Positions 1-64,000 are shown, numbered from the stretch's first letter. The stretch: DNA of 64,000 bases from Armatimonadota bacterium (GCA_050942735.1 JBMNNW010000007.1:13086-77085); one strand, 5' to 3'. Notes: generated by a model from the letters alone, not told the origin. Numbers and translations are program-made.

Positions 1-1
1 C

Positions 2-2065
2 CTCGACCGGCTCGTCGGCTACTCGCTCAGCCCGGTGCTGTGGAAGAAGATCGGCGGCGGGCGGCCCGATTCAGGGCTTTCGGCGGGCAGGGTGCAGTCG
101 GTTGCGCTGCGGCTGATCACCGATCGTGAGCGCGAGCGGGCGGCCTTCGACCCCGAGGAATGGTGGTCGATCACCGCGCTGCTGCAGCCCGAGGGCAGCG
201 AGCAGTTCGAGGCGGACCTGAAGACGATCGACGGTGAGGACGCGGAGCTTGGGACCGAGGAGCAGGTCACGCCGCTGGTCGAGGAGCTTCGCGAGGCGAG
301 CTACGTGGTCGCGGAGATCGAGGAGAAGGAGCAGCAGCGGAACCCGAACCCTCCGTTCATCACCTCGACGCTGCAGCGAGCCGCCTCCAACCGCCTGCGC
401 TTCGCGGCGCGCAAGACCATGCGCATCGCCCAGCAGCTCTACGAAGGCGTGGAGATGGCCGACGGCAGCCACGGTCTGATCACGTACATGCGAACCGACT
501 CGACGAACGTGGCGGCCGAGGCGCGCAAACAGGCCGGGGAGTTCATCGCGCAGGAGTGGGGCAAGAAGTACGTCGGCCCCGGCGCGACGGGCAAGAAGGT
601 CAAGGGGGCGCAGGAGGCCCATGAGGCGATCCGGCCGACGTCGGTGCTGCGGACGCCCGAGAGCCTCGTGGATGTGCTGAGCAAGGACCAGATAGCGCTT
701 TACGAACTGATCTGGCGGCGCTTCGTGGCCTCGCAGATGGCTCCGGCGGTGGTGAACCAGACGGGCGTGAACATCTTGGCCGGCAGGATGGGCCTGCGCG
801 CGACCGGGCAGGTCGTCGTGTTCCCCGGCTGGTACGCCGCGATGCCCCGCGATGACGAGGACCGGTCGCTGCCGGAGCTGACCGAGGGCGAGGCGCTTGG
901 GCTGGTGGAGGTCACGCCCGAGCAGCACTTCACGCAGCCGCCGCCACGGTACACCGAGGCGTCGCTGGTGCGGGAGCTTGAGGCCAACGGCGTGGGCCGC
1001 CCGAGCACCTACGCGGACATCATCGACACGCTGACTCGCAGACGTTACGTGAGTACCGAGAAGCGGCAGTTCGTGCCAACGCCGCTTGGGCTGTCGGTTT
1101 CGGACTACCTCGTGGACAACTTCCCGGAGATCATGGACATCGAGTTCACCGCGCACATCGAGGAGGACCTCGACACGGTCGAGCGCGGCGAGCGCGACTG
1201 GCGGGAGGTGCTGCGGGAGTTCTACGAGCCATTCGGCAGTGAGATCGAGGCCGCGGAGACGGCAGAACCGGAGGTCCTGGAGGACAGGACCTGCGAGAAG
1301 TGCGGCGGCCGAATGCTGGTGAAGTACTCAAAGCGCGGCAAGTTCGCGGGCTGTGAGAACTATCCGGACTGCACCTTCACGATCGATCTGTCGGGCGATG
1401 TGCTGGAGCGGCCGCCGGTGGAGGAGACGGAGTTTGAGTGCCCCGAGTGCGGCAAGAACCTGCTGCTGCGGATGGGCCGCCGGGGCCGCTTCTTCGGCTG
1501 CAGCGGCTACCCGGAGTGCGAGTACACCGCGGATGTCGGCCCTGAGGGAGAGCCGAAGGAGCGCGCTCGGCCGATGGAGACGTCCGAAAGCTGCCCCGAG
1601 TGCGAGGACGGCGTGCTGCTGGTTCGCGAGGGGCGGCGCGGGAAGTTCCTCGGCTGCTCGAACTACCCGGGCTGCAGGTACACCCGCGACTACAGCGATG
1701 AGGAGGTCGTTGGAGAGGCATCCGCGGAGCTGGCGAGCCCCACCGGAGAGGGCGGTGGCAACGCCGTGCCGGTGACGTGCAGCAAGTGCGGCGCGCCGAT
1801 GTCGGTCCGCACCGGAGGCCGCGGGAAGTTCCTCGGCTGCACCAACTACCCCGAGTGCAAGGGCACGCGGCCGATCAGCGACGCGATCGCCGCGGGGTGG
1901 GAGCCGCCGGCGCCGAAGAAGCTGGACGAGGAGTGCCCCGAGTGCGGGAAGGACCTCGTAGTCCGGGAGGGGCGACGTGGAAAGTTCGTCGGCTGCAGCG
2001 GCTACCCCAAGTGCCGCTACACGCGCGACTATCAGGAAGCCGAGGAGGGCGCGGAGGCTGAGTGA
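2..2065 (+). CDS. topA: DNA topoisomerase I (type IA), 5' partial, with five C-terminal C4 zinc ribbons
   Basis: Frame is open from the window edge (LDRLVGYSLSP). Motifs SAGRVQS, ITYMRTDS (catalytic Tyr), AQEAHEAIRPT and GVGRPSTY; five CxxC..C(S/T/E)xYPxC repeats. Confidence 0.97.
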   Translation, partial: LDRLVGYSLSPVLWKKIGGGRPDSGLSAGRVQSVALRLITDRERERAAFDPEEWWSITALLQPEGSEQFEADLKTIDGEDAELGTEEQVTPLVEELREASYVVAEIEEKEQQRNPNPPFITSTLQRAASNRLRFAARKTMRIAQQLYEGVEMADGSHGLITYMRTDSTNVAAEARKQAGEFIAQEWGKKYVGPGATGKKVKGAQEAHEAIRPTSVLRTPESLVDVLSKDQIALYELIWRRFVASQMAPAVVNQTGVNILAGRMGLRATGQVVVFPGWYAAMPRDDEDRSLPELTEGEALGLVEVTPEQHFTQPPPRYTEASLVRELEANGVGRPSTYADIIDTLTRRRYVSTEKRQFVPTPLGLSVSDYLVDNFPEIMDIEFTAHIEEDLDTVERGERDWREVLREFYEPFGSEIEAAETAEPEVLEDRTCEKCGGRMLVKYSKRGKFAGCENYPDCTFTIDLSGDVLERPPVEETEFECPECGKNLLLRMGRRGRFFGCSGYPECEYTADVGPEGEPKERARPMETSESCPECEDGVLLVREGRRGKFLGCSNYPGCRYTRDYSDEEVVGEASAELASPTGEGGGNAVPVTCSKCGAPMSVRTGGRGKFLGCTNYPECKGTRPISDAIAAGWEPPAPKKLDEECPECGKDLVVREGRRGKFVGCSGYPKCRYTRDYQEAEEGAEAE

Positions 2066-4436
2066 GACCATCGCTCCCCGCCATGAGCGCGTGCCCGGCA
2101 GCATCCTGGCGGGCGTCTTCCTCGTGGCCCTCGCCGGGCTGATCTTCGAGGTCGCGTTGACGCGCGCGTTCAGCGTGCTGCTGCGCTATCACTTCGTCTT
2201 CCTCGCGATCTTGGCCGCCACGTGCGGCCTCGGCGTGGGCGGCCTTGTCGACTTCCTGTGGCTGCGGCGCCGGAAGATCGACGACCGCGCGATCCTCAGT
2301 CTCCTCGCGGCGGCGCTCGCGGTGACCTTCGTCGGCGCCGTCGCACTGCTCTTCTCCAACCCGATGGCCCCCTACCTCACCTCGCTGGCCGTCGTGGGCG
2401 GCGTGTGCATCGTCCCGTTCATCTGCGCCGGCGCGTTCCTCAGCCACGCATTCGCCATCTGGTCGCACCAGGGCGGGCGGATGTACTTCTTCGACCTCAC
2501 CGGCGCGGCGCTCGGAAGTTGCGCGGTGATCATCGCCCTGCAGCTCCTCGGCGCGACGGGCGTTCCTTTCTTCTGCGCGGCGCTGGCGGCGCTCGCCGCG
2601 GTCGTCGTGGCCGACAGGACATCGCTGCGCGCCCTGGGAGGCGTGCTGACGATCGTGGCGGTGGTCGGGGTGGCTCTGAGCGTCTCACAGCCGCTGATCA
2701 ACCTCCCGCGCGTCCCGCCCGAGCTTGGCAACGACGCCAAGCCGCTCTTCAAGGAGCTGGCCGACCCGAACATCGAGGCCAAAATCGTCTACACCGACTG
2801 GAACGCCTTCGCCAGGACAGACGTGGTCGCCTACGCGCGCCCCGACGGCACCTACGAGCCCACAGACGACCTCTACGTCTACACCGACGGCGAGGTGCCG
2901 ACGAATCTGATCCACTTCGAGGGCGATCTCGATGTCGTCGCCGAGAGGTACCGCACCTTCATCGGCTTCTTCCCCTTCCTCACCGCCCGCCCCGACAGCG
3001 TGCTGCTGATCGGCCCGGGAGCAGGCCTTGATGTGCTGCTCGCCCTGGCCGTCGGCGCGAGTGAGATTGAGGGTGCGGAGTTGAACCCGTCGATGCTGCC
3101 GATTGTGCGACGCTACCGCGACTTCAGCGGCCCGCTCTACGACTACGAGAACGTCAGCGTCGCCGTCGCCGAGGGCCGCAGCTACGTGCGCCGCGCGGAC
3201 AGGAAGTACGACCTGATCTACATGGCGCTGACCAAGAGCGCGACCACCGCGTCGAGCAGCCTCGCGCTGGTGGAGAGCTACGTGCACACGATCGAGGGCT
3301 TCGAAGACTACCTCGCGCACCTCACCGACGAGGGGCAGGTCGCGGTCGTCTGCCAGCACCCGCTCGTGCAGGCGCGGCTGGTGCTCACCGGGATCGCGGC
3401 GCTGCAGCGCGAGGGAATGTCGCTTCAGGAGGCGCTTGCGCACGTCACGATGATCAGCGTGCCCCGGCGGCTCTACCCGCTCGGGCCCTACCGGCACCTC
3501 GTGGCCATCTCGCGTTCGCCGCTGACCGCGGAGCGCTCGGCGGAGCTGACCCGCAGCGCGATCGCGCTGGGGTTTGAGCCGGTCTTCATGCCCAACGCGC
3601 GAGAGGTGCCGCCTTACGGCTGGCTGACCCACAGCGAGGGGCTCGAGCAGTTCGCGGAACGCTTCGACACATGGTGGGGCGCCGGCGACGTGGACGTGCT
3701 GCCGGTCGGCGACGACCGCCCCTTCGTGATCGACTTCCACCCGGGAATCCCCGCGCACATGGCGAACTTCGTCTGGGGCGTCGCGCTGGTGGTGCTGCTC
3801 TTCTCACTGGGGACGATCGTCGTGCTCGCACGCTCCGGCGCGGGCAGGCCTGCTCCGCTGAGTGCGGCGGTCCTGTACTTCGCGCTGCTGGGCGCGGGCT
3901 TTATGCTCGTGGAGGTGTGCCTGGCGCAAAAGCTGATCCTCTATCTCGGCTACCCGGCGCTGACGCTGTCGGTGATCCTCTTCGCGCTGCTCATCGGCGG
4001 GGGCGCCGGGAGCCTCTTCAGCCAGTCGTGGCCGGAGAGCAGGATGCTCAAGCGTTCCGCGGTGGCGGCGCTGGCGGTCAGTGTGGCGGTCGTCGTACTC
4101 GTGTTCGTGCTGCGGCCGATGCTCGATGCCACGCTCGGGTGGTCGATCGGTCTGCGGGCGGCGGTCACGATGGCGTTGCTCGTGCCGCTGGGTTTCGCGA
4201 TGGGCATCCCCTTCCCAACCGGGCTGCGTGAGGTCGGGCGGTGGAAGGGCGACATCGTTCCGTGGGCGTGGGGCGTCAACGGCGTCGTCTCGGTGCTCGG
4301 GTCGGTGATCGCGATGCTCGCCGGGAAGCTGTGGGGATTTCAGACGGTTTTGCTCGGGGGAGCCGCCATCTACGCACTGGTCTTCGCACTGACGGCGGCG
4401 GCCCACGCCCGCTCGGACTGGCTCGGCAGGTCATGA
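2058..4436 (+). CDS. Polytopic membrane protein with central spermidine-synthase-like class I SAM-binding domain
   Basis: About 7 N-terminal and 7 C-terminal TM helices; VLLIGPGAGLD motif, ELNP, EGRSYVRR, YDLIY, and C-terminal GIPFPTGL/WAWGVNG. Start uncertain (CTG 2058 overlapping the topA stop, or GTG 2091). Confidence 0.8.
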   Translation: MSETIAPRHERVPGSILAGVFLVALAGLIFEVALTRAFSVLLRYHFVFLAILAATCGLGVGGLVDFLWLRRRKIDDRAILSLLAAALAVTFVGAVALLFSNPMAPYLTSLAVVGGVCIVPFICAGAFLSHAFAIWSHQGGRMYFFDLTGAALGSCAVIIALQLLGATGVPFFCAALAALAAVVVADRTSLRALGGVLTIVAVVGVALSVSQPLINLPRVPPELGNDAKPLFKELADPNIEAKIVYTDWNAFARTDVVAYARPDGTYEPTDDLYVYTDGEVPTNLIHFEGDLDVVAERYRTFIGFFPFLTARPDSVLLIGPGAGLDVLLALAVGASEIEGAELNPSMLPIVRRYRDFSGPLYDYENVSVAVAEGRSYVRRADRKYDLIYMALTKSATTASSSLALVESYVHTIEGFEDYLAHLTDEGQVAVVCQHPLVQARLVLTGIAALQREGMSLQEALAHVTMISVPRRLYPLGPYRHLVAISRSPLTAERSAELTRSAIALGFEPVFMPNAREVPPYGWLTHSEGLEQFAERFDTWWGAGDVDVLPVGDDRPFVIDFHPGIPAHMANFVWGVALVVLLFSLGTIVVLARSGAGRPAPLSAAVLYFALLGAGFMLVEVCLAQKLILYLGYPALTLSVILFALLIGGGAGSLFSQSWPESRMLKRSAVAALAVSVAVVVLVFVLRPMLDATLGWSIGLRAAVTMALLVPLGFAMGIPFPTGLREVGRWKGDIVPWAWGVNGVVSVLGSVIAMLAGKLWGFQTVLLGGAAIYALVFALTAAAHARSDWLGRS

Positions 4437-4530
4437 GCGTCCGGCGACGAATCTGAGGGACGACAATCAACCGGGGGCCGCCGTCCCCCCGCGCAATCAT
4501 ACATCGGCGTGATCAAAGGGACATACTGCC

Positions 4531-5112
4531 ATGGCTCGAACCACCAGGCTTGAGATACGCAACGAACGCACCAGCACCGTCATTGAACACGTCAACGCGG
4601 AGATCGAGCGCTGGGTGAAGAACAGGCTCGTTGAACTGAAGGCCACTCACCGCACTCGAGCCGCCGCGGAGGGCGCGTACGACAGGGTCATCCGCAGCCG
4701 CAAGTGGCTGGTGGTTCCCAGGCACAGTGAGGAGGAGCGCTTCTTCCTCAGACAGATGCTGCTCTACCTGATCGCGCTCAAGCCCGGCCTGCAGGCGCGG
4801 GCGAACGAGGTGGCCAGCTACCTGTCGACCAACTACCCCTATGAGTGGGTGCAGTCGGACGTAACGAGGCTCGCGATCGCTCGCGCCCGCGATATGATCC
4901 TCTCCTCCGCCGAGTCGGAGTTCGGGGAGACGCCGATGTCCGGTCCGCTCGGCTTCGTCTACCACCACCACAATACGCTGAAGGTCCGCAACGTCTCGCA
5001 CTACGGGGAGTGCTACGCACTCGCGGCGAACCTCGTCCGCCAGCGCCACTTCCTCAACCAGGACCAGCCGTGGCGCGAGAAGCTCGGCCTTCACCGCCTG
5101 CATGCGACCTGA
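4531..5112 (+). CDS. Hypothetical soluble protein (193 aa)
   Basis: Fills the gap between genes with typical codon usage; AAGGGA upstream; no recognised motif. Confidence 0.7.
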   Translation: MARTTRLEIRNERTSTVIEHVNAEIERWVKNRLVELKATHRTRAAAEGAYDRVIRSRKWLVVPRHSEEERFFLRQMLLYLIALKPGLQARANEVASYLSTNYPYEWVQSDVTRLAIARARDMILSSAESEFGETPMSGPLGFVYHHHNTLKVRNVSHYGECYALAANLVRQRHFLNQDQPWREKLGLHRLHAT

Positions 5113-5123
5113 CCGGCCGGCGG

Positions 5124-6047
5124 CTACCCGTCGGCGGCGGCCGATCGGATCGCGGCGGCGATCACGTCGATGCTGCGTTGCAGCGCCCCCTCCGCGTCGG
5201 CCTCTTCCAGCTCGAAGGTCATCAGCCCCTCGTAGTCGGCTTCGAATAGAAGCGCGAAGACCGCCGCGTAGTCGATGATCCCCGTCCCGCACTCCCGGTG
5301 GTCGCGCACACCCTCCGCCTGCACGTCGTGAAGGTGCATGTGAAAGACCCGATCGCCGAGCGATCGCAGGTGGCGAACCAGCAGCGCATTGTATGCCCCG
5401 GCGATCGCATCGGGCCGGCGGTCATCGTCGCTGAGCAGCGCGCGCAGGTGGCCCACGTCCACGTTCGCCCCGACGGCAGGATGTGCGATCTCATGCACAA
5501 GCTGCGCGAACTCGTCGATCTCCGGCGGATAGCCCGTCTCGATCGTCACCGTCACGCCCGCGCCTGCCGCCACCTCGCCCAGCTCGTGGTAGAAGGCGAT
5601 GACGTCGGCGCGGAAGTCGCTCAGCGGGCGGCTTACCCGCGGGATCACGTGCGTCGTGACCGTCGCCGCTCCGATCTCCCCCGCGACCTCGAGCGTCCGC
5701 CGCAACTGCGATCGCGAGGCCTCTCGGGTGGCCGGGTTCGGCGCGAAAGGAACCACGTCCCAGAAGGGCGCGTGGACGGCGACGCGGTCGAAGCCCGAGA
5801 CGCTGCGCGCGAGCCCCTCCCGCTCGGGTGCCCCGAGCCGGTCGAAGAAGCGTCCGGCCAACTCCCCGGCGGTGTGCCGGTAGCCCTCGAATGCCAGCAG
5901 CTCGACGCAGCGCAGGCCCAGCGCGGCGCCCACGCCCAGGGCCTCATCGAGGGAGCGATCGGGCAGCGAGGCAGTGTTGTAGCCGATGCGGGCGATCATC
6001 TCGTCGGCGCGGCTTTGCATGGTGGGCCGGTCGCTCCCTGTGCGCAT
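5124..6047 (-). CDS. Sugar phosphate isomerase/epimerase (AP-endonuclease-2 TIM barrel)
   Basis: Metal ligand motifs IETG, VDVGH, HMHLHD, DH..GTG.IDY and TFELE. True start may be slightly downstream. Confidence 0.88.
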   Translation of the reverse strand: MRTGSDRPTMQSRADEMIARIGYNTASLPDRSLDEALGVGAALGLRCVELLAFEGYRHTAGELAGRFFDRLGAPEREGLARSVSGFDRVAVHAPFWDVVPFAPNPATREASRSQLRRTLEVAGEIGAATVTTHVIPRVSRPLSDFRADVIAFYHELGEVAAGAGVTVTIETGYPPEIDEFAQLVHEIAHPAVGANVDVGHLRALLSDDDRRPDAIAGAYNALLVRHLRSLGDRVFHMHLHDVQAEGVRDHRECGTGIIDYAAVFALLFEADYEGLMTFELEEADAEGALQRSIDVIAAAIRSAAADG

Positions 6048-6811
6048 CAGAGTCGCTCGAGCAGGAACGTTCGGGTGGCCGCGATGACGTGACTCTCCAG
6101 CGCGACCGTGGAGTAGGTGTGATCGGCGCCCTCAACCAGCAGCAATTGGGCATCGTCGGCTCGGATGGCGTCCATGTACCGGTGCGCGTGCTCGACCGGG
6201 ACCGCCTCATCGGCGTCACCGTGAACGACGAGCACGGGCCCGGAGTACCGCGCGATCTCCGCCAGCGGATCGACGCGCAGCGCGTCCCGCAGGAAGGCGG
6301 CGCCGATCTCGTGCGCGCCGCGCTCGTAGTACTCGCGCCCGCCCTCGACGCCCGGCTCAGTCGGCATCTCCCAGCGCTGGCGGATCAGCTCGCCCATCTC
6401 CGCGACCGCCGACCACAGCACCAGCGCGCGCACCTGGCTGTCGCGGGCCACGGCGCAGGCCGCGACGAGGCCGCCGAGGCTCAGGCCCAGCAGGCCGACC
6501 CGCTGTGGGTCCACGCTCGGCTCGGCGCGCATGACCTCCAGCGCGGCGCGCGCGTCCTCGATCTCCCGGCTGATGGTCATCTCGCGGAAGCTCCCCCCAC
6601 TCTCCCCTGAGCCGCGGAAGTCGAAACGCAGGACACCGACGCCGGCCTCACAGAGCGCGCGGGCGGCCTTGACGAAGAGGAAATGCGCCTCCATCCGCTG
6701 CCCGGTGAAGCCGTGGCACATCACAAGCCCCGGGGCGGGAGTGCGCGTGGGGATGTGAATGCTCGCAGCGATCCGCTCGCCGCCGACCTCGAACTCCCGG
6801 AACTGCTCCAT
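6047..6811 (-). CDS. Alpha/beta hydrolase
   Basis: CHGFTG, RFDFRGSGES, nucleophile elbow GLSLG, HGDADEAVP, GADH. Confidence 0.93.
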   Translation of the reverse strand: MEQFREFEVGGERIAASIHIPTRTPAPGLVMCHGFTGQRMEAHFLFVKAARALCEAGVGVLRFDFRGSGESGGSFREMTISREIEDARAALEVMRAEPSVDPQRVGLLGLSLGGLVAACAVARDSQVRALVLWSAVAEMGELIRQRWEMPTEPGVEGGREYYERGAHEIGAAFLRDALRVDPLAEIARYSGPVLVVHGDADEAVPVEHAHRYMDAIRADDAQLLLVEGADHTYSTVALESHVIAATRTFLLERL

Positions 6812-6832
6812 CAGATCGCCTCCTGCGTGCTC

Positions 6833-7324
6833 TCAGACCTCGGGATGCTCGACCGCGGCGTCATCGGGCGGTTGCTCATCCTCATCGCGCTCCAGCTCCT
6901 CAAGCTCCTCCCGCAGCTCGACGCGGAGCGCCTCGCGATCCGCCCTGCGCATGGTGCCGATGGCCGCGCCCACCGCGGAGAGGGTGATGCCGATCATCAG
7001 CGGCACGCGCATCTGCGCGGAGCCTATGTCATAGAGGTAGAAAAACAGCTCCAGGATCCCCCATGTGAGCAGCGCCCCGAGCACCGCCGCGGCGATCCCC
7101 CGCCTGCCCTGCCTGCGCCCGAGCGCGTTGCCGATGGCGAGCGCCAGCAGCCCGTAGAGCGCGCTGAGAAACCAGAATGCCGCCAGGATCGTGGTCATGT
7201 CCACGGTCATGCCGACGAACATCGCCAGCATGATGAACCATCCGCCGAAGCTGGCCGCCGCCAGCAGGGCGAATGTCGCCTGCAGCATCCCGCGTATCAG
7301 TGCCCGGTCAGCGGGCGAAAGCAT
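6833..7324 (-). CDS. Hypothetical membrane protein (4 TM, acidic tail)
   Basis: Four hydrophobic segments; lies in the holB-hydrolase run. Confidence 0.75.
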   Translation of the reverse strand: MLSPADRALIRGMLQATFALLAAASFGGWFIMLAMFVGMTVDMTTILAAFWFLSALYGLLALAIGNALGRRQGRRGIAAAVLGALLTWGILELFFYLYDIGSAQMRVPLMIGITLSAVGAAIGTMRRADREALRVELREELEELERDEDEQPPDDAAVEHPEV

Positions 7325-7370
7325 CGGTTGGCCACCTGCATCTCTCCCCCCGGGCTACCCGTGGTCCGGT

Positions 7371-8618
<1,248 letters not shown>

Positions 8619-8923
8619 TGCCCTGGTTGTTTCGCAGCGCGCGTCCGCGGCACCTGCATGACGGGGGTCTGTATCGAGAGTTTCAGAAAGAGATGGCAGC
8701 AACTGCATTGCGTCGCGCAGGTGCTGTTCTCCCTTCGTCCCGCCCCGACACTGCGTCGTCTGCAGCATCGAGGGCGGTATGTCCAGTCGTCTGGAGGGGC
8801 CGGTCTCCGTCCCGGCCCGTGTCGTTCACTGTCGGTCAGAAGTCAGGAGGGGATGGGCCTGCCGTTGCGGTATGTCCAGTCGCTGGGGTTGACGGTGCAG
8901 GCCGCCGACAATCCCGCCGTCGT

Positions 8924-9147
8924 TGTAGGGCGGGGACCTGTGCCCCGCCGGGTCGTTGTCCGGCCGTTCGTCGTTAGGGCGTGGGCCGGGGTGGAACCTC
9001 AGGTCCCGCTCGCTGCGCTCACGGGACCTGACCGCGCCGCGGCCCCTCCACGCTGGGGTTGACTTTGCGGGCCGAGGACCCGTGCCCCGCCGCGGTCGGT
9101 TGCTGCGTCGCGGTGAAGGCGGGCGGGGCACAGGTCCCCGCCCTACA
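8924..9147. repeat. REP-like inverted pair (TGTAGGGCGGGGACCTGTGCCCCGCC) with a degenerate internal copy
   Basis: Perfect 26-bp inverted copies at 8924-8949 and 9122-9147, each a GTAG followed by a GC palindrome; degenerate copy at 9069-9092. Confidence 0.75.
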
Positions 9148-9284
9148 GACGGCGTCGCTCGTAGCACCCTCCCTGCCCCCCCGCACATGAGGCATTCGGC
9201 AAACGTGGCCGCTTCGCAGGTCGTCGCTGCGTGGCCGCCTCCCGCCGACGGAGGAACCGACGCGGCGACGTCTGCAGCGTCGAG

Positions 9285-9490
9285 GGAGAGGAGGGCCGGG
9301 GGGATCAGGCCCGGCCTCCCGCCGCCGAGCGCGAGGCGATCCTTAGTCGCTGATGCGAACCCTGCATGACGACCGAAGAGCTGCGCGGTTTCGCGGCTCG
9401 TACATGGGGGACCGGGGCGGCTGGGGGGGACCGCCCCGGCGTGTCTGGAGGCTGCGAAGTCGGTGTGGGGGAGGTGTGACTTCGAGCCGT
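9285..9490 (-). ncRNA. Candidate small RNA with three hairpins bearing C-rich (UCCC) loops
   Basis: Stems at 9455-9484, 9412-9439 and 9294-9316; minus-strand loops contain CUCCCCC, UCCCCCCC and UCCC; TATCAT -10 at 9501-9496. Confidence 0.4.
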
Positions 9491-9511
9491 GAGTTATGAT
9501 AGCGCCACCGG

Positions 9512-9550
9512 GTTAAGCGGCAGTTAAGCCCGCGTTAAGCCCACGTTAAA
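9512..9550. promoter_or_regulatory. Four GTTAA(G/A) direct repeats at exact 11-bp period (putative winged-helix regulator site)
   Basis: GTTAAG at 9512, 9523 and 9534; GTTAAA at 9545. Confidence 0.65.
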
Positions 9551-9577
9551 GCGATGCCCGGGCGCTTAAGCGGCTCC

Positions 9578-10633
9578 TCACGGGCGCTTCCGCCCGCCCG
9601 GCCCCTCACCCACCCGGCGGCCGATCGACGCGAGGAACTCGCGCAGGCTCTCCGCGCACGCGGCCGCGGTCTCGTTATACCCCGCCTTGCCCGGGTATAT
9701 CCGGTACATCTCGCGGTAGCGCGACGGCGTGAGGTTCGGCATGATGACGTTCGCACCGCGCTCGAGGCCAAGCTGGCGTCCGGACCGCCTGTTGATCGTC
9801 GCAAGCGCCGTGGTTGACGGGAGGTTCGCGTCGGGGCGAACGATCCGCGTAAGCGCGACGACTTTGTACGCCATCGTCTCGTCCGGCGCAACCTGCTCGC
9901 CCTCGGGAAGCTCCGGCGGCTCCAGCCCCCCGCAGCCAAGCGGCGCGTCGGGGTTCGAGATGTAAGGCCCCACGCCGATCATGTCGAGGTCCATCGCGCG
10001 GAAGAGGTCGATGTCCCGCGCGAGTATCGCGTAGCTCTGCCCAGGAATGCCGATCATCACCCCGCCGCCTGCCTCGTAGCCCAGTTCCTGCAACCAGCGA
10101 AGGCGCTCGACGCGGTCGGGCTCACCGGGCCGCAGCGGCGGGTGGATCAGCGCGTAGAGCGCCGGGTCGGATGTCTCAAAGCGCAGCAGGTAGCGGTCCG
10201 CGCCCGCCTCCCGCCACGCGACGAGGTCCTCCCGCGGGCGCTCGCCGAGGCTCAGTGTCACCGCCAGCGGGGTCTGACGCTTGATCTCGCGGATGAGGTC
10301 GGCGACCCACTCGCGGGTCAGCCCGTAGTCCTCGCCCGCCTGCATCACGACACTGCCCCAGCCCAGTTCGGCGGCCTGCCGCGCGGCGGCGAGCACCTCG
10401 TCGGCGCTGAGCCGGTAGCGCGGCAGCGAGGCGTTCTCAGCCCGCAGGCCGCAGTACGTGCATAACCGCGCGCAGTGGTTGGAGACTTCCACGAGGCCGC
10501 GGATGTGCACCTCGTCGCCCACATGCTCACGGCGCGTCTCATCGGCCACGCGCCACAGCTCGGCGAGGCGGTCGGGGTCATCCTCGAGCAGCCACGCCTC
10601 GATCTCCGCGACGGTCATGTCCTCACCGAGCAT
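9578..10633 (-). CDS. hydE: [FeFe]-hydrogenase maturase HydE (radical SAM)
   Basis: CARLCTYC, YLLRFET, NLPSTTA, GANVIMPNLTP, YRIYPGK; adjacent to hydF and hydG. Alternative start 10618. Confidence 0.95.
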   Translation of the reverse strand: MLGEDMTVAEIEAWLLEDDPDRLAELWRVADETRREHVGDEVHIRGLVEVSNHCARLCTYCGLRAENASLPRYRLSADEVLAAARQAAELGWGSVVMQAGEDYGLTREWVADLIREIKRQTPLAVTLSLGERPREDLVAWREAGADRYLLRFETSDPALYALIHPPLRPGEPDRVERLRWLQELGYEAGGGVMIGIPGQSYAILARDIDLFRAMDLDMIGVGPYISNPDAPLGCGGLEPPELPEGEQVAPDETMAYKVVALTRIVRPDANLPSTTALATINRRSGRQLGLERGANVIMPNLTPSRYREMYRIYPGKAGYNETAAACAESLREFLASIGRRVGEGPGGRKRP

Positions 10634-11879
10634 ACGCGCCGGCCTCCCGCATCCTCGCCCTCCACGCCTCCTGCGCGGCTGGGAAGGGCGCGAGCGCGCG
10701 CTCGGCGACCCCGAGCGTGTGCGCGATGATGACACCGTAGTTCGTGATCGGCACACCCGCCTCCCGGCAGCGCATCAGCCGCGAGAGCATCTCCCGGCGG
10801 TTGTGCATGCACGCGCCGCAGTGTATGACGAGCGAATACTGCGCGAGGTCGTCGGGGTCGGTCGGGAAGTCATGCCCCTGCACGGTGGTGAAATCCAGAT
10901 CTCCGCCGATGTGCGCGGCCAGCCAGCGCGGGATCTTTACCCGGCCAATGTCATCCTCGATCGGGTGATGCGAGCAGGCCTCGGCGACCAGCACCCGGTC
11001 GCCGGGGCGGAGACTCTCGACGGCCGCCGCGCCCTCCGCCTGGGTCACCAGATCGCCGCGAACGCGGGCGAAGAGGATGGAGAAGCTCGTCATCGGCACC
11101 TGCGGGGGCGTGTCGGCGGCGACCTGCAGGAACGCCTGCGAGTCGGTGACGACGAGGTCGGGGTCGCCCTTGAGCCGCGCGAGGGCTTCAGGAAGCTCGC
11201 TCTCCCTGACGACCACGCAGTACGCATGACCGTCGAGCAGATCGCGGATCGTCTGCACCTGCGGGAGGATGAGCCGCCCCTTCGGGGCTTCCTTGTCGAT
11301 CGGCACCACCAGGACCGCCAGCCCGCCCGCGCCGATGAGATCGGCGGCGATCGTGGGCGTCTCGAGCGCCTCCGGCGGCGCGGCGTCGAGCAGGGCCTGG
11401 CGGAAGTCGAGGACCCCCTCGCGCTCGGAGGCCACGGTGCGCACCTGGGGGATGCCGCGCTCGTCGAGTTCGGCGACGACCTCCGCGGGCGGCTCGCGCA
11501 GATCGACCTTGTTGAACACCACGATGATCGGCACGTCGCGCCCGGTGAACTCGTCGAGGATCCCGCGCTCGAACTGCCCCCAGTCGTCGTCGGTCACGAG
11601 CACCGCGAGGTCGGTGCGGTCGAATGCGTTGCGGGTCTTCCGCACCCGCAGCTCGCCGAGGGTGCCCGCGTCATCGATCCCGGCGGTGTCGATGAAGAGC
11701 ACCGGGCCCAGCGGCAGCAGCTCCATCGGCTTCTCCACCGGGTCGGTGGTCGTCCCTGCGTGGTCGGAGACGATGGAGACGCTCTGACGCGTGATGGCGT
11801 TCAGCAGGCTGGATTTGCCGACATTCCGCCTGCCGAACAACCCGATGTGCAGTCGAAGACCCTTCGGTGTTGAGCGCAT
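10623..11879 (-). CDS. hydF: [FeFe]-hydrogenase maturation GTPase HydF
   Basis: GRRNVGKSS, GTTTDPV, DTAG, NKVD, EACSHH, HCGACM. Confidence 0.97.
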   Translation of the reverse strand: MRSTPKGLRLHIGLFGRRNVGKSSLLNAITRQSVSIVSDHAGTTTDPVEKPMELLPLGPVLFIDTAGIDDAGTLGELRVRKTRNAFDRTDLAVLVTDDDWGQFERGILDEFTGRDVPIIVVFNKVDLREPPAEVVAELDERGIPQVRTVASEREGVLDFRQALLDAAPPEALETPTIAADLIGAGGLAVLVVPIDKEAPKGRLILPQVQTIRDLLDGHAYCVVVRESELPEALARLKGDPDLVVTDSQAFLQVAADTPPQVPMTSFSILFARVRGDLVTQAEGAAAVESLRPGDRVLVAEACSHHPIEDDIGRVKIPRWLAAHIGGDLDFTTVQGHDFPTDPDDLAQYSLVIHCGACMHNRREMLSRLMRCREAGVPITNYGVIIAHTLGVAERALAPFPAAQEAWRARMREAGAYAR

Positions 11880-11939
11880 TGCGATCTGCCAACCCTCAGC
11901 GGACGGCGTCTGCGTGGCACGGAAACGGTCGACTCCCCC

Positions 11940-13355
11940 TCAGATGTACAGATCCCGCTCGCCCTGCTCGGTGCGGCGCAGCTTCTCCTCGGTGCGCTGA
12001 CGGATCGCCTCGGACTCGATCTGCCCGATGTGCTCGGCGATGATCCGCTCGCCCTCGGCGATGGTCTCAGGACCCGCGTAGTCGAGCAGGTACTCCTTGA
12101 AGGAGATCAGCGCGTTGGGCAGGCAGAAGGTCTGAATCTCGCCGGGTTTCGCAAGCTCCATGAAGTGCTCGCCGGTGCGCCCGGAGCGGTAGCACGCGGT
12201 GCAGAAACTCGGCAGGTAGCCCTGCTGGCAGAGGTTGAGCATGACCTCATCGAGCCCGCGATGGTCACCGAGCTCGAACTGCCGCGTGTCATCCTCGTCC
12301 GGGTTATGCTCGGTGTACCCGCCCGGCGAGGTCTTCGAGCCCGCGGAGACCTGGGAGAAGCCGATCTCCATCAACTCGCGCCGAAACTCCGGCCGCTCGC
12401 GGGTGGTGAGGATCATCCCGGTGTACGGCACCGCCATGCGGATGATCGCCACGAGCTTCTTGAAGTCATCGTCGCCGACCAGCCACGGGGAGGTCGTCGA
12501 GAACTCCGAGCCCAGCGCCGGCTCCAGCCGCGGGACGGAGATCGTGTGCGGGCCGACGCGGTAGCGATTCATCAGATACTCCGCGTGTGCCAGCAGCGCC
12601 AGCGTGTCCCAGCGCCAGTCGTAAAGGCCGTAGAGCACGCCGAGGCCCATGTCGTCGATCCCCGCGGGGAGGCAGCGATCCCAGACGCTCAGCCGCCGGT
12701 CGTAGTCGGCCTTCGGGCCGACGGGGTGCATCCCCTCGTAGGTCGCGCGGTGATAGGTCTCCTGGAAGACCTGGAAGGTCCCCAGGCCCGCGGGCTGGAG
12801 CCGCTCGAACTCCTCGCGGGAGAGCGGTGCGGCGTTGACGTTCACGCGGCGGATGCGGTCGTCATGCTCGCCGACGCGCACTGAGTAGCACGCCTCGATG
12901 GCGGCGATCATCTGCTCGACGTCGTTGTGCGGGTGGTCGCCGAAGACCAGCAGCAGGCGCTTGTACCCGTGCTCAACGAGCCAGCGGGTCTCACGCCGAA
13001 TCTCGGTGGTGTCCAGGGTGCGTCGGTCGAGGCCGGTGTTGTCCCGGCGGAAGGAGCAGTAAAGGCAGTTCCCCACGCACTCGTTGGAGATGTAGAGCGG
13101 GGCGAACAGCACGATGCGGTTGCCGTAGATTCGCTGCTTGATCGCGCGCGCGGTCTCGAAGATCTCCTCAAGATGCCCCGGGTCGTCGATGAGCATCAGT
13201 TCTGCGGCCTCAGCGAGGCTCAGGCCGCCGAGCGAGCGAGCGCTGTCGAGCAGGTCGCGCAGGCGCGCCTCATCAGGCGCTCGCGCCTCGCCGAGCGTGC
13301 GGGTGATCGCGTCTTCGTCGATGATGTGATCGGTTTTCGTGTCGCGTGTGGTCAT
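11940..13355 (-). CDS. hydG: [FeFe]-hydrogenase maturase HydG (radical SAM)
   Basis: FAPLYISNECVGNCLYC, FQETYH, PHTISVPR, auxiliary cluster CTACYR...FCLPNA. Confidence 0.97.
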   Translation of the reverse strand: MTTRDTKTDHIIDEDAITRTLGEARAPDEARLRDLLDSARSLGGLSLAEAAELMLIDDPGHLEEIFETARAIKQRIYGNRIVLFAPLYISNECVGNCLYCSFRRDNTGLDRRTLDTTEIRRETRWLVEHGYKRLLLVFGDHPHNDVEQMIAAIEACYSVRVGEHDDRIRRVNVNAAPLSREEFERLQPAGLGTFQVFQETYHRATYEGMHPVGPKADYDRRLSVWDRCLPAGIDDMGLGVLYGLYDWRWDTLALLAHAEYLMNRYRVGPHTISVPRLEPALGSEFSTTSPWLVGDDDFKKLVAIIRMAVPYTGMILTTRERPEFRRELMEIGFSQVSAGSKTSPGGYTEHNPDEDDTRQFELGDHRGLDEVMLNLCQQGYLPSFCTACYRSGRTGEHFMELAKPGEIQTFCLPNALISFKEYLLDYAGPETIAEGERIIAEHIGQIESEAIRQRTEEKLRRTEQGERDLYI

Positions 13356-13400
13356 CGTCTCGCGGCGAGCCTCGCCGCGTTCACCTCGGTCGGGCGGGAC

Positions 13401-13418
13401 TTGTGCATCTTTTCACAA
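13401..13418. promoter_or_regulatory. Rex-type operator upstream of hydG
   Basis: TTGTGCATCTTTTCACAA matches 13 of 14 positions of the Rex consensus TTGTGAA-N4-TTCACAA. Confidence 0.75.
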
Positions 13419-13519
13419 GGGGCGACAGAAAGCGAAGCCCGCAGACGACGGCGACCGCGGGCGGCGCAGCCCGGGATATGACGCGTACCTCCCGGGGGCC
13501 GGCCTCTCCGATCGGCAGA

Positions 13520-15427
13520 CTACGACCGGATGATCGCGTCGAACTTGCAGGCCTCGTAGCACGCGCCACAGGCGGTGCACACTTCGCTGGTGATCGTGTG
13601 CTCCTCGCGCGGCTCGCCGACGATGCAGTGGACCGGGCAGACGCGCTTGCACAGGCCGCAGCCCACGCAGCGCTCCGCGTCCACCTCGTAGTGCAGCAGC
13701 GACTTGCACGTATGCGCCGGGCAGGAGTGATCGACGATGTGCGCCTGGTACTCCTCACCGAAGTGCCGCAGCGTGCTCAGCACCGGGTTCGCGGCGGTCT
13801 GCCCCAGCCCGCAGAGCGAGGCGCGGGTTGTCGCGTCGCAGAGCCGCTGGAGTCGCTCGAAGTCACGCTCCTCGCCCTTCCCGAGCGTGATGCGCTCGAG
13901 AATCTCCAGCATCCGCCGCGTCCCCTCCCGGCAGGGCGTGCAGCGGCCGCAACTCTCGTCCTGCGTGAACGTCAGGAAGAACTTCGCGATGTCCACCATG
14001 CAGCTTGTGTCGTCCATCACGATCAAGCCGCCCGAGCCCATGATCGCGCCGGCCTCGCGCAGCGAGTCGTAGTCGATCGGCGTGTCGAGATAGTTCGCCG
14101 ACAAACAGCCGCCCGACGGTCCGCCGGTCTGCGCCGCCTTGAACTTGCGCCCCTCCGGGACGCCGCCGCCAAGGTCGAAGATGATCTCCCGCAGCGTCAC
14201 GCCCATCGGCACCTCGACGAGGCCCGTGTTGTTGACGTTCCCCGCCAGCGCGAAGACCTTCGTGCCCGTCGAGCCCTCGGTGCCGATCCCGGCGAACCAG
14301 TCGGCGCCGTTGAGGATGATCGCGGGGATGCTCGCCAGCGTCTCGACGTTGTTGATGCACGTGGGCCGGCCCCACAGGCCGCTCACCGACGGGTAGGGCG
14401 GCCGCGGGCGGGGCATTCCCCGCTTCCCCTCGATCGAGGCGATCAGCGCGGTCTCCTCCCCACAGACGAAAGCGCCCGCGCCCAGCCGAAGGTCGATGTC
14501 GAAGGCGAACTCCGTGCCGAGAACGCTCTCGCCGAGAATCCCCCGCTCGCGCGCCTGCTCGATGGCCCTCTCCAGCCGCCTGATCGCCAGCGGATACTCC
14601 GCGCGGACGTAGACGTATCCCTGCTCCGCGCCGATCGCGAAGCCCGCGATAATCATCGCCTCAAGCACCGAGTGCGGGTCGCCCTCGAGAGTCGAGCGGT
14701 CCATGAACGCGCCGGGGTCACCCTCGTCGGCATTGCAGATCACGTACTTCGTCGCGGCCTCCTCGGCCCGGGTGAACTTCCACTTGAGCCCGGTGGGGAA
14801 GCCCGCGCCACCACGGCCGCGCAGCTTCGAGTCAGTCACCGACGCGATGACGCCCTCGGGCGTCATGCCGTCGAGGACCTTCGCCAGCGCGGCGTAGCCG
14901 CCGATGGCGAGGTAGTCGTCGATCTCCTCCGGGTCGATCCGCCCGACGTTCCGCAGAGCGATGCGAAGCTGGCGCTGGAAGAAGTCCACATGCTGCCAGT
15001 CGCGCGTGAAGACGTTGACCTGACCGGGCCGGACCTCCTCAACAGGGCGCGCGGGCTCGCCGAGACGCTCACCCTCGTCGAGCAGCCACGCCGCGATCGG
15101 CTTGCCGCCCGCGATATCCTGACGCACGATCTGCTCGGCGCGCCTCTCGTCCACCTTCGTGTACATGCGCGGCGGTTCGTCGGGCATCCGCACCTCGACG
15201 AGCGGCTCGAGGCTGCAGCGCCCGACGCAGCCGACCTGGACGAGATCGACCTCGTCGGTCAGTCCTCCGGCCGCGAGCGCCGCGGCCAGCGTCTCGCGCG
15301 TCTTCCGCGCGCCCGCGGCGTTCGCGCAGGTCGCCACGCCGACCAGCAACTGCGGCCGCTCGGGCTGCAACGCAAGATGCGGCTGTGCGGTCTCTCTGAG
15401 TTGTTGGAGCGTCTCGGTGGCAGTCAT
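13520..15427 (-). CDS. hydB: [FeFe]-hydrogenase beta subunit (NuoF-like; FMN/NADH-binding, 2Fe-2S plus 4Fe-4S clusters)
   Basis: LRGRGGAGFPTG, NADEGDPGAFMDR, GAFVCGEET, GGPSGG, ESCGRCTPCREG; C-terminal 2x[4Fe-4S]. Confidence 0.95.
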   Translation of the reverse strand: MTATETLQQLRETAQPHLALQPERPQLLVGVATCANAAGARKTRETLAAALAAGGLTDEVDLVQVGCVGRCSLEPLVEVRMPDEPPRMYTKVDERRAEQIVRQDIAGGKPIAAWLLDEGERLGEPARPVEEVRPGQVNVFTRDWQHVDFFQRQLRIALRNVGRIDPEEIDDYLAIGGYAALAKVLDGMTPEGVIASVTDSKLRGRGGAGFPTGLKWKFTRAEEAATKYVICNADEGDPGAFMDRSTLEGDPHSVLEAMIIAGFAIGAEQGYVYVRAEYPLAIRRLERAIEQARERGILGESVLGTEFAFDIDLRLGAGAFVCGEETALIASIEGKRGMPRPRPPYPSVSGLWGRPTCINNVETLASIPAIILNGADWFAGIGTEGSTGTKVFALAGNVNNTGLVEVPMGVTLREIIFDLGGGVPEGRKFKAAQTGGPSGGCLSANYLDTPIDYDSLREAGAIMGSGGLIVMDDTSCMVDIAKFFLTFTQDESCGRCTPCREGTRRMLEILERITLGKGEERDFERLQRLCDATTRASLCGLGQTAANPVLSTLRHFGEEYQAHIVDHSCPAHTCKSLLHYEVDAERCVGCGLCKRVCPVHCIVGEPREEHTITSEVCTACGACYEACKFDAIIRS

Positions 15428-15429
15428 TA

Positions 15430-15840
15430 TCAGACCCTGACGTACTCCCCGTTCCCGACAATCTCACAGACGCGCTCGGCAAGGGCCTCGAAGTCCACCG
15501 GCGCGTTCATGAACTCCTCGACCTTCAGCCAGTGCGGCGCTCGGCCGTCGCGATCGATGCGAAAGCCCGTCTCCGTCGTGACGCTGGAGACCATGATGAC
15601 CGGGATGCGGCTGGTCTCTTCCTCGAACTGAAGCTCACTGAGGATCGAGCAGCCCTCGGAGAGGTCGTCCATCACCAGCCCGAGGATGATCAGATCCGGA
15701 TGCTCGCGCTTCGCCGTCACTGCCGCGCGCGGCTTGCCGTTGGCCACCAGCACCTCGAACCCCCTCGCCTCGAGCGTCTCCCTCGCCGACGCGATGAACT
15801 GCGGATCGTCCTTGACGATGAGCACTTTCTTGCCGTCCAT
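15430..15840 (-). CDS. Stand-alone pseudo-receiver (CheY-like) domain protein
   Basis: Receiver pattern KVLIVKDD...PDLIILGLVM...IPVIMVS...NAPVD, but Gly at the phospho-Asp position and Ala at the conserved Lys. Confidence 0.85.
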   Translation of the reverse strand: MDGKKVLIVKDDPQFIASARETLEARGFEVLVANGKPRAAVTAKREHPDLIILGLVMDDLSEGCSILSELQFEEETSRIPVIMVSSVTTETGFRIDRDGRAPHWLKVEEFMNAPVDFEALAERVCEIVGNGEYVRV

Positions 15841-15870
15841 CAGTCTCGTTCCTCCGGTCGGATGATGGTG

Positions 15871-16446
15871 CTACCTCTCGTGCTGGGCGCGCGCGTCAAT
15901 CTCAGCCAGTTCCTCCCGAGCCTGCATCTCGCGGCGGGCCTCGGCGATGTACCCGGCCAGTATGTCCTGCACATCCTGCGGCTGGACGTTCGCATGCACG
16001 TCATCGTCGATCATCATCACGGGCGCCTGGCCACATGCGCCGAGGCACCGCGCGGAGTCGCTGACAGTGAAGATCAGATCGTCGGTGGTCTCGCCCGGCC
16101 CCACCTCAAGCTGCCGGCAGACCTCGTCGAGCACCGCCTGCGCTCCCCGGACGAAGCAGGCCGTCCCGAGGCAGACGCTGATGGTGTACGCGCCCCTTGG
16201 CTCAAGCGAGAAGTACGAATAGAAGCTGGCGACGCCGCAGACGTAGGAGGTCGGAACGCCCATCGACTGCGCGACGTGGTTGACGGCCTTCGGCGGAATA
16301 TACCCGAAGCAATCCTGCACGTAGTGCAGCACCGGAATCAGCGCCGTCTGCACGGCCTCGGGGTTCTCCCCCCGCTGCCGCTCGATCATCTCGTCGAGCC
16401 CCTGCCACCAGTGCGGCGTGTCGAGCACCTCGCGCTGATACAACAT
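15871..16446 (-). CDS. hydC: [FeFe]-hydrogenase gamma subunit (NuoE-like, 2Fe-2S)
   Basis: LIPVLHYVQ..FGY, CLGTAC, CLGACGQAP; TTG start overlaps the hydA stop. Confidence 0.93.
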   Translation of the reverse strand: MLYQREVLDTPHWWQGLDEMIERQRGENPEAVQTALIPVLHYVQDCFGYIPPKAVNHVAQSMGVPTSYVCGVASFYSYFSLEPRGAYTISVCLGTACFVRGAQAVLDEVCRQLEVGPGETTDDLIFTVSDSARCLGACGQAPVMMIDDDVHANVQPQDVQDILAGYIAEARREMQAREELAEIDARAQHER

Positions 16447-18221
16447 TACACCTGAGCCTCCTGCGGCCGGATCCCGGGCGGCACCCGCGGGTAGTAATAC
16501 GTGTGCAGCAGTTCATGCGCACGGTGGCTGTTGGGCGCCTCAAGATACTCCTCGTAGATCCTCCTGATGTCCGGATTGTGGTGCGAGCAGCGCAACTGCC
16601 GGTCGCTGTCGAGGTCGTAGAGCGCCTGCGCGCGGAGCTTGAGTTTCTCCTCGTCGAGAGGCATCTCACGCTCCTTTGCGTAGGGCTGGCCGCCGCCGCC
16701 GATGCAGCCGCCGGGGCAGGCCATCACCTCGATGAAGTCCACCGCGTCCTCGCCGCGCTCGACGCGGTCGAGGATCCGGTTCGCCGCGCCCAGCCCGTGG
16801 GCCAGCGCAATCCGCACCGTCGCCTCGCCGAACGGGACCTCCGCGAAACGCAGCCCGTCGAGACCACGCACTTGCTTGAACTCGATCGCGTCGGCGGGCA
16901 GGTCCTCGTCGAAGACCATCCAGTACGCGGTGCGCAGCGCGGCCTCGGTGACGCCTCCGGTGGTGCCGAAGATCGCCGCTGCACCCGTTGACTCGCCGAG
17001 CGGGGAGTCGGGCTGCTCCTCGGGCAGCGACGTGAAGTCGATGCCCATGTGCTTCATGACCCACGCGAACTCGCGCGTGGTGAGCACGCAGTCCACCGCC
17101 GCCATGCCCTCGCTGCCAAGCTCCTCACGCGTGGCCTCGAACTTCTTGGCCGTGCAGGGCATGATCGCGACCGAGTAGATGCGCGAGGGGTCAACGTCCA
17201 TCTTCTCCGCCCAGTAGCTCTTGATGACCGCGCCCTGCATCGACATCGGCGACTTCGCCGTGGACAGGTGCGGGAGCAGGTCCGGATGGAAGTGCTCGGC
17301 GTACTTGATCCAGCCGGGGCAGCAGGAGGTGACGATCGGCAGTATGCCATCGTTTGTGAAACGCTCCACAAACTCCGCCGCCTCCTCCATGATCGTCAGG
17401 TCGGCCGCGAACTGCGTGTCGAAGACCACGTCCACGCCGAGGCGGCGCTGGGCGGCGAACATCTTCCCCTCCCACGCCACGCCCGGCTCGAATCCGAACT
17501 CCTCGCCGACCGCCGCGCGCACTGCCGGGGCGGTCTGCATGACCACGATCTTCTCCGGGTCCTCCAGCGCATCGAGGAACTCGCGGGTGGAGTCCTTCTC
17601 CACGAACGCCGCGGTCGGGCAGACCATCGCGCACTGACCGCAGCCTATGCAGACGGTCTCGGAGAAGGGTGCGTCGTGCGCGGGCATGACCACCGTCGCG
17701 AAGCCCCGGTGGACCTGGCTGAGGCACGCGGCCTCCTGCACCTCGCCGCAGATTCGCACGCAGCGGCCGCACAGCACGCATTTCTCGGGGTCGCGGATCA
17801 GCGCGGGGCTGGAGAGATCCTTCTCATAGCGCTTGCGCTCGCCCGCAAAGAGTCGCTCGCGAATGCCCATGTCGCGGGCCAGCCGCTGCAGTTCGCAGTT
17901 GCCGTCGCGCTCGCAGGTGTTGCAGTCCTCGGGGTGGTTGTCTATCAGAAGCTCCACGATGTCGCGGCGGAGGCGCAGGATCTCGGGGGTGTTGGTGCGC
18001 ACCACCATCCCGTCCTCGGCGGGGAAGCAGCACGACGCCGCGAGCTTGTTGCTGCCCTCGACCTCCACCACACACACCCGGCAGGCGCCCTGAAGCGAGA
18101 GCTTCGGGTGGTAGCACAGTCGCGGGATGTGAATGCTCGCTGCATCCGCGGCCTCCATGATCGTGGAGCCCTCGGGGACCGTCACGTCAAAGCCGTTGAT
18201 CGTCAGCGTGATATCTGCCAT
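16446..18221 (-). CDS. hydA: [FeFe]-hydrogenase catalytic subunit, group A (M3-type)
   Basis: H-cluster motifs TSCCPGW, MPCTAKKFE and EVMACPGGCIGGGGQP; N-terminal 2Fe-2S, HxxxCxxCxxxxxC and 2x[4Fe-4S]. Confidence 0.97.
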   Translation of the reverse strand: MADITLTINGFDVTVPEGSTIMEAADAASIHIPRLCYHPKLSLQGACRVCVVEVEGSNKLAASCCFPAEDGMVVRTNTPEILRLRRDIVELLIDNHPEDCNTCERDGNCELQRLARDMGIRERLFAGERKRYEKDLSSPALIRDPEKCVLCGRCVRICGEVQEAACLSQVHRGFATVVMPAHDAPFSETVCIGCGQCAMVCPTAAFVEKDSTREFLDALEDPEKIVVMQTAPAVRAAVGEEFGFEPGVAWEGKMFAAQRRLGVDVVFDTQFAADLTIMEEAAEFVERFTNDGILPIVTSCCPGWIKYAEHFHPDLLPHLSTAKSPMSMQGAVIKSYWAEKMDVDPSRIYSVAIMPCTAKKFEATREELGSEGMAAVDCVLTTREFAWVMKHMGIDFTSLPEEQPDSPLGESTGAAAIFGTTGGVTEAALRTAYWMVFDEDLPADAIEFKQVRGLDGLRFAEVPFGEATVRIALAHGLGAANRILDRVERGEDAVDFIEVMACPGGCIGGGGQPYAKEREMPLDEEKLKLRAQALYDLDSDRQLRCSHHNPDIRRIYEEYLEAPNSHRAHELLHTYYYPRVPPGIRPQEAQV

Positions 18222-18243
18222 GATCGCCCTCGCCCGGCGGGGC

Positions 18244-18297
18244 TTGTGACATATTTCACATGAGGTGTCATTATAACGAGCCGCGCGAGAAATGCAA
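18244..18297 (-). promoter_or_regulatory. Sigma70-type promoter of hydA with a Rex-type operator at the start site
   Basis: TTGCAT (18297-18292), 16-nt spacer, TATAAT (18275-18270); TTGTGACATATTTCACAT at 18244-18261 matches 12 of 14 Rex positions. Confidence 0.75.
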
Positions 18298-18699
18298 GGC
18301 CTCGCGCGTATTTTGCGCAAATTCCCTCGTACGACGCAGAAGGGCCGCGTGGAGGGGGTATTCCCAACGTTCGGTTTGTGCGCTGAGGTGCAAAGTTCGC
18401 GGCTCGATTCGCCACGTCATTCGACAACGCTCGTGGCACTTCGTGTCGCTCTTCACAATATTAGACGCAGACGGGCATCGGTTCGTTCACGGCTCAAGGG
18501 GTTTCCCATGGCAATCTCAGCGCCGGGTGCGTGGTAGCTCAAGCACGGGAGCATCGCGTGCGCCGCGTCAGTCCTCTCCGTCGGCCGGCCCGGGCAGTGA
18601 GCGAGAGCGGTGTAATGGCGCTCCGCCGGCCTGCGACAGGCGCGAGGGGTGTTCGGCCGTCACCTGCGCGGGCCGGCAGTGCAACGGTGATCGGCGGCC

Positions 18700-18993
18700 T
18701 CAGGTTCGTCTGCGACCGCACCCGCACGGCAGTTGCTCGCACTTGGGGCAGCCGGCCGCGAAGCGCTCCGCCGCCTCGGACATGTCAACACCCGCCAGAG
18801 AGGCGGTGGTGGTCAGCCACGCGAGCACATCCGCGAACTCCTCGACCTTCCGCTCGTGGCTCTCATTGCGCAGCGCCCGCGCCAGCTCCCCCACCTCCTC
18901 GACCAGCCACATGAACGTGCTCTCGAGCCCCCGCCGGGCGTCGCGCTCGCCGTAGGTCTCATCGATGGTCTGCTGGAACTGCTCGATGGTCAT
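18700..18993 (-). CDS. MazG-like nucleotide pyrophosphohydrolase
   Basis: WLVEEVGELARA...EEFADVLAW; C-terminal CPKC..PC.C. Confidence 0.9.
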   Translation of the reverse strand: MTIEQFQQTIDETYGERDARRGLESTFMWLVEEVGELARALRNESHERKVEEFADVLAWLTTTASLAGVDMSEAAERFAAGCPKCEQLPCGCGRRRT

Positions 18994-19129
18994 GGTGCCT
19001 CCAGATCGCACAGGCTGTTGCGGCAGATCGGCTTTCGGCGTACAATGGCCCCCGGCCTCCTCGCGAGCGCGCGCGGAGAGGATTCGGGCGACGGGGGAGC
19101 GAACGTGGACTCGACGGGGGACGGCATCC

Positions 19130-19774
19130 TTGCAGGAGACGAAGCGACATTCGATTGACCGAGGCCGCGGCTTCACACTGGTGGAGCTGCTGATCGTGAT
19201 CGCGATCGTCGCCATCTTCGCGGCGATCCTGCTGGCGGTCTTCCCGCAGGGGCGGGAGATGGCGCGCCAGGCGGCCTGCGTCTCGGGCGTGAAGCAGATC
19301 GTGGCGGCGGCGAACATGTACGCGCACGATCATGACCGCCGGTTCATCCCGGCGATGACGCGCGGCGGGTCGCACGGGGCGCGAGGGTATACGTGGTGCG
19401 TGATCATCCAACCGTACCTTGAGAACGAGGAGATACTCATCTGCACCAATGACCCGGACCCGCGGGCGACTGAGGACTTCGTCTGCCTGCCGCACAGCTA
19501 CGGGCTGAACTACCGCTACACGCAAAACACGGCCTTCGGCTGGAGCCCCGGGGCGCTGACGTCGAAGCTGACGAACGTCGATCAGCACAGCAAGAGGATC
19601 CTGCTCTTCGAGATGGGCAGTTTGCCGCGTGATCCGGGGGCAAGCTACGCGGCGCACCGGCTTTCACGTGTGGCTGCGCGGCATCGCGATCGTGCGGTCT
19701 TCGGCTTCATCGACGGCCACGCGGAGGCGCTCCTGCCCGAAGAGACCGTGCGGCCGGAGAACATGTGGGAGTGA
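19130..19774 (+). CDS. Prepilin-type N-terminal cleavage/methylation protein (DUF1559 / H-X9-DG type)
   Basis: G|FTLVELLIVIAI, AACVSGVKQI, RHRDRAVFGFIDGHA; TTG start after GGGGGA. Confidence 0.88.
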   Translation: MQETKRHSIDRGRGFTLVELLIVIAIVAIFAAILLAVFPQGREMARQAACVSGVKQIVAAANMYAHDHDRRFIPAMTRGGSHGARGYTWCVIIQPYLENEEILICTNDPDPRATEDFVCLPHSYGLNYRYTQNTAFGWSPGALTSKLTNVDQHSKRILLFEMGSLPRDPGASYAAHRLSRVAARHRDRAVFGFIDGHAEALLPEETVRPENMWE

Positions 19775-19810
19775 GTCGTAGCGACGACAGCGACGGCGGA
19801 GGACGAGCCA

Positions 19811-21463
19811 GTGCATTTCAGGACCGGAATCGAAACGACGGTCGAGCAGCTTGAGCACTGGATGGAACTGCCATCCGAGGACGAGCACATCGAGTTCAAA
19901 GAGGCTAAGGGGAGTTTCGCCTTCGATGATGCGGCGAATTACTGCATTGCGCTGGCCAACGAGGGTGGAGGCAAACTGATACTCGGTGTCAGCGATTCCC
20001 CGCCACGTCACGTGGTTGGCAGTCGAGCCTTTCGCAACCCTCAGAAGACGCAGAAGGGCCTGCTGGACTCGATCCACCTCAGGATCTTCATTGAGGAGAT
20101 TGAGCATCCTGACGGACGAGTTGTTGTGCTGCACGTTCCGAGCCGGCCTATCGGAATGCCGCTCGCACGTAACGGCAGGTTCCTGATGCGGTCAGGCGAA
20201 TCACTGGTGGGGATGACTTCCGACCAGATCCGACGAATCCACGATGAAGGACGGCCTGACTTTTCAGCAACGATCTGTGAGCAAGCGGAGGGTGCGGAGC
20301 TTTCGGCAGCAGCAGTTCAGATCCTACGCGATGAATGGCGAAGGAAGTCCGGCAACGTTCGCATCGATGAACTCACGGATGAGCAGCTTCTGGCGGATCT
20401 TGGTGTTGTCCGACCTGATGGTGTTACGTACGCGGCGATTATTCTGTTGGGGTCGGAGGACGCTGTTCGCCGGCATCTTCCATGTGCCGAGATCATCTTC
20501 GAATACCGATCTGACGAATACACTATTCGCCATCAAGACCGAATCGAATTCCAGCGTGGATTTCTCCTGTGTCATAATGACATCTGGAGCGCCGTGAACC
20601 GGCGTAACGATACGGAACACTATCAGGACGGATTGTGGCTTCGGGACATTCCGGTCTTCAGCGAAAGCGTGATACGTGAGGCGGTCCTGAATGCCGTCAG
20701 TCATCGGGACTACCGGCTGCAGGGTCCGGTGTTCATCCGCCAGTTCCCGCGCAAGCTGGAAGTCCTCAGCCCCGGCGGGTTACCCGAGGGTGTGACGGTC
20801 GAGAACATAATGGACAGGCAGGTTGCGCGGAACCCGCTCCTGGCTACCGTGCTTGAGAGGTGCGGGCTGATTGAGCGATCGGGGCAGGGAGTGGACCTCA
20901 TGTTCGGCAACTGCCTTCGTGAGGGGAAGGCTCTTCCCGATTACTCGCGGACCGACGAACATCAGGTCTTTCTCACGCTACCCGGCGAAGTACAGGATGC
21001 GAACTTCGTGCGGTTTCTGGAGACTGTCGATCGTGATAGGCAGATCGGCTTTACAACAGAGGATCTGATCATACTCGATCACCTCAAACACAAGCGAACT
21101 GTGCCCCAACGTCTGAGCAATCGGTTGGCACGACTCGTTGAGGCTGGTGTTGTTGAACGACGCGGACGGAACCAGCATATTCTTTCGCAGGAGTACTATC
21201 GCTTTGTTGACGAAAGAGGCGCCTACACGCGCGTTGCGGGATTGGATCGGGAGAAGTGCAAATTGCCTCTTCTGCAGCACATAGAAGAGAATCAGGATGA
21301 CGGCAGTCGAATGAAGGATCTCATGGACGTGGTGAATCATCTGACACGAAGTCAGGTGAGGACGCTCCTTGATGATCTGCGTGAAGACGGGCGTATTCAC
21401 TGCGTCGGCGTCACCCGAAACGCTCGTTGGTACCCGGGGCCAGATCCAGATAGCAACACGTAG
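19811..21463 (+). CDS. Schlafen/AlbA_2 + HATPase_c_4 (RecG-C-like) + winged-HTH protein
   Basis: EDEHIEFKEA, ALANEGGG.LILGV, REAVLNAVSHRDY, SPGGLP, RNPLLA, IERSGQG; visibly lower GC than flanks. Confidence 0.88.
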   Translation: MHFRTGIETTVEQLEHWMELPSEDEHIEFKEAKGSFAFDDAANYCIALANEGGGKLILGVSDSPPRHVVGSRAFRNPQKTQKGLLDSIHLRIFIEEIEHPDGRVVVLHVPSRPIGMPLARNGRFLMRSGESLVGMTSDQIRRIHDEGRPDFSATICEQAEGAELSAAAVQILRDEWRRKSGNVRIDELTDEQLLADLGVVRPDGVTYAAIILLGSEDAVRRHLPCAEIIFEYRSDEYTIRHQDRIEFQRGFLLCHNDIWSAVNRRNDTEHYQDGLWLRDIPVFSESVIREAVLNAVSHRDYRLQGPVFIRQFPRKLEVLSPGGLPEGVTVENIMDRQVARNPLLATVLERCGLIERSGQGVDLMFGNCLREGKALPDYSRTDEHQVFLTLPGEVQDANFVRFLETVDRDRQIGFTTEDLIILDHLKHKRTVPQRLSNRLARLVEAGVVERRGRNQHILSQEYYRFVDERGAYTRVAGLDREKCKLPLLQHIEENQDDGSRMKDLMDVVNHLTRSQVRTLLDDLREDGRIHCVGVTRNARWYPGPDPDSNT

Positions 21464-21820
21464 CTATCGAGAAGTGGCGTATTGCGCGATGGTCTTCCCG
21501 TGCGCAATAGAAACGCAATAGAACCAATCAGCAACCAATGTCTCGCAATTGAACGACATCCTGTCCTTTGGACGTAGTGCCCACTAAGGCACCAATACAG
21601 CGAATACGCCTGTCGATGTCTCTCTACCTGGGGGATTGGCAAGCACCTAATCTCAGCCAAACAGAACGCAATGCACACGCAATCCAGATCCAATACACGC
21701 CTGGGCCCTGGATGATCCGCCGCGGGGGAGCTTTGCCGAACACGTCATCAAGACCGGCAAGCGGATCGTGTGAGAGTGCAGAAAGCAGTACCATCGACCG
21801 CGGGGCAGGAGGTGGCGTGG

Positions 21821-22288
21821 ATGCGCAGAAGCTCAGTCACCCGTCGCTCCCGTCTCGCCGGCGCCCTTGCGCTGGGGGGCATGCTGCTCGTCGTGGGCGG
21901 CTGCGAGGAGCCCGAGGATGCCGATGTCGAGTTCATCTACGAGATGGCCGACTACGACATGGCCGAGAACGCCGTCACCGGGCAGGTCCGCAGCCGCCTC
22001 GAGCGGCAGCAGATCGAACTGCGCGGCCTGTGGCTGGGGCTCCGCCCCGTGGAGGACGGCCCATCCACGCTCAACGCCGATGTGGATGTCTACGCCGAGG
22101 CCGATCAGGCGGAGGAGATCGCCCGCCTCGTCGCTGAGGTGAGCCTCAACGCGCTGCCGAGGCACGAGCTGGTGCAGGTACGCGTCTTCTGGTGGCGCGA
22201 CACATCCGGCGAGGACTATGCGCACAACGCAGGCACCTGGGTGTGGAACGCGGGGGGCGAACTAATCCGTCACATTCGACCCGAATAG
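21821..22288 (+). CDS. Hypothetical lipoprotein
   Basis: GGAGGT RBS; basic N-terminus, hydrophobic stretch and VGGC lipobox. Confidence 0.75.
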   Translation: MRRSSVTRRSRLAGALALGGMLLVVGGCEEPEDADVEFIYEMADYDMAENAVTGQVRSRLERQQIELRGLWLGLRPVEDGPSTLNADVDVYAEADQAEEIARLVAEVSLNALPRHELVQVRVFWWRDTSGEDYAHNAGTWVWNAGGELIRHIRPE

Positions 22289-22363
22289 CCGAGACCGTGA
22301 TCGTCGAGCGGTCGCGCGCCGACCGCTCCCGCACGCACAGGTTCACGTAGAGGAGATTCTTCG

Positions 22364-24736
22364 ATGGCACTTGATGAACGACAGATAGCCGTGTCCGAGA
22401 TGGACGACGACCAGCTCCAGGCCGTGCTCGACGAGCACGGTGTCGGACTCACCGTGGGCGAGGCACGGCGGATCGCCGAGCTGATCGGCCGTGACCCGAC
22501 CCTCGTGGAGCTGCATATCTTCAACGTGGAGTGGAGCGAGCACTGCTCATACAAGTCGTCGAAGTCCTCGCTCGGGCTCCTGCCCACCGACGCCCCCAAC
22601 GTGATCCTCGGCCCGCAGGAGGACGCGGGGATCGTGTTCTTCACCGAGCACGAGGGCAGACGCTACGGGATCGTGATGGCGCACGAGAGTCACAACCATC
22701 CCTCGCAGGTGCTGCCGGTCGAGGGCGCGGCCACCGGTATCGGGGGGATCGTCCGCGACGTGGACTGCATGGGCGCGCGGGTCTTCGCGACCGCCGACCC
22801 CCTTCGCTTCGGCGACCCGGAGGGCGAGAACGCCGAGCGCACCCGCTGGATCGTGCGCGGCGTGGTTGACGGCATCTGGCAGTACGGCAATGCGCTTGGC
22901 GTCCCGAACCTCGGCGGCGACATCTACTTCGACGAGACCTTCGACGACAACTGCCTCGTGAACGTCGTCGCCCTCGGCGTGGTGGCCGAGGAGGATATCA
23001 TCCACTCGGCCGTGCCGCCCGAGGCGCACGATGAGCCTTACGTGATGATCCTCGTGGGCAAGCCCACCGACGACTCGGGCTTCGGCGGCTCGGCCTTCGC
23101 CTCGAAGATGCTCGACGAGGACGAGCAGGCCGACGACAGGGGCGCCGTCCAGGTCCCCGACCCCTTCCTCAAGAACGTGCTGGCGATGCGCAAGGCCAAC
23201 GAGGCCGTCCGCGAGCATGCGAAGCAGAAGGGCATCGTCATCGGCATGAAGGACATCGGCGGCGGCGGTCTGGCCTGCGGCACCTCCGAGATCGCCGCGG
23301 CCGGCGGCTTCGGCGTGGACGTGAACCTCGAGGAGATTCACACCGGGCTTGAGGGTCTGCTGCCCGAGACGATCATGTGCGCGGAGACCCAGGAGCGCTA
23401 CGTGCTCGCCGTGCCCGAGCACTTCGCCGGCGAGGTGCTGGAGATCTACAACCGCGACTGGGACCTGCCGAACGTCTATGAGGGCGCCTGCGCGGTTGTC
23501 GTCGGGCGGATCACCGAGGAGTCGGTGTACACCGTGCGTGTCGGCGACACGATCGTCACGCAGGCGCCGATCGAGGCGGTCACCTCCGGGATCTCCTACG
23601 ATCGAGAGGAGCAGCCGCGTGAGTGGACCGAGCCGGAGCCGGAGTTCGATCGTCCCGCCGACCTCGCGGAGACACTGCTGACGGTGCTGGGCGGCCCGAA
23701 CGTGTGCTCGCGCGAGTACATCTACCGCGCCTACGACTCAGAGGTGCAGGGCAACGCGGTCCTGCGGCCGGGGGAGGCGGGCGCGGGCGTCTCACATCCG
23801 CTTGAGGGCTCCCTGGCGGGCGTGGCGCTGTCGGTGGACGGCAACCCGCGCTACGGCCGCATCGACCCCTACTGGGGCGGTGCGACCGCGGTGGCCGAGG
23901 CGATGCGCAATGTCGCATGCGTCGGGGCGGTGCCGCAGGCGCTGACCGACTGCCTCAACTTCGGCAACCCCGAGAAGCCCGAGCAGTTCTGGGAGTTCCG
24001 CCAGGGCGTCAGGGGCGTGGCCGACGCCGCGAGCAACCTGTGGCTCAAGGGCCACGAGGAGGGCACGCCCACCCCGGTGATCTCGGGCAACGTGAGCCTC
24101 TACAACGAGTCTGCCGGCGGAAGCTCGGTCGCGCCCTCGCCGATCATCGCCTGCGTGGGCGTGCTGGAGGACTACTCGAAGGCGGTCACCGCGCAGTTCA
24201 AGCAGGCCGGCGACGCGATCTACCTGCTCGGCGCGCGGAAGGACGAACTCGGCGGCTCGGCGTACTATCACGCGCTGGGCCTCGGGCTCGGCGCGAACGT
24301 TCCGAAGGTTGACTGGGAGGCCGAGCGCGCCGGGATCTACGCCGTCACCGACGCGATCGACGAGGGGCTCGTCGCCGCCTGCCAGGACATCTCCGACGGC
24401 GGGCTGGCGGTCGCGCTGGCCGAGATGTGCATGGGCCCGTTCGGTCGTGGCGACGTCGGCGCGGACGTGGACATCGAGCCGGTGCTGGGCGGCCTGCGGC
24501 CGGACGTGGCGCTTTTCAGCGAGTCCGGCGGGTTCGTGGTCGAGGTGCGGACGGGCGCGGAGGAGCGCTTCGAGGCGCTCTGCGCGGAGCATGGCGTGGA
24601 GGCCGTGAGGCTGGGAGAGACCGACGAGGACGCCGGGCTTGAGATCGAGTGCGGCGACGATGACCTCGTGATCCTCTCGATCCAGAGCATGGCGGAGGAG
24701 TGGCTCAACGCCCTTCCGCGCATGTTGCAGTCGTAA
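22364..24736 (+). CDS. purL: Phosphoribosylformylglycinamidine synthase subunit PurL
   Basis: WSEHCSYKSS, ESHNHPS, GAATGIGG, ETQER, DCLNFGNPE, SGNVSLYN, DISDGG. Confidence 0.97.
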   Translation: MALDERQIAVSEMDDDQLQAVLDEHGVGLTVGEARRIAELIGRDPTLVELHIFNVEWSEHCSYKSSKSSLGLLPTDAPNVILGPQEDAGIVFFTEHEGRRYGIVMAHESHNHPSQVLPVEGAATGIGGIVRDVDCMGARVFATADPLRFGDPEGENAERTRWIVRGVVDGIWQYGNALGVPNLGGDIYFDETFDDNCLVNVVALGVVAEEDIIHSAVPPEAHDEPYVMILVGKPTDDSGFGGSAFASKMLDEDEQADDRGAVQVPDPFLKNVLAMRKANEAVREHAKQKGIVIGMKDIGGGGLACGTSEIAAAGGFGVDVNLEEIHTGLEGLLPETIMCAETQERYVLAVPEHFAGEVLEIYNRDWDLPNVYEGACAVVVGRITEESVYTVRVGDTIVTQAPIEAVTSGISYDREEQPREWTEPEPEFDRPADLAETLLTVLGGPNVCSREYIYRAYDSEVQGNAVLRPGEAGAGVSHPLEGSLAGVALSVDGNPRYGRIDPYWGGATAVAEAMRNVACVGAVPQALTDCLNFGNPEKPEQFWEFRQGVRGVADAASNLWLKGHEEGTPTPVISGNVSLYNESAGGSSVAPSPIIACVGVLEDYSKAVTAQFKQAGDAIYLLGARKDELGGSAYYHALGLGLGANVPKVDWEAERAGIYAVTDAIDEGLVAACQDISDGGLAVALAEMCMGPFGRGDVGADVDIEPVLGGLRPDVALFSESGGFVVEVRTGAEERFEALCAEHGVEAVRLGETDEDAGLEIECGDDDLVILSIQSMAEEWLNALPRMLQS

Positions 24737-24847
24737 GACACACCGTGGTCGGGCGCGGTCGTCAGTCGCTGAAGCGCGTGACAGGGCGCCGCGCCCTCTG
24801 TGTGGAGATATGCAGCAAGGTGACGAGCACGAGGGAGGCGCAGAGCA

Positions 24848-26092
24848 ATGGCTGAGGCACAGATTCCCGAGACGATGACGGCCCTTCAACTCACAGGGGT
24901 CGGGATGGAGCGGGTGGAGTTGCGTGAGGTGGCGGTCCCGCGTCCGGAGAGAGACCAGGTCCTCTGCCGCGTGGAGTGTGCCGTCGCCTGCGCCTCCGAC
25001 AGCAAGATCATCGACCAGGGCCCCGAGCATTCGCTGATGCACGGCTGGGACCCGGCGAAGTGGCCGGTGACACTCGGCCACGAGGGCTGCGTGACGGCGG
25101 TCGAGGTCGGCAAGAACTGGGAGGACAAGATTGAGGTCGGCCGGCGCTACGCGGTCCAGCCCGCGGTCCCCTCCGCTCCCTCGCGCCACCGCGACCGCTA
25201 CGCAAACGACGGCCGGGGGATTCGCAAGATCGCGGTCGGTTACACACTGCCGGGCCTCTTCGCCGAGTACGTGATCATCGACCCGGAGGTCATCGCATGC
25301 TCCTGCATGGTGCCGCTGCCCTCGGATGATCTGTCGCATTACGCGGCGGCGCTCTCGGAGCCGATCTCCTGCGTGGTAGCCGCGCAGCAGCACAGCTTCC
25401 ACATCATCAAGGACGCGCCCGATGCCCCCCGGCAGCCGCATATCGGCCTGCTGCCGGGCGGCACCACGCTGGTCCTGGGCGCGGGGCCGATGGGCCTGTG
25501 GCACGTGGAGATCGCGATGAGCTACGCGCCGGAGACGATCATCATCTCGGAGCCGAACTCCGCGCGGCGGGAGACCGCGCATGAGTTCTTCGCCGCCCGG
25601 GCCCGCGACGCGGGCGTCAGCCTGGTTCTGACCACCCCGGATATGCTCGAGGACATCATCGCGGACGTGACCGGCGGCCGCGGGGTGGATGACTGCATCG
25701 TCGCGCTGGGCATCCGCGCGGTGCAGGAGAAGTCGTTCGACTACCTCGGTGAGGGCGGTGTCACGAACCTCTTCGGCGGCGTGAAGGCGGGCGAGGAGAT
25801 GATCGCGGTGGACGCCCGGCGCGTCCACTACGAGTCGATCTCGGTGGTAGGCTCATCGGGCTCCGACCCGTCGGACATGGCGCTGGCGATGGAGATGATC
25901 GCCGAGGATCGCATTCAGCCCGGGAAGTATGTCTCGGCCGTCGGCGGGCTCGACGCGGCCCGCGACCTGCTTGGTGCGGTCCGCGAGCAGCGGATGGAGG
26001 GCAAGGGCGTCATCTACCCGAGCCTGCGCAAGCCCCTCGAGGAGATCGACGGCTGGTCGGACGAGCAGGAGCGGGCGCTACCGGGCGGGTAA
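24848..26092 (+). CDS. Zinc-type medium-chain (polyol/sugar-phosphate) dehydrogenase
   Basis: CASD, LGHEG, EPISCV, Rossmann GAGPMG; resembles the SorE-like subfamily. Confidence 0.85.
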   Translation: MAEAQIPETMTALQLTGVGMERVELREVAVPRPERDQVLCRVECAVACASDSKIIDQGPEHSLMHGWDPAKWPVTLGHEGCVTAVEVGKNWEDKIEVGRRYAVQPAVPSAPSRHRDRYANDGRGIRKIAVGYTLPGLFAEYVIIDPEVIACSCMVPLPSDDLSHYAAALSEPISCVVAAQQHSFHIIKDAPDAPRQPHIGLLPGGTTLVLGAGPMGLWHVEIAMSYAPETIIISEPNSARRETAHEFFAARARDAGVSLVLTTPDMLEDIIADVTGGRGVDDCIVALGIRAVQEKSFDYLGEGGVTNLFGGVKAGEEMIAVDARRVHYESISVVGSSGSDPSDMALAMEMIAEDRIQPGKYVSAVGGLDAARDLLGAVREQRMEGKGVIYPSLRKPLEEIDGWSDEQERALPGG

Positions 26093-26163
26093 GAGCGGAG
26101 AGGGCGGTGCCGAACAACCGACGGACGGGGGAACGCCCGTCGCAAGAGCGAGGAGATGCTACT

Positions 26164-27429
26164 GTGGACTGGACCATCCAGGGCGTCATCGAGTTGGGCT
26201 GCTGGATCGGACACTTCCCGCACCGCTGGCCGACCGGCCACGATGCCGAGGACTGCATCAACGCGCATACCGACTGCAACATCCGCCACCTCGTCTGGGA
26301 ACTGGGTCGCAGCGTGCTGACATATCACAGCGACCTGCCCGGCGCGACCTGCAAGGGTTTCCTCGATGAGGGGCTCATCGGGGGCGCGCAGGGCCGGGCG
26401 GTGCAGGCGATATACCGCGAGCGCTGCCAGCTTCGCGCCGCGCTGCAGTACGCTCGCGAGCATCCCGAAGGGCCCTGCACCGTCTACGGCCGGCTGAGCA
26501 TGAACCGGCATTACTCCCCGGGCGCGCCGCACCGCGGGCAGTTCGCGCAGAATCACCCCCAGTTGCTCGAAGTCCACCGCGACGGGACGCTTGATGTGAC
26601 CCGAATCTGCTACGCCGCTCCGGAGTACCGCCGCGAGCGCGTGGCGATTCTCATGGAGGCCGCGGAGATCGGCTGCGAGGGCCTCTGCCTCGACTTCTGC
26701 CGCCAGCCACCGGCGGCGCGCTACCACCCTTTGCTGGTGAACGCGTGGCGCGAACGGACCGGACGCGATCCGCGCGAGTTGACCCTTTCGGCCGACCGCG
26801 ATGAGTTCCTCGCGTGGTGCACGTTCCGGGCCGCTGCGGTGACGGAGCTGCTGGTGGAGCTGAAGGCCGAACTCGATCCGCTGCGGGAGCGCTACGATCG
26901 GGCGATCCCCGTGCAGGTGCGCATCCCCAACGACGGGATCGAGGCGAACCTGATCTGCGGCTTCGCGGTGGAGGAGTGGTGCCGGCGGGGGCTGATCGGT
27001 GAGATCGCGCTCTCGGAGCTGCGCTGGATCGAGGAGTACCAGCAGTGGGATGATGAGCCCTACCTCGCACTGGGCCGCGAGCACGGCATCCCGGTCTACG
27101 CGGGCAACAACTGCCTCCCCACGCAGCACAGCGGCTGGAGCGGCGAGTGCAACCCGCGCGGGGTGAACCCGTGGGTGATGGCGAAGCGCGCTCTCGATGC
27201 GCATGAGGCGGGCGCCGCGGGCGTGTGCGTCTACCAGAGCGACCTGGGCGTCCAGTGGCCGGGGCAGATCGAGGCGCTGACGACGTTCGCCGACCCGGAG
27301 GCACTCCGCGCGTTCGTCGAAGATCCTGGTGTGCGCGCTCTTTACCCGGTGACGGACGAGAACCGCACCTTCGGGATCGACAACCACTCATCGCCGCCCG
27401 GCCGGTTCATCAGCGCCGACGAACTCTGA
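26164..27429 (+). CDS. TIM-barrel glycoside-hydrolase-like protein (GHL10-like)
   Basis: AGGAGA RBS plus GTG; pattern RLSMN..HPQ..CYAAPEYR..EGLCLDFCR..VEEWCRRGL. Family inferred. Confidence 0.6.
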   Translation: MDWTIQGVIELGCWIGHFPHRWPTGHDAEDCINAHTDCNIRHLVWELGRSVLTYHSDLPGATCKGFLDEGLIGGAQGRAVQAIYRERCQLRAALQYAREHPEGPCTVYGRLSMNRHYSPGAPHRGQFAQNHPQLLEVHRDGTLDVTRICYAAPEYRRERVAILMEAAEIGCEGLCLDFCRQPPAARYHPLLVNAWRERTGRDPRELTLSADRDEFLAWCTFRAAAVTELLVELKAELDPLRERYDRAIPVQVRIPNDGIEANLICGFAVEEWCRRGLIGEIALSELRWIEEYQQWDDEPYLALGREHGIPVYAGNNCLPTQHSGWSGECNPRGVNPWVMAKRALDAHEAGAAGVCVYQSDLGVQWPGQIEALTTFADPEALRAFVEDPGVRALYPVTDENRTFGIDNHSSPPGRFISADEL

Positions 27430-27481
27430 TCGCTCCGCTGACCGGCGCGATTCCATCCGGTTGCGTGGCAGGTACGCACGG

Positions 27482-27513
27482 ACGCCCCGCCCTTCGCGCG
27501 AAGGGCGGGGCGT
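27482..27513. terminator. Perfect 32-bp palindrome between convergent genes (bidirectional terminator-like)
   Basis: ACGCCCCGCCCTTCGC-GCGAAGGGCGGGGCGT. Confidence 0.7.
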
Positions 27514-27536
27514 TGATTGTTTCGAGGCGGCGGCTT

Positions 27537-28343
27537 CTATCCCCTGCGCCGCCGGCGCAGGACGATTGCCCCGAGGCCGGTAGCCATCAGGACCATCGTG
27601 GTGGGTTCGGGTGTGCCGAACTCGATGTTGTCGAAATCAGCGTCCGCGAGGACTCCTTCGCTCTGCGTGACGACGCCGACGCCGCCGAAGCCGGTGTTGT
27701 AGTATGTGGTGACCCCGGTGTCGAGGTGCCAGGCATCCGGTTCAGCCGAGCCGTCGGCCCAGACGCGAGCCTGCAGACGGGTGTCGGCATCGGCTCCGGT
27801 GGCGAAGAAGCGGAACCAGACATCGCTGTACTCGCTGAGGATGGTGACCTCACTGGTGATTGCGGGTGTGCTGACGTCATCCAGCCGGTAGAGAGTCGCG
27901 GTGATGTTGTCCGCCGCGTTGTGCGCGATGGCGAGGGCATAGCCGGTGCCGAAGCCACCGATGCCCGAAGGCGTGTAGCGCAGCAGCGAGAGCGCGGCCC
28001 AGCCGTTGGCGGTGACCCGGGAGCTGTCCACCCATCCGGTCATCCCCTGGTTGCCCTCAAGAACGCTGACGTAGGCGCCGGCCCAGCCGGCACCCGCCGC
28101 CCCGAGGTAGGTCCCGGTCTGCCGGAAGACGTACTCCCCGCCACCGGTATCAACGACGGAGTGAGTGAAGCCGCCGGGCCCGCCGAATGTCGTCCATGTG
28201 GGGTTACTGGTGTAGTCGCCGTCCTGGAAATCATCCTGCCAGAAGATGGTGTCCCATGTGTCCGCGTAGCCGAGGGCCCCGCAGACGAGGAGAAGAACAA
28301 CCGCAGCGCACGTCAATCGCCAGACGCCAGAATGGCCGAGCAT
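27537..28343 (-). CDS. PEP-CTERM sorting domain protein (beta-rich exported domain)
   Basis: Signal peptide; C-terminal TPEP + TM helix + RRRRRG. Confidence 0.92.
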   Translation of the reverse strand: MLGHSGVWRLTCAAVVLLLVCGALGYADTWDTIFWQDDFQDGDYTSNPTWTTFGGPGGFTHSVVDTGGGEYVFRQTGTYLGAAGAGWAGAYVSVLEGNQGMTGWVDSSRVTANGWAALSLLRYTPSGIGGFGTGYALAIAHNAADNITATLYRLDDVSTPAITSEVTILSEYSDVWFRFFATGADADTRLQARVWADGSAEPDAWHLDTGVTTYYNTGFGGVGVVTQSEGVLADADFDNIEFGTPEPTTMVLMATGLGAIVLRRRRRG

Positions 28344-28392
28344 GGCCCTGCCCCTCCCTGTGCATGTCCAGCAACGTCACAACTGTGCGGAT

Positions 28393-28421
28393 AGTATACT
28401 CAGATAGCAGGCTCTTGCCAA
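28393..28421 (-). promoter_or_regulatory. Sigma70-type promoter of the PEP-CTERM gene
   Basis: TTGGCA-17 nt-TATACT. Confidence 0.55.
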
Positions 28422-28566
28422 GGTCCGTGACGAAATAATTCACCGAAATTTTTCGTTTCGCCCGATCATCGCCGAGAACGCAAGCGCGCGGCGCGCAGGA
28501 TTCGGGGGCTCGACCGCGAAGTATAAGGTAGCTGTACCAACCAGGAACACAAAGGAGCGGTGGACG

Positions 28567-28839
28567 ATGGGCAAGGAAGTCGTCATCTTCCAGAGTGAAG
28601 AGAAGGCCGACAGGGCACGTGTGTGCTCGTTTCTGCGCGACCTCGCCGACCGTATCGAGCAGAACAGCGTCGTTCTGAAGAAGGGCGACGAGGAGACGCC
28701 GGTTGACATTCCCGAGATGGTCGAGCTTGAGGTGAAGTTCGAGGAGGAAACCGGCAGCTCGGGCAAGGAGTACAGCATCGAGGTCGAGCTGGAATGGCCT
28801 GAGGGCGGGATGAAGGGCGGAGCAGTCAGCCTCGGCTGA
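28567..28839 (+). CDS. Amphi-Trp domain protein
   Basis: FLRDLADRIE..VVL..ELEVKFEEE..SIEVELEW; AGGAG RBS. Confidence 0.88.
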   Translation: MGKEVVIFQSEEKADRARVCSFLRDLADRIEQNSVVLKKGDEETPVDIPEMVELEVKFEEETGSSGKEYSIEVELEWPEGGMKGGAVSLG

Positions 28840-28861
28840 GCCGCCGAAGACGGAAAGCGCG

Positions 28862-28891
28862 CAGGCGGCCGGGCCCCAATCCGGCCGCCTG
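28862..28891. terminator. Hairpin between convergent genes
   Basis: 11-bp stem CAGGCGGCCGG / CCGGCCGCCTG. Confidence 0.55.
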
Positions 28892-28946
28892 TGTTCCCCG
28901 GGACGACTGCCGCGACGGAAGTCGCGGCCGGTTCGTGTGGCACGCC

Positions 28947-29384
28947 TCAGATGCTCGCGCGCCTGGCAGCGACACTCTCCCGAGCCATCGCGATGAAGCT
29001 CGCGACTTCGAAGGGCTTGTGGAAGAAGCCGACCACTGACGCCTCAGTCGCGCAGATCTCGGCGGCGTCAACGTCCATCCCACTCACCAGGATCACGGGA
29101 ACCCCCTCGGCGTTGCTCTCCAGCCATCGGCAGAGTTCGAGACCATCCATCTCCGGCATATCGATGTCGCTGACGACCAGATCCACGCCACCGTGCGCCG
29201 CGTGCGCGGAGACCCCCTCGACACCGTTCCCCGCCTCGATCACGCCGAAGCCCTCGTCCTCAAGCAGCATGCGAAGTATGCTCAGTACCGATGGGTCGTC
29301 ATCCACGACAAGAACCGTCGCGTCAACGTTCGCTCGCCCGGCAGGCGCATCAGGCGCCCCACGGCGATCGCTCCTCTCAGACAT
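28947..29384 (-). CDS. Single-domain response regulator (intact receiver)
   Basis: LVVDDD, VVSDIDMPEMDG, VILVS, HKPF. Confidence 0.9.
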   Translation of the reverse strand: MSERSDRRGAPDAPAGRANVDATVLVVDDDPSVLSILRMLLEDEGFGVIEAGNGVEGVSAHAAHGGVDLVVSDIDMPEMDGLELCRWLESNAEGVPVILVSGMDVDAAEICATEASVVGFFHKPFEVASFIAMARESVAARRASI

Positions 29385-29846
29385 CCGGTCACCCCCGACA
29401 CAGTCGCCTCCCGCGCTCCTCTCCCGGGAATGCCTCGATCAGTGTAGCATCCGGCTCGATCGGATCTTTCCGCGTGGTCCGGGACAGGCGGGTCTACTAT
29501 AGATAACGTCGCTTCTGAAGATATGTTTCCTCTGTATTGGGCTTATTAACGCAAAGACTCGAGTAAATGCAGATAATGATGAGGAGAAGAGGAGCTATGA
29601 GAACGAAATCTGAGGCGCTTCTCGACGGCCCGGAGGGGTGGCGCCGTGCATGCTGAGGCTGGGGGCCGTATCCGTCGGCGAGGCGGTGCGGGCGGCGTGC
29701 CCGGAGGAAGGCTGGCGGAGGCGCAGCGTCATCTGAGCGTGGCGCGGCGATGGGCGATCGACGCCGGCAGTGCCTCGAAGCCCGAGGTCGCCGCGCGCAG
29801 GGGCGGGGCGCACCGGCGCTGAGGCGGACGTTCGCGGCGCGCCCCG

Positions 29847-30299
29847 TCAGCGACGGCTTCGCCGGTCGGACCGGGCGCCGCGCGAGGATCGCGACGGCGG
29901 CGCGGCCGACGTTGAGCGTGGACTGCGCCGGGACCCCGACCCCGACCCCCACCCCGACCCCGACCCCGACGCCGACGCCGACGCCGGTCGCGAGGGCGAT
30001 CGGCGGCTGAGGCGGCTCGTGCGCACGGCCTGGGCATGCTGCCTCTGAGCCTGCTCGAGCCGCCGGGAGGCAAGTTCCATCTTCTCCGCCTGGGACTCGA
30101 GTTCTTCGGCGGTGAGCGGGCGTCGCGGCTGCCCGAACAGCAGCATGCCCGCGAGGATGATGATGATCGCCAGCAGAGCGTCCGTGAGTGTCATCTGCTG
30201 GTAGATCCCCAACTCATCCACGATGAGCCACCTGAGTATCTGAGCCCCGGGGAAGAACAGCAGCAGGCCGACCAGGAGGCCGAACAGGCGTCGCATCAT
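29847..30299 (-). CDS. Hypothetical 2-TM protein with Ser/Gly/Arg-rich tail
   Basis: Two hydrophobic helices, a coiled segment and a low-complexity tail encoded by 6-bp repeats at about 29932-29986. Confidence 0.7.
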   Translation of the reverse strand: MMRRLFGLLVGLLLFFPGAQILRWLIVDELGIYQQMTLTDALLAIIIILAGMLLFGQPRRPLTAEELESQAEKMELASRRLEQAQRQHAQAVRTSRLSRRSPSRPASASASGSGSGWGSGSGSRRSPRSTSAAPPSRSSRGARSDRRSRR

Positions 30300-30320
30300 C
30301 CCGACATCACCCCTCACGGA

Positions 30321-31481
30321 TCACATCTGCGGCTGCAGGAGCAGCTCAAGAATCGAGTTTGCGAGCACGCTCCGCGCCTCCACGGAGAGTTCCCCGTCGT
30401 CGTCACGCACGGCCTCTGCCGTCAGACCGTCGGCGCGCAGCGTAACCTCAGTGCGCACCACCGGCAGCGAGAGCAGCTTCGCGAGCCGCTCCATCTCGTC
30501 GAGTGCCCGGCGGCCGATGTCGGTACGTTCGGGGTCGCCGACGGCCGGACCAACCAGCACCACCAGCGCGTCCGTCTCCTCCAGCAGCCGCTTCACCAGG
30601 CCGGTGAGCCCCTCGCGGAAGCCCGCTGGATCCCACTGCTGCATATCGGTCCCGAAGGTCACAATCACCACGTCGGGCTCGGCCTCGGCGGTCATGCCGA
30701 CGTAACCGGATTCGGCGCTCGGCTCCAGGCCGTCCGTCGTCATCGCAGTGACGGAGACCTCGGCCTCATTGGGGCGAGCGAACGCGAGCCTCTCGGCCAC
30801 GAGCTGCGGCCACGTGCCCTCATCGCACGAGGCGAGCGAGTCGCCGAGCACCGCGAGTGTGAGCTGGCGGTCGTCGTAGAGCGCCCAGCGGCGGAAGAGC
30901 CGCAGGTCGCGGGTGCCGATCAGCGGATCGCCGGTCGGCTCCGCCATCTGCTGGATCACCGGGGCCGCGCCGGTCGGGCTGCCGAAGACTTCGACCTCTC
31001 GGCAGAAGATCGTGTAGTCGCCACCGAGCCCTCCGCCCCAGGTGTTCATGAACTCCACGCGCACGAACTGCGCGGGGCGATCGTTGAAGCGGTGGTTGAG
31101 CGTGAGCGGCTCACCATCGGGAAAGATGAACTCGCGCAGCTTCTCGTACTGCACCCCGTCCTCGGAGCAGGAGATCACGATGCCGCGGGTGTTGCCGTTG
31201 CCGGAGCTGTGAACCGCGACACGGTTGATGTTGCACGGCCGCTCGAGGTTGATCGTCACGGTCTTCGGGAACTGATTGTCGTTCGTCGTGGCGAAGCAGC
31301 CGGGCGCGCTGTCAGAGTCGACGACACCATCGACCAGCCCCGTCCAGCCGTCCATGACCTCGGAGCTGCTGGTGAAGGGCCTCCCCTGAGCGACATTCTG
31401 CCCGGCCGCTGCCAGATCCGCGACCAGCAGGACCGTCGCCACCGCCACCGGCCATGCGATTCCGGCCCGAATGCGCGTCAT
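30321..31481 (-). CDS. Exported discoidin (F5/8 type C) + SGNH/GDSL-like protein
   Basis: Signal peptide, NVAQGRP..LVDG..VTINL..FVRVEF..EVEVFG, then LGDSL and FGTD. Confidence 0.78.
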   Translation of the reverse strand: MTRIRAGIAWPVAVATVLLVADLAAAGQNVAQGRPFTSSSEVMDGWTGLVDGVVDSDSAPGCFATTNDNQFPKTVTINLERPCNINRVAVHSSGNGNTRGIVISCSEDGVQYEKLREFIFPDGEPLTLNHRFNDRPAQFVRVEFMNTWGGGLGGDYTIFCREVEVFGSPTGAAPVIQQMAEPTGDPLIGTRDLRLFRRWALYDDRQLTLAVLGDSLASCDEGTWPQLVAERLAFARPNEAEVSVTAMTTDGLEPSAESGYVGMTAEAEPDVVIVTFGTDMQQWDPAGFREGLTGLVKRLLEETDALVVLVGPAVGDPERTDIGRRALDEMERLAKLLSLPVVRTEVTLRADGLTAEAVRDDDGELSVEARSVLANSILELLLQPQM

Positions 31482-31505
31482 TCGGATTCCTCCCGGGGTC
31501 TCCGC

Positions 31506-32387
31506 TCAGTCACGCAGTTCAAGTTCCAGGCTGATGTCCACCGCCGGGGCCGAGTGTGTCAACGCTCCGACGGAGATCAGATCGACTCCGAGCAGCCCGA
31601 CATCACGGACGCGCGCGAGTGTCATCTCTCCCGACGCCTCGACCAGCGCGGCGCCGTCGATGATCCGCACGGCCTCTGCCGTCATCGCGTCGTCCATGTT
31701 GTCGAGCATGATGATATCCGCGCCGGCTTCGAGCGCCTCCCGCACGTCGCTCAGGTGGGTGGTCTCGACCTCGATCTTGAGCGTGTGCGGTGCGCCCGCG
31801 CGGGCGCGCTCGATCGCTCGGGTGATACCCCCGGCCAGGCGGATGTGGTTGTCCTTGATGAGGATGCCGTCGTAGAGGGCGTAGCGGTGGTTGCTGCCCC
31901 CGCCGGCGACGACCGCGGCCTTCTCGAGGGCCCGCAGGCCCGGCGTGGTCTTGCGGGTGTCGGTGACGCGCGCTCCCGTCCCCTCAAGCGCGTCGGCGAA
32001 CTGCCGAGTAAGCGTGGCCACGCCGCAGAGTCGCTGCAGGAAGTTCAACGCCACGCGCTCGGCGCCGAGCAATCCGCGGGCGGTCCCGTCGATGCGGCCG
32101 AGGTGGTCGCCATCGCTGAAACGCTCACCGTCCGGGAGCAGTTCGGAGAGGGAGCACGCGGGCTCGTTCTGCCGGAAGCACTCCGCTACGACCGCGCCAC
32201 CGGCCATCACGCCGTCCTGCTTCGCGAGCAGCACACCGGTGGCGGCGACGTCCGGTGGGATCGTCAATATGCTGGTGAGGTCGCCGCGACCGATGTCCTC
32301 ACCAAGGGCCAGGCGCACGATCCGCTCGAGGGTCCGGGGGTCGATGGCCGCGCATCCGCGCGGGATGTCTGCGATGTGTTCTGCCAT
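31506..32387 (-). CDS. nadC: Nicotinate-nucleotide diphosphorylase (carboxylating)
   Basis: ERVALNFLQ, DTRKTTPG, LIKDNH, EVE, IMLDNM, EASG, SVGALTHS. Confidence 0.97.
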   Translation of the reverse strand: MAEHIADIPRGCAAIDPRTLERIVRLALGEDIGRGDLTSILTIPPDVAATGVLLAKQDGVMAGGAVVAECFRQNEPACSLSELLPDGERFSDGDHLGRIDGTARGLLGAERVALNFLQRLCGVATLTRQFADALEGTGARVTDTRKTTPGLRALEKAAVVAGGGSNHRYALYDGILIKDNHIRLAGGITRAIERARAGAPHTLKIEVETTHLSDVREALEAGADIIMLDNMDDAMTAEAVRIIDGAALVEASGEMTLARVRDVGLLGVDLISVGALTHSAPAVDISLELELRD

Positions 32388-32740
32388 CACTGCTCCACGA
32401 GTCTGTTGTTCTCATCTACGTGTGCTACATTCAACACGACGTCCGCGGCTTCCTCCCCGTCGAACAATCCGTAGCACAGGACATGCACAACGTCGCCGAC
32501 GTAGGCCATGCGCGCGGCCGGTCCGTTCAGGCAGATGACGCCCGAACCTGGCTCTCCTGCTATCACATACGTCTCGATGCGCGAACCGTTACTGAGATTG
32601 ACGATCTGCACCAGCTCGTTGGGCAGAATCCCGCTCGCTTCCAGCAGGTCGGCGTCGATGGTGATGCTCCCTTCGTAGTACAGCTCGGCCTGGGTCACGG
32701 TGGCACCGTGGATCTTGGCGAAACAGATCGTGCGCAGCAC
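32387..32740 (-). CDS. panD: Aspartate 1-decarboxylase
   Basis: With the GTG start, K9, H11 and the G24-S25 cleavage site fall at canonical positions; TYVI, NGPAAR. Confidence 0.96.
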   Translation of the reverse strand: MLRTICFAKIHGATVTQAELYYEGSITIDADLLEASGILPNELVQIVNLSNGSRIETYVIAGEPGSGVICLNGPAARMAYVGDVVHVLCYGLFDGEEAADVVLNVAHVDENNRLVEQ

Positions 32741-32745
32741 TTCGA

Positions 32746-33588
32746 TCATCCTTCAACCACGACGTTATCAATCAACCGGGTGCTTCCAAGATACGTCGCC
32801 ACCGCGATGACCATCCGTCCGCTCCGGCCCTGCATCGGCTGCAGCGTGTCGGCGTCAACGGCGCGTACGTACTGCGGTTCAAAGAGCGGTTCCTCCCCAA
32901 GCTCGGCGGCGACGATCCGCTCGACCTCGGCAGCCGTGGCGCCCTGCCGCGCGGCGTCGGCGCCCGCGATCAGCGCCTCGTGCAGCTTCGGCGCGACCTC
33001 CCGCTCGCGTTCGGTGAGGTACCGGTTGCGCGAGCTGAGTGCGAGGCCGTCGTCCTCGCGGACGGTGGGCATGCCGATGACTTCGACGGGCATGTCGAGG
33101 TCGCGGACCATCCGGCGGATGACCACGAGCTGCTGGTAGTCCTTGCGCCCGAAGTATGCCCGGTCGGACGCGACGATGTTCAGCAGCTTGCATACCACCG
33201 TGGTCACGCCGTCGAAATGCCTCGGGCGGAATGCCCCGCAGAGGCCCTCGGTGAGCGCCTCGACGCTCACGACGGTGCAGGAGTCCGCGGCGTACATCTC
33301 CGCGGGGTCGGGCGCGAAGATGAGATCTGCGCCCTGCGATGCGAGCTTCGCCGCATCGCCCTCAAGGTCGCGCGGGTAGGCGTCGAGATCCTCACCGGGC
33401 CCGAACTGCGTCGGGTTGACGAAGATACTCACGACGACGAAGTCGCAATGATCGACGGCCCCGCGGACCAGTGAGAGGTGGCCCTCGTGGAGCGCGCCCA
33501 TCGTGGGCACGAGGCCAATCGAGCCGCCCTCGGCCCGCGCTGCCGCAACGGCGGCGCGCACATCCTGCTTTGTGTGGACGATCCGCAT
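32746..33588 (-). CDS. panC: Pantoate--beta-alanine ligase
   Basis: VPTMGALHEGH, SIFVNPTQF, RPRHFDGV, FGRKDYQQ, LALSSRN, RLIDN. Confidence 0.97.
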   Translation of the reverse strand: MRIVHTKQDVRAAVAAARAEGGSIGLVPTMGALHEGHLSLVRGAVDHCDFVVVSIFVNPTQFGPGEDLDAYPRDLEGDAAKLASQGADLIFAPDPAEMYAADSCTVVSVEALTEGLCGAFRPRHFDGVTTVVCKLLNIVASDRAYFGRKDYQQLVVIRRMVRDLDMPVEVIGMPTVREDDGLALSSRNRYLTEREREVAPKLHEALIAGADAARQGATAAEVERIVAAELGEEPLFEPQYVRAVDADTLQPMQGRSGRMVIAVATYLGSTRLIDNVVVEG

Positions 33589-33895
33589 CTCGAACTCACC
33601 CGCAGGTATTATACACGGTTGCGCGCCGGAGCGCACATTGACTCGCCCGGCAGGTGGTATCAGGATCCACGCGGCGGGGACGGCGTCCGGGCGGGGGCGC
33701 CCGGACGCCACGGTCTTCGCCGCACCGTGTCCGGACTCCGGGCGCCCTCCTCGCCTGGAGCGTCGTTCTCGGCCGCATCCCGTCAACGATTCGCGCGGCG
33801 AAAGAGGTAACGCAGCCGACCGCGGAGCAGTTAACATCTATATAGAGGCGCGACGTGCGGCTGTTCGGCATGACCCGCATCACGGGGGTATCACG

Positions 33896-34372
33896 ATGCG
33901 AAGCCGACTCGCTCACGCAGCGGTGTTCATCGGCGCATTCTGTCTGTTCCTCGGCTACTGCGAGTGGTGGAAGGATCAGCGGGGGCCGGAGGTGAACTCG
34001 CAGTCGCCACCGGATTTCGCGGCGCTCACGGTGGCGGGAGCCGCCGACGAGTCGTTCAATGGCGTCTACGTGCCGATCCCCAGCCACGATGCGATGCCGT
34101 GCTTCATGAAGGAGGCGCCGCGTCGCTTCCTGTGGCGTTCCGCCTTCAGGTGGCACCTCTCCACGGAGCTGGGGATGATCAGCGAGGGCTACATGTCCGA
34201 GTATGATGCTCCCCTGACAGGACCGTGGCTGCCCGATGGCGCCCCGGAGCCCTGCCCGACCATCGAGGCCCCGAGCGACCTCGCCGCGGGAGGCCGGGTC
34301 ACTCCCCCGGTGTCGCCGCCAGGATCTTATTCAGCGCGTCGCGGCGGTAGTCGCGCCATGTCTCAAGGCTGA
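33896..34372 (+). CDS. Hypothetical membrane-anchored protein
   Basis: N-terminal TM helix, then a beta-rich segment (LTVAGA..FNGVY); 3' end overlaps the convergent gene by 74 nt. Confidence 0.55.
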   Translation: MRSRLAHAAVFIGAFCLFLGYCEWWKDQRGPEVNSQSPPDFAALTVAGAADESFNGVYVPIPSHDAMPCFMKEAPRRFLWRSAFRWHLSTELGMISEGYMSEYDAPLTGPWLPDGAPEPCPTIEAPSDLAAGGRVTPPVSPPGSYSARRGGSRAMSQG

Positions 34373-35222
34373 ACTCCGCCTCGATGTCCTCGATCGTCAC
34401 ATCGTCCATCTCCGAGGCGAGCGTGAACTTGCCCTCCGGGTGAGGGATGCTCAGCGACACCCCGCGACCGTACTTCTCGCGAATCGCATCCCAGTGCCGC
34501 CGATTCTCGTCCTGGTGGTAGCACTCGCGGTCGAAGTTCACGTCCGCGCTCGCGATCGGATACTGGTAGCCCGTCCTCACCAGCGGCGTGCCGGTCATGT
34601 CGATGATCGAGTTGATCTGCCCGCCCCACGAACTGACCACGTAGAACCCGAACTCCTCCGCCCAGAACTCAAGCTGCCGCCCGGCCTCATACATCGACGG
34701 CCACAGAACGCACCGAGCGCCGTTCTCCTGCAGCCGCTGCGCCACCTCGGGGAAGTTCATGTCGAAGCAGATCGCGAAGCCCACCACGCCGAAGTCCGTC
34801 TCGAAAGCGGGCGCGTCCGAGCCGGGGGTGATCCCATTCTCAAGCTCCCCGCGCGTCGGGCGCATCTTGTGGTAGACGCCCACGATCTCGCCGGCGCGGT
34901 CGAGCAGCGCAGCCGCGTTGTAGAGCCGCCCGTCTCGCTCTTCGATGGTCGTCGCCACCGCGTAGCAGTTGTTGCGCCGGCAGGCCTCCCCGACCGCGTC
35001 CGTCGTCGGTCCGGGGATCGGCTCGGCCCATCGCTCATACGCCTCGGAGGTCAGGTGCCGCTGGGCGAAGATCTCCGGCATGCAGACCAGGTCCGAGCTG
35101 TCCTTCGCGGCGCGATCGATCATCTCCACGGCCTGCCGGCGGTTCGACTCCTGCTGCTGCGCGCCCTCGGCTTCCTTCCGCGGGCTCCACGAAACGGTGG
35201 TCAGACGGGCGTAGCGTGCCAT
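34299..35222 (-). CDS. Carbon-nitrogen hydrolase (nitrilase superfamily)
   Basis: Catalytic triad E (MPEIF), K (YHKMR), C (AICFD). Confidence 0.93.
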   Translation of the reverse strand: MARYARLTTVSWSPRKEAEGAQQQESNRRQAVEMIDRAAKDSSDLVCMPEIFAQRHLTSEAYERWAEPIPGPTTDAVGEACRRNNCYAVATTIEERDGRLYNAAALLDRAGEIVGVYHKMRPTRGELENGITPGSDAPAFETDFGVVGFAICFDMNFPEVAQRLQENGARCVLWPSMYEAGRQLEFWAEEFGFYVVSSWGGQINSIIDMTGTPLVRTGYQYPIASADVNFDRECYHQDENRRHWDAIREKYGRGVSLSIPHPEGKFTLASEMDDVTIEDIEAEFSLETWRDYRRDALNKILAATPGE

Positions 35223-35392
35223 GTTGGCGCACCTCCGGGTAGATGTCGCGTAGCTGGTGGGGAGTTCGCCCCCGCGCCGCTGAAGCCTTCCAGCAATGCA
35301 GGGCAGTGGCCGAAGGTCTGGTGCGTTTGCGAATGAATTGGGTATCCTGCGTACACGTCCTACACAAAATGCCAATAGGCGAGGTGCGTGTG

Positions 35393-36010
35393 ATGAAGCG
35401 CGAAGGTTTCACGCTGATTGAGCTGCTCGTGGTCATTGCCATCATCGCGATCCTGGCCGCGATCCTCTTCCCCGTCTTCGCGCGCGCGAGGGAGAAGGCG
35501 CGCCAGACAAGCTGCCTGAGCAACCTCAAGCAGCTCGGGACGGCTCTGCAGATGTACGTGCAGGACCACGACGAGATGACCCCGCCGCACACGGATGATG
35601 AGCCCGATCCGCCTCCCGCGTACAACTGGCGCTGGGACGGCTTCCCGCTCCGTCTGCAGCCCTACATCAAGAACTATCAGATCTACCGCTGTCCGAGCGA
35701 TGACGGCTGGACGGCGCCGGCGGAGAGCGCGACGGGGCGCTGGTCGAGCTACGTGATCAACAACCTCGGCAGCGTGGCCCGCAGGCCCGACTCGGCGTTC
35801 CATGACCCTTCGGGAACCATCGTGCTGCTCGACGGCAGCGAGGCTGACCTCGGGATCGAGGGGAACGACGACCTCCCCTACCAGGTCCCCAACTCGGCCG
35901 CGTACAACCGTCACAACGGCGGGCTGAACGCGAACTTCTACGACGGACATGCGAAGTGGATGCAACCCACCGCGGTGACGTACGAGATGTTCACGCTGGC
36001 GATGGACTGA
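35393..36010 (+). CDS. Prepilin-type DUF1559 / H-X9-DG protein
   Basis: G|[42 protein letters not shown]; [16 protein letters not shown]. Confidence 0.93.
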
Positions 36011-36197
36011 TTGCCCTGCGGCGGATCTCGACCCGACACGGCATGCCGCCGTGTTGCGGGGCATCGGCGGTGCGCGGCAGTCTCGCGCAGAAAGCGCCTG
36101 CGATCACCCGCCATGCGGTTGTCGTTGCTCCGACTTCGTGGCATAAGTCCCGGCGAGGGTCGGCTCCGGTTTCCATCTGCCGCCCGCAGGCCGGGTG

Positions 36198-36455
36198 TGA
36201 CCGAATAATGTAGGTGCGGCAACGACGGCCTCCCCCGCCCTCACACACGACATTCGGGCACCCCCTCCCTGAGAGTTCGCTGTGCGAACTCCGGCGGGAG
36301 GGGGAATGAGCCCCACGTTCCGACCTGTCAAAGCTCTTTCGGATCTCCGCTCACGGTTGTGTTCTCCCCCTTGTATGATGGCAGTGTGCAGTTTGATGGA
36401 GGTGCGGGGGAGGCCGGGGTAGCACCTGGCCCCAGCAACCTACACAATACGGTCA
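36198..36455. mobile_element. Putative non-autonomous (MITE-like) element with two-part inverted ends
   Basis: Outer inverted repeat 36198-36215 / 36438-36455 (15/18); inner perfect 13-bp inverted repeat 36226-36238 / 36404-36416; flanking direct repeat GCCGCCCGCAGGC. Confidence 0.45.
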
Positions 36456-36555
36456 GCCGCCCGCAGGCGCGCTTTCTTGACGCGGTCCTTCTACGCGTGT
36501 ATGCTGCCTGCAGGTTCGCCGGAGCGTCTCTTTCGGCGAGGAGAGGAGATTCCAC

Positions 36556-37932
36556 GTGCGCAGACATCCATTCATGCTCCATGCGGCGGCATTCGCCGTC
36601 GCGCTCTGCATCTGCGCCGGCGCCGCCCCGATCCTCGATCCCGCGAAGGTCACCGACCGCACTTTCGACAACGGCTTCCGGGTCGTGGTCAAGGACGAGG
36701 ACGACTGGGGCCTCGCCGCCGCCGCATTGTACATCAGGGCCGGCTCGGCACAGGAGGCCGAGGGGCAGGTCGGCGTCGCACATCTGCTCGAGCACCTGTT
36801 GTTCGAGACCACCGACGCCCGCGACGACCGCCGCGTCGGCCCCGCGATCGAGTCGCTGGGCGGGTACGTCAACGCGATGACCACGCGTGACTTCACCCGC
36901 ATCGAGGTCACCGTCGCAAGCCAGTATCTGCCGCGCGCGATCGAGCTGATCGCCGAGGCGGTCCTCGACCCCGACATCAGATCGGCGGCAGTCACGCGCG
37001 AGCGCGAGGTCGTCGCTCGCGAGCTGACCGACCGGCTCGATTCTGCCGGCGGAACGCTCGATGATCTCATCTGGACGACGGCCTACCGCCAGCACCCCTA
37101 CGGCCGGCCGATCGGCGGAACGCCCGAGCAGGTCACCGCGCTCACTCTCGAGGACGTGATGGACTTCTACTCGCGCTACTACGTCCCGGCCAACATGGCG
37201 CTGATCGTCGCCGGTGACGTGGACGCCGAGGCGATCTACGCGCAGGCCGAGGAGCTGTTCGGCGCGGCCGAGGCGGTGCCCGCGCCGGATCTGACGCTCC
37301 CGTCCGAGCCGCCTCAGACCGACGTGCGTGTGGGGGCCCAGACGCGCCCGAGCCGCGCGCTGCTGATCAGCTACGCATGGCACGCGCCGAAGGTCGAGAA
37401 CTTCGAGGACGTCTGTGCGATGGACCTGATCTACACGATCCTCGGCGAGGGGCAGCTCGGCCGCCTCCACCAGTCCCTCGAAGCGGAGGGGCTCGCGCTG
37501 ATGTCCAACTGCGACTTTCTCACCCAACGCGACGAGGGCCTCGTCATCATCACGGCGATGACCGTCCAGGACAAGGAGACGGAGGTCCGCACGGCGATCC
37601 TCGACGAAGTCGAGCGCCTTCGCGAGGAGGCGCTCACTGAGGAGCAACTGGCTGAGGCGAAGCGCATCTTGCGCATCAGCTACGCGTTCAGCAACGAGTC
37701 GTTCAGCGACCAGGCCGGGGCGCTGGGCTTCTACGAGGCCATCGGCGGCTACCGGCGGGCCATCCAGTACATCGACACCGTCGAGGCGGTGACCGCCGAG
37801 CAGCTCCGGGAGGTTGCGAGGAAGTACCTCGGCCCGAACGCGTACACGCTCGCGATCATCCGCCCGCAGGCCGCTCCCGGTGAGCAGGAGGAGGCGATGG
37901 CGCCATGCGACGCATCCTCGCTCTCGGGCTGA
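36556..37932 (+). CDS. M16 (pitrilysin) family zinc peptidase, active subunit, exported
   Basis: Signal peptide, HLLEH (HxxEH), NAMTTRD, EREVV, HPYGRP, YYVPANM. Confidence 0.92.
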   Translation: MRRHPFMLHAAAFAVALCICAGAAPILDPAKVTDRTFDNGFRVVVKDEDDWGLAAAALYIRAGSAQEAEGQVGVAHLLEHLLFETTDARDDRRVGPAIESLGGYVNAMTTRDFTRIEVTVASQYLPRAIELIAEAVLDPDIRSAAVTREREVVARELTDRLDSAGGTLDDLIWTTAYRQHPYGRPIGGTPEQVTALTLEDVMDFYSRYYVPANMALIVAGDVDAEAIYAQAEELFGAAEAVPAPDLTLPSEPPQTDVRVGAQTRPSRALLISYAWHAPKVENFEDVCAMDLIYTILGEGQLGRLHQSLEAEGLALMSNCDFLTQRDEGLVIITAMTVQDKETEVRTAILDEVERLREEALTEEQLAEAKRILRISYAFSNESFSDQAGALGFYEAIGGYRRAIQYIDTVEAVTAEQLREVARKYLGPNAYTLAIIRPQAAPGEQEEAMAPCDASSLSG

Positions 37933-39227
37933 TCGCGCTGCTGTCCGCCGCGGCCGCTCAGGCCGGGCCCGCCACCCGCACCGTGCTGGACAACGGCCTC
38001 ACCGTGCTTGCGGTGCAGAGCGATCATGTGCGCGTCGCCGGAATCGCGCTGGTCATCGAGGCCTCCGGCGGCCACGAGACCGATGCGGATCGCGGTTCAC
38101 GCGCGCTGCTGCAGCAGATGGTCTCCGTCTCAAGTCACAAGGCGGTCACGGAGGACCTTCGTCCGATCTCAGCCATCATCCGCTCCGGCTCCTCGGGGCT
38201 CGCGGTCAACACCAACTGGGACTTCGTGGAGACCACATTCACCGCCGCGGTCGAGGAGCTTGACGCGGGGCTGGCACTGCTCGCCGACGAGGTCTTCGAG
38301 GTCGAGCTGACGCAGGAGAAGCTCGACGAGGCGCGCGCGCTGGTGGAAAGCACGTGGGACGCCTCCCGGCAGTCCCCCGTGCAGGCCACATTCGATCTCT
38401 TCCGCCAGGCGCTCTACGGCGACAGCCCGATGGCCCGGCCCCAGCAGGGCGACCCCGAGAGCGTCGCGGCAATCACGCTGGAGGGGCTCCAGCAGTTCCG
38501 CGACACGCACTATGTGCCCGCCAACGCATGCTTGTGCATCGTCTCACCGCTGACCGCCGCCGAGGCGACCGGGGCGGTCGGGCGCGCCTTCGGGGAACTT
38601 GCCACTCGGCCGGCCCCGCCGGCGCCGCCGGCCTTTGAACTGCCGACGCAGTCGCGGATCGAGGTCGGCGACAGCGCCGATCTTCTGCAGGCGTCGATGG
38701 CTGTCGGTGTACCGCTCCCTGCCTACGGCGATCCGGCCTTCCCTGCCGCGGAGGTGGTCGCGGCGCTGCTTGAGGGCCCGGGCGGGCGGCTGCGGCGCGA
38801 CCTCGGTCTGCTGCAGGGGCTGGGGCTGGCACTGCCCACGCGCCTGCTCGAAGAGCACTACCCCATCAGCGTCCTCACGATCCCGCAGGCCCGTCACCCC
38901 TACCTCGCCGTGCATGTGCTCGCGGCGCCGCGCTCTGTGGAGCGCGCCCGCGTCGGCGTGCTCAGGCATCTGCTGGCACTGCAGAGCGGCTCGGTGACGG
39001 AGGCGGAGATGGAGCGGGCGAAGGCCCGCGTGATCAACCTGCACCGACTGCGCACTCAAAGTCCCACGGAGGCTGCGCTCTACCTGGCCCGCCGCGCGCT
39101 CTTCGGCCTCGGCGGCGCCGACGAGGCCGTCGCCGCCGTCGAAGCGCTCACACCTGAGGACCTCACCGCCGTCGCCGTCGAATACTTCGACCGCCACGCG
39201 GTCGCCCTGCAGATGCCGGGCTCGTAG
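37905..39227 (+). CDS. M16 family peptidase, non-catalytic partner subunit, exported
   Basis: Signal peptide, LDNGLTV, HYVPANA; lacks HxxEH; overlaps the upstream gene. Confidence 0.85.
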   Translation: MRRILALGLIALLSAAAAQAGPATRTVLDNGLTVLAVQSDHVRVAGIALVIEASGGHETDADRGSRALLQQMVSVSSHKAVTEDLRPISAIIRSGSSGLAVNTNWDFVETTFTAAVEELDAGLALLADEVFEVELTQEKLDEARALVESTWDASRQSPVQATFDLFRQALYGDSPMARPQQGDPESVAAITLEGLQQFRDTHYVPANACLCIVSPLTAAEATGAVGRAFGELATRPAPPAPPAFELPTQSRIEVGDSADLLQASMAVGVPLPAYGDPAFPAAEVVAALLEGPGGRLRRDLGLLQGLGLALPTRLLEEHYPISVLTIPQARHPYLAVHVLAAPRSVERARVGVLRHLLALQSGSVTEAEMERAKARVINLHRLRTQSPTEAALYLARRALFGLGGADEAVAAVEALTPEDLTAVAVEYFDRHAVALQMPGS

Positions 39228-39240
39228 CTGGAGGACAGCG

Positions 39241-39696
39241 ATGATCGATGGAGTGCGAATCAAGAAGCTCGTGCGGCATGTCGATGAGCGCGGCTGGCTG
39301 ATGGAGATTCTGCGTGACGACGACGAGATCTTCATCGACTTCGGCCAGGTCTACGTCTCCGCCTGCTTCCCGGGCATCGTCAAGGCATGGCACTGTCACG
39401 AGATCCAGACCGACAGCTTCTGCGTGCTCGCGGGCAACGCGCGCATCGGGCTCTTCGACGACCGCGAGGCGTCGCCCACACGCGGCGAGACCCAGTCGGT
39501 CGTTGCCGGTGAACTCAACCCGGTCGTGGTGCAGATCCCGCCGCTGGTGTGGCACGGCTTCGCGGCGGTGGGAGGGCGGACGGCCGTCGTGCTCAACGTC
39601 CCGACCGAGCATTACAACGCGGCGCAGCCTGACGAGCTGCGCCGCGATCTCGATGACCCGGAGATTCCCTTCGACTGGTTCCCGAAGGGCGGGTAG
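39241..39696 (+). CDS. dTDP-4-dehydrorhamnose 3,5-epimerase family (RmlC-like cupin)
   Basis: DERGWLME, KAWHCH, DDREASPT, IPPLVWHGF. Confidence 0.9.
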   Translation: MIDGVRIKKLVRHVDERGWLMEILRDDDEIFIDFGQVYVSACFPGIVKAWHCHEIQTDSFCVLAGNARIGLFDDREASPTRGETQSVVAGELNPVVVQIPPLVWHGFAAVGGRTAVVLNVPTEHYNAAQPDELRRDLDDPEIPFDWFPKGG

Positions 39697-39788
39697 CGTC
39701 GCCGCACGATGTGTTCTCTTCGCACCCGGGCTGCCGCCATCCGCGGCAGTCCTGTCCGTCTGTCGCGACACAGCGGGAGGTGGCCGGC

Positions 39789-42761
39789 GTGTTCACGCGG
39801 TCAGATCAAAGCAGGATGCGCATCCTCGTCGATCACTACCACGACTCAGGGTGGAGCGGTGTTCGGCGCGAGCTGAGCAGCGGCCCCGAGCGGATCACGA
39901 TCTGCCGCGAGCCGCTCAAGTGGAGCGTGTTGCGGCGCTACCACGTCGTCATCATTGACGCCACCGCTCCCGCGCGGGTGGGGCCGGCGGAGTTGAAGGC
40001 CGTCGAGCGCTTCGTCGCCGAGGGCGGGGGCCTGCTGGTCGCCGGCTCCGCGCCGCAGTTCGAACTGGTGACGGGCGATGGACCATCGAAGATGCCCGCC
40101 GCGCGCTTCGCGGAGCGCTTCGGCGCGCGCTTCGTGCCCGCTGAAGACTCCGGGGGCGAGCTGCAGATCGACCGCGAGTTCCGCGTGGGCTATCATGAGG
40201 ACGATGTCGCGGTGACGGAGGGAGTCGTCGAGGGCTTCGGACCGCACCCGCCCGGCGCGGAGACGTGGACACCGCTGCGGCTTCCCGATGGCGCGCGCCC
40301 GCTGCTCGTCCATCGGCAGACAGGCGAACCCCTCGCGGGCCTTACCGAGCACGGCAGCGGGCGCGTCTGCGTCTGCGCGGTCACGCTCGAGCGCTTCAAT
40401 GTCCTGGCGCACCTCCAGCCGCTGCTGCGCGCGCTCGCCCCGGACCCGGCCGAGCGGGGGGGCGACGACCTGCCCGTGGAGATCGGCCCGCCACCGACCG
40501 CACGCACGGTGCACGGCCTCAAGCTCATCTGCGACGAACCCGTCGTCGAGCGCGCCGACGAACTCGCGGGCCTCATCCGCCGCTTCGACGAGTTCATGGT
40601 CGGGGTCTTCGGCACGGACTGGGCGACGCCCTCGGTCATCCGCGTGTTGCAAACCTCACGCCGCCCGCGCCCCTGGGATGACGGCCTCTTCCTCGCCGCC
40701 ACCGGGCCACGCTGGGCACTGGCGTACAACGCCGCCCTCGCGATCGCCAACGCCGCCGTGTGGCATCGTCCATCCGGCCACCTGCTCGTGAGCCTCTTCC
40801 CCGAGGCCACGGTGGCGCGCCATCTGGCACTGCGCTTCCTCGATCACCTCGGGTTCGCCGACGAGGCCGACCGCCTCCGCGACCGCCTGGTGCGGGCGCT
40901 CGACGCGAGCGACCCGTCACGCACACGGAAAGACCTCTCGCGCATCTACGCCGCCACCGAGCAGTGGCATCCCGGGGGCGCATGGCTGCTCGCCGAGCTT
41001 GAGCGGCGCTCCGGGGACGACCTGCTCGGCCGCCTTTTTGAGGTTCTCCCGAAGAAACGCGAGGAGGACCGCCTGCTCGCCGCGTTCGCCTGGCCTGCCG
41101 ACCGGCTGGCATACTACCTCGGGCTGGCCGCGGGCGAGGACCTCAGCGAGTTTCTCGCTCAGATCGGCACGACGGTGCACCCTCTGCCCCTGGTCCGGCC
41201 CGACGACGACGGCTTCGACGCGGCGATGCGCGGCGTGCTCGTTGAGGCGCTGCTCGCCGATGCCCCCGCCGTCGAGGCGAGCCGTCGCATCGAGGCGCTG
41301 AGCGATCTGTCACGCCTCAAGCCCGAGGAGCGCGCCGAGCTTCCCGACCGCGCGCGGAGCATGGTCGAGGCGTTCGAGCGCTCGGTGGCGTCGGATGAGC
41401 GCGCGGCGGAGCCGCTGGAGGCGCTCGCGGCGGGCGATCAGCCCGAGGACGCCGCGTGGGCTGCGCTGCAGCTCGTGACGATGGGGCGGTCGCAGTGGGC
41501 CGATCGCCTCGCCGGGCTGTTGCCCGGTCGCGATCTGCGCTTCCGGCTGATGGGGGGGCACGCACTTCGCAGGCTCGGCCGCGAAGCGCCGGAGGGATCG
41601 CTTGAGGGGCTGACCGACGGCGGAACGCGTGTCGGTGAACTCGAGATCGCCGCCCGCGACATGGTGATCGTCCACGCGAAGGTCGAGGGCTACGAGATCG
41701 CCAACGTACTCGCCGAGAGCGGGCTGAGCGGCTTCCCGCACGGGCACTGGGCCACCCGCTTTTACGTCTACTGGGTGCACACCTCGCCGCAGTGGCGGCG
41801 CAGCGGCCTGTCACGGCGGGCGTTCGCGGCGGCGATGCAGCACGAGGAGGCGCTGCGCTGCTCGTGCTTCGCGCTCAACACCGGCACTCGCAACAACGCC
41901 CACGCGCTCTACCGCGACTTCGGCTACGTGGACATGGACCGGCGGGAGCGAGCCGTCAAACTGCTGTGCCTCGGGACCCCGTGCGTCTCCCCCGACGGCG
42001 TCGTCATCCGGCCGATCGGCAAGGATGACCGCGAAACGGTCCGGCGCTATCTGCTCGACTACCACGACGACGCGTTCACGCTCTCCCCGCTGCCGGTGCC
42101 GCACCTCGGTGAGGGGACCTTCGCGGCGCTGGCCGAGCGCGATGGCGAGCTTGTCGGCGTCGCGCTGGCAAGCCACGAGGAGGGCGATCGTGCCACGCTG
42201 CTCGACGTGGCGGTCCGTGAGGGCGAGGAGGCGCGCGCCGAGATCGGCGCCGCCCTCCTCGCGCGGGTGCATACGCTGCTGGCTGGGGACGGTGCGAGGC
42301 GCGTGACCGCGGACGTGTGCTCGGACGCGGGCCTGCTGACCGACGTGCTGTGCCGCTGTGGGTACTCGCGCGAGTCTACCGGCGACGTGAACATGTTCGG
42401 CATCCGCGACCTCGCGCAACTCCTCGGGGAGATACGCCCGCTCTTCGAGCGCCGCCTGCGCAAGACGCCCTTCGAGGACTGGCGAGGGCGCGTGATCCTG
42501 CTTGGAGAGCGCCTCCGATCGGGGCTGGAGTTCGAGGATGGCTCGGCGCGCGTACTCGACACACTCGACTCGCGGCCGACGGACATCGCGCTGCGCACCA
42601 CCGACGAGCGCATCACGCGGATCGTGACCGGGCGGGAGACGCCGCTCGAGGGCTACCTTCAGCGGGAAACGACCGTGGAGCCGCAGGTCAGTCCGCCGGT
42701 CATGAGGCTGCTGGAGACGCTCTTTCCCCGGATGCCCTTCGTCCTGCGCTGGGGATGGTGA
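39789..42761 (+). CDS. Large multidomain GNAT acetyltransferase
   Basis: GNAT motif A VHTSPQWRRSGLS and AHALYRDFGY, a second degenerate GNAT, and an N-terminal GATase-like segment (FVAEGGGLLV); GGAGG RBS before GTG. Confidence 0.78.
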   Translation: MFTRSDQSRMRILVDHYHDSGWSGVRRELSSGPERITICREPLKWSVLRRYHVVIIDATAPARVGPAELKAVERFVAEGGGLLVAGSAPQFELVTGDGPSKMPAARFAERFGARFVPAEDSGGELQIDREFRVGYHEDDVAVTEGVVEGFGPHPPGAETWTPLRLPDGARPLLVHRQTGEPLAGLTEHGSGRVCVCAVTLERFNVLAHLQPLLRALAPDPAERGGDDLPVEIGPPPTARTVHGLKLICDEPVVERADELAGLIRRFDEFMVGVFGTDWATPSVIRVLQTSRRPRPWDDGLFLAATGPRWALAYNAALAIANAAVWHRPSGHLLVSLFPEATVARHLALRFLDHLGFADEADRLRDRLVRALDASDPSRTRKDLSRIYAATEQWHPGGAWLLAELERRSGDDLLGRLFEVLPKKREEDRLLAAFAWPADRLAYYLGLAAGEDLSEFLAQIGTTVHPLPLVRPDDDGFDAAMRGVLVEALLADAPAVEASRRIEALSDLSRLKPEERAELPDRARSMVEAFERSVASDERAAEPLEALAAGDQPEDAAWAALQLVTMGRSQWADRLAGLLPGRDLRFRLMGGHALRRLGREAPEGSLEGLTDGGTRVGELEIAARDMVIVHAKVEGYEIANVLAESGLSGFPHGHWATRFYVYWVHTSPQWRRSGLSRRAFAAAMQHEEALRCSCFALNTGTRNNAHALYRDFGYVDMDRRERAVKLLCLGTPCVSPDGVVIRPIGKDDRETVRRYLLDYHDDAFTLSPLPVPHLGEGTFAALAERDGELVGVALASHEEGDRATLLDVAVREGEEARAEIGAALLARVHTLLAGDGARRVTADVCSDAGLLTDVLCRCGYSRESTGDVNMFGIRDLAQLLGEIRPLFERRLRKTPFEDWRGRVILLGERLRSGLEFEDGSARVLDTLDSRPTDIALRTTDERITRIVTGRETPLEGYLQRETTVEPQVSPPVMRLLETLFPRMPFVLRWGW

Positions 42762-42854
42762 TCGAGGGCCGCGCCCGCGGGGGCCTGCGACGAGGCGCCG
42801 GGGCGTTGTGGAGAGGGCGGATCTCGCTCCGGCCTGCGCCCTCGTCGCCTCTCG

Positions 42855-43571
42855 TTACCCCCCGAGCCACCGAAGGATCGGCTCCGCCACCAGCGGTGTC
42901 CACCAGTCGTCGTAGAGGAACTGCACGCGCCCGATCAGCAGCGAGACGCGCGCCATCACCGTGTTGCCGAAGCTCGCGCCGAAGGCCACCATCAGGAAGA
43001 GTATCCCAACCTTCGAGGCGACCCCGAACGCTCCCGACTGCGCGCGGGAGAAGTAGAAGTACGCCAGCGTGCAGAGCAACCCGACGATCAGCAGGAAGTT
43101 GCTGATCGCGGTCCAAAGCGGCACCTCGACCCCCGGCCAGATCGGCAGCATCGTCGCATAAAGCTGAGGCAGCAGGTCGGCCTGCACCGACGCGGGGATC
43201 GTCAGGCCGGAGTAAAGGCCCATCACGAACGCGATCGGCCAGCGTGAGAGCCAGTCGTAGCGCGGGAAGAAGCGGCTGAACATCATCAGCCCCAGCACAC
43301 CGGGGATGATCACGAGGTAGCTCGGCGCGGCCATGTCCACCCGCTCCGGGCGGAAGAGCGGGTCGATCAGCAGCGGGATCACCGCCTCGTGCCAGGTGAT
43401 CACCACGCCGTAGCCCGCGGAGACCCCTACGAAGAGGTGCTCCGCGAACTTGTAGATGGGGTTGTCCTCGTAGAGGAAGCTGAAGATCGCCAGCGTCAGG
43501 AACGCGGCCAGCCAGACGCCGATGATCTCCGTCGAGATTCCCCAGATTTCAGGTGCTGCCGCCTCAGGCAT
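42855..43571 (-). CDS. Conserved hypothetical membrane protein (about 6 TM), GlmL-like locus
   Basis: FSFLYEDNP.YKFAEHLFVG, MVAFGASFGNTVMAR. Confidence 0.85.
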   Translation of the reverse strand: MPEAAAPEIWGISTEIIGVWLAAFLTLAIFSFLYEDNPIYKFAEHLFVGVSAGYGVVITWHEAVIPLLIDPLFRPERVDMAAPSYLVIIPGVLGLMMFSRFFPRYDWLSRWPIAFVMGLYSGLTIPASVQADLLPQLYATMLPIWPGVEVPLWTAISNFLLIVGLLCTLAYFYFSRAQSGAFGVASKVGILFLMVAFGASFGNTVMARVSLLIGRVQFLYDDWWTPLVAEPILRWLGG

Positions 43572-43641
43572 AGGTCAGCTACCAGTCTCCTGCAACTCGT
43601 CAACGATCCACATCGCGACAGCCCCCTGCCGTGCCCCGGCC

Positions 43642-44370
43642 CTACCCCTCGGCCGGCTTGCGAATCTCCAGCCACCAGCCCACGTCCGGCTCGGTGATCA
43701 GCCGGCAATGCTCGATCCCGGCCTCCCGCGCCAGGTCCACCATCCCCTCCGCGGGCCCCTCCCAGCCCTCGGGGATGCGGCCCTCCTCCCAGCGCCTCAG
43801 GCGGTCCTCAACGAGTCGCGCGCGAATCTCAGGATCCAGCAGTGTCCCCCAACCGCCGTGGCCGACGTACGCCACGCCGCCGGGCTTGAGAATGCGGTAG
43901 ACCTCACGCATGAACTGCACCTTATCGGGGACGAAGGGAATGACCGCGCGGCTGAAGACGAAGTCCGCGAGGCCCTCACGCAGCGGCATGTCCTGCGCGT
44001 CGCCCTCGATGGGAATCACCCGACTGGTCAGCCCCGCTTCGTCAACAAGCACACCGCACAGCCGGATCGCCCACGGGTCGAGGTCGAGGTTGTACACGGT
44101 CATCTGCGTCTGCGCGGCAAGCGCAATCGAGAACGCGCCCGCGTTTCCGCCGATCTCCACCGCGACGCCCTCGTCGAGGTCGTACTCCATCACCATCTGC
44201 CGGGCCAGCGGCTCGTACATCGGCGCGCGGGATCCCGTCATCGTCTGGAAGAAAGGAACCTTCTCTTTGAGCTGCTCGACGTAGCCGTCGGCACTCGCCA
44301 CCGGGGCGATCACCGCGACCATCCCCGCGGCCGCCAGCAGCAGCGCAATCCGTTCGAATCGAAGCCTCAT
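43642..44370 (-). CDS. Class I SAM-dependent methyltransferase with N-terminal signal peptide
   Basis: VEIGGNAG, LDLD, GDAQDMPL, EVYRILKPGG; signal-like N-terminus ending ASA|DG. Confidence 0.87.
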   Translation of the reverse strand: MRLRFERIALLLAAAGMVAVIAPVASADGYVEQLKEKVPFFQTMTGSRAPMYEPLARQMVMEYDLDEGVAVEIGGNAGAFSIALAAQTQMTVYNLDLDPWAIRLCGVLVDEAGLTSRVIPIEGDAQDMPLREGLADFVFSRAVIPFVPDKVQFMREVYRILKPGGVAYVGHGGWGTLLDPEIRARLVEDRLRRWEEGRIPEGWEGPAEGMVDLAREAGIEHCRLITEPDVGWWLEIRKPAEG

Positions 44371-44420
44371 GATCTATCTCTCCACTGTCCGACGGACGAT
44401 ACCACGCGCTCCGACACGGC

Positions 44421-45257
44421 CTACCGCCGGCGGTGCCGCCCGGACGCGAAGTATGCGATGTTCCCCACGATGACCAGCACGATGATCAGCAGATGCGCGA
44501 TCGACTGCGCCGACATCCCCAGCATCCCGGGCGCCTCCGATGGCTCAAGGTCAATCAGCCGCTCGTACTCCGCGGCCCCCTTCAGCCCGTTGATCAGCCC
44601 GATGAGCTGCCCTGACTGCAGGTAGGGGTAAAGGTCGGTCGCCATCACGGCGGTGATCCCTGCGACGAGGTCCTGGTTGTAGCGTTCGCGGGCGTAGGCG
44701 ATCCACGCGAAGGGGATGTTCCCCGCGGCGAAGTCCACCACCAGCGCCACGTCCGCGTAGGTCTTCACCCCGTCCATCACCTGCAGTTGGCTCGTCTTCC
44801 GGCCGTCCGCGGTGGTCGGGTAGACCTGCTCGATGCTCTCGCCCATCCCGAGGATCACCTGCGAGCCACCCGGCTTGAAGCCAAGATGCACGTAATCCAC
44901 GCCGTCCACGGCCCCAAGCTCGTCTCCGACCGTCGCGAGGACCTCGCGCCCAAGCGCCGTCCCCTGCGCGTTGAGCGAGACGCTCAGAAGGCGAAGGTCG
45001 CGCGTCAGAATGTGACGTACCACCGCGTACGCCTGCGGATGCAGCTCCGGCATGCTCGAGGGCGAGTAGTCGAATGACACCATCACGACCTCGCCGGGTT
45101 CCAGCGCCTCGATGTAGTCGTACACCGCGACCGTCGGAGGCGCGGGCTTGCCCTGCGGGAGCGCGTAGCCCGTGACGATCGGGATCACCACCGCCAGCGC
45201 GATCCCGACGAAGATCCAGCGACGATCAAGATCCAGCAGACGCTCCCACACATTCAC
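44421..45257 (-). CDS. Conserved hypothetical protein, N- and C-terminal TM with soluble domain
   Basis: GTGA overlap with the upstream gene; SFDYSPSSMPEL, YPYLQSGQL, GAAEYE, AQSIAH. Confidence 0.85.
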   Translation of the reverse strand: MNVWERLLDLDRRWIFVGIALAVVIPIVTGYALPQGKPAPPTVAVYDYIEALEPGEVVMVSFDYSPSSMPELHPQAYAVVRHILTRDLRLLSVSLNAQGTALGREVLATVGDELGAVDGVDYVHLGFKPGGSQVILGMGESIEQVYPTTADGRKTSQLQVMDGVKTYADVALVVDFAAGNIPFAWIAYARERYNQDLVAGITAVMATDLYPYLQSGQLIGLINGLKGAAEYERLIDLEPSEAPGMLGMSAQSIAHLLIIVLVIVGNIAYFASGRHRRR

Positions 45258-45925
45258 GCGCCACCACCTCCGCCGCCGCCTCCAAGGTGCGAGCGCTCGA
45301 TGCCGACGATGATGCGAAGGGCGGTCGCGATCGCGCCCAGCGCCACGCCGAAGATGATCCCGCGCTTGCCCGCGACCGTCGGGAAGCTCATGATCCACTC
45401 CGACACGTCGGGCATCGTTGCGTGCAGCCACAGCCCGGGGCCGGACTCGCCGAAGACCACGATCAGCGTCTCCGGGACCCGTCCGAGCATCACCACGATC
45501 GCCGCCACCAGCAGCAGCGTCGCCTCGGTCGAGCGGGCACGGAAGGTCCGGAAGGCCGCCGAGGCGATGAAGAACGCCAGCAGAGAGAACATCGTCGCAT
45601 CCAGCGGCACCTGCACATGGCGGAAGATCCAGTCAAAGCCGGTCCCGCGTTCGTGCCCGAACCCGATTCCGACGACGACCATGAGCCCGAAGGAAACGAT
45701 CGCAACCATCGAGTAAGGCCAGTCGCGGCGCCGCCGGCGAATCTTCTCCACATGCGTGCGCAGCAGGCTCTCAATCCCGAGCACCAGCGCGAATGCGGCG
45801 ACGATCCGCCCCCAGTTGAGCAGCTCGGCAAAGGCCGTCTGCCCCAGCTCGTGAGGGACGAAGAACTGCACCGCCATGAACACGCCGGCGAGAAAAGTTA
45901 TAACCAGCGGAATCTGAAGACGCAT
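45254..45925 (-). CDS. Conserved hypothetical membrane protein (about 6 TM)
   Basis: ATMFSLLAFFIASAAFRTFR, KRGIIFG, LRIIVGIER. Confidence 0.85.
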   Translation of the reverse strand: MRLQIPLVITFLAGVFMAVQFFVPHELGQTAFAELLNWGRIVAAFALVLGIESLLRTHVEKIRRRRRDWPYSMVAIVSFGLMVVVGIGFGHERGTGFDWIFRHVQVPLDATMFSLLAFFIASAAFRTFRARSTEATLLLVAAIVVMLGRVPETLIVVFGESGPGLWLHATMPDVSEWIMSFPTVAGKRGIIFGVALGAIATALRIIVGIERSHLGGGGGGGGA

Positions 45926-45979
45926 GTGTTGGCTTTCAGAGACGAGTTGCAGCCGACCGACCTGCGACCGGCGATGAAC

Positions 45980-47218
45980 TTACACGCCGAACCACTGCAC
46001 GAACGCCCGCGCCGCGTCGGCCAGCCAGCCGGTTGCGACAGAGGCGTAGGTTGCGGCCGCCACGCCGGCCACCAGCGCGACGGCGATGATGAACTTCGCG
46101 ATGTCCTGCCCGCGAAGCTGCGCGACCAGCAGCGGCTGGCGCGACAGATACGCGCTCGCGGCGTAAAGCTCCTCACCCATCAGCGTGTAATCACACGCGG
46201 TGATGAAGAACGGAAGCTGCGTGTCGGCATCGGTGCCGGCGATCTGAATCGCGCCGGTCTCGTTGCCCGTCTCCGCGAGGATCAGCGCCTCGGCGAAGAA
46301 GTACCCCATGTAAAAGCACGCCGCGGGCTTCTCACGCAGCATGATCCCGTCCACCGCGGCGACGTAGCCGAACTGACTCTCGGTCACGAAGAAGATATTG
46401 TCCGGGCGGTACGCGTCGGGCTTGCCCGCCTCGGTGTATGCCTGCCGCACGATCTCCCGCTCGGTCGTCATCACCAGCGGATCGTTGCACGGCACGAGTA
46501 TCTCCGTCTCATACGCCGCCGAGCGGCGCGACAGGTGGCCGAGGATCAGCATCGACGCGATCGTCGAGATGCTGCCGATCCCCGACAGCCCCGAGACGTA
46601 GACGATCGGCTTGCCCATCTCCGTGGCGCGACCGATCGCGTCGTTGACGGCCTCGAGCCCCGCGATCGGCCGGATGTACACGTCCTCCGCCCGCCCACGC
46701 ACCCGGTAGATCGTCACGATCACGATCACGCAGATCAGCACCGACAGCGCGAGGATGTTCGTGTACTGCGGATTGAACCACGTGCCCTCCGGCCGCACCG
46801 GCCCGACGATCGCCGCCTCGATCACCGGGGCCACGGTCGCCGAGAACCCCGGCGCGCGGGCCAGCGGCGCATCCGGCGGAGGGAACTGGTACTCGATCGT
46901 CACGCCCAACTCCCACCGCGGCCACGGCCACGGCTTGAGACCGCCGACCGGCGTCGATGTGGCGCCGAGCGGCACCACCGGGCCTCTCTGCCAGCCGCCA
47001 CCGACCTCGCGAAGCAGGATGCGCTGGCCGACCGGCTCCAGCCCCCGCAACTCGAGGGGCCGCTCCGGCGGCTCCCAGGTGAGCGTCATCTGAACGCCGC
47101 GCGGCTCCTCCTGGTCATCGACCGCCTGCACGTTCGACGGAACGACCGTCTGCGCCACGCACACGGACGCCGCCATCAGAACGCAGAGGCCGATTGTGCA
47201 CAGCCGGAGAGCGTTCAT
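45980..47218 (-). CDS. Signal peptide + FnIII-like domain + TM + DUF6754-like domain protein
   Basis: VPSNVQAVD..LTWEPP; IRPIAGLEAV.DAIGRATEMG; QLPFF..CDYTLMGEELYAASAYLS; ATGA overlap. Family name from recall. Confidence 0.82.
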   Translation of the reverse strand: MNALRLCTIGLCVLMAASVCVAQTVVPSNVQAVDDQEEPRGVQMTLTWEPPERPLELRGLEPVGQRILLREVGGGWQRGPVVPLGATSTPVGGLKPWPWPRWELGVTIEYQFPPPDAPLARAPGFSATVAPVIEAAIVGPVRPEGTWFNPQYTNILALSVLICVIVIVTIYRVRGRAEDVYIRPIAGLEAVNDAIGRATEMGKPIVYVSGLSGIGSISTIASMLILGHLSRRSAAYETEILVPCNDPLVMTTEREIVRQAYTEAGKPDAYRPDNIFFVTESQFGYVAAVDGIMLREKPAACFYMGYFFAEALILAETGNETGAIQIAGTDADTQLPFFITACDYTLMGEELYAASAYLSRQPLLVAQLRGQDIAKFIIAVALVAGVAAATYASVATGWLADAARAFVQWFGV

Positions 47219-48357
47219 TCCTCGATGATCTCCATGTTCGCCCGCGGCACTACGATGACCTCGCCGGTCCTGTCCAGCCGCACCCGCGCGACGCGCACCC
47301 GCGCCTCCGTCTCGATCTGCGTGGGCTCCTCGGGCAGCTCCACGATCACCGCAAGCTCCCCGAAGGTCGGCGGGCGGATCAGCCGCACCGGGCTGCCCAC
47401 CGCAAGCCCCCGAGTCTGCATCTCGTCGCGCGCCTCCCACGTCGCCCCCGGCTCAGGCACCACGACCTCCGGCCGGATCACGCCCGCGCGGATCTGCGTC
47501 GCGCCGTTCACCGACGCGCGCCGTCCATCCCGCTCGGCCAGCAGCTCGAAGGTGCGCGCGCGCATCGGGGTGTCGCCGAATCCCTCGGTGAGCACCAGGC
47601 TCAGCCCGAGGTCCTCCTGCCCGGTGATCGCCACCCCCAGCGGCTCGCCTACGAACTCGTCGAGATCGCGGTCGTCAATCGCGCCGGTGACCACCGCCGC
47701 GACCCCGGCCTCCCGTGCGGCCATCAGCGCGTCCAGCGTTACACGCCCGCCACCCACGAGGACGCAGTCGCGGCAGTCATCAGAGATCAGCTCCGCGGTG
47801 CATGCCTGCCCGGGCGCGTCGCACAGCACCCTCAGCACGCCGTGCGCCTCCCCGCCCACGCCGAGAATCCCCTGCGCAAGCGCGCCGCGAGTCTCGACCA
47901 CGACCGCTTCGCGCCCGTGCACCTCGACGACGACCCCGTCGATGTACGCATCGATCTGCACCTGGATCGGCTCGCCGCGGATCAGCACCTGCCCCGTCAC
48001 GCCGCTGACCGTCTCGATCGTCCCCGAGATCGGCGCGCGGGCGATCGCGTGGAAGAGCCCCCAGAAGCTCTTGCTCTCGGCGATCACCTGCCGCAGCTCG
48101 ACCTCATCGCCCTCCTCCACCAGCAGATAGTCCGGCACATCGTCGGGCGTCATCGAAAGCTCATGCGCCACGTTCACGTTGACGACGTTGCCGGGAAGCT
48201 GCGTGGAGCCGATGAGCTGCTCGGCGCGCACCTCCTCGCCCTCGCGCACGTGTATCTCGCCCGGCAACGGCAGCCGCCGCAGCCGCCGGATCAGCGCGCG
48301 ATCGGTGATCCGCAGGCCCGGAGTATACCCGTGCGTCGTCGCGTTCACCGCGCTCAT
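47215..48357 (-). CDS. Hypothetical soluble protein with barrel-sandwich-hybrid-like repeats and C-terminal KOW-like motif
   Basis: VREGEEV and VEEGDEV..APISGTI; LTEGFG; GATQIRAGVIRPE; GSPVRLIRPPTFG. Confidence 0.82.
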   Translation of the reverse strand: MSAVNATTHGYTPGLRITDRALIRRLRRLPLPGEIHVREGEEVRAEQLIGSTQLPGNVVNVNVAHELSMTPDDVPDYLLVEEGDEVELRQVIAESKSFWGLFHAIARAPISGTIETVSGVTGQVLIRGEPIQVQIDAYIDGVVVEVHGREAVVVETRGALAQGILGVGGEAHGVLRVLCDAPGQACTAELISDDCRDCVLVGGGRVTLDALMAAREAGVAAVVTGAIDDRDLDEFVGEPLGVAITGQEDLGLSLVLTEGFGDTPMRARTFELLAERDGRRASVNGATQIRAGVIRPEVVVPEPGATWEARDEMQTRGLAVGSPVRLIRPPTFGELAVIVELPEEPTQIETEARVRVARVRLDRTGEVIVVPRANMEIIEE

Positions 48358-50204
48358 GAGCCGCCCTCCCCGGAGGGCTGAGCCGGCGCCGGCGGCAGGT
48401 CGGGGTAGATGTCGAGTTCTCGCTCCCAGCGGCGAATCGCCTCCGCCCGCTGAGCATCGTCCTCCGGAAGCTGCAGCGGCCGTCCCCGCGCGTCGATGAT
48501 CAGGCCGGCCACTCCGCCCTCAAGCTCCGCCTTGACGGGCCGCCCTCGCCCCTCCCCGGCGTCAAACGAGCGCGTCGGCTCGATCGTCACCCGCACTTTC
48601 TCACCCTCGCCCAGCGTCGCGAGCCTAATGTCACCGAACGCCACGTCAATCTCCTCATCCCCCGAGGCGCGGTGCACGATCACCTTCACGCACGCAGCGC
48701 CCTCGCGCCCCCTGCCGACCGGCGCGATGCACGGGCCCAGCGGGATCAGGCAGTCCCGGTAGAACACCTCCGTCGCCGCCTGCTCGTTGACCGTGGCCAG
48801 CACGCCGAGCTGAGGCATCATGAAGATGCTGTCCACCGCCAGCCGCGTCACGCCCGCGGGCTCGAAGGCGTCGATCATCATCATCGCCGACTGGCCGCGG
48901 CGCGGCGCGTGGGAGAGCACTCCGCCCGAGCCGACGATCAGGTCCAGCGCCATCATGTCAACCAGCGTCTCCGCGCCCCCCGCGCCGAACGCGTCGGCGA
49001 TGTCTCGCTGGCGCTGCACGCCCTTGAGTTCGCTCGCCAGCATCTTGTGCTGCGCGAAGGCCAGTCGCAGCGCCTCCCGCGCTACGGCCTGCTCGACCAT
49101 CAGCCCGAGAAGCTGCTGGGGAATCGTCGTCGGACGGATCATCTTGTTGCGGATGTCATTGCCCAGCCGCCGCGGGTCGGGGTGCGCCGCCACCCAGCGG
49201 AGGATGTTGCCCAGCCCGGCCTCGGCCAGCACGTTCGAGATCGAGTAACTCATCCCGAGGTTCGCCGAGACCGTCCGGTTGAAGGTCTGCTCGAACACTG
49301 AGAAGACGTCCGTCGTCGCGCCACCGATGTCCACGCCCACGACGTTGATGCCATCGCGCGCGGCGACCGCCTCGATCAGCGCGCCCACCGCCGCCGGTGT
49401 CGGCATGATGTCCGCGTCCGCCCAGCCCATCAGCTTCGGGTAGCCCGGCGCCTGCGCCATCACATGCTCGAGGAAAAGCTCCTGAATCTCCGCGCGCGCG
49501 GGCCCGAGGTTCTCCTCCTCCATCGTCGGGCGCAGGTTCTCCACCACGGTCAACTGCGTCGCGCGCTCAAGCGCCTCCCGCACCGGCTCGCGCGCACCCT
49601 CGTTGCCCGCGAAGATCACCGGCAGCTCGTAGCCCACGCCCAGCCGCGCCTGCGGGTTGGCCGCCGCGACCAGCTCGGCCATCTCCACCACCCGCCGCAC
49701 CTCACCGCCGTCGGTTCCGCCGGAGATCAGGATCATGTCCGGACGCAGCTCGCGCATCCGCTCGATCCGCTCGTAGTCGCGGCGGCCGTCGTCGAGCGCC
49801 ACCACGTCCATCACGATCGCGCCGGCGCCCAGCGCCGCCCGCTGCGCGCTCTCGGCGGTCATCGAGCGCACCAGCCCCACGACCATCACCTGCAGACCCC
49901 CGCCCGCCGAGCTGGTGGAGACGTAAGCGTCCACGCCCTCGTCTCCGCTGTGTGGCCGGATGATCTCACCGCCGCGGATCAGCCTCCGCCCCGACAGCTC
50001 CTCGACCTCGCGCACGGCGTTGAGCACGCCGACGGTCACGTCCTCGTAGGGAGCTTCCACGGTCGTCGGCGCTTCACCGCGCACCCTCAGCCGGTACTCC
50101 CCATCAACAAGCTCGATGAGGATGGCCTTGGTGGTGGTGGAGCCGCAGTCGGTCGCGAGGACCGAGCGAAGCTGCGTGGAGTGCGACTGCGCGTACTCTG
50201 ACAC
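48354..50204 (-). CDS. glmL: GlmL/MutL-like (glutamate mutase L family) ASKHA-fold ATPase
   Basis: Phosphate-1 DCGSTTTK, SSAGGGL, SGGTDGG, MPTP, phosphate-2 DIGGATTDVFS, RTVSANLGM. Confidence 0.85.
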   Translation of the reverse strand: MSEYAQSHSTQLRSVLATDCGSTTTKAILIELVDGEYRLRVRGEAPTTVEAPYEDVTVGVLNAVREVEELSGRRLIRGGEIIRPHSGDEGVDAYVSTSSAGGGLQVMVVGLVRSMTAESAQRAALGAGAIVMDVVALDDGRRDYERIERMRELRPDMILISGGTDGGEVRRVVEMAELVAAANPQARLGVGYELPVIFAGNEGAREPVREALERATQLTVVENLRPTMEEENLGPARAEIQELFLEHVMAQAPGYPKLMGWADADIMPTPAAVGALIEAVAARDGINVVGVDIGGATTDVFSVFEQTFNRTVSANLGMSYSISNVLAEAGLGNILRWVAAHPDPRRLGNDIRNKMIRPTTIPQQLLGLMVEQAVAREALRLAFAQHKMLASELKGVQRQRDIADAFGAGGAETLVDMMALDLIVGSGGVLSHAPRRGQSAMMMIDAFEPAGVTRLAVDSIFMMPQLGVLATVNEQAATEVFYRDCLIPLGPCIAPVGRGREGAACVKVIVHRASGDEEIDVAFGDIRLATLGEGEKVRVTIEPTRSFDAGEGRGRPVKAELEGGVAGLIIDARGRPLQLPEDDAQRAEAIRRWERELDIYPDLPPAPAQPSGEGGS

Positions 50205-50276
50205 GTCGGAACGTGGTCCTTCCGGTCGATGCTGTAAGCTTCGGGGGGTGCTTCGACTCCCCGGGTCGGGATACCT

Positions 50277-50501
50277 TCATGCGCCCGGCACCGGGCCGCC
50301 GCTGTCATGCCGGGGCCCTGCGGCAGATGCAGAAGACCCTCCCGCAACGCCTGCCGGGCGGACTGAAGCCGTCCCCGTCGAGCACCTGATGTCGCAGACC
50401 CGCGGCGCCGAGCATCTGCCGCGCGGGTGCCTGAGCCGATGCGTCCACGAATGCCGGTGCGTGTTGTAGACGTCGGCGAAGTCAGGCCCGTAGATCGTCA
50501 T
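50277..50501 (-). pseudogene. Remnant of a class I SAM methyltransferase
   Basis: MTIYGPDFADVYN...RVCDIRCSTG resembles a decayed RVLDLGCGTG; frame ends after 74 aa; GAGG RBS. Confidence 0.5.
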
Positions 50502-50675
50502 GGTGCGGACCTCACGCAACGGCACAGGTCGGCGGGGAGGCCGACCTCTCCGGACGGCATGTGGAGTCCGCGGAGCGGAGAGAACTCCAGGACCTGCGAG
50601 CGAAGCGAGCAGCGTCAACGGCAACGACCTCGCGGCCGTTGCCGTTGCCGGTCACTCGCAGCCCGTCGCTCGTCG

Positions 50676-52241
50676 CTACAACACGTGCGGATCGGGGCCC
50701 TCAGCCGCCTCGCCGTGCTCGCGGGCGCGCTCGCGCAGCAGCAGCGCGTTCACCGCGTTGAGATAGGCCTGCGCGCTCGCCTCGATCACGTCGAGGCTCG
50801 CGTCCTGACCGACGGCCTCCTCATCGCCCATGCGCACGCGGATCGTCGCCTCACCCAGGGCGTCCTGTCCCCGCGTGATGCTCCGCACGCTGTAGTCGGC
50901 CATCTCAAGGTCGGGCATCCCCACGGCGTTGCGGATCGCATCGGTCACCGCGTCCACCGGCCCGTTCCCGTGGCCCACCTGCGTGATCGTGTCCCCGTTG
51001 CGGCGCAGCACCACCAGGCCCATCGGCTCGAGCCGGGTCCCCGTCGCCACCTGCACGCGCTCGAGGTGCCAGACCTCCGGCATCCCCTCCGTCGAGGCCT
51101 GCCGCATGATCACGTGCAGGTCCTCGTCGTACACGCGCTTCTTCCGGTCGGCGACGGCGAGGAATCGCTCGTAGACCTCCTCCATGTCCTCCTGCGAGAC
51201 CGCGTAGCCGAGCTTCTCCAGCCGACTGCGCAGGCCGTGCTTGCCCGAGCGAGGCCCGAGTGTGAAGACCGACTCGGTCAACCCGACGTCCTCGGGCCGC
51301 ATGATCTCGTAGGTCTGCCGATCCTGGATCATCCCGTGCTGGTGGATCCCCGCCTCGTGCGCGAACGCGTTCGCGCCGACGATCGCCTTGTTCGGCTGCA
51401 CAACGAAGCCGGTGAGCGTGGAGACCATCCGCGAGGTGTTCATGATCTCCTGCGTGTTGATGTTCGTGTCCGCGTCGAACTCATCGCCGCGGGTGCGCAG
51501 CGCCATCACGATCTCTTCGAGCGAGGCGTTGCCCGCGCGCTCGCCGATACCGTTGACGGTGCACTCGACCTGCCCCGCACCGGCCCGAACGGCGGCCAGC
51601 GAGTTCGCCACCGACATCCCGAGGTCGTCGTGGCAGTGCACCGAGATCACCGCGTCGTGGATGTTCGGCACATGCTCGAAGAGGTAGCCGATCGTCTCAT
51701 ACATCTGCCACGGCGTCGCGTAGCCGACCGTGTCGGGGATGTTGACGGTCTTCGCCCCGGCCTCGATGACGGCCTCGACAACGTCGCGGAGGTACTCCAG
51801 CCGAGTGCGCAACGCATCCTCGGCGGAGAACTCGACATCGTCGCAGAGGCTGCAGGCGAGCGTCACCCCGTCCACGGCCATCTGCAGCACCTCCGCCTCG
51901 GTCTTGCCGAAACGCTTCTCAACGTGGACCTTCGAGGTGCCGATGAAGGTGTGGATGCGCGGCTTCTCGCCGTGCCGAACCGCCTCCCAGCAGCGCTCGA
52001 TGTCCTTTGGCAGCGCCCTCGCCAGGCCGGCCACCGACGGCCCCCTGACCTCCTGCGCGATGGCCTTCACCGACTCGAAGTCCTCCGGCGATGAGATCGG
52101 AAAGCCCGCCTCGATGACGTCAACGTTCAGGCGCGCGAGCTGGCGGGCGAGCTGAATCTTCGCGCTGTGGTCCATGGAGGCGCCCGGCGCCTGCTCACCG
52201 TCGCGCAACGTCGTGTCGAAGATCGTGATTGATCGTGGCAT
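50676..52241 (-). CDS. leuA: 2-isopropylmalate synthase
   Basis: FDTTLRDGEQ, EAGFP, PDTVG, HCHDD, GERAGN, HEAGIHQ, regulatory domain GNGPVDA; AGGAGG RBS. Confidence 0.97.
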   Translation of the reverse strand: MPRSITIFDTTLRDGEQAPGASMDHSAKIQLARQLARLNVDVIEAGFPISSPEDFESVKAIAQEVRGPSVAGLARALPKDIERCWEAVRHGEKPRIHTFIGTSKVHVEKRFGKTEAEVLQMAVDGVTLACSLCDDVEFSAEDALRTRLEYLRDVVEAVIEAGAKTVNIPDTVGYATPWQMYETIGYLFEHVPNIHDAVISVHCHDDLGMSVANSLAAVRAGAGQVECTVNGIGERAGNASLEEIVMALRTRGDEFDADTNINTQEIMNTSRMVSTLTGFVVQPNKAIVGANAFAHEAGIHQHGMIQDRQTYEIMRPEDVGLTESVFTLGPRSGKHGLRSRLEKLGYAVSQEDMEEVYERFLAVADRKKRVYDEDLHVIMRQASTEGMPEVWHLERVQVATGTRLEPMGLVVLRRNGDTITQVGHGNGPVDAVTDAIRNAVGMPDLEMADYSVRSITRGQDALGEATIRVRMGDEEAVGQDASLDVIEASAQAYLNAVNALLLRERAREHGEAAEGPDPHVL

Positions 52242-52300
52242 GTGAGACTGCCTCCTGTGTGCGGAACGTGAGATACGCGTACTCGTGCCGGGATGCGCCT

Positions 52301-52384
52301 TCAGCGCCGAGGGTGGCCGGCACGGGGCCACCCGCCCGCTGCGTCAGAGGACGCAAGCCTTAGGTCAAGCTCAGGATCGTCCAT
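52301..52384 (-). CDS. Candidate 27-aa leader peptide in the leuA 5' region
   Basis: GGGAGGT RBS; MDDPELDLRLASSDAAGGWPRAGHPRR with Leu codons CTT, CTA, CTT. Confidence 0.3.
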   Translation of the reverse strand: MDDPELDLRLASSDAAGGWPRAGHPRR

Positions 52385-52500
52385 GCGGCCACCTCCCTGT
52401 CAGTGTTCACCGACCGGCATCCAGCGGCAGGCTCAGGCACGGCAACGACGACGGCACACGGCACGACCCCCGCCTGCCTTCCTGCTGGTAGCTGCCGTTA

Positions 52501-52890
52501 AACTCAAAAACCTCCATCTCATCGCGCTTTCGCGCTAAGAGACGGAGGCAGTGAATGCTGTCCGCGGTACCACTCTCATTGGCTGCCGATGGCAGCCCAC
52601 TCATCCGGCGCGGCGAGTGTCCCGATGGTTCGGGAGTTGACCATCCGATGCAGCCTCGGCGGTCCTCGCGATGCCGTCCTCAGGGTAACGGTCGAGGTCT
52701 CCGGCGCCACCTACTGGGCGAACGATGCCTCTGCATCGCCCACCGTTCCGCGCGCGACTCCGGGGCCAGTTCAGCGGTTGGCGGCGGTCGCCTTCCAGCC
52801 AGGGCCTGCGTCGACCACCGGGCGACCTCTCTTAATGGTCCCAAGGACCATCCGCCGCGTCTGCGCGTACTACTCCCCATCATCGTCTTT
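52501..52890 (-). ncRNA. T-box riboswitch, Leu (CUG specifier), transcription-termination type
   Basis: Stem I GACGATGATGGGGAGTAGTA...AGAGAG...GGCTGGAAG...GAA-CTG (52769-52767); AGTAG/CCGTTA stem II elements; T-box AATGAGAGTGGTACCGCG (52580-52563); terminator CCTCCGTCTC...GAGATGGAGG-TTTTT. Confidence 0.92.
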
Positions 52891-52926
52891 GGCGCACATC
52901 CGTGCGCTGCGACCGATTGTGCTGGC

Positions 52927-52955
52927 ATTGTAGAGCGCGGAGCGGATTGTGTCAA
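52927..52955 (-). promoter_or_regulatory. Sigma70 promoter for the T-box/leuA transcript
   Basis: TTGACA-17 nt-TACAAT. Confidence 0.85.
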
Positions 52956-53217
52956 GATAGTCGTGGTCCAGGGGTGTGAGTCTCGATCGTCGGTGCGGGC
53001 GCACCAATCACAGAGATGCCTCCGATCGCGCATGCCGGGTGCCGGTGCTGGACGGGCCGCTCGCCCGGGCGGCCCGTCGTTGCGGATGTCTGCAGGTTGC
53101 CTGTCATATACTCACGAGGATTCCGGTCGAGAAGCACCGGAGGAGCCGTGCGCGATTGGCGAGACGAAGGCCTCCCGGCAGGTCCCTCCCGTCCGCGTGT
53201 GGAAGTCACGGGCCAGT

Positions 53218-53976
53218 ATGAGCCCACATGAGCCGAGACGCTATCGCAGACTCGTCACACCTGAGGGCCTTGTCGCCTTCGAAGTCGCCGTCGGAGAGAC
53301 CGATCTGATGGTCCTCGCCGAGCGAGACCTCCGCACAGAAGCCCGCGACGCCGCCCGAGCGGTCCGGCGGCAGATCGAGAGCCACGCCGCGCTGCATCCC
53401 CAGTTCCTCAGCGCCCGCGCGCCTCTGCCCACTCCCGAGCGAGCGGGCGAGATCGTTGCCGCCATGTACCGCGCCGGTCGCATCGCGGGGACCGGCCCGA
53501 TGGCCGCCGTCGCGGGGACGGTCGCCGAGCATGTCGCGAGAGCGCTCGCCGAGCACAGCGCCGAGGTCATCGTCGAGAACGGCGGCGACCTCTTCGTCAT
53601 CACGCGGCGGGAGCGCCTGGTGGCCGTGACGGCGCCGGGATCGCCCATGGATGGCCGCATCGCGCTGGCAGTCCCTGCCGGCGAGCGCGCCATCTGCACC
53701 TCCTCGGGCACCGTCGGGCACTCGGCCAGCGCCGGTCGAGCCGACGCGGTGGTCATCGCCGCGGCCGAGGGCGCGGTCGCCGACGCGGTCGCAACCGCAA
53801 CCGCGAACCGCGTCGCGCGTCCCGAGGATGTCGAGGGCGCCATCGACTGGGCGCGCGGGCGCGCCGAACTGCAGCACATTCTGATCGTCTGCGGCGACGC
53901 GGTCGGCGCGTGGGGGCAGTTCGAGCTGCGCAGCGCCGGGCGCGGACAGGCGCCGGGGGCGGAAGACGGTGTTTGA
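53218..53976 (+). CDS. UPF0280 (ApbE-like) family protein
   Basis: VGETDL, GPMAAVAG, VENGGD, CTSSGTVGHS, ADAVATA.AN. Confidence 0.9.
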   Translation: MSPHEPRRYRRLVTPEGLVAFEVAVGETDLMVLAERDLRTEARDAARAVRRQIESHAALHPQFLSARAPLPTPERAGEIVAAMYRAGRIAGTGPMAAVAGTVAEHVARALAEHSAEVIVENGGDLFVITRRERLVAVTAPGSPMDGRIALAVPAGERAICTSSGTVGHSASAGRADAVVIAAAEGAVADAVATATANRVARPEDVEGAIDWARGRAELQHILIVCGDAVGAWGQFELRSAGRGQAPGAEDGV

Positions 53977-54781
53977 CAGCCTGCTGCTCAGCGGGATGCT
54001 GCTGAGCCTGCTTGCGGGCCTCTCCACGGTGATCGGCGCACTTATCGCACTCATCGCGACGGCGAGAGGCCGTCTGAGCAGACGCTGGCTCTCCGGCCTG
54101 CTGGGCCTCGCGGCGGGCGTGATGATCGCCGTCTCATTCGTCGAACTCTACCCCGGATCGGTCGAGGAGATCGGGCTGATCCGCGCCAGCATCGCGTTCT
54201 TCCTCGGCTTCGGCGCCATCTTCCTTGTCGATGTGCTGGTGCCGCATGACTACCAGACGGAGCGGACGAGCAACTCCGACCCCTGCCCACTTCCCGAGTG
54301 GCCGCCACCGGATGAGGAGGACATCGCGGTCTGCCGCGAGCGCACCGGGATCCTGACGGCGTTTGGGATCGCGATCCACAACCTCCCGGAGGGCATCGTG
54401 ATCGTCGCGGGCACAGCCGCCTCCATCGAGCTTGGCATCCTGCTTGCGGTCGCGATCGCGATGCACAACATCCCCGAGGGGATAGCCGTCGCGGTGCCGA
54501 TCGTTGAATCGACCGGCAACAAAGCGAAGGCCGTGTGGTACACGTTCCTGTCGGGGATGGCCGAGCCGCTCGGTGCGCTGCTGGGAGCGCTGATCCTGCA
54601 GCCCTACCTGACCCCGGGGGTGATCGAGGGGGTGCTGGCGGCGGTCGCGGGTGTGATGGTCTTCATCGGCCTCGACGAACTGCTGCCGACAGCCCATCGC
54701 TACGGCGAGGAGCACGCGACCACCGTGGGGGTGCTCGCGGGCATGATCGTGATGGTCGTGACGCTGGCGATTCTTGGCTGA
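53969..54781 (+). CDS. zupT: ZIP family metal transporter
   Basis: AAGVM, IHNLPEG, MHNIPEG, SGMAEP, LDELLP. Confidence 0.92.
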   Translation: MFDSLLLSGMLLSLLAGLSTVIGALIALIATARGRLSRRWLSGLLGLAAGVMIAVSFVELYPGSVEEIGLIRASIAFFLGFGAIFLVDVLVPHDYQTERTSNSDPCPLPEWPPPDEEDIAVCRERTGILTAFGIAIHNLPEGIVIVAGTAASIELGILLAVAIAMHNIPEGIAVAVPIVESTGNKAKAVWYTFLSGMAEPLGALLGALILQPYLTPGVIEGVLAAVAGVMVFIGLDELLPTAHRYGEEHATTVGVLAGMIVMVVTLAILG

Positions 54782-54793
54782 AAGGAGCGACCG

Positions 54794-55546
54794 ATGGACC
54801 CGGCACTTCAATACGGGCTGCTGCTGAGCCTTTTCGCCGGACTGGCAACGACAGTCGGCGCGGCGATCGCCTTCGTGGTCAGACACTTCTCCAACCGCGC
54901 ACTGTCGGCGCTGCTTGGAGTCGCCGCCGGGGTCATGATCGCGGTCTCGCTGCTCGAACTCTACCCCGAGGCGGAGGAGCGGATCGGCGGCGGCGCCACG
55001 GCCGTGGCGTTCTTCATCGGGTTCGGCCTCATCTTCCTCGTGGACGTGCTTGTCCCGCATTCATACGAAGTCGGCGACGATGAGCCGGAGGATGCGCGCC
55101 TGCATCGCACGGGCGTGTTGACGGCGCTTGGGATCGCGATCCACAACTTCCCGGAGGGGCTGGTAGTACTCTCGGGAGCGGCCGTCTCGCCGGAGCTTGG
55201 CATCACGCTCGCGATCGCGGTGGCGATCCACAATATCCCCGAGGGCATCGCCGTGGCCGTGCCAATCACCGCCGCGACGGGGAAGAGAAAGCTCGCGTTC
55301 TGGTACGCGTTCCTCTCGGGGATGGCCGAGCCGTTCGGAGCGCTCCTCGGGGCCCTGGTGCTGATGCACGTGATGACGCCGGTGGTGATGGGATGGGTGC
55401 TCGCCGCCGTCGCGGGGCTGATGGTCTTCATCAGTCTCGATGAGCTGCTCCCCGCGGCGAATCGCTACGGGGAGGAACACTGGGCGACACTCGGCGTGGT
55501 ATGCGGCCTCGCGGTGATGATCGCCACGCTGGTGCTGCTGCACTGA
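54794..55546 (+). CDS. zupT: ZIP family metal transporter (tandem paralog)
   Basis: IHNFPEG, IHNIPEG, SGMAEP, LDELLP. Confidence 0.92.
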   Translation: MDPALQYGLLLSLFAGLATTVGAAIAFVVRHFSNRALSALLGVAAGVMIAVSLLELYPEAEERIGGGATAVAFFIGFGLIFLVDVLVPHSYEVGDDEPEDARLHRTGVLTALGIAIHNFPEGLVVLSGAAVSPELGITLAIAVAIHNIPEGIAVAVPITAATGKRKLAFWYAFLSGMAEPFGALLGALVLMHVMTPVVMGWVLAAVAGLMVFISLDELLPAANRYGEEHWATLGVVCGLAVMIATLVLLH

Positions 55547-55744
55547 TGCTCAGTCCGCTCGGGGGGGGGCGCCCGGACCATGTGGGTGACGCCAACGGCG
55601 ACCTCCCCCGCCTGACGCATGTCGTGTGCGCGTCCAGGGGGAGGAGCCAACCCCGAGCGCAGCGAGCGGGTCGGGGTGAGGCCGACGTGAGCCCTGGCCC
55701 CGGCAACCTGCACAAGTCGGTCAGCCCCTTGCTCGGGGCCGATC

Positions 55745-55773
55745 TTGACCGCACCGGGACCATTCACTATAAT
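55745..55773 (+). promoter_or_regulatory. Sigma70 promoter
   Basis: TTGACC-17 nt-TATAAT. Confidence 0.78.
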
Positions 55774-55990
55774 ACGTGCGGGAAGGTGCAGCTCTAATCC
55801 CCGCGACCGAACCGCTCCGAATCGAACGGGGCGCGGAATGGACGAAGCATGGATCGACAACGGCATCATCTGCGCGGGTGCGCTGGCGGTATTGTCGGGC
55901 TGTCGACTGCAATTGGCGAGGCCCCGTGTAAGCGCGGCCACCGGTCCGCCAATACCCCCCCACTAACCCACTTCTGAAAGGGGTCGTCTC

Positions 55991-56770
55991 ATGTCCAACG
56001 AGGAGCGGAACGACGAGATGGTTGACGAGACCTCCGACGCAGAAGACATCGAAGCCACCGACGACATCGAAGACACTGAAGCCACCGAAGAGCCCTACAG
56101 CTACACCAGCAGCGAGTCCCGCCGTTCGGGGGGAAGCAGCGCCGGCATCTGGGTGATCATAATCCTCGTGATTGTCGCCCTGATCGGCGTCGGATGGTAC
56201 CAGTGGAACCAGACCCAGCGGCAACAGGCCGAGCAGGCGCGGGTGGAACGAGAGCAGACGCGCGAACGCCAGATGCAGACGGTCGTCGCCGGCCTCCCCG
56301 AGGCTGAGTCCGCTCTCGCCGCCGGCAACATCGATGTCATGGTCGATCGCCTGAAAGAGATGGATGAGAAGATGGCGATCATCGCCGCCGCCGCCAACCA
56401 GGCCGGCGACGTCGAGGCGGCCCAGCGCATCACCGCACAGCGCAAGACCGTGCAGAATGCCATCGAGGAACTCGCTCCTGTCTACGAGGAGATCCAGGCG
56501 AAGCGGGCCGAACTGAGGGCGCTTGAGGACAAGCTCAAGAGCACGGCACAGTCGAGCCTTGAGAGCGTCCGCGGCACCTTCGGAGAGCCGCCCGCGGAGC
56601 CCGGCGCTGAGGAGCCTGCGGTCGAGGAACCGGTCGCCGATGAGCCCGCGTCCGAGGACGAGGCCGCCGAAGCGGAGGAGCCGGCCGAGGAAGCCTCCGC
56701 GGACGATGAGAGCGCCGATGACGCAGAGCAGGCCCCTGAGGAAGAGGACGCGGACGAGGACGCCGAGTAG
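55991..56770 (+). CDS. Single-TM coiled-coil protein with acidic termini
   Basis: Acidic N-terminus, one TM, helical domain, E/A/P-rich tail. Confidence 0.82.
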   Translation: MSNEERNDEMVDETSDAEDIEATDDIEDTEATEEPYSYTSSESRRSGGSSAGIWVIIILVIVALIGVGWYQWNQTQRQQAEQARVEREQTRERQMQTVVAGLPEAESALAAGNIDVMVDRLKEMDEKMAIIAAAANQAGDVEAAQRITAQRKTVQNAIEELAPVYEEIQAKRAELRALEDKLKSTAQSSLESVRGTFGEPPAEPGAEEPAVEEPVADEPASEDEAAEAEEPAEEASADDESADDAEQAPEEEDADEDAE

Positions 56771-56984
56771 GCCCCCCGAACGCTCGGCAGCTGTGAACTC
56801 CGGCCACCATCGGGCGCGGTGCGCCAGCATCGCGCCCGACAGGTCGCCGCGGTTCGGACCGGTCGCCGCCGCCGAAAAGGCGGGGCATCATAGTGTACGC
56901 TCCCTCCAATGAGGACCGGTGGCCCGGCGGACACTCCCACCGCACCCGCTACCCGTCCATTCAGAAGCCGAGGATAGGCGATAG

Positions 56985-58304
56985 ATGAGTTCAGCGAGCA
57001 AGAAAGCTACCACTCTTATCTCCAAACTGCGAGCGAAGAGTTCCGCATCCCGCGACAACGTACTCTCCGACCTGGTCGAACTGGGCCCGGACGCGGTGGA
57101 GCCGCTGATGGAGGCGCTCGACCACAAGGACTACAAGGTCCGGATGGCCGTCGCCGAGGCGCTCGGCCTGCTTCGGGATGAACGAGCCATCCCCCCACTG
57201 ATCGATGCACTCAGCGACTCGAGCAAGAACACCCAGGAGGCCGCCGCCGACGCGCTCGCAGAGATCGGCGGCGCGGCCGTCCCGGCACTGCTCGACGCGC
57301 TCATCGGCAGCGACCAGGCGGCGCGCAAGTGGGCCGCCGAAGCGCTTGGAAGCATCGGCGACGCCTCCGTCGCGCAGGAGCTGATGAAACGGCTCAATGA
57401 CCCGAACATCGAGGTGCAGCGCGCAGCCGTGACGGCGCTTGGCGACCTCAAGAGCAAGCGCGCGATTGACCCGCTCATCGGCGTGCTGCGCGAGGACAAC
57501 GTGGACCTCGCGAAAGCGGCCGCCGAGGCGCTGGGGAAGATCCGCAGCGAGGTGGCGATCGAGCCGCTCATCGAGGCGCTCGCCTCCCCGAGCATCGACG
57601 TGCGGACGGCCGCCGCAAGCTCACTGCAGCGCGTGGGGTCGGCCGCGGTGCCGAAGCTCATCGAGGCGGTTCGCGAGGGTGACTCGCTGCTGCGCCGCTG
57701 GGGCGTCGAGGTGCTGGGCGAGATCTCCGACGACCGTGCGCTGGAGATGCTGGTGGAGTCGCTCGACGACGTGAATGAGCGGGTGGTCCGCTACGCGGCC
57801 GTCGCACTCGGGCGGCTGGGCAAGGAGTCGAGCATCAAGTATCTCGAGCCGCTGCTCGACCACGAGAACAAGGACATCCGCTACGCCGCCGTCGAGGGGC
57901 TCTCGGGCACGTGCAGCTACCGCGCGGTGGATGCGGTGGCCCGCTGCCTTGAGGACGAGGACTGGGTGGTCCGGATGACCGCCGCCTGCGGCCTCGGGGA
58001 GATCGGGTCGCGAACCTGCGTGGAGCCGCTGCTGAAGGCTCTGGAGGACTCCGAGTGGAGTGTCCGGCGCCACGCAGCACTCTCGCTGGGGCGCGTGGGC
58101 GTCAAGAAGCGCGCGGTCGAGGCGCTCGTGGAGAGGCTCAAAGACCCCAAGGAACTCGTCCGAAGCGGCGCCGCGGAGGCGCTCGGGGAGCTTGGGGCCG
58201 AGGAGGCCATCCCGGACCTTGAGAGGCTGCTCACCGACGATGACCCGAAGGTCGTTGCGGCCGCCGAGGACGCGCTGATGAGGCTGGGCGTGGAGCTGGA
58301 GTAG
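56985..58304 (+). CDS. HEAT (PBS-lyase-like) repeat protein
   Basis: More than 10 repeats of VR.AAA.ALG.IG...A..PLI.AL.D; no other domain. Confidence 0.93.
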   Translation: MSSASKKATTLISKLRAKSSASRDNVLSDLVELGPDAVEPLMEALDHKDYKVRMAVAEALGLLRDERAIPPLIDALSDSSKNTQEAAADALAEIGGAAVPALLDALIGSDQAARKWAAEALGSIGDASVAQELMKRLNDPNIEVQRAAVTALGDLKSKRAIDPLIGVLREDNVDLAKAAAEALGKIRSEVAIEPLIEALASPSIDVRTAAASSLQRVGSAAVPKLIEAVREGDSLLRRWGVEVLGEISDDRALEMLVESLDDVNERVVRYAAVALGRLGKESSIKYLEPLLDHENKDIRYAAVEGLSGTCSYRAVDAVARCLEDEDWVVRMTAACGLGEIGSRTCVEPLLKALEDSEWSVRRHAALSLGRVGVKKRAVEALVERLKDPKELVRSGAAEALGELGAEEAIPDLERLLTDDDPKVVAAAEDALMRLGVELE

Positions 58305-58347
58305 CGCGGCGAATTCCGCCGGAGCCGCCCGTGAGGGGGGCCTGAAA

Positions 58348-59214
58348 GTGGAGCAGCGTGGATGTGGATGCGGGAACAGTATTGCGGCGATCATCATTGC
58401 GATGGTCGCCGCACTTGCTATTGCAGGGTACTACCACTGGGAGACCGCGCAGAGGGAGCAGGCGCGAGCCGAGGCGTCTCAAAGACAGCGGCTTCGCGAG
58501 CACCAGGTGCGCGCGGTCGTGGATGATCTGAACGAGGCCGAGCGGTGGCTGGAGGAGGGGGAGCCGAGGATGGTGCTCACCATCCTCCGGCACATGGATG
58601 AGAAGCTGCAGATCGTCGCCTCCTTCACGAACCTGACGGGCGACGCCGAGGACGCGCAGAGGATCGCGACGCTGCGGGACCCGGTGAGGCGGGCGATCGC
58701 CGCCACCACGAACGCCGCCGATGACCCCGAGGGGCTGCAGACCGTCCGGGACTCGTTCGCTGACATACGCGCGGCGTTCGCCCGTGACGCGATGGTCGAG
58801 CCCGCGGAGCTGGATGCGGGCTCCAGCCCGCGTTCTGCGCAGACCGCCGCGAGCGCGCGCGACGCCGCAAGCGAGGAAAGACGGCTCGTGCGCCGGCGGC
58901 AGCTTGAGGCGGTGGCCGGCGACATCGACGAGGCCGCGCGGTTTGTCGCGGACGGTCATCCGCAGTACGCGCTTGAGAAGCTGCAGGAGATGGAGCAGAA
59001 GCTTCATCTGGTGGCTTCGGCAGCCCGCGCCTCGGGCGACGCCGATGACGCGGAGCGTGTTCTCGGACTCCACGGACGGGTGGTGGAGGCAGGCGCGCGG
59101 ATCGAGGGCGCCGAGGGGGAAAGCGAGCGCCTGGAGGCCGCCGAGACGGCTCTGGCCGACCTGAGGAGCGTGTTTGCGGAGTATCGGCAGGACGAGGGGA
59201 CGACCGGCGACTGA
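58348..59214 (+). CDS. Single-TM protein with two copies of the helical domain found in 55991-56770
   Basis: TM helix, then two M(D/E)(E/Q)K..(I/L)VAS.....GDA(E/D)DA(Q/E)R repeats. Confidence 0.8.
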   Translation: MEQRGCGCGNSIAAIIIAMVAALAIAGYYHWETAQREQARAEASQRQRLREHQVRAVVDDLNEAERWLEEGEPRMVLTILRHMDEKLQIVASFTNLTGDAEDAQRIATLRDPVRRAIAATTNAADDPEGLQTVRDSFADIRAAFARDAMVEPAELDAGSSPRSAQTAASARDAASEERRLVRRRQLEAVAGDIDEAARFVADGHPQYALEKLQEMEQKLHLVASAARASGDADDAERVLGLHGRVVEAGARIEGAEGESERLEAAETALADLRSVFAEYRQDEGTTGD

Positions 59215-59440
59215 GACTGTGGCGGTTGCTTCGCGGCGTTGTACGACCCGCGAGGGCAGCGCGGCAGCACCGGCCCTGGGTTACGTGAGCAGGTGTGCCC
59301 GCGATCCGTGGTGTTCGACTGATGGTCGATGGCGTGCTACTGCGATGGAGGGCGGCTCGCGCAGTAGCGCAGACCTGCAACCTGCACAACCAGGCCCGAT
59401 CCGGCTGGCCCACTGCAGGGCCGATCGGCGTCGGGGAAGG

Positions 59441-61174
59441 TCAGAAGAGGGTGAAGCTCTTCGCGATGGCAGCAAGGTCCGGGGCCGCCTCGGCACGCAG
59501 CTCATCGCTCGTCGTGAGGCTCAGCACCCACAGCACACCGTCGCGCAGGAAGAACTTCGTCTGACAGTGCAGGCCCGCCCGGGAGCTGATCGTCTCCGTC
59601 CGCAGTATGCCGCGGCTGGGCGCTCCCGGCAGCACCGGCGTCTGCATCAACGCGTCCTGGAAGCTTCCCTGCCAGTACAGCTCCACGAGCTGCTCGAGCC
59701 TCACCCGATCAGGAGCCCAGGCCGCCCGCAGGTGTGCGAGAACGGGCCGGTAGCGGTGGCGCATCAGCAGCGACGAGGAATCGTCGGTCGCCACGAAGTC
59801 CCAGCAGGCCGGCAGTTCGAGGCTCACTCGCATCTCAGGGTCGAAGAAGGTTCGTCCGGTTGCAGGAGGCATCAGCGCCGGGCCCGGGAGCCGCTCGGGC
59901 GCGCTTCTCCCCGCCAGCCGGAACGCCTCGCGCACCAGGTCGCTCATCAGGCCGCGCCGGGCGGCGACGAGATTCCCCTTCAGACGCTCAACCATCAGTT
60001 CGCATTCCAGCGCCTGCGCCCGCGCCTCCATCCCCAGCCCGCGGTAGGCCTCCGGCAGGCCCTCTTTCGCGGACTGGCTTGCAGGGTCGTGCGCCAGCGC
60101 CGCCTGGAAGTACTGCAGCGCGGGCGTGAACTCCTCCTTCTCCAGCAGGATCTCACCCGCACGGCCCCAAGCGGCCGCCGCCGCGAGTGAATCGCCACGC
60201 CGCTGGAGCGTCTCAGCAAGCCGCGCCTGGTAGGAGGCGTTCCGGGGGGCCAACTCCGTCGCCCGCGACAGATGCCGCACCGCGTCATCCAGCCGACCGG
60301 TCGCCAGCGGCACCTGCGCGAGCATGTACGCCTCATGCGCCTTCGCGTTGCGGTAGCTCTCCACCTGGCTGAGCCCCTCGATCCTCCCCGACTGGCAGAT
60401 GCGTGTGTTCGGGTCGGCGTCATCGTACACCGCCAGCAGGTTCACCAGCGACCGAGCGGGCGCAACGATGGTCGAGCCGCGGTAGTAAAGCCCCGTCGAG
60501 CTGCCGCCGTCGAGGTTGATCGCGTACACGCAGCCGAGGCCCTTCATTATCTTCGCAAGCTCCCAGAGGCTCACGCTCTCGCGCGTGGCGACCATCAGCA
60601 GCTTGTTCTTCGCCGTGAGCCCGACCGCCGTGCGGCTCGCGCGGCCCAGCACCCGCGGGTCGCGGAAGTTCTCGTGTGCGGGAGCCAGCGCCACATTCCC
60701 GTTCTCAAGCAGCATCGGCCCGGCCGCCATCACCGTCTCAAAGGGCCCCCAGTCCTGCTTCCGCCCCCACGGAATCCGCCGGAAGCTCGCGCGGTTGTCC
60801 GGCGTGATCGCCAGCGCCGAGCCCATCCCGCCGAAATGCACCAGCCTCCCGTCGATCATGATGTCCCCGACCGGCAGCATGCTCGTCTTCGAGAAGAACG
60901 TTCCCGTGATCGCCGCTACCGGCCGCTCGCGCGCGCAGATGCTGCCCAACGGCTCCGCACCGCCGGGGTAGCGCAGCGACAGCACCGGGGTGACCTTCAC
61001 GGACGGACTGCCGAGGTTCACCTGCACCACGTGGCAGCCGAAGCCGTTGACAAACTCAACGCGGTAGCCGACGGAGCCGGCGTGTGCGGGTGTGACGAGG
61101 AGAAGCGCGAGCGCGGCGAGCGCGACGGTTGCACCTGCTGCGGAGAGACTGCGGCGGCGAGTGGGCTGCAGCAC
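59441..61174 (-). CDS. Exported phosphodiester glycosidase (NAGPA-like) + TPR protein
   Basis: Signal peptide, ITGTFF, AGPMLL, SRTAVG, AINLDGGSS, then TPR-like helices. Confidence 0.87.
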   Translation of the reverse strand: MLQPTRRRSLSAAGATVALAALALLLVTPAHAGSVGYRVEFVNGFGCHVVQVNLGSPSVKVTPVLSLRYPGGAEPLGSICARERPVAAITGTFFSKTSMLPVGDIMIDGRLVHFGGMGSALAITPDNRASFRRIPWGRKQDWGPFETVMAAGPMLLENGNVALAPAHENFRDPRVLGRASRTAVGLTAKNKLLMVATRESVSLWELAKIMKGLGCVYAINLDGGSSTGLYYRGSTIVAPARSLVNLLAVYDDADPNTRICQSGRIEGLSQVESYRNAKAHEAYMLAQVPLATGRLDDAVRHLSRATELAPRNASYQARLAETLQRRGDSLAAAAAWGRAGEILLEKEEFTPALQYFQAALAHDPASQSAKEGLPEAYRGLGMEARAQALECELMVERLKGNLVAARRGLMSDLVREAFRLAGRSAPERLPGPALMPPATGRTFFDPEMRVSLELPACWDFVATDDSSSLLMRHRYRPVLAHLRAAWAPDRVRLEQLVELYWQGSFQDALMQTPVLPGAPSRGILRTETISSRAGLHCQTKFFLRDGVLWVLSLTTSDELRAEAAPDLAAIAKSFTLF

Positions 61175-61260
61175 CTGGAGCCTCCTCAGAGTCCGATGAT
61201 GGCGCCTTCACTTCTTTGACGACGTCGCACGGCCTCAGGTTTTCACCCGATGCCACGGAC

Positions 61261-62862
61261 TCACCTCTCAGCACCCCGCCCCCGCCACGAAAGATCGGCG
61301 CCTCGCGCGACCTCCGCCGTGATCAGCGCGCCCATGCACTCGATGCCCTCCTCGCGCGCGCTCAGGGCGCGGGAGACGCCGTCGAAGCCGTCGAAATGAT
61401 AGAAGATCGACCGCGCGCCTGACCGCGCAAGCTCTGAAGCGCGCTGAAGCGCCCGATCGGCGTCCTGCGAGGGGTGGATCGCCGCGACGATCTCACGCGG
61501 CCAGCCCTCGAGGGAGATCGGCACCCCGCTGATGCTCGAGTACATCGGGGCCCGCGCAGCCGCGGGGACGATGATCGTCAGCTCGTCGCGATGCTCGGCC
61601 GCGAACGCCGCGATCTCGCTCAGCGGCGCCTCCGACCAGGCCAGCGGCGCCCCTGGCACAGGGGCCTCCACCAGCGGCGGACTGACGAAGAGGTATCTCA
61701 CGTCCAGCCGCGCGACCGCCTCCTCCATCGCGGGGCGCGCCCCGCCGGGCGTGTCGCCGCTGACCACAAGCACCGGCTCGATCCCGACCTCGCGCAGGGC
61801 CTCCACCGCCGCGCCATCCGCGACGCCCCCGGAGGCGTCGTGCGGCGCCAGCGCCATGTTCAGCTTCATCCGCGCCAGCTTCCTCGCGGCGTTCGCGCTC
61901 GTGGCCGCGGCCGACAGCCCGTGATCGGAGCCGATCCGCCACGGCAGCGCGGGAGCCTCGCGCGCATCCACCGCCACGACCCGCGCCCCACCACCGGGGT
62001 CGGCGCGGATCAGGTCCAGCAGCGTCATCATCCCGCGGAAGGCGCCCTCCTCGGCCGGAGCGGCGATCGTCACTCCGGCCTCGCCCACGCTCAGCCGGTA
62101 TGACTCGCGCTCCGGCCACCCGGTCGCCTGCGGCTCATCCACCGAAACGCTGACCGCCCCCGCCACGCGCGTGGTGGGCGCGCCGGTGAGGTCCTCGATC
62201 GCCTCCTGCAACATCCGTGCCGCAACGGGCAGGAGGCTCGGCCTGAAATCCGCATCAACTCGCAGGCCCTCTCCGCTCGCCAGCAGCAGGTCGCTCCCTG
62301 AGTAGTCCGGCCTGCGGGCGTGGTGTGCCGCGACCGGCCGCGCGATGGTCACGCGATCGACCAGTGCGCGCCCGCCGCTCTCCCCCACCACGCGGACCAT
62401 CAACTCCGCCGGCCCGCCCGTGCCACTGTCAAATGCCTGCGCGAGCACGCCGCGCTCGATACCCCCCACCACGACCTCCGCCAGCACCACGCCGTCGGCC
62501 GCCCGCGTCAGCGTCGCGACCACCGCGCACTCGGTGTTGGTGTGGCAGGTGGCGAGCATCCGGAGGCTCAGACTGCGGTTCGGCGGCAGCTCCACCACCT
62601 GCATCACGCCGCCGTCGCCCTCATCGAGCAGTTGCAGGAAGAGCGAGTACTCTCCGGCGTCATGCAGCCTGCGGTGCATCCGAAACGCGCCCGGCAGCGG
62701 CCGCCACCTGTCGGCGTAGGACATCCCACCGCTCTCGAACGACGAGTTCTCGACGACCCCGAGGTCCCGCTCGGGCGCCTGCGGCCCGACAAACACCTCC
62801 GCGCCCGCAACCGTGCAGGCGACCATCACAGCCAGCAACACCACCGTCATCCTGCCTGTCAT
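61261..62862 (-). CDS. Exported protein with CBM-like and GH20 domain-2-like regions
   Basis: Signal peptide, NSSFESG, ESYRLSV...GAFRGMMTLLDL...PALPWR; catalytic barrel looks degenerate. Confidence 0.68.
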   Translation of the reverse strand: MTGRMTVVLLAVMVACTVAGAEVFVGPQAPERDLGVVENSSFESGGMSYADRWRPLPGAFRMHRRLHDAGEYSLFLQLLDEGDGGVMQVVELPPNRSLSLRMLATCHTNTECAVVATLTRAADGVVLAEVVVGGIERGVLAQAFDSGTGGPAELMVRVVGESGGRALVDRVTIARPVAAHHARRPDYSGSDLLLASGEGLRVDADFRPSLLPVAARMLQEAIEDLTGAPTTRVAGAVSVSVDEPQATGWPERESYRLSVGEAGVTIAAPAEEGAFRGMMTLLDLIRADPGGGARVVAVDAREAPALPWRIGSDHGLSAAATSANAARKLARMKLNMALAPHDASGGVADGAAVEALREVGIEPVLVVSGDTPGGARPAMEEAVARLDVRYLFVSPPLVEAPVPGAPLAWSEAPLSEIAAFAAEHRDELTIIVPAAARAPMYSSISGVPISLEGWPREIVAAIHPSQDADRALQRASELARSGARSIFYHFDGFDGVSRALSAREEGIECMGALITAEVARGADLSWRGRGAER

Positions 62863-62908
62863 CAGCTCACCAACCTCCCGGCCCGCCACGATGCACCGAC
62901 GCGCCCCG

Positions 62909-63361
62909 TCAGTAGTACGCCGCCTCAGCGCCCTGCCAGCCCGTCGCACTGACCACCATCCAGCGCCCGCCCTCGCGCCGCAACTGCGCGCTGACGGTCA
63001 GGCGCGTCATCTCGGCACCGTTCACATCAACTCTGGCCGTGAACCGCGCGGTGTCGCCGGTCACCTCGACCTCCGGCACCTGCACCGACAGGTTCACCCG
63101 GCGCCGGTCGCGCGCTCCCGCGATGACCATCCGCTGGACCATCCGGTAGTTGAACCCGTGCGGGTCCTCGTAGTCCTCGGAGATGTGCTCCATCACTCCC
63201 GAGACCCGCCCCTGCTCAACCGCCTGCTTCACGTCCACGACCATCCGGAGGATCTGCTCGCGGTCGGTCCCCTGGCGCGGCGGGCGGTAGATGGCGAAGT
63301 AGTAGTACGCCCCGCTGATGATGGCAATGACCAGTGCGATCAGGACTGCGCGGCGGTCCAC
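62909..63361 (-). CDS. Membrane-anchored NTF2/SnoaL-like protein
   Basis: AGGAGG RBS plus GTG; TM, ISEDYED, VEVTGDTA, LRREGGRWMV. Confidence 0.78.
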   Translation of the reverse strand: MDRRAVLIALVIAIISGAYYYFAIYRPPRQGTDREQILRMVVDVKQAVEQGRVSGVMEHISEDYEDPHGFNYRMVQRMVIAGARDRRRVNLSVQVPEVEVTGDTARFTARVDVNGAEMTRLTVSAQLRREGGRWMVVSATGWQGAEAAYY

Positions 63362-63532
63362 ACCGATGCACCTCCTTGCGCTCCGCACAAGGGGTTCACC
63401 GTCCGTCGGCGCCCTTCCTGCCACCGGGACCGCCGGCCGCGGAATCAGGAAGCCCGCGCCACGAGGACGATTGCCCCGTTGCGCGGGCTTCCGATTGCTC
63501 AACATCTCACGGCCGCAGCCTTCGCTCCCGGC

Positions 63533-64000
63533 TCAGAACACGACCGGGTACTTGTTGAAGCCCTCGCCCCCGTACGAAGCGATGAGGCTCCAGACCGTGC
63601 CCGCCGCGAAGAACTCGCCGACCATTATCCCGAGGAAGAAGGGGATCAGGCGGTTGTACGCCCCCATCCCGCCGATCCGCAGGGTGGCCGACTTGATCAG
63701 CGTGACGAGGATCAGCATGCCCCAGCCGTTCTCGGCCGCGCCGGTGAAAGCGAACACGAAGCCCATCGGATGCAGCGGGAATTGCACGAAGAGCCGCCGC
63801 AGTAATGCCAGCAGCACCGTCCCGCCAATCCCCACTCCCATCGCCACCTGGTGCGATCGGTTCGGCTCCTGCTCGCCCCGCATCCAGCCGGCGAGCGAGT
63901 TGTACGCCGCGTTCATGAGGTTGACCCGCGCCCCGCCGGAGGTCGCTCCACCCTCAAGCACGTTCGAACCGTAGTCGTAGGCGGTCCCGATGTGCAGCCA
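63533..64000 (-). CDS. DUF6784/DUF6785-type polytopic membrane protein, 5' partial
   Basis: FPLHPMGF, IK..TLRIGG..AYNRLIPFFLG; frame continues beyond the window edge. Family name from recall. Confidence 0.72.
   Translation of the reverse strand, partial: WLHIGTAYDYGSNVLEGGATSGGARVNLMNAAYNSLAGWMRGEQEPNRSHQVAMGVGIGGTVLLALLRRLFVQFPLHPMGFVFAFTGAAENGWGMLILVTLIKSATLRIGGMGAYNRLIPFFLGIMVGEFFAAGTVWSLIASYGGEGFNKYPVVF

Follow-up and report, generated by a model that had tools for sequence, protein, structure and literature searches.

A long-form MutL-family ATPase and a conserved DUF6754 membrane module as a candidate mutase-independent system in Armatimonadota and other bacteria

A locus in an Armatimonadota genome may be one copy of a widespread, undescribed and mutase-independent seven-protein system, in which a cytoplasmic ATPase unit made up of G1 and G2 would drive a membrane module built around a DUF6754 protein, a reading which we favour with a confidence slightly short of even. 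The stretch of DNA analysed (64,000 nucleotides, referred to as the window) holds seven open reading frames on the minus strand, G1 to G7, between positions 42855 and 50204 (Table 1), with the coordinates checked on the sequence. All seven co-oriented genes of the initial annotation were found where it had placed them, and its three 4-nucleotide overlaps were confirmed by the sequence (ATGA twice and GTGA once). Conservation was followed in the best 80 loci by DUF6754, from more than 12 phyla, where relatives of the core proteins are found in 73-80 of the 80 loci, in other phyla and with identities of 32-89%; because of these cross-phylum relatives G1-G7 are taken as real genes and not chance open reading frames. 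The domains first called (MutL, barrel-sandwich/KOW, FnIII with a transmembrane helix and DUF6754, and methyltransferase) were all matched by profiles or structure models.

Table 1. Genes and gene overlaps of the locus (positions in the window).
Feature	Positions	Strand	Description
G1	48354..50204	-	616-aa MutL-family (PF13941) ASKHA ATPase, long form
G2	47215..48357	-	380-aa soluble barrel-sandwich hybrid + KOW-like protein
G3	45980..47218	-	412-aa DUF6754 membrane protein, ATG start at 47218
G4	45254..45925	-	223-aa polytopic membrane protein
G5	44421..45257	-	278-aa protein, TM helix at either end, GTG start at 45257
G6	43642..44370	-	242-aa class I SAM-dependent methyltransferase
G7	42855..43571	-	238-aa polytopic membrane protein
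G1/G2 stop/start overlap ATGA	48354..48357	-	read at 48357-48354
G2/G3 stop/start overlap ATGA	47215..47218	-	read at 47218-47215
G4/G5 start/stop overlap GTGA	45254..45257	-	read at 45257-45254

G1 spans positions 1-449 of the 450 in the Pfam MutL model (PF13941), with 413.5 bits over residues 15-484 (E 1.4e-123; gathering cut-off 27 bits). The loops that we take to be the phosphate-1 (DxGxT), phosphate-2 (DxGGxT) and adenosine (GGG-type) loops of an ASKHA ATPase are conserved in 37/37 orthologues, with D19, G21, T23-25, K26, D292, G294-295, T297-298, D299 and G425-428 invariant in all of them, and from these catalytic loops G1 is predicted to be ATPase-competent. Its identity across phyla is 57-64%. 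With 616 residues, as against ~460 for the short form of the family, it carries a conserved C-terminal extension of ~130 amino acids; the short 464-aa form has neither this extension nor a G2 fusion. G1 shares its place in PF13941 with the proteins of the three NCBIfam GlmL-type models, GlmL (NF040745), Or-4 (NF040744) and the GlmL family TIGR01319 (glmL_fam), and likewise their ASKHA core, in which it keeps the adenosine loop and the two phosphate loops. G1 nevertheless scores far below the cut-offs of the first two (221.3 bits against 475 for the NF040745 equivalog and 204 against 600 for Or-4) and below that of the third (161.4 against 204.05). It also differs from GlmL and Or-4 by the C-terminal extension, by always having a barrel-sandwich/KOW protein as its partner or fused part and by its co-occurrence with DUF6754 membrane proteins, and no mutase was found beside it or in the genome. 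Long and fused forms predominate among the best 150 MutL-family representatives. These scores and this predominance do not bear out the idea of an ATPase recruited from among mutase helpers, and the mutase-helper name is probably misleading for most members of the family. The Pfam search of G1 listed MutL and Hydantoinase_A alone, with no match to the DdrA or EutA families. The Hydantoinase_A match is weak (24.6 bits with a cut-off of 22.9, no single stretch passing alone), lies around the second phosphate loop and recurs in G1-G2 fusion proteins. It is shared with hydantoinases, oxoprolinases and acetone carboxylases; here, however, a Hydantoinase_B partner is lacking and the best family of G1 is MutL.

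In the AlphaFold2 model of G2 (mean pLDDT 87.6) a barrel-sandwich hybrid domain and a beta-rich region are accompanied by a small alpha/beta domain, and the C-terminus forms a KOW-like domain. The alpha/beta domain contains the glycine-rich invariant loops QGIxGxGGE, TEGFG and GATQIRAG. Foldseek with the G2 model gave KOW/NusG local matches only, NqrA and RnfC being absent among the matches listed. In 30 members of the G2 family RnfC_N matches 24, Biotin_lipoyl 23 and NQRA_N 13. The N-terminal domain is similar to the barrel-sandwich hybrid domain of NqrA and RnfC, and Na+-NQR and Rnf likewise have polytopic membrane subunits, but G2 scores at or below the cut-offs and no Fe-S, flavin or NADH-binding families are found here. 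An Rnf or Na+-NQR complex was rejected, as G4, G5 and G7 match no Nqr or Rnf subunit and the likeness is confined to the N-terminal domain of G2, slightly below the RnfC_N cut-off (24.9 against 25.6 bits). A role of G2 as a biotinyl or lipoyl carrier was also rejected, since the sole candidate lysine column, K96 in 'AESK', reads K, R, A or S in 12 orthologues (the placement of this column at a hairpin tip is our own reading, and the Biotin_lipoyl matches are weak).

Natural fusions of G1 and G2, counted when the G2 part covers at least 60% of G2, make up 34 of the 150 best MutL-family representatives. One of them, P0362, has 58% identity to G1 and 40% to G2 (E 4e-89), another, P0369, 53% and 37%, and a paralogous fusion of 981 amino acids is encoded at L117:9395-12340. 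G1 and G2 are one cytoplasmic unit, which in many organisms is a single polypeptide. Both had been listed at the outset, as separate parts; their presence holds, but they are better read as one often fused unit.

The DUF6754 match (PF20539) of G3 extends over residues 144-392 with 372.9 bits (E 8.4e-112; cut-off 27 bits). From the N-terminus G3 has a signal-like helix, an exported FnIII domain (~28-141; titin Fn3 match with E 4.5e-19, supported by the structure model), a transmembrane helix (~150-173), DUF6754 and a C-terminal transmembrane helix. The exported additions vary by lineage, with FnIII here and beta-propellers elsewhere. DUF6754 combines an alpha/beta core with a very conserved segment, residues 307-347; this segment, the most conserved of the domain, is modelled at pLDDT <50. 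Across 27 sequences from many phyla there are 50 invariant columns, mostly polar, in which C342 is the sole cysteine. Apart from this domain, the membrane module is predicted to have no sizeable region in the cytoplasm. G5 has a transmembrane helix at each terminus and between them a domain of ~220 amino acids, which the distribution of charges suggests is periplasmic; every one of its atlas neighbours is annotated 'hypothetical protein'. The topologies of G3 and G5 derive from a crude hydropathy scan read with the positive-inside rule. The same scan gives about six helices for G4, which ends in a run of glycines, and four clear helices, possibly up to six, for G7, so that the 'two 6-TM proteins' described initially fit G4 and only approximately G7. 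G4, G5 and G7 have no family match, transporter or other, in Pfam and NCBIfam, and comparisons of G3 with G5 and of G4 with G7 gave no internal homology. The methyltransferase G6 (Methyltransf_11, E 1.2e-16, with an N-terminal hydrophobic helix) had been counted as a part of the system. It occurs in only three of the 80 loci (L008, L009 and L011) and is a lineage-specific insert or local passenger outside the core.

DUF6754 is encoded by at least 596 species. Relatives of G4, G5 and G7 occur in 77, 75 and 73 of the 80 loci, respectively. G3, G4, G5 and G7 are all present in 73 and lie collinear on one strand within 5 kb in 62; they form a four-gene inner-membrane module with a conserved gene order. 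The initial annotation would have been contradicted by a cluster missing from other genomes, and the membrane genes are instead found together in those 73 loci. Full operons recur in Armatimonadota, Zixibacteria, Gemmatimonadota, anammox and other Planctomycetota, and Methylomirabilis. In most genomes the genes are unlinked: of the 67 loci with sufficient flanking room, only 18 have G1 upstream of G3 at a distance of up to 3.5 kb, and G2 adjoins G1 in 4/18 dispersed cases. The list of components first given stands for the core genes of the window but had missed a small one, G0, encoded in this genome on another contig (G000:C82:4488-4778(-), E 5.7e-38). All seven families, G0-G1-G2-G3-G4-G5-G7, are thus present in the genome, six of them in the window. 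G0 is directly upstream of G1 in 12/80 loci and directly upstream of DUF6754 in 5/5 closed Armatimonadota genomes, and it was not found in 5/5 genomes without the system. G0, whose neighbour is G1 or DUF6754 depending on the genome, bridges the two modules.

The modules also go together at the level of whole genomes. Of 151 Armatimonadota genomes, 131 have both MutL and DUF6754, neither was found in 18, 2 have MutL without DUF6754 and none has DUF6754 without MutL. In Nitrospirota the two occur in the same 14 of 101 genomes and are missing from the other 87. These counts ignore kinship and therefore overstate significance, as related genomes are not independent. The 18 Armatimonadota without either are distributed by family as f9 14/14, f12 2/8, f16 1/1 and f18 1/6. 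G2 occurs in 129/151 genomes and in none of these 18; in two genomes (G007 and G088) G1 and G2 are present and DUF6754 was not detected. Where the membrane module stands alone, a long MutL was found elsewhere in the genome in 5/5 cases (Poribacteria, Ignavibacteria, Cloacimonadota, Nitrospirota). Closed genomes have the genes scattered, as in G144 with G1, G2 and DUF6754 at 1.63, 3.63 and 2.89 Mb. G1, G2 and DUF6754 are present or absent together across genomes almost without exception, even if dispersed. The co-occurrence in two phyla and the bridging G0 agree with the original proposal of a functional tie between the ATPase and the membrane proteins, which it is hypothesised to power or to contact. 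Co-occurrence of dispersed genes is compatible with a shared pathway as well as with one complex. That almost every genome of whole phyla has the system, and in single copy, suggests a housekeeping function and not defence or niche catabolism. A known anti-phage defence system was rejected on the same ground and because G1-G5 and G7 matched 0 families of PADLOC-DB, G6 alone matching a generic methylase model. Full-text literature searches found no description of this ATPase-membrane protein system, in line with its having been called undescribed.

For the B12 mutases whose subunits accompany GlmL/MutL accessory proteins (GlmS/GlmE, OraS/OraE or KamD/KamE), the search took in the families Met_asp_mut_E, MM_CoA_mutase and Lys-AminoMut_A and found none of them in this genome, which is 92.8% complete. 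The contig of the window has no B12-binding domain, the PF02310 matches of the genome being on contigs C91, C40 and C28 only. Met_asp_mut_E is found in neither this genome nor any of the 151 Armatimonadota genomes, 133 of which have MutL, in a search with no positive control at the threshold. MM_CoA_mutase is absent from this genome with a control that was positive in 8/14 genomes, and Lys-AminoMut_A is absent in a search without positive control. The observation made at first, that no mutase or B12-binding subunit lies nearby, is upheld. Strict co-occurrence with a B12 mutase had been named as evidence that would speak against the proposal, and independence holds as far as the mutase families searched. 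That G1 is an ordinary GlmL-type accessory of a B12 mutase encoded elsewhere in the genome is accordingly most improbable: Pfam membership alone speaks for it, together with the chance that the gene is missing from the incomplete assembly, and against it are the absent mutase families, the three NCBIfam scores and the extension and G2 fusions missing from the short form. That the modules are functionally unrelated, and adjacent in the window by chance or in this lineage only, would fit their separation in most genomes; it is very unlikely and close to refuted, since presence and absence agree in 149/151 Armatimonadota and 101/101 Nitrospirota genomes, G0 bridges both and full operons recur in several phyla.

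Two further explanations are each unlikely to a similar degree. DdrA/DdrB and EutA are ATP-dependent reactivases of B12 enzymes, with an ASKHA ATPase and a smaller partner, and together with GlmL are thought to act on these enzymes by ATP-dependent reactivation. DdrA, of ~600 amino acids, is near G1 in size, and the G1-G2 pair resembles these systems in joining an ATPase with a second smaller partner, a comparison made by Pfam alone; unlike in those systems, the candidate target here is the membrane module and not a soluble B12 enzyme. It would be conceivable that the DUF6754 module is a membrane enzyme or cofactor-bearing complex which G1-G2 opens with ATP to exchange or repair a cofactor or inactivated state, with no transport taking place. 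The family membership of G1 agrees with this, as do the active-site-like polar columns and alpha/beta core of DUF6754, and the strict co-occurrence fits as well as it does with a motor. The only MutL/GlmL proteins to have been characterised are described, in a figure legend of PMC4682846, as a chaperone that reactivates a soluble enzyme and not as a transport motor. However, G3, G4, G5 and G7 gave no match to a cofactor-binding family or motif, DUF6754 has the one invariant cysteine only, and G1 lies below the GlmL and Or-4 equivalog cut-offs and matches no DdrA or EutA family in Pfam. We give about the same small weight to the possibility that G1-G2 is a soluble hydantoinase/oxoprolinase-type enzyme, phosphorylating or opening a small molecule which the membrane proteins import or export, with no contact between the two. 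The Hydantoinase_A match, the dispersal of the genes and the glycine-rich loops of G2, which could bind a ligand, are consistent with this. The lineage-dependent position of G0 and the translational coupling of G2 and G3 are more typical of subunits, and no other conserved pathway gene is found near G1 (18 dispersed loci) or near the membrane module.

If the G1-G2 unit does drive the DUF6754 module, as we tentatively favour, it would hydrolyse ATP and do conformational work on the DUF6754 domain, perhaps through G0. This work might carry a substrate across the inner membrane, or produce a movement across it, by way of G4/G7 and in the direction of the G5 domain, and the exported, lineage-specific additions of G3 would face the same side as that domain. 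FtsEX, MacB and MreB with MreC/MreD offer an analogy, a cytoplasmic ATPase being coupled to bitopic or polytopic proteins with periplasmic domains; no relation in sequence or fold was detected, however, G1 belonging to the MutL branch of ASKHA and being neither an ABC ATPase nor MreB.

At a minimum, the annotation is improved by defining a seven-gene system, treating G1-G2 as one unit and excluding the methyltransferase. No Pfam or NCBIfam model exists for five of the seven families (G0, G2, G4, G5 and G7), and one further is a DUF. The gene set keeps 40-65% identity over more than a dozen phyla, and within whole phyla nearly every genome has it in a single copy. Near-universal, single-copy conserved genes usually belong to core physiology. 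Most carriers belong to uncultured or little-studied lineages, of importance in wastewater reactors, sponges, sediments and the anammox process, and this would account for the lack of any hint of the system from a model organism. A bolder and rather doubtful extension of the motor reading is that G1-G2 would be the motor of a housekeeping DUF6754/G4/G5/G7 translocon or mechanotransducer, a new class of ASKHA-ATPase-driven inner-membrane machine, and mutase-linked GlmL a small side-branch of a family working mainly at the membrane. If true, Armatimonadota, Poribacteria, many Planctomycetota, Zixibacteria, Ignavibacteria, Cloacimonadota and others would carry a machine with an energising module unrelated to ABC, P-type, rotary, AAA+ or secretion ATPases. 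Should G1-G2 drive the membrane module at all, thousands of 'hypothetical' and 'GlmL-like' annotations would gain a function and membrane machines a new energising principle.

All seven minus-strand genes of the operon proposed in the initial annotation are present in the sequence, and its stop/start overlaps were verified as ATGA between G1 (the MutL-family ATPase) and G2 (the barrel-sandwich/KOW protein), ATGA between G2 and G3 (the FnIII and DUF6754 protein) and GTGA between the membrane proteins G4 and G5. The spacer between G3 and G4 is 54 nt. The source genome (5.1 Mb in 209 contigs) is 92.8% complete and relatives of the window proteins carry the label Armatimonadota. The convergent flanking gene (see table) encodes 1016 aa, with two GNAT acetyltransferase regions near the C-terminus and an N-terminal ~650 aa that is unassigned. 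A promoter and terminator scan of 42500-50800 gave zero sites, which is uninformative because the G+C content of the window is 68% and the promoter rules of the phylum are unknown; an Rfam search of the window gave zero matches. Between 20001 and 22000 the G+C content falls to 0.574, against 0.65-0.72 elsewhere in the window, and this stretch may be foreign DNA. Two bioreactor metagenome runs, one possibly the source, contain near-identical DNA to 42500-50700 (0.96-0.98 of the sampled words shared); for the other run, X2, the contig pieces listed show 0 differences. Run X3, which is labelled RNA-Seq and represented by contigs only, was judged to be probably DNA.

Features of the window and of related loci discussed in the text
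Feature	Coordinates	Strand	Remark
GNAT-domain gene	39711-42761	+	convergent on the operon; one flank of the seven-gene row
leuA-type gene	50676-52331	-	co-oriented with the operon; other flank
550-aa ORF	19811-21463	+	in the low-G+C stretch
G6	43642-44370	-	between G5 and G7
G4 C-terminus	45254-45290	-	run of eight glycines (GGGGGGGGA); family consensus only 'LGG'
ORF at the place G0 has in other genomes	50277-50624	-	not homologous to G0
G0 of the window's genome	G000:C82:4488-4778 (locus L095)	-	ORF of 96 aa matching the G0 profile (E 5.7e-38)
MutL-barrel-sandwich fusion, L117	G003:C18:9395-12340	+	981 aa, diverged
Short-MutL row, L096	G087:C620:806-5585		co-oriented genes
Tandem DUF6754 copies	G039:C34:793-1503, 1705-2424		

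A DUF6754 search by back-translated motifs found the domain in at least 596 species genomes; the locus counts come from tblastn of the seven window proteins on the 80 best loci. These loci derive from Armatimonadota, Poribacteria, Planctomycetota (including anammox genera), Zixibacteria, Gemmatimonadota, Cloacimonadota, Ignavibacteria, Nitrospirota, Methylomirabilis, Latescibacterota, WOR-3, Myxococcales and others. G3 is found in all 80, G4 in 77, G5 in 75 and the membrane protein G7 in 73, followed by G2 (26), G1 (22) and the methyltransferase G6 (3). The proposal that the cluster is conserved across genomes is borne out by the neighbourhood survey for a four-gene membrane core, as G3, G4, G5 and G7 occur together in 73 of the 80 best loci and are collinear, on one strand and within 5 kb in 62. 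Among the 67 loci with room upstream, G2 was found there in the window's arrangement in 20 and G1 in 18. Unrelated housekeeping genes surround the four-gene module in Poribacteria and Ignavibacteria, and it is from this and from the locus counts that we take G3-G4-G5-G7 as the core. G6 had also been counted as part of the set, which did not hold up: it occurs as an insert in the nearest relatives of the window alone (L008, L009 and L011). It matches class I methyltransferase families in Pfam and has a hydrophobic N-terminal helix (residues 8-26) that would be odd for a SAM-dependent enzyme if it is a signal peptide.

G3 matches DUF6754 in Pfam (E 8.4e-112) and is modelled (mean pLDDT 75.9) with a signal-like helix followed by an FnIII domain, then a TM helix, an alpha/beta core and a further TM helix at the C-terminus; residues 307-347, where conservation is highest, are disordered in the model. 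Both the G3 profile against PDB sequences and Foldseek of the model against the PDB returned FnIII matches only, which in the latter swamped the DUF6754 part, and the ESM Atlas held neither a usable match nor a structure for that part. The exported part of G3 varies, with short frames of 250-300 aa in most Armatimonadota outside the window's class, while 760 longer proteins have PQQ-type beta-propellers, FnIII or unannotated regions N-terminal to DUF6754. No Pfam matches were found for G4, G5 or G7, and NCBIfam has no name for any of G2, G3, G4, G5 and G7. The Atlas neighbours of G5 are 'hypothetical protein' clusters only, with no structure; according to its label, one of the nearest is commonest in Candidatus Bathyarchaeota, so that the membrane module may extend to archaea, contamination of those bins being the other possibility. 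The module has two large domains: DUF6754, which is probably cytoplasmic, and a 220-aa domain in G5 that is probably periplasmic; both placements are suggested by a crude hydropathy scan and the positive-inside rule. The idea that the membrane subunits form a pseudo-symmetric pair of pairs was dropped because profile-profile comparison showed no homology (probability 2.3% for G3 with G5 and 0.7% for G4 with G7). Complex prediction for G3 residues 145-412 with G2 scored 0.00 in two runs without controls, and this speaks neither for nor against binding.

G1 belongs to the Pfam MutL family (PF13941, E 1.4e-123). All of its ASKHA catalytic loops are kept in 37 of 37 aligned orthologues and, as judged from sequence, its ATPase site is intact. 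A conserved extension of ~130 aa at its C-terminus is absent from the short, 464-aa form of MutL. Of the cysteines in the extension, C485 is present in 37, C492 in 30 and C505 in 33 of the 37 orthologues; since they are not strictly kept, the idea of a metal cluster was dropped. In the model of G2 (mean pLDDT 87.6) a barrel-sandwich hybrid domain and a beta-rich region are followed by an alpha/beta domain of five strands, in which lie the invariant loops QGIxGxGGE, GVAITG, TEGFG and GATQIRAGVxRPE; the protein ends in a KOW-like part. In Pfam it gives a sub-threshold match to the barrel-sandwich of RnfC_N, Foldseek against the PDB gave local KOW/NusG matches only, and the candidate biotin/lipoyl lysine is not conserved in the alignment. 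Nothing credible was found among PDB sequences with the G1, G2 and G5 profiles.

At E <=0.001 the family search seeded with G1 recovered 3170 representative clusters, of which 783 remained at E <=1e-30. The best 150 representatives of the 50%-identity clusters are mostly long (~560-640 aa) or fused forms; 38 are at least 900 aa in length, and in 34 of these a G2 part covers at least 60% of G2. Two fusions, P0362 and P0369, match full-length G2 with E 4e-89 and 1e-69. G1 and G2 form one unit. Long open frames around G1 in two genomes (1008 aa in G053 and 937 aa in G054) are not fusions, with G1 and G2 lying in different frames, and the N-terminal extensions of two MutL proteins, P0363 and P0367, are unrelated domains (TSP3, Peptidase_M1) that gave no functional lead. 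The L117 fusion, which is 36% identical to G1 and 23% to G2, occurs in a Cloacimonadota genome that also has an ordinary G1/G2 pair; it adjoins genes of the FKBP, Peptidase_M3, TPR, SLT and FlhB types, and it may represent a paralogous system. A small ORF upstream of it was rejected as G0.

G0, a family of ~100-120 aa with no Pfam family, emerged when the ORFs from the 80 loci were clustered. It immediately precedes G1 in 12 of these loci and G3 in one, and in one more it stands 1.4 kb upstream of G1. In the closed Armatimonadota genomes it is directly upstream of DUF6754 in 5 of 5, with G1 far away. This alternation between the neighbourhoods of G1 and DUF6754 is a classic signature of a shared system. 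G0 was found in none of five system-less genomes searched. In the window's genome it is the only component of the system on a 6.5-kb contig, between unrelated genes for a Peptidase_C39-like/PEP-CTERM protein and a GFO/IDH/MocA oxidoreductase.

In the five genomes where the membrane module stands alone, a long MutL (600-633 aa, 57-64% identity over the full length of G1) is always encoded elsewhere, adjoined by G2 in three. Of 151 sampled Armatimonadota genomes, 131 yielded DUF6754, 133 yielded MutL and 129 yielded G2; 131 have MutL and DUF6754 together, two MutL alone (G007 and G088, both also with G2), none DUF6754 alone and 18 neither. The 18 fall in family f9 (14 of 14 genomes), f12 (2/8), f16 (1/1) and f18 (1/6), and such a spread over four families suggests that the complete set was lost separately several times. 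G2 is also missing from four fragmented assemblies (G048, G066, G091 and G149). Amongst 101 Nitrospirota the identical 14 genomes have both MutL and DUF6754. No p-value is attached to these tables as related genomes are not independent. The co-occurrence is not the by-product of one mobile block, because in three closed genomes (G144, G115 and G141) the G1, G2 and DUF6754 genes lie Mb apart; in 18 dispersed loci G1 has no conserved neighbours beyond G2 (4/18) and within-family synteny. That the ATPase and membrane modules are unrelated is nearly excluded. DUF6754 is present in two or three copies in genomes of genus g22 (G019, G033, G047, G060, G073, G086, G108, G117 and G135) and in G025, G039 and G065, in the last three of which the copies are in tandem; MutL is single-copy in all of these genomes.

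A figure legend (PMC4682846) describes MutL/GlmL as a chaperone that reactivates glutamate mutase. In NCBIfam, G1 stays below the cut-off of each of three models: GlmL (221 against 475), the Or-4 protein of ornithine degradation (204 against 600) and the subfamily glmL_fam (161 against 204). The mutase families searched were Met_asp_mut_E, MM_CoA_mutase and Lys-AminoMut_A. The mutase-less context noted initially stands, with zero matches in the window's genome to Met_asp_mut_E, to MM_CoA_mutase (control positive in 8 of 14 genomes) or to Lys-AminoMut_A (control positive nowhere), and with B12-binding domains only on contigs other than the window's. None of the 151 Armatimonadota genomes gave a match to Met_asp_mut_E, in a search that had no positive control because the sole short MutL in the phylum sample (in G087) has no adjoining mutase. 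That G1 is an ordinary GlmL has hardly any probability left. A reactivase-type action of G1-G2 on the membrane module is a live rival, if an unlikely one, and we give similarly little credence to a second live rival in which G1-G2 is an enzyme and the membrane proteins are its transporter. The short MutL at L096 (464 aa; PF13941, E 3.6e-171) stands in a row with GalT-like, URO-D-like and octopine-dehydrogenase-like genes and no B12 mutase, and is a second, different mutase-less MutL context.

G1 lies inside Pfam MutL but outside the GlmL families as defined by NCBI, while G2 shares with RnfC/NqrA and biotinyl carriers only the generic barrel-sandwich domain, their defining features being absent. 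G3 is a DUF, and G0, G2, G4, G5 and G7 are without any family. Defence models matched none of the core proteins, and no description of the system was found in the full-text literature, subscription journals and supplements being outside the scope of that search. The finding is real and conserved, the system is undescribed as far as can be told and its composition is unlike any known kind of system. The seven-family set is conserved and its distribution is housekeeping-like. From its anatomy and distribution we tentatively prefer, at somewhat less than even confidence, a reading in which G1-G2 would do ATP-driven work on the DUF6754 module, and this work would move something, or transmit movement, across the inner membrane.
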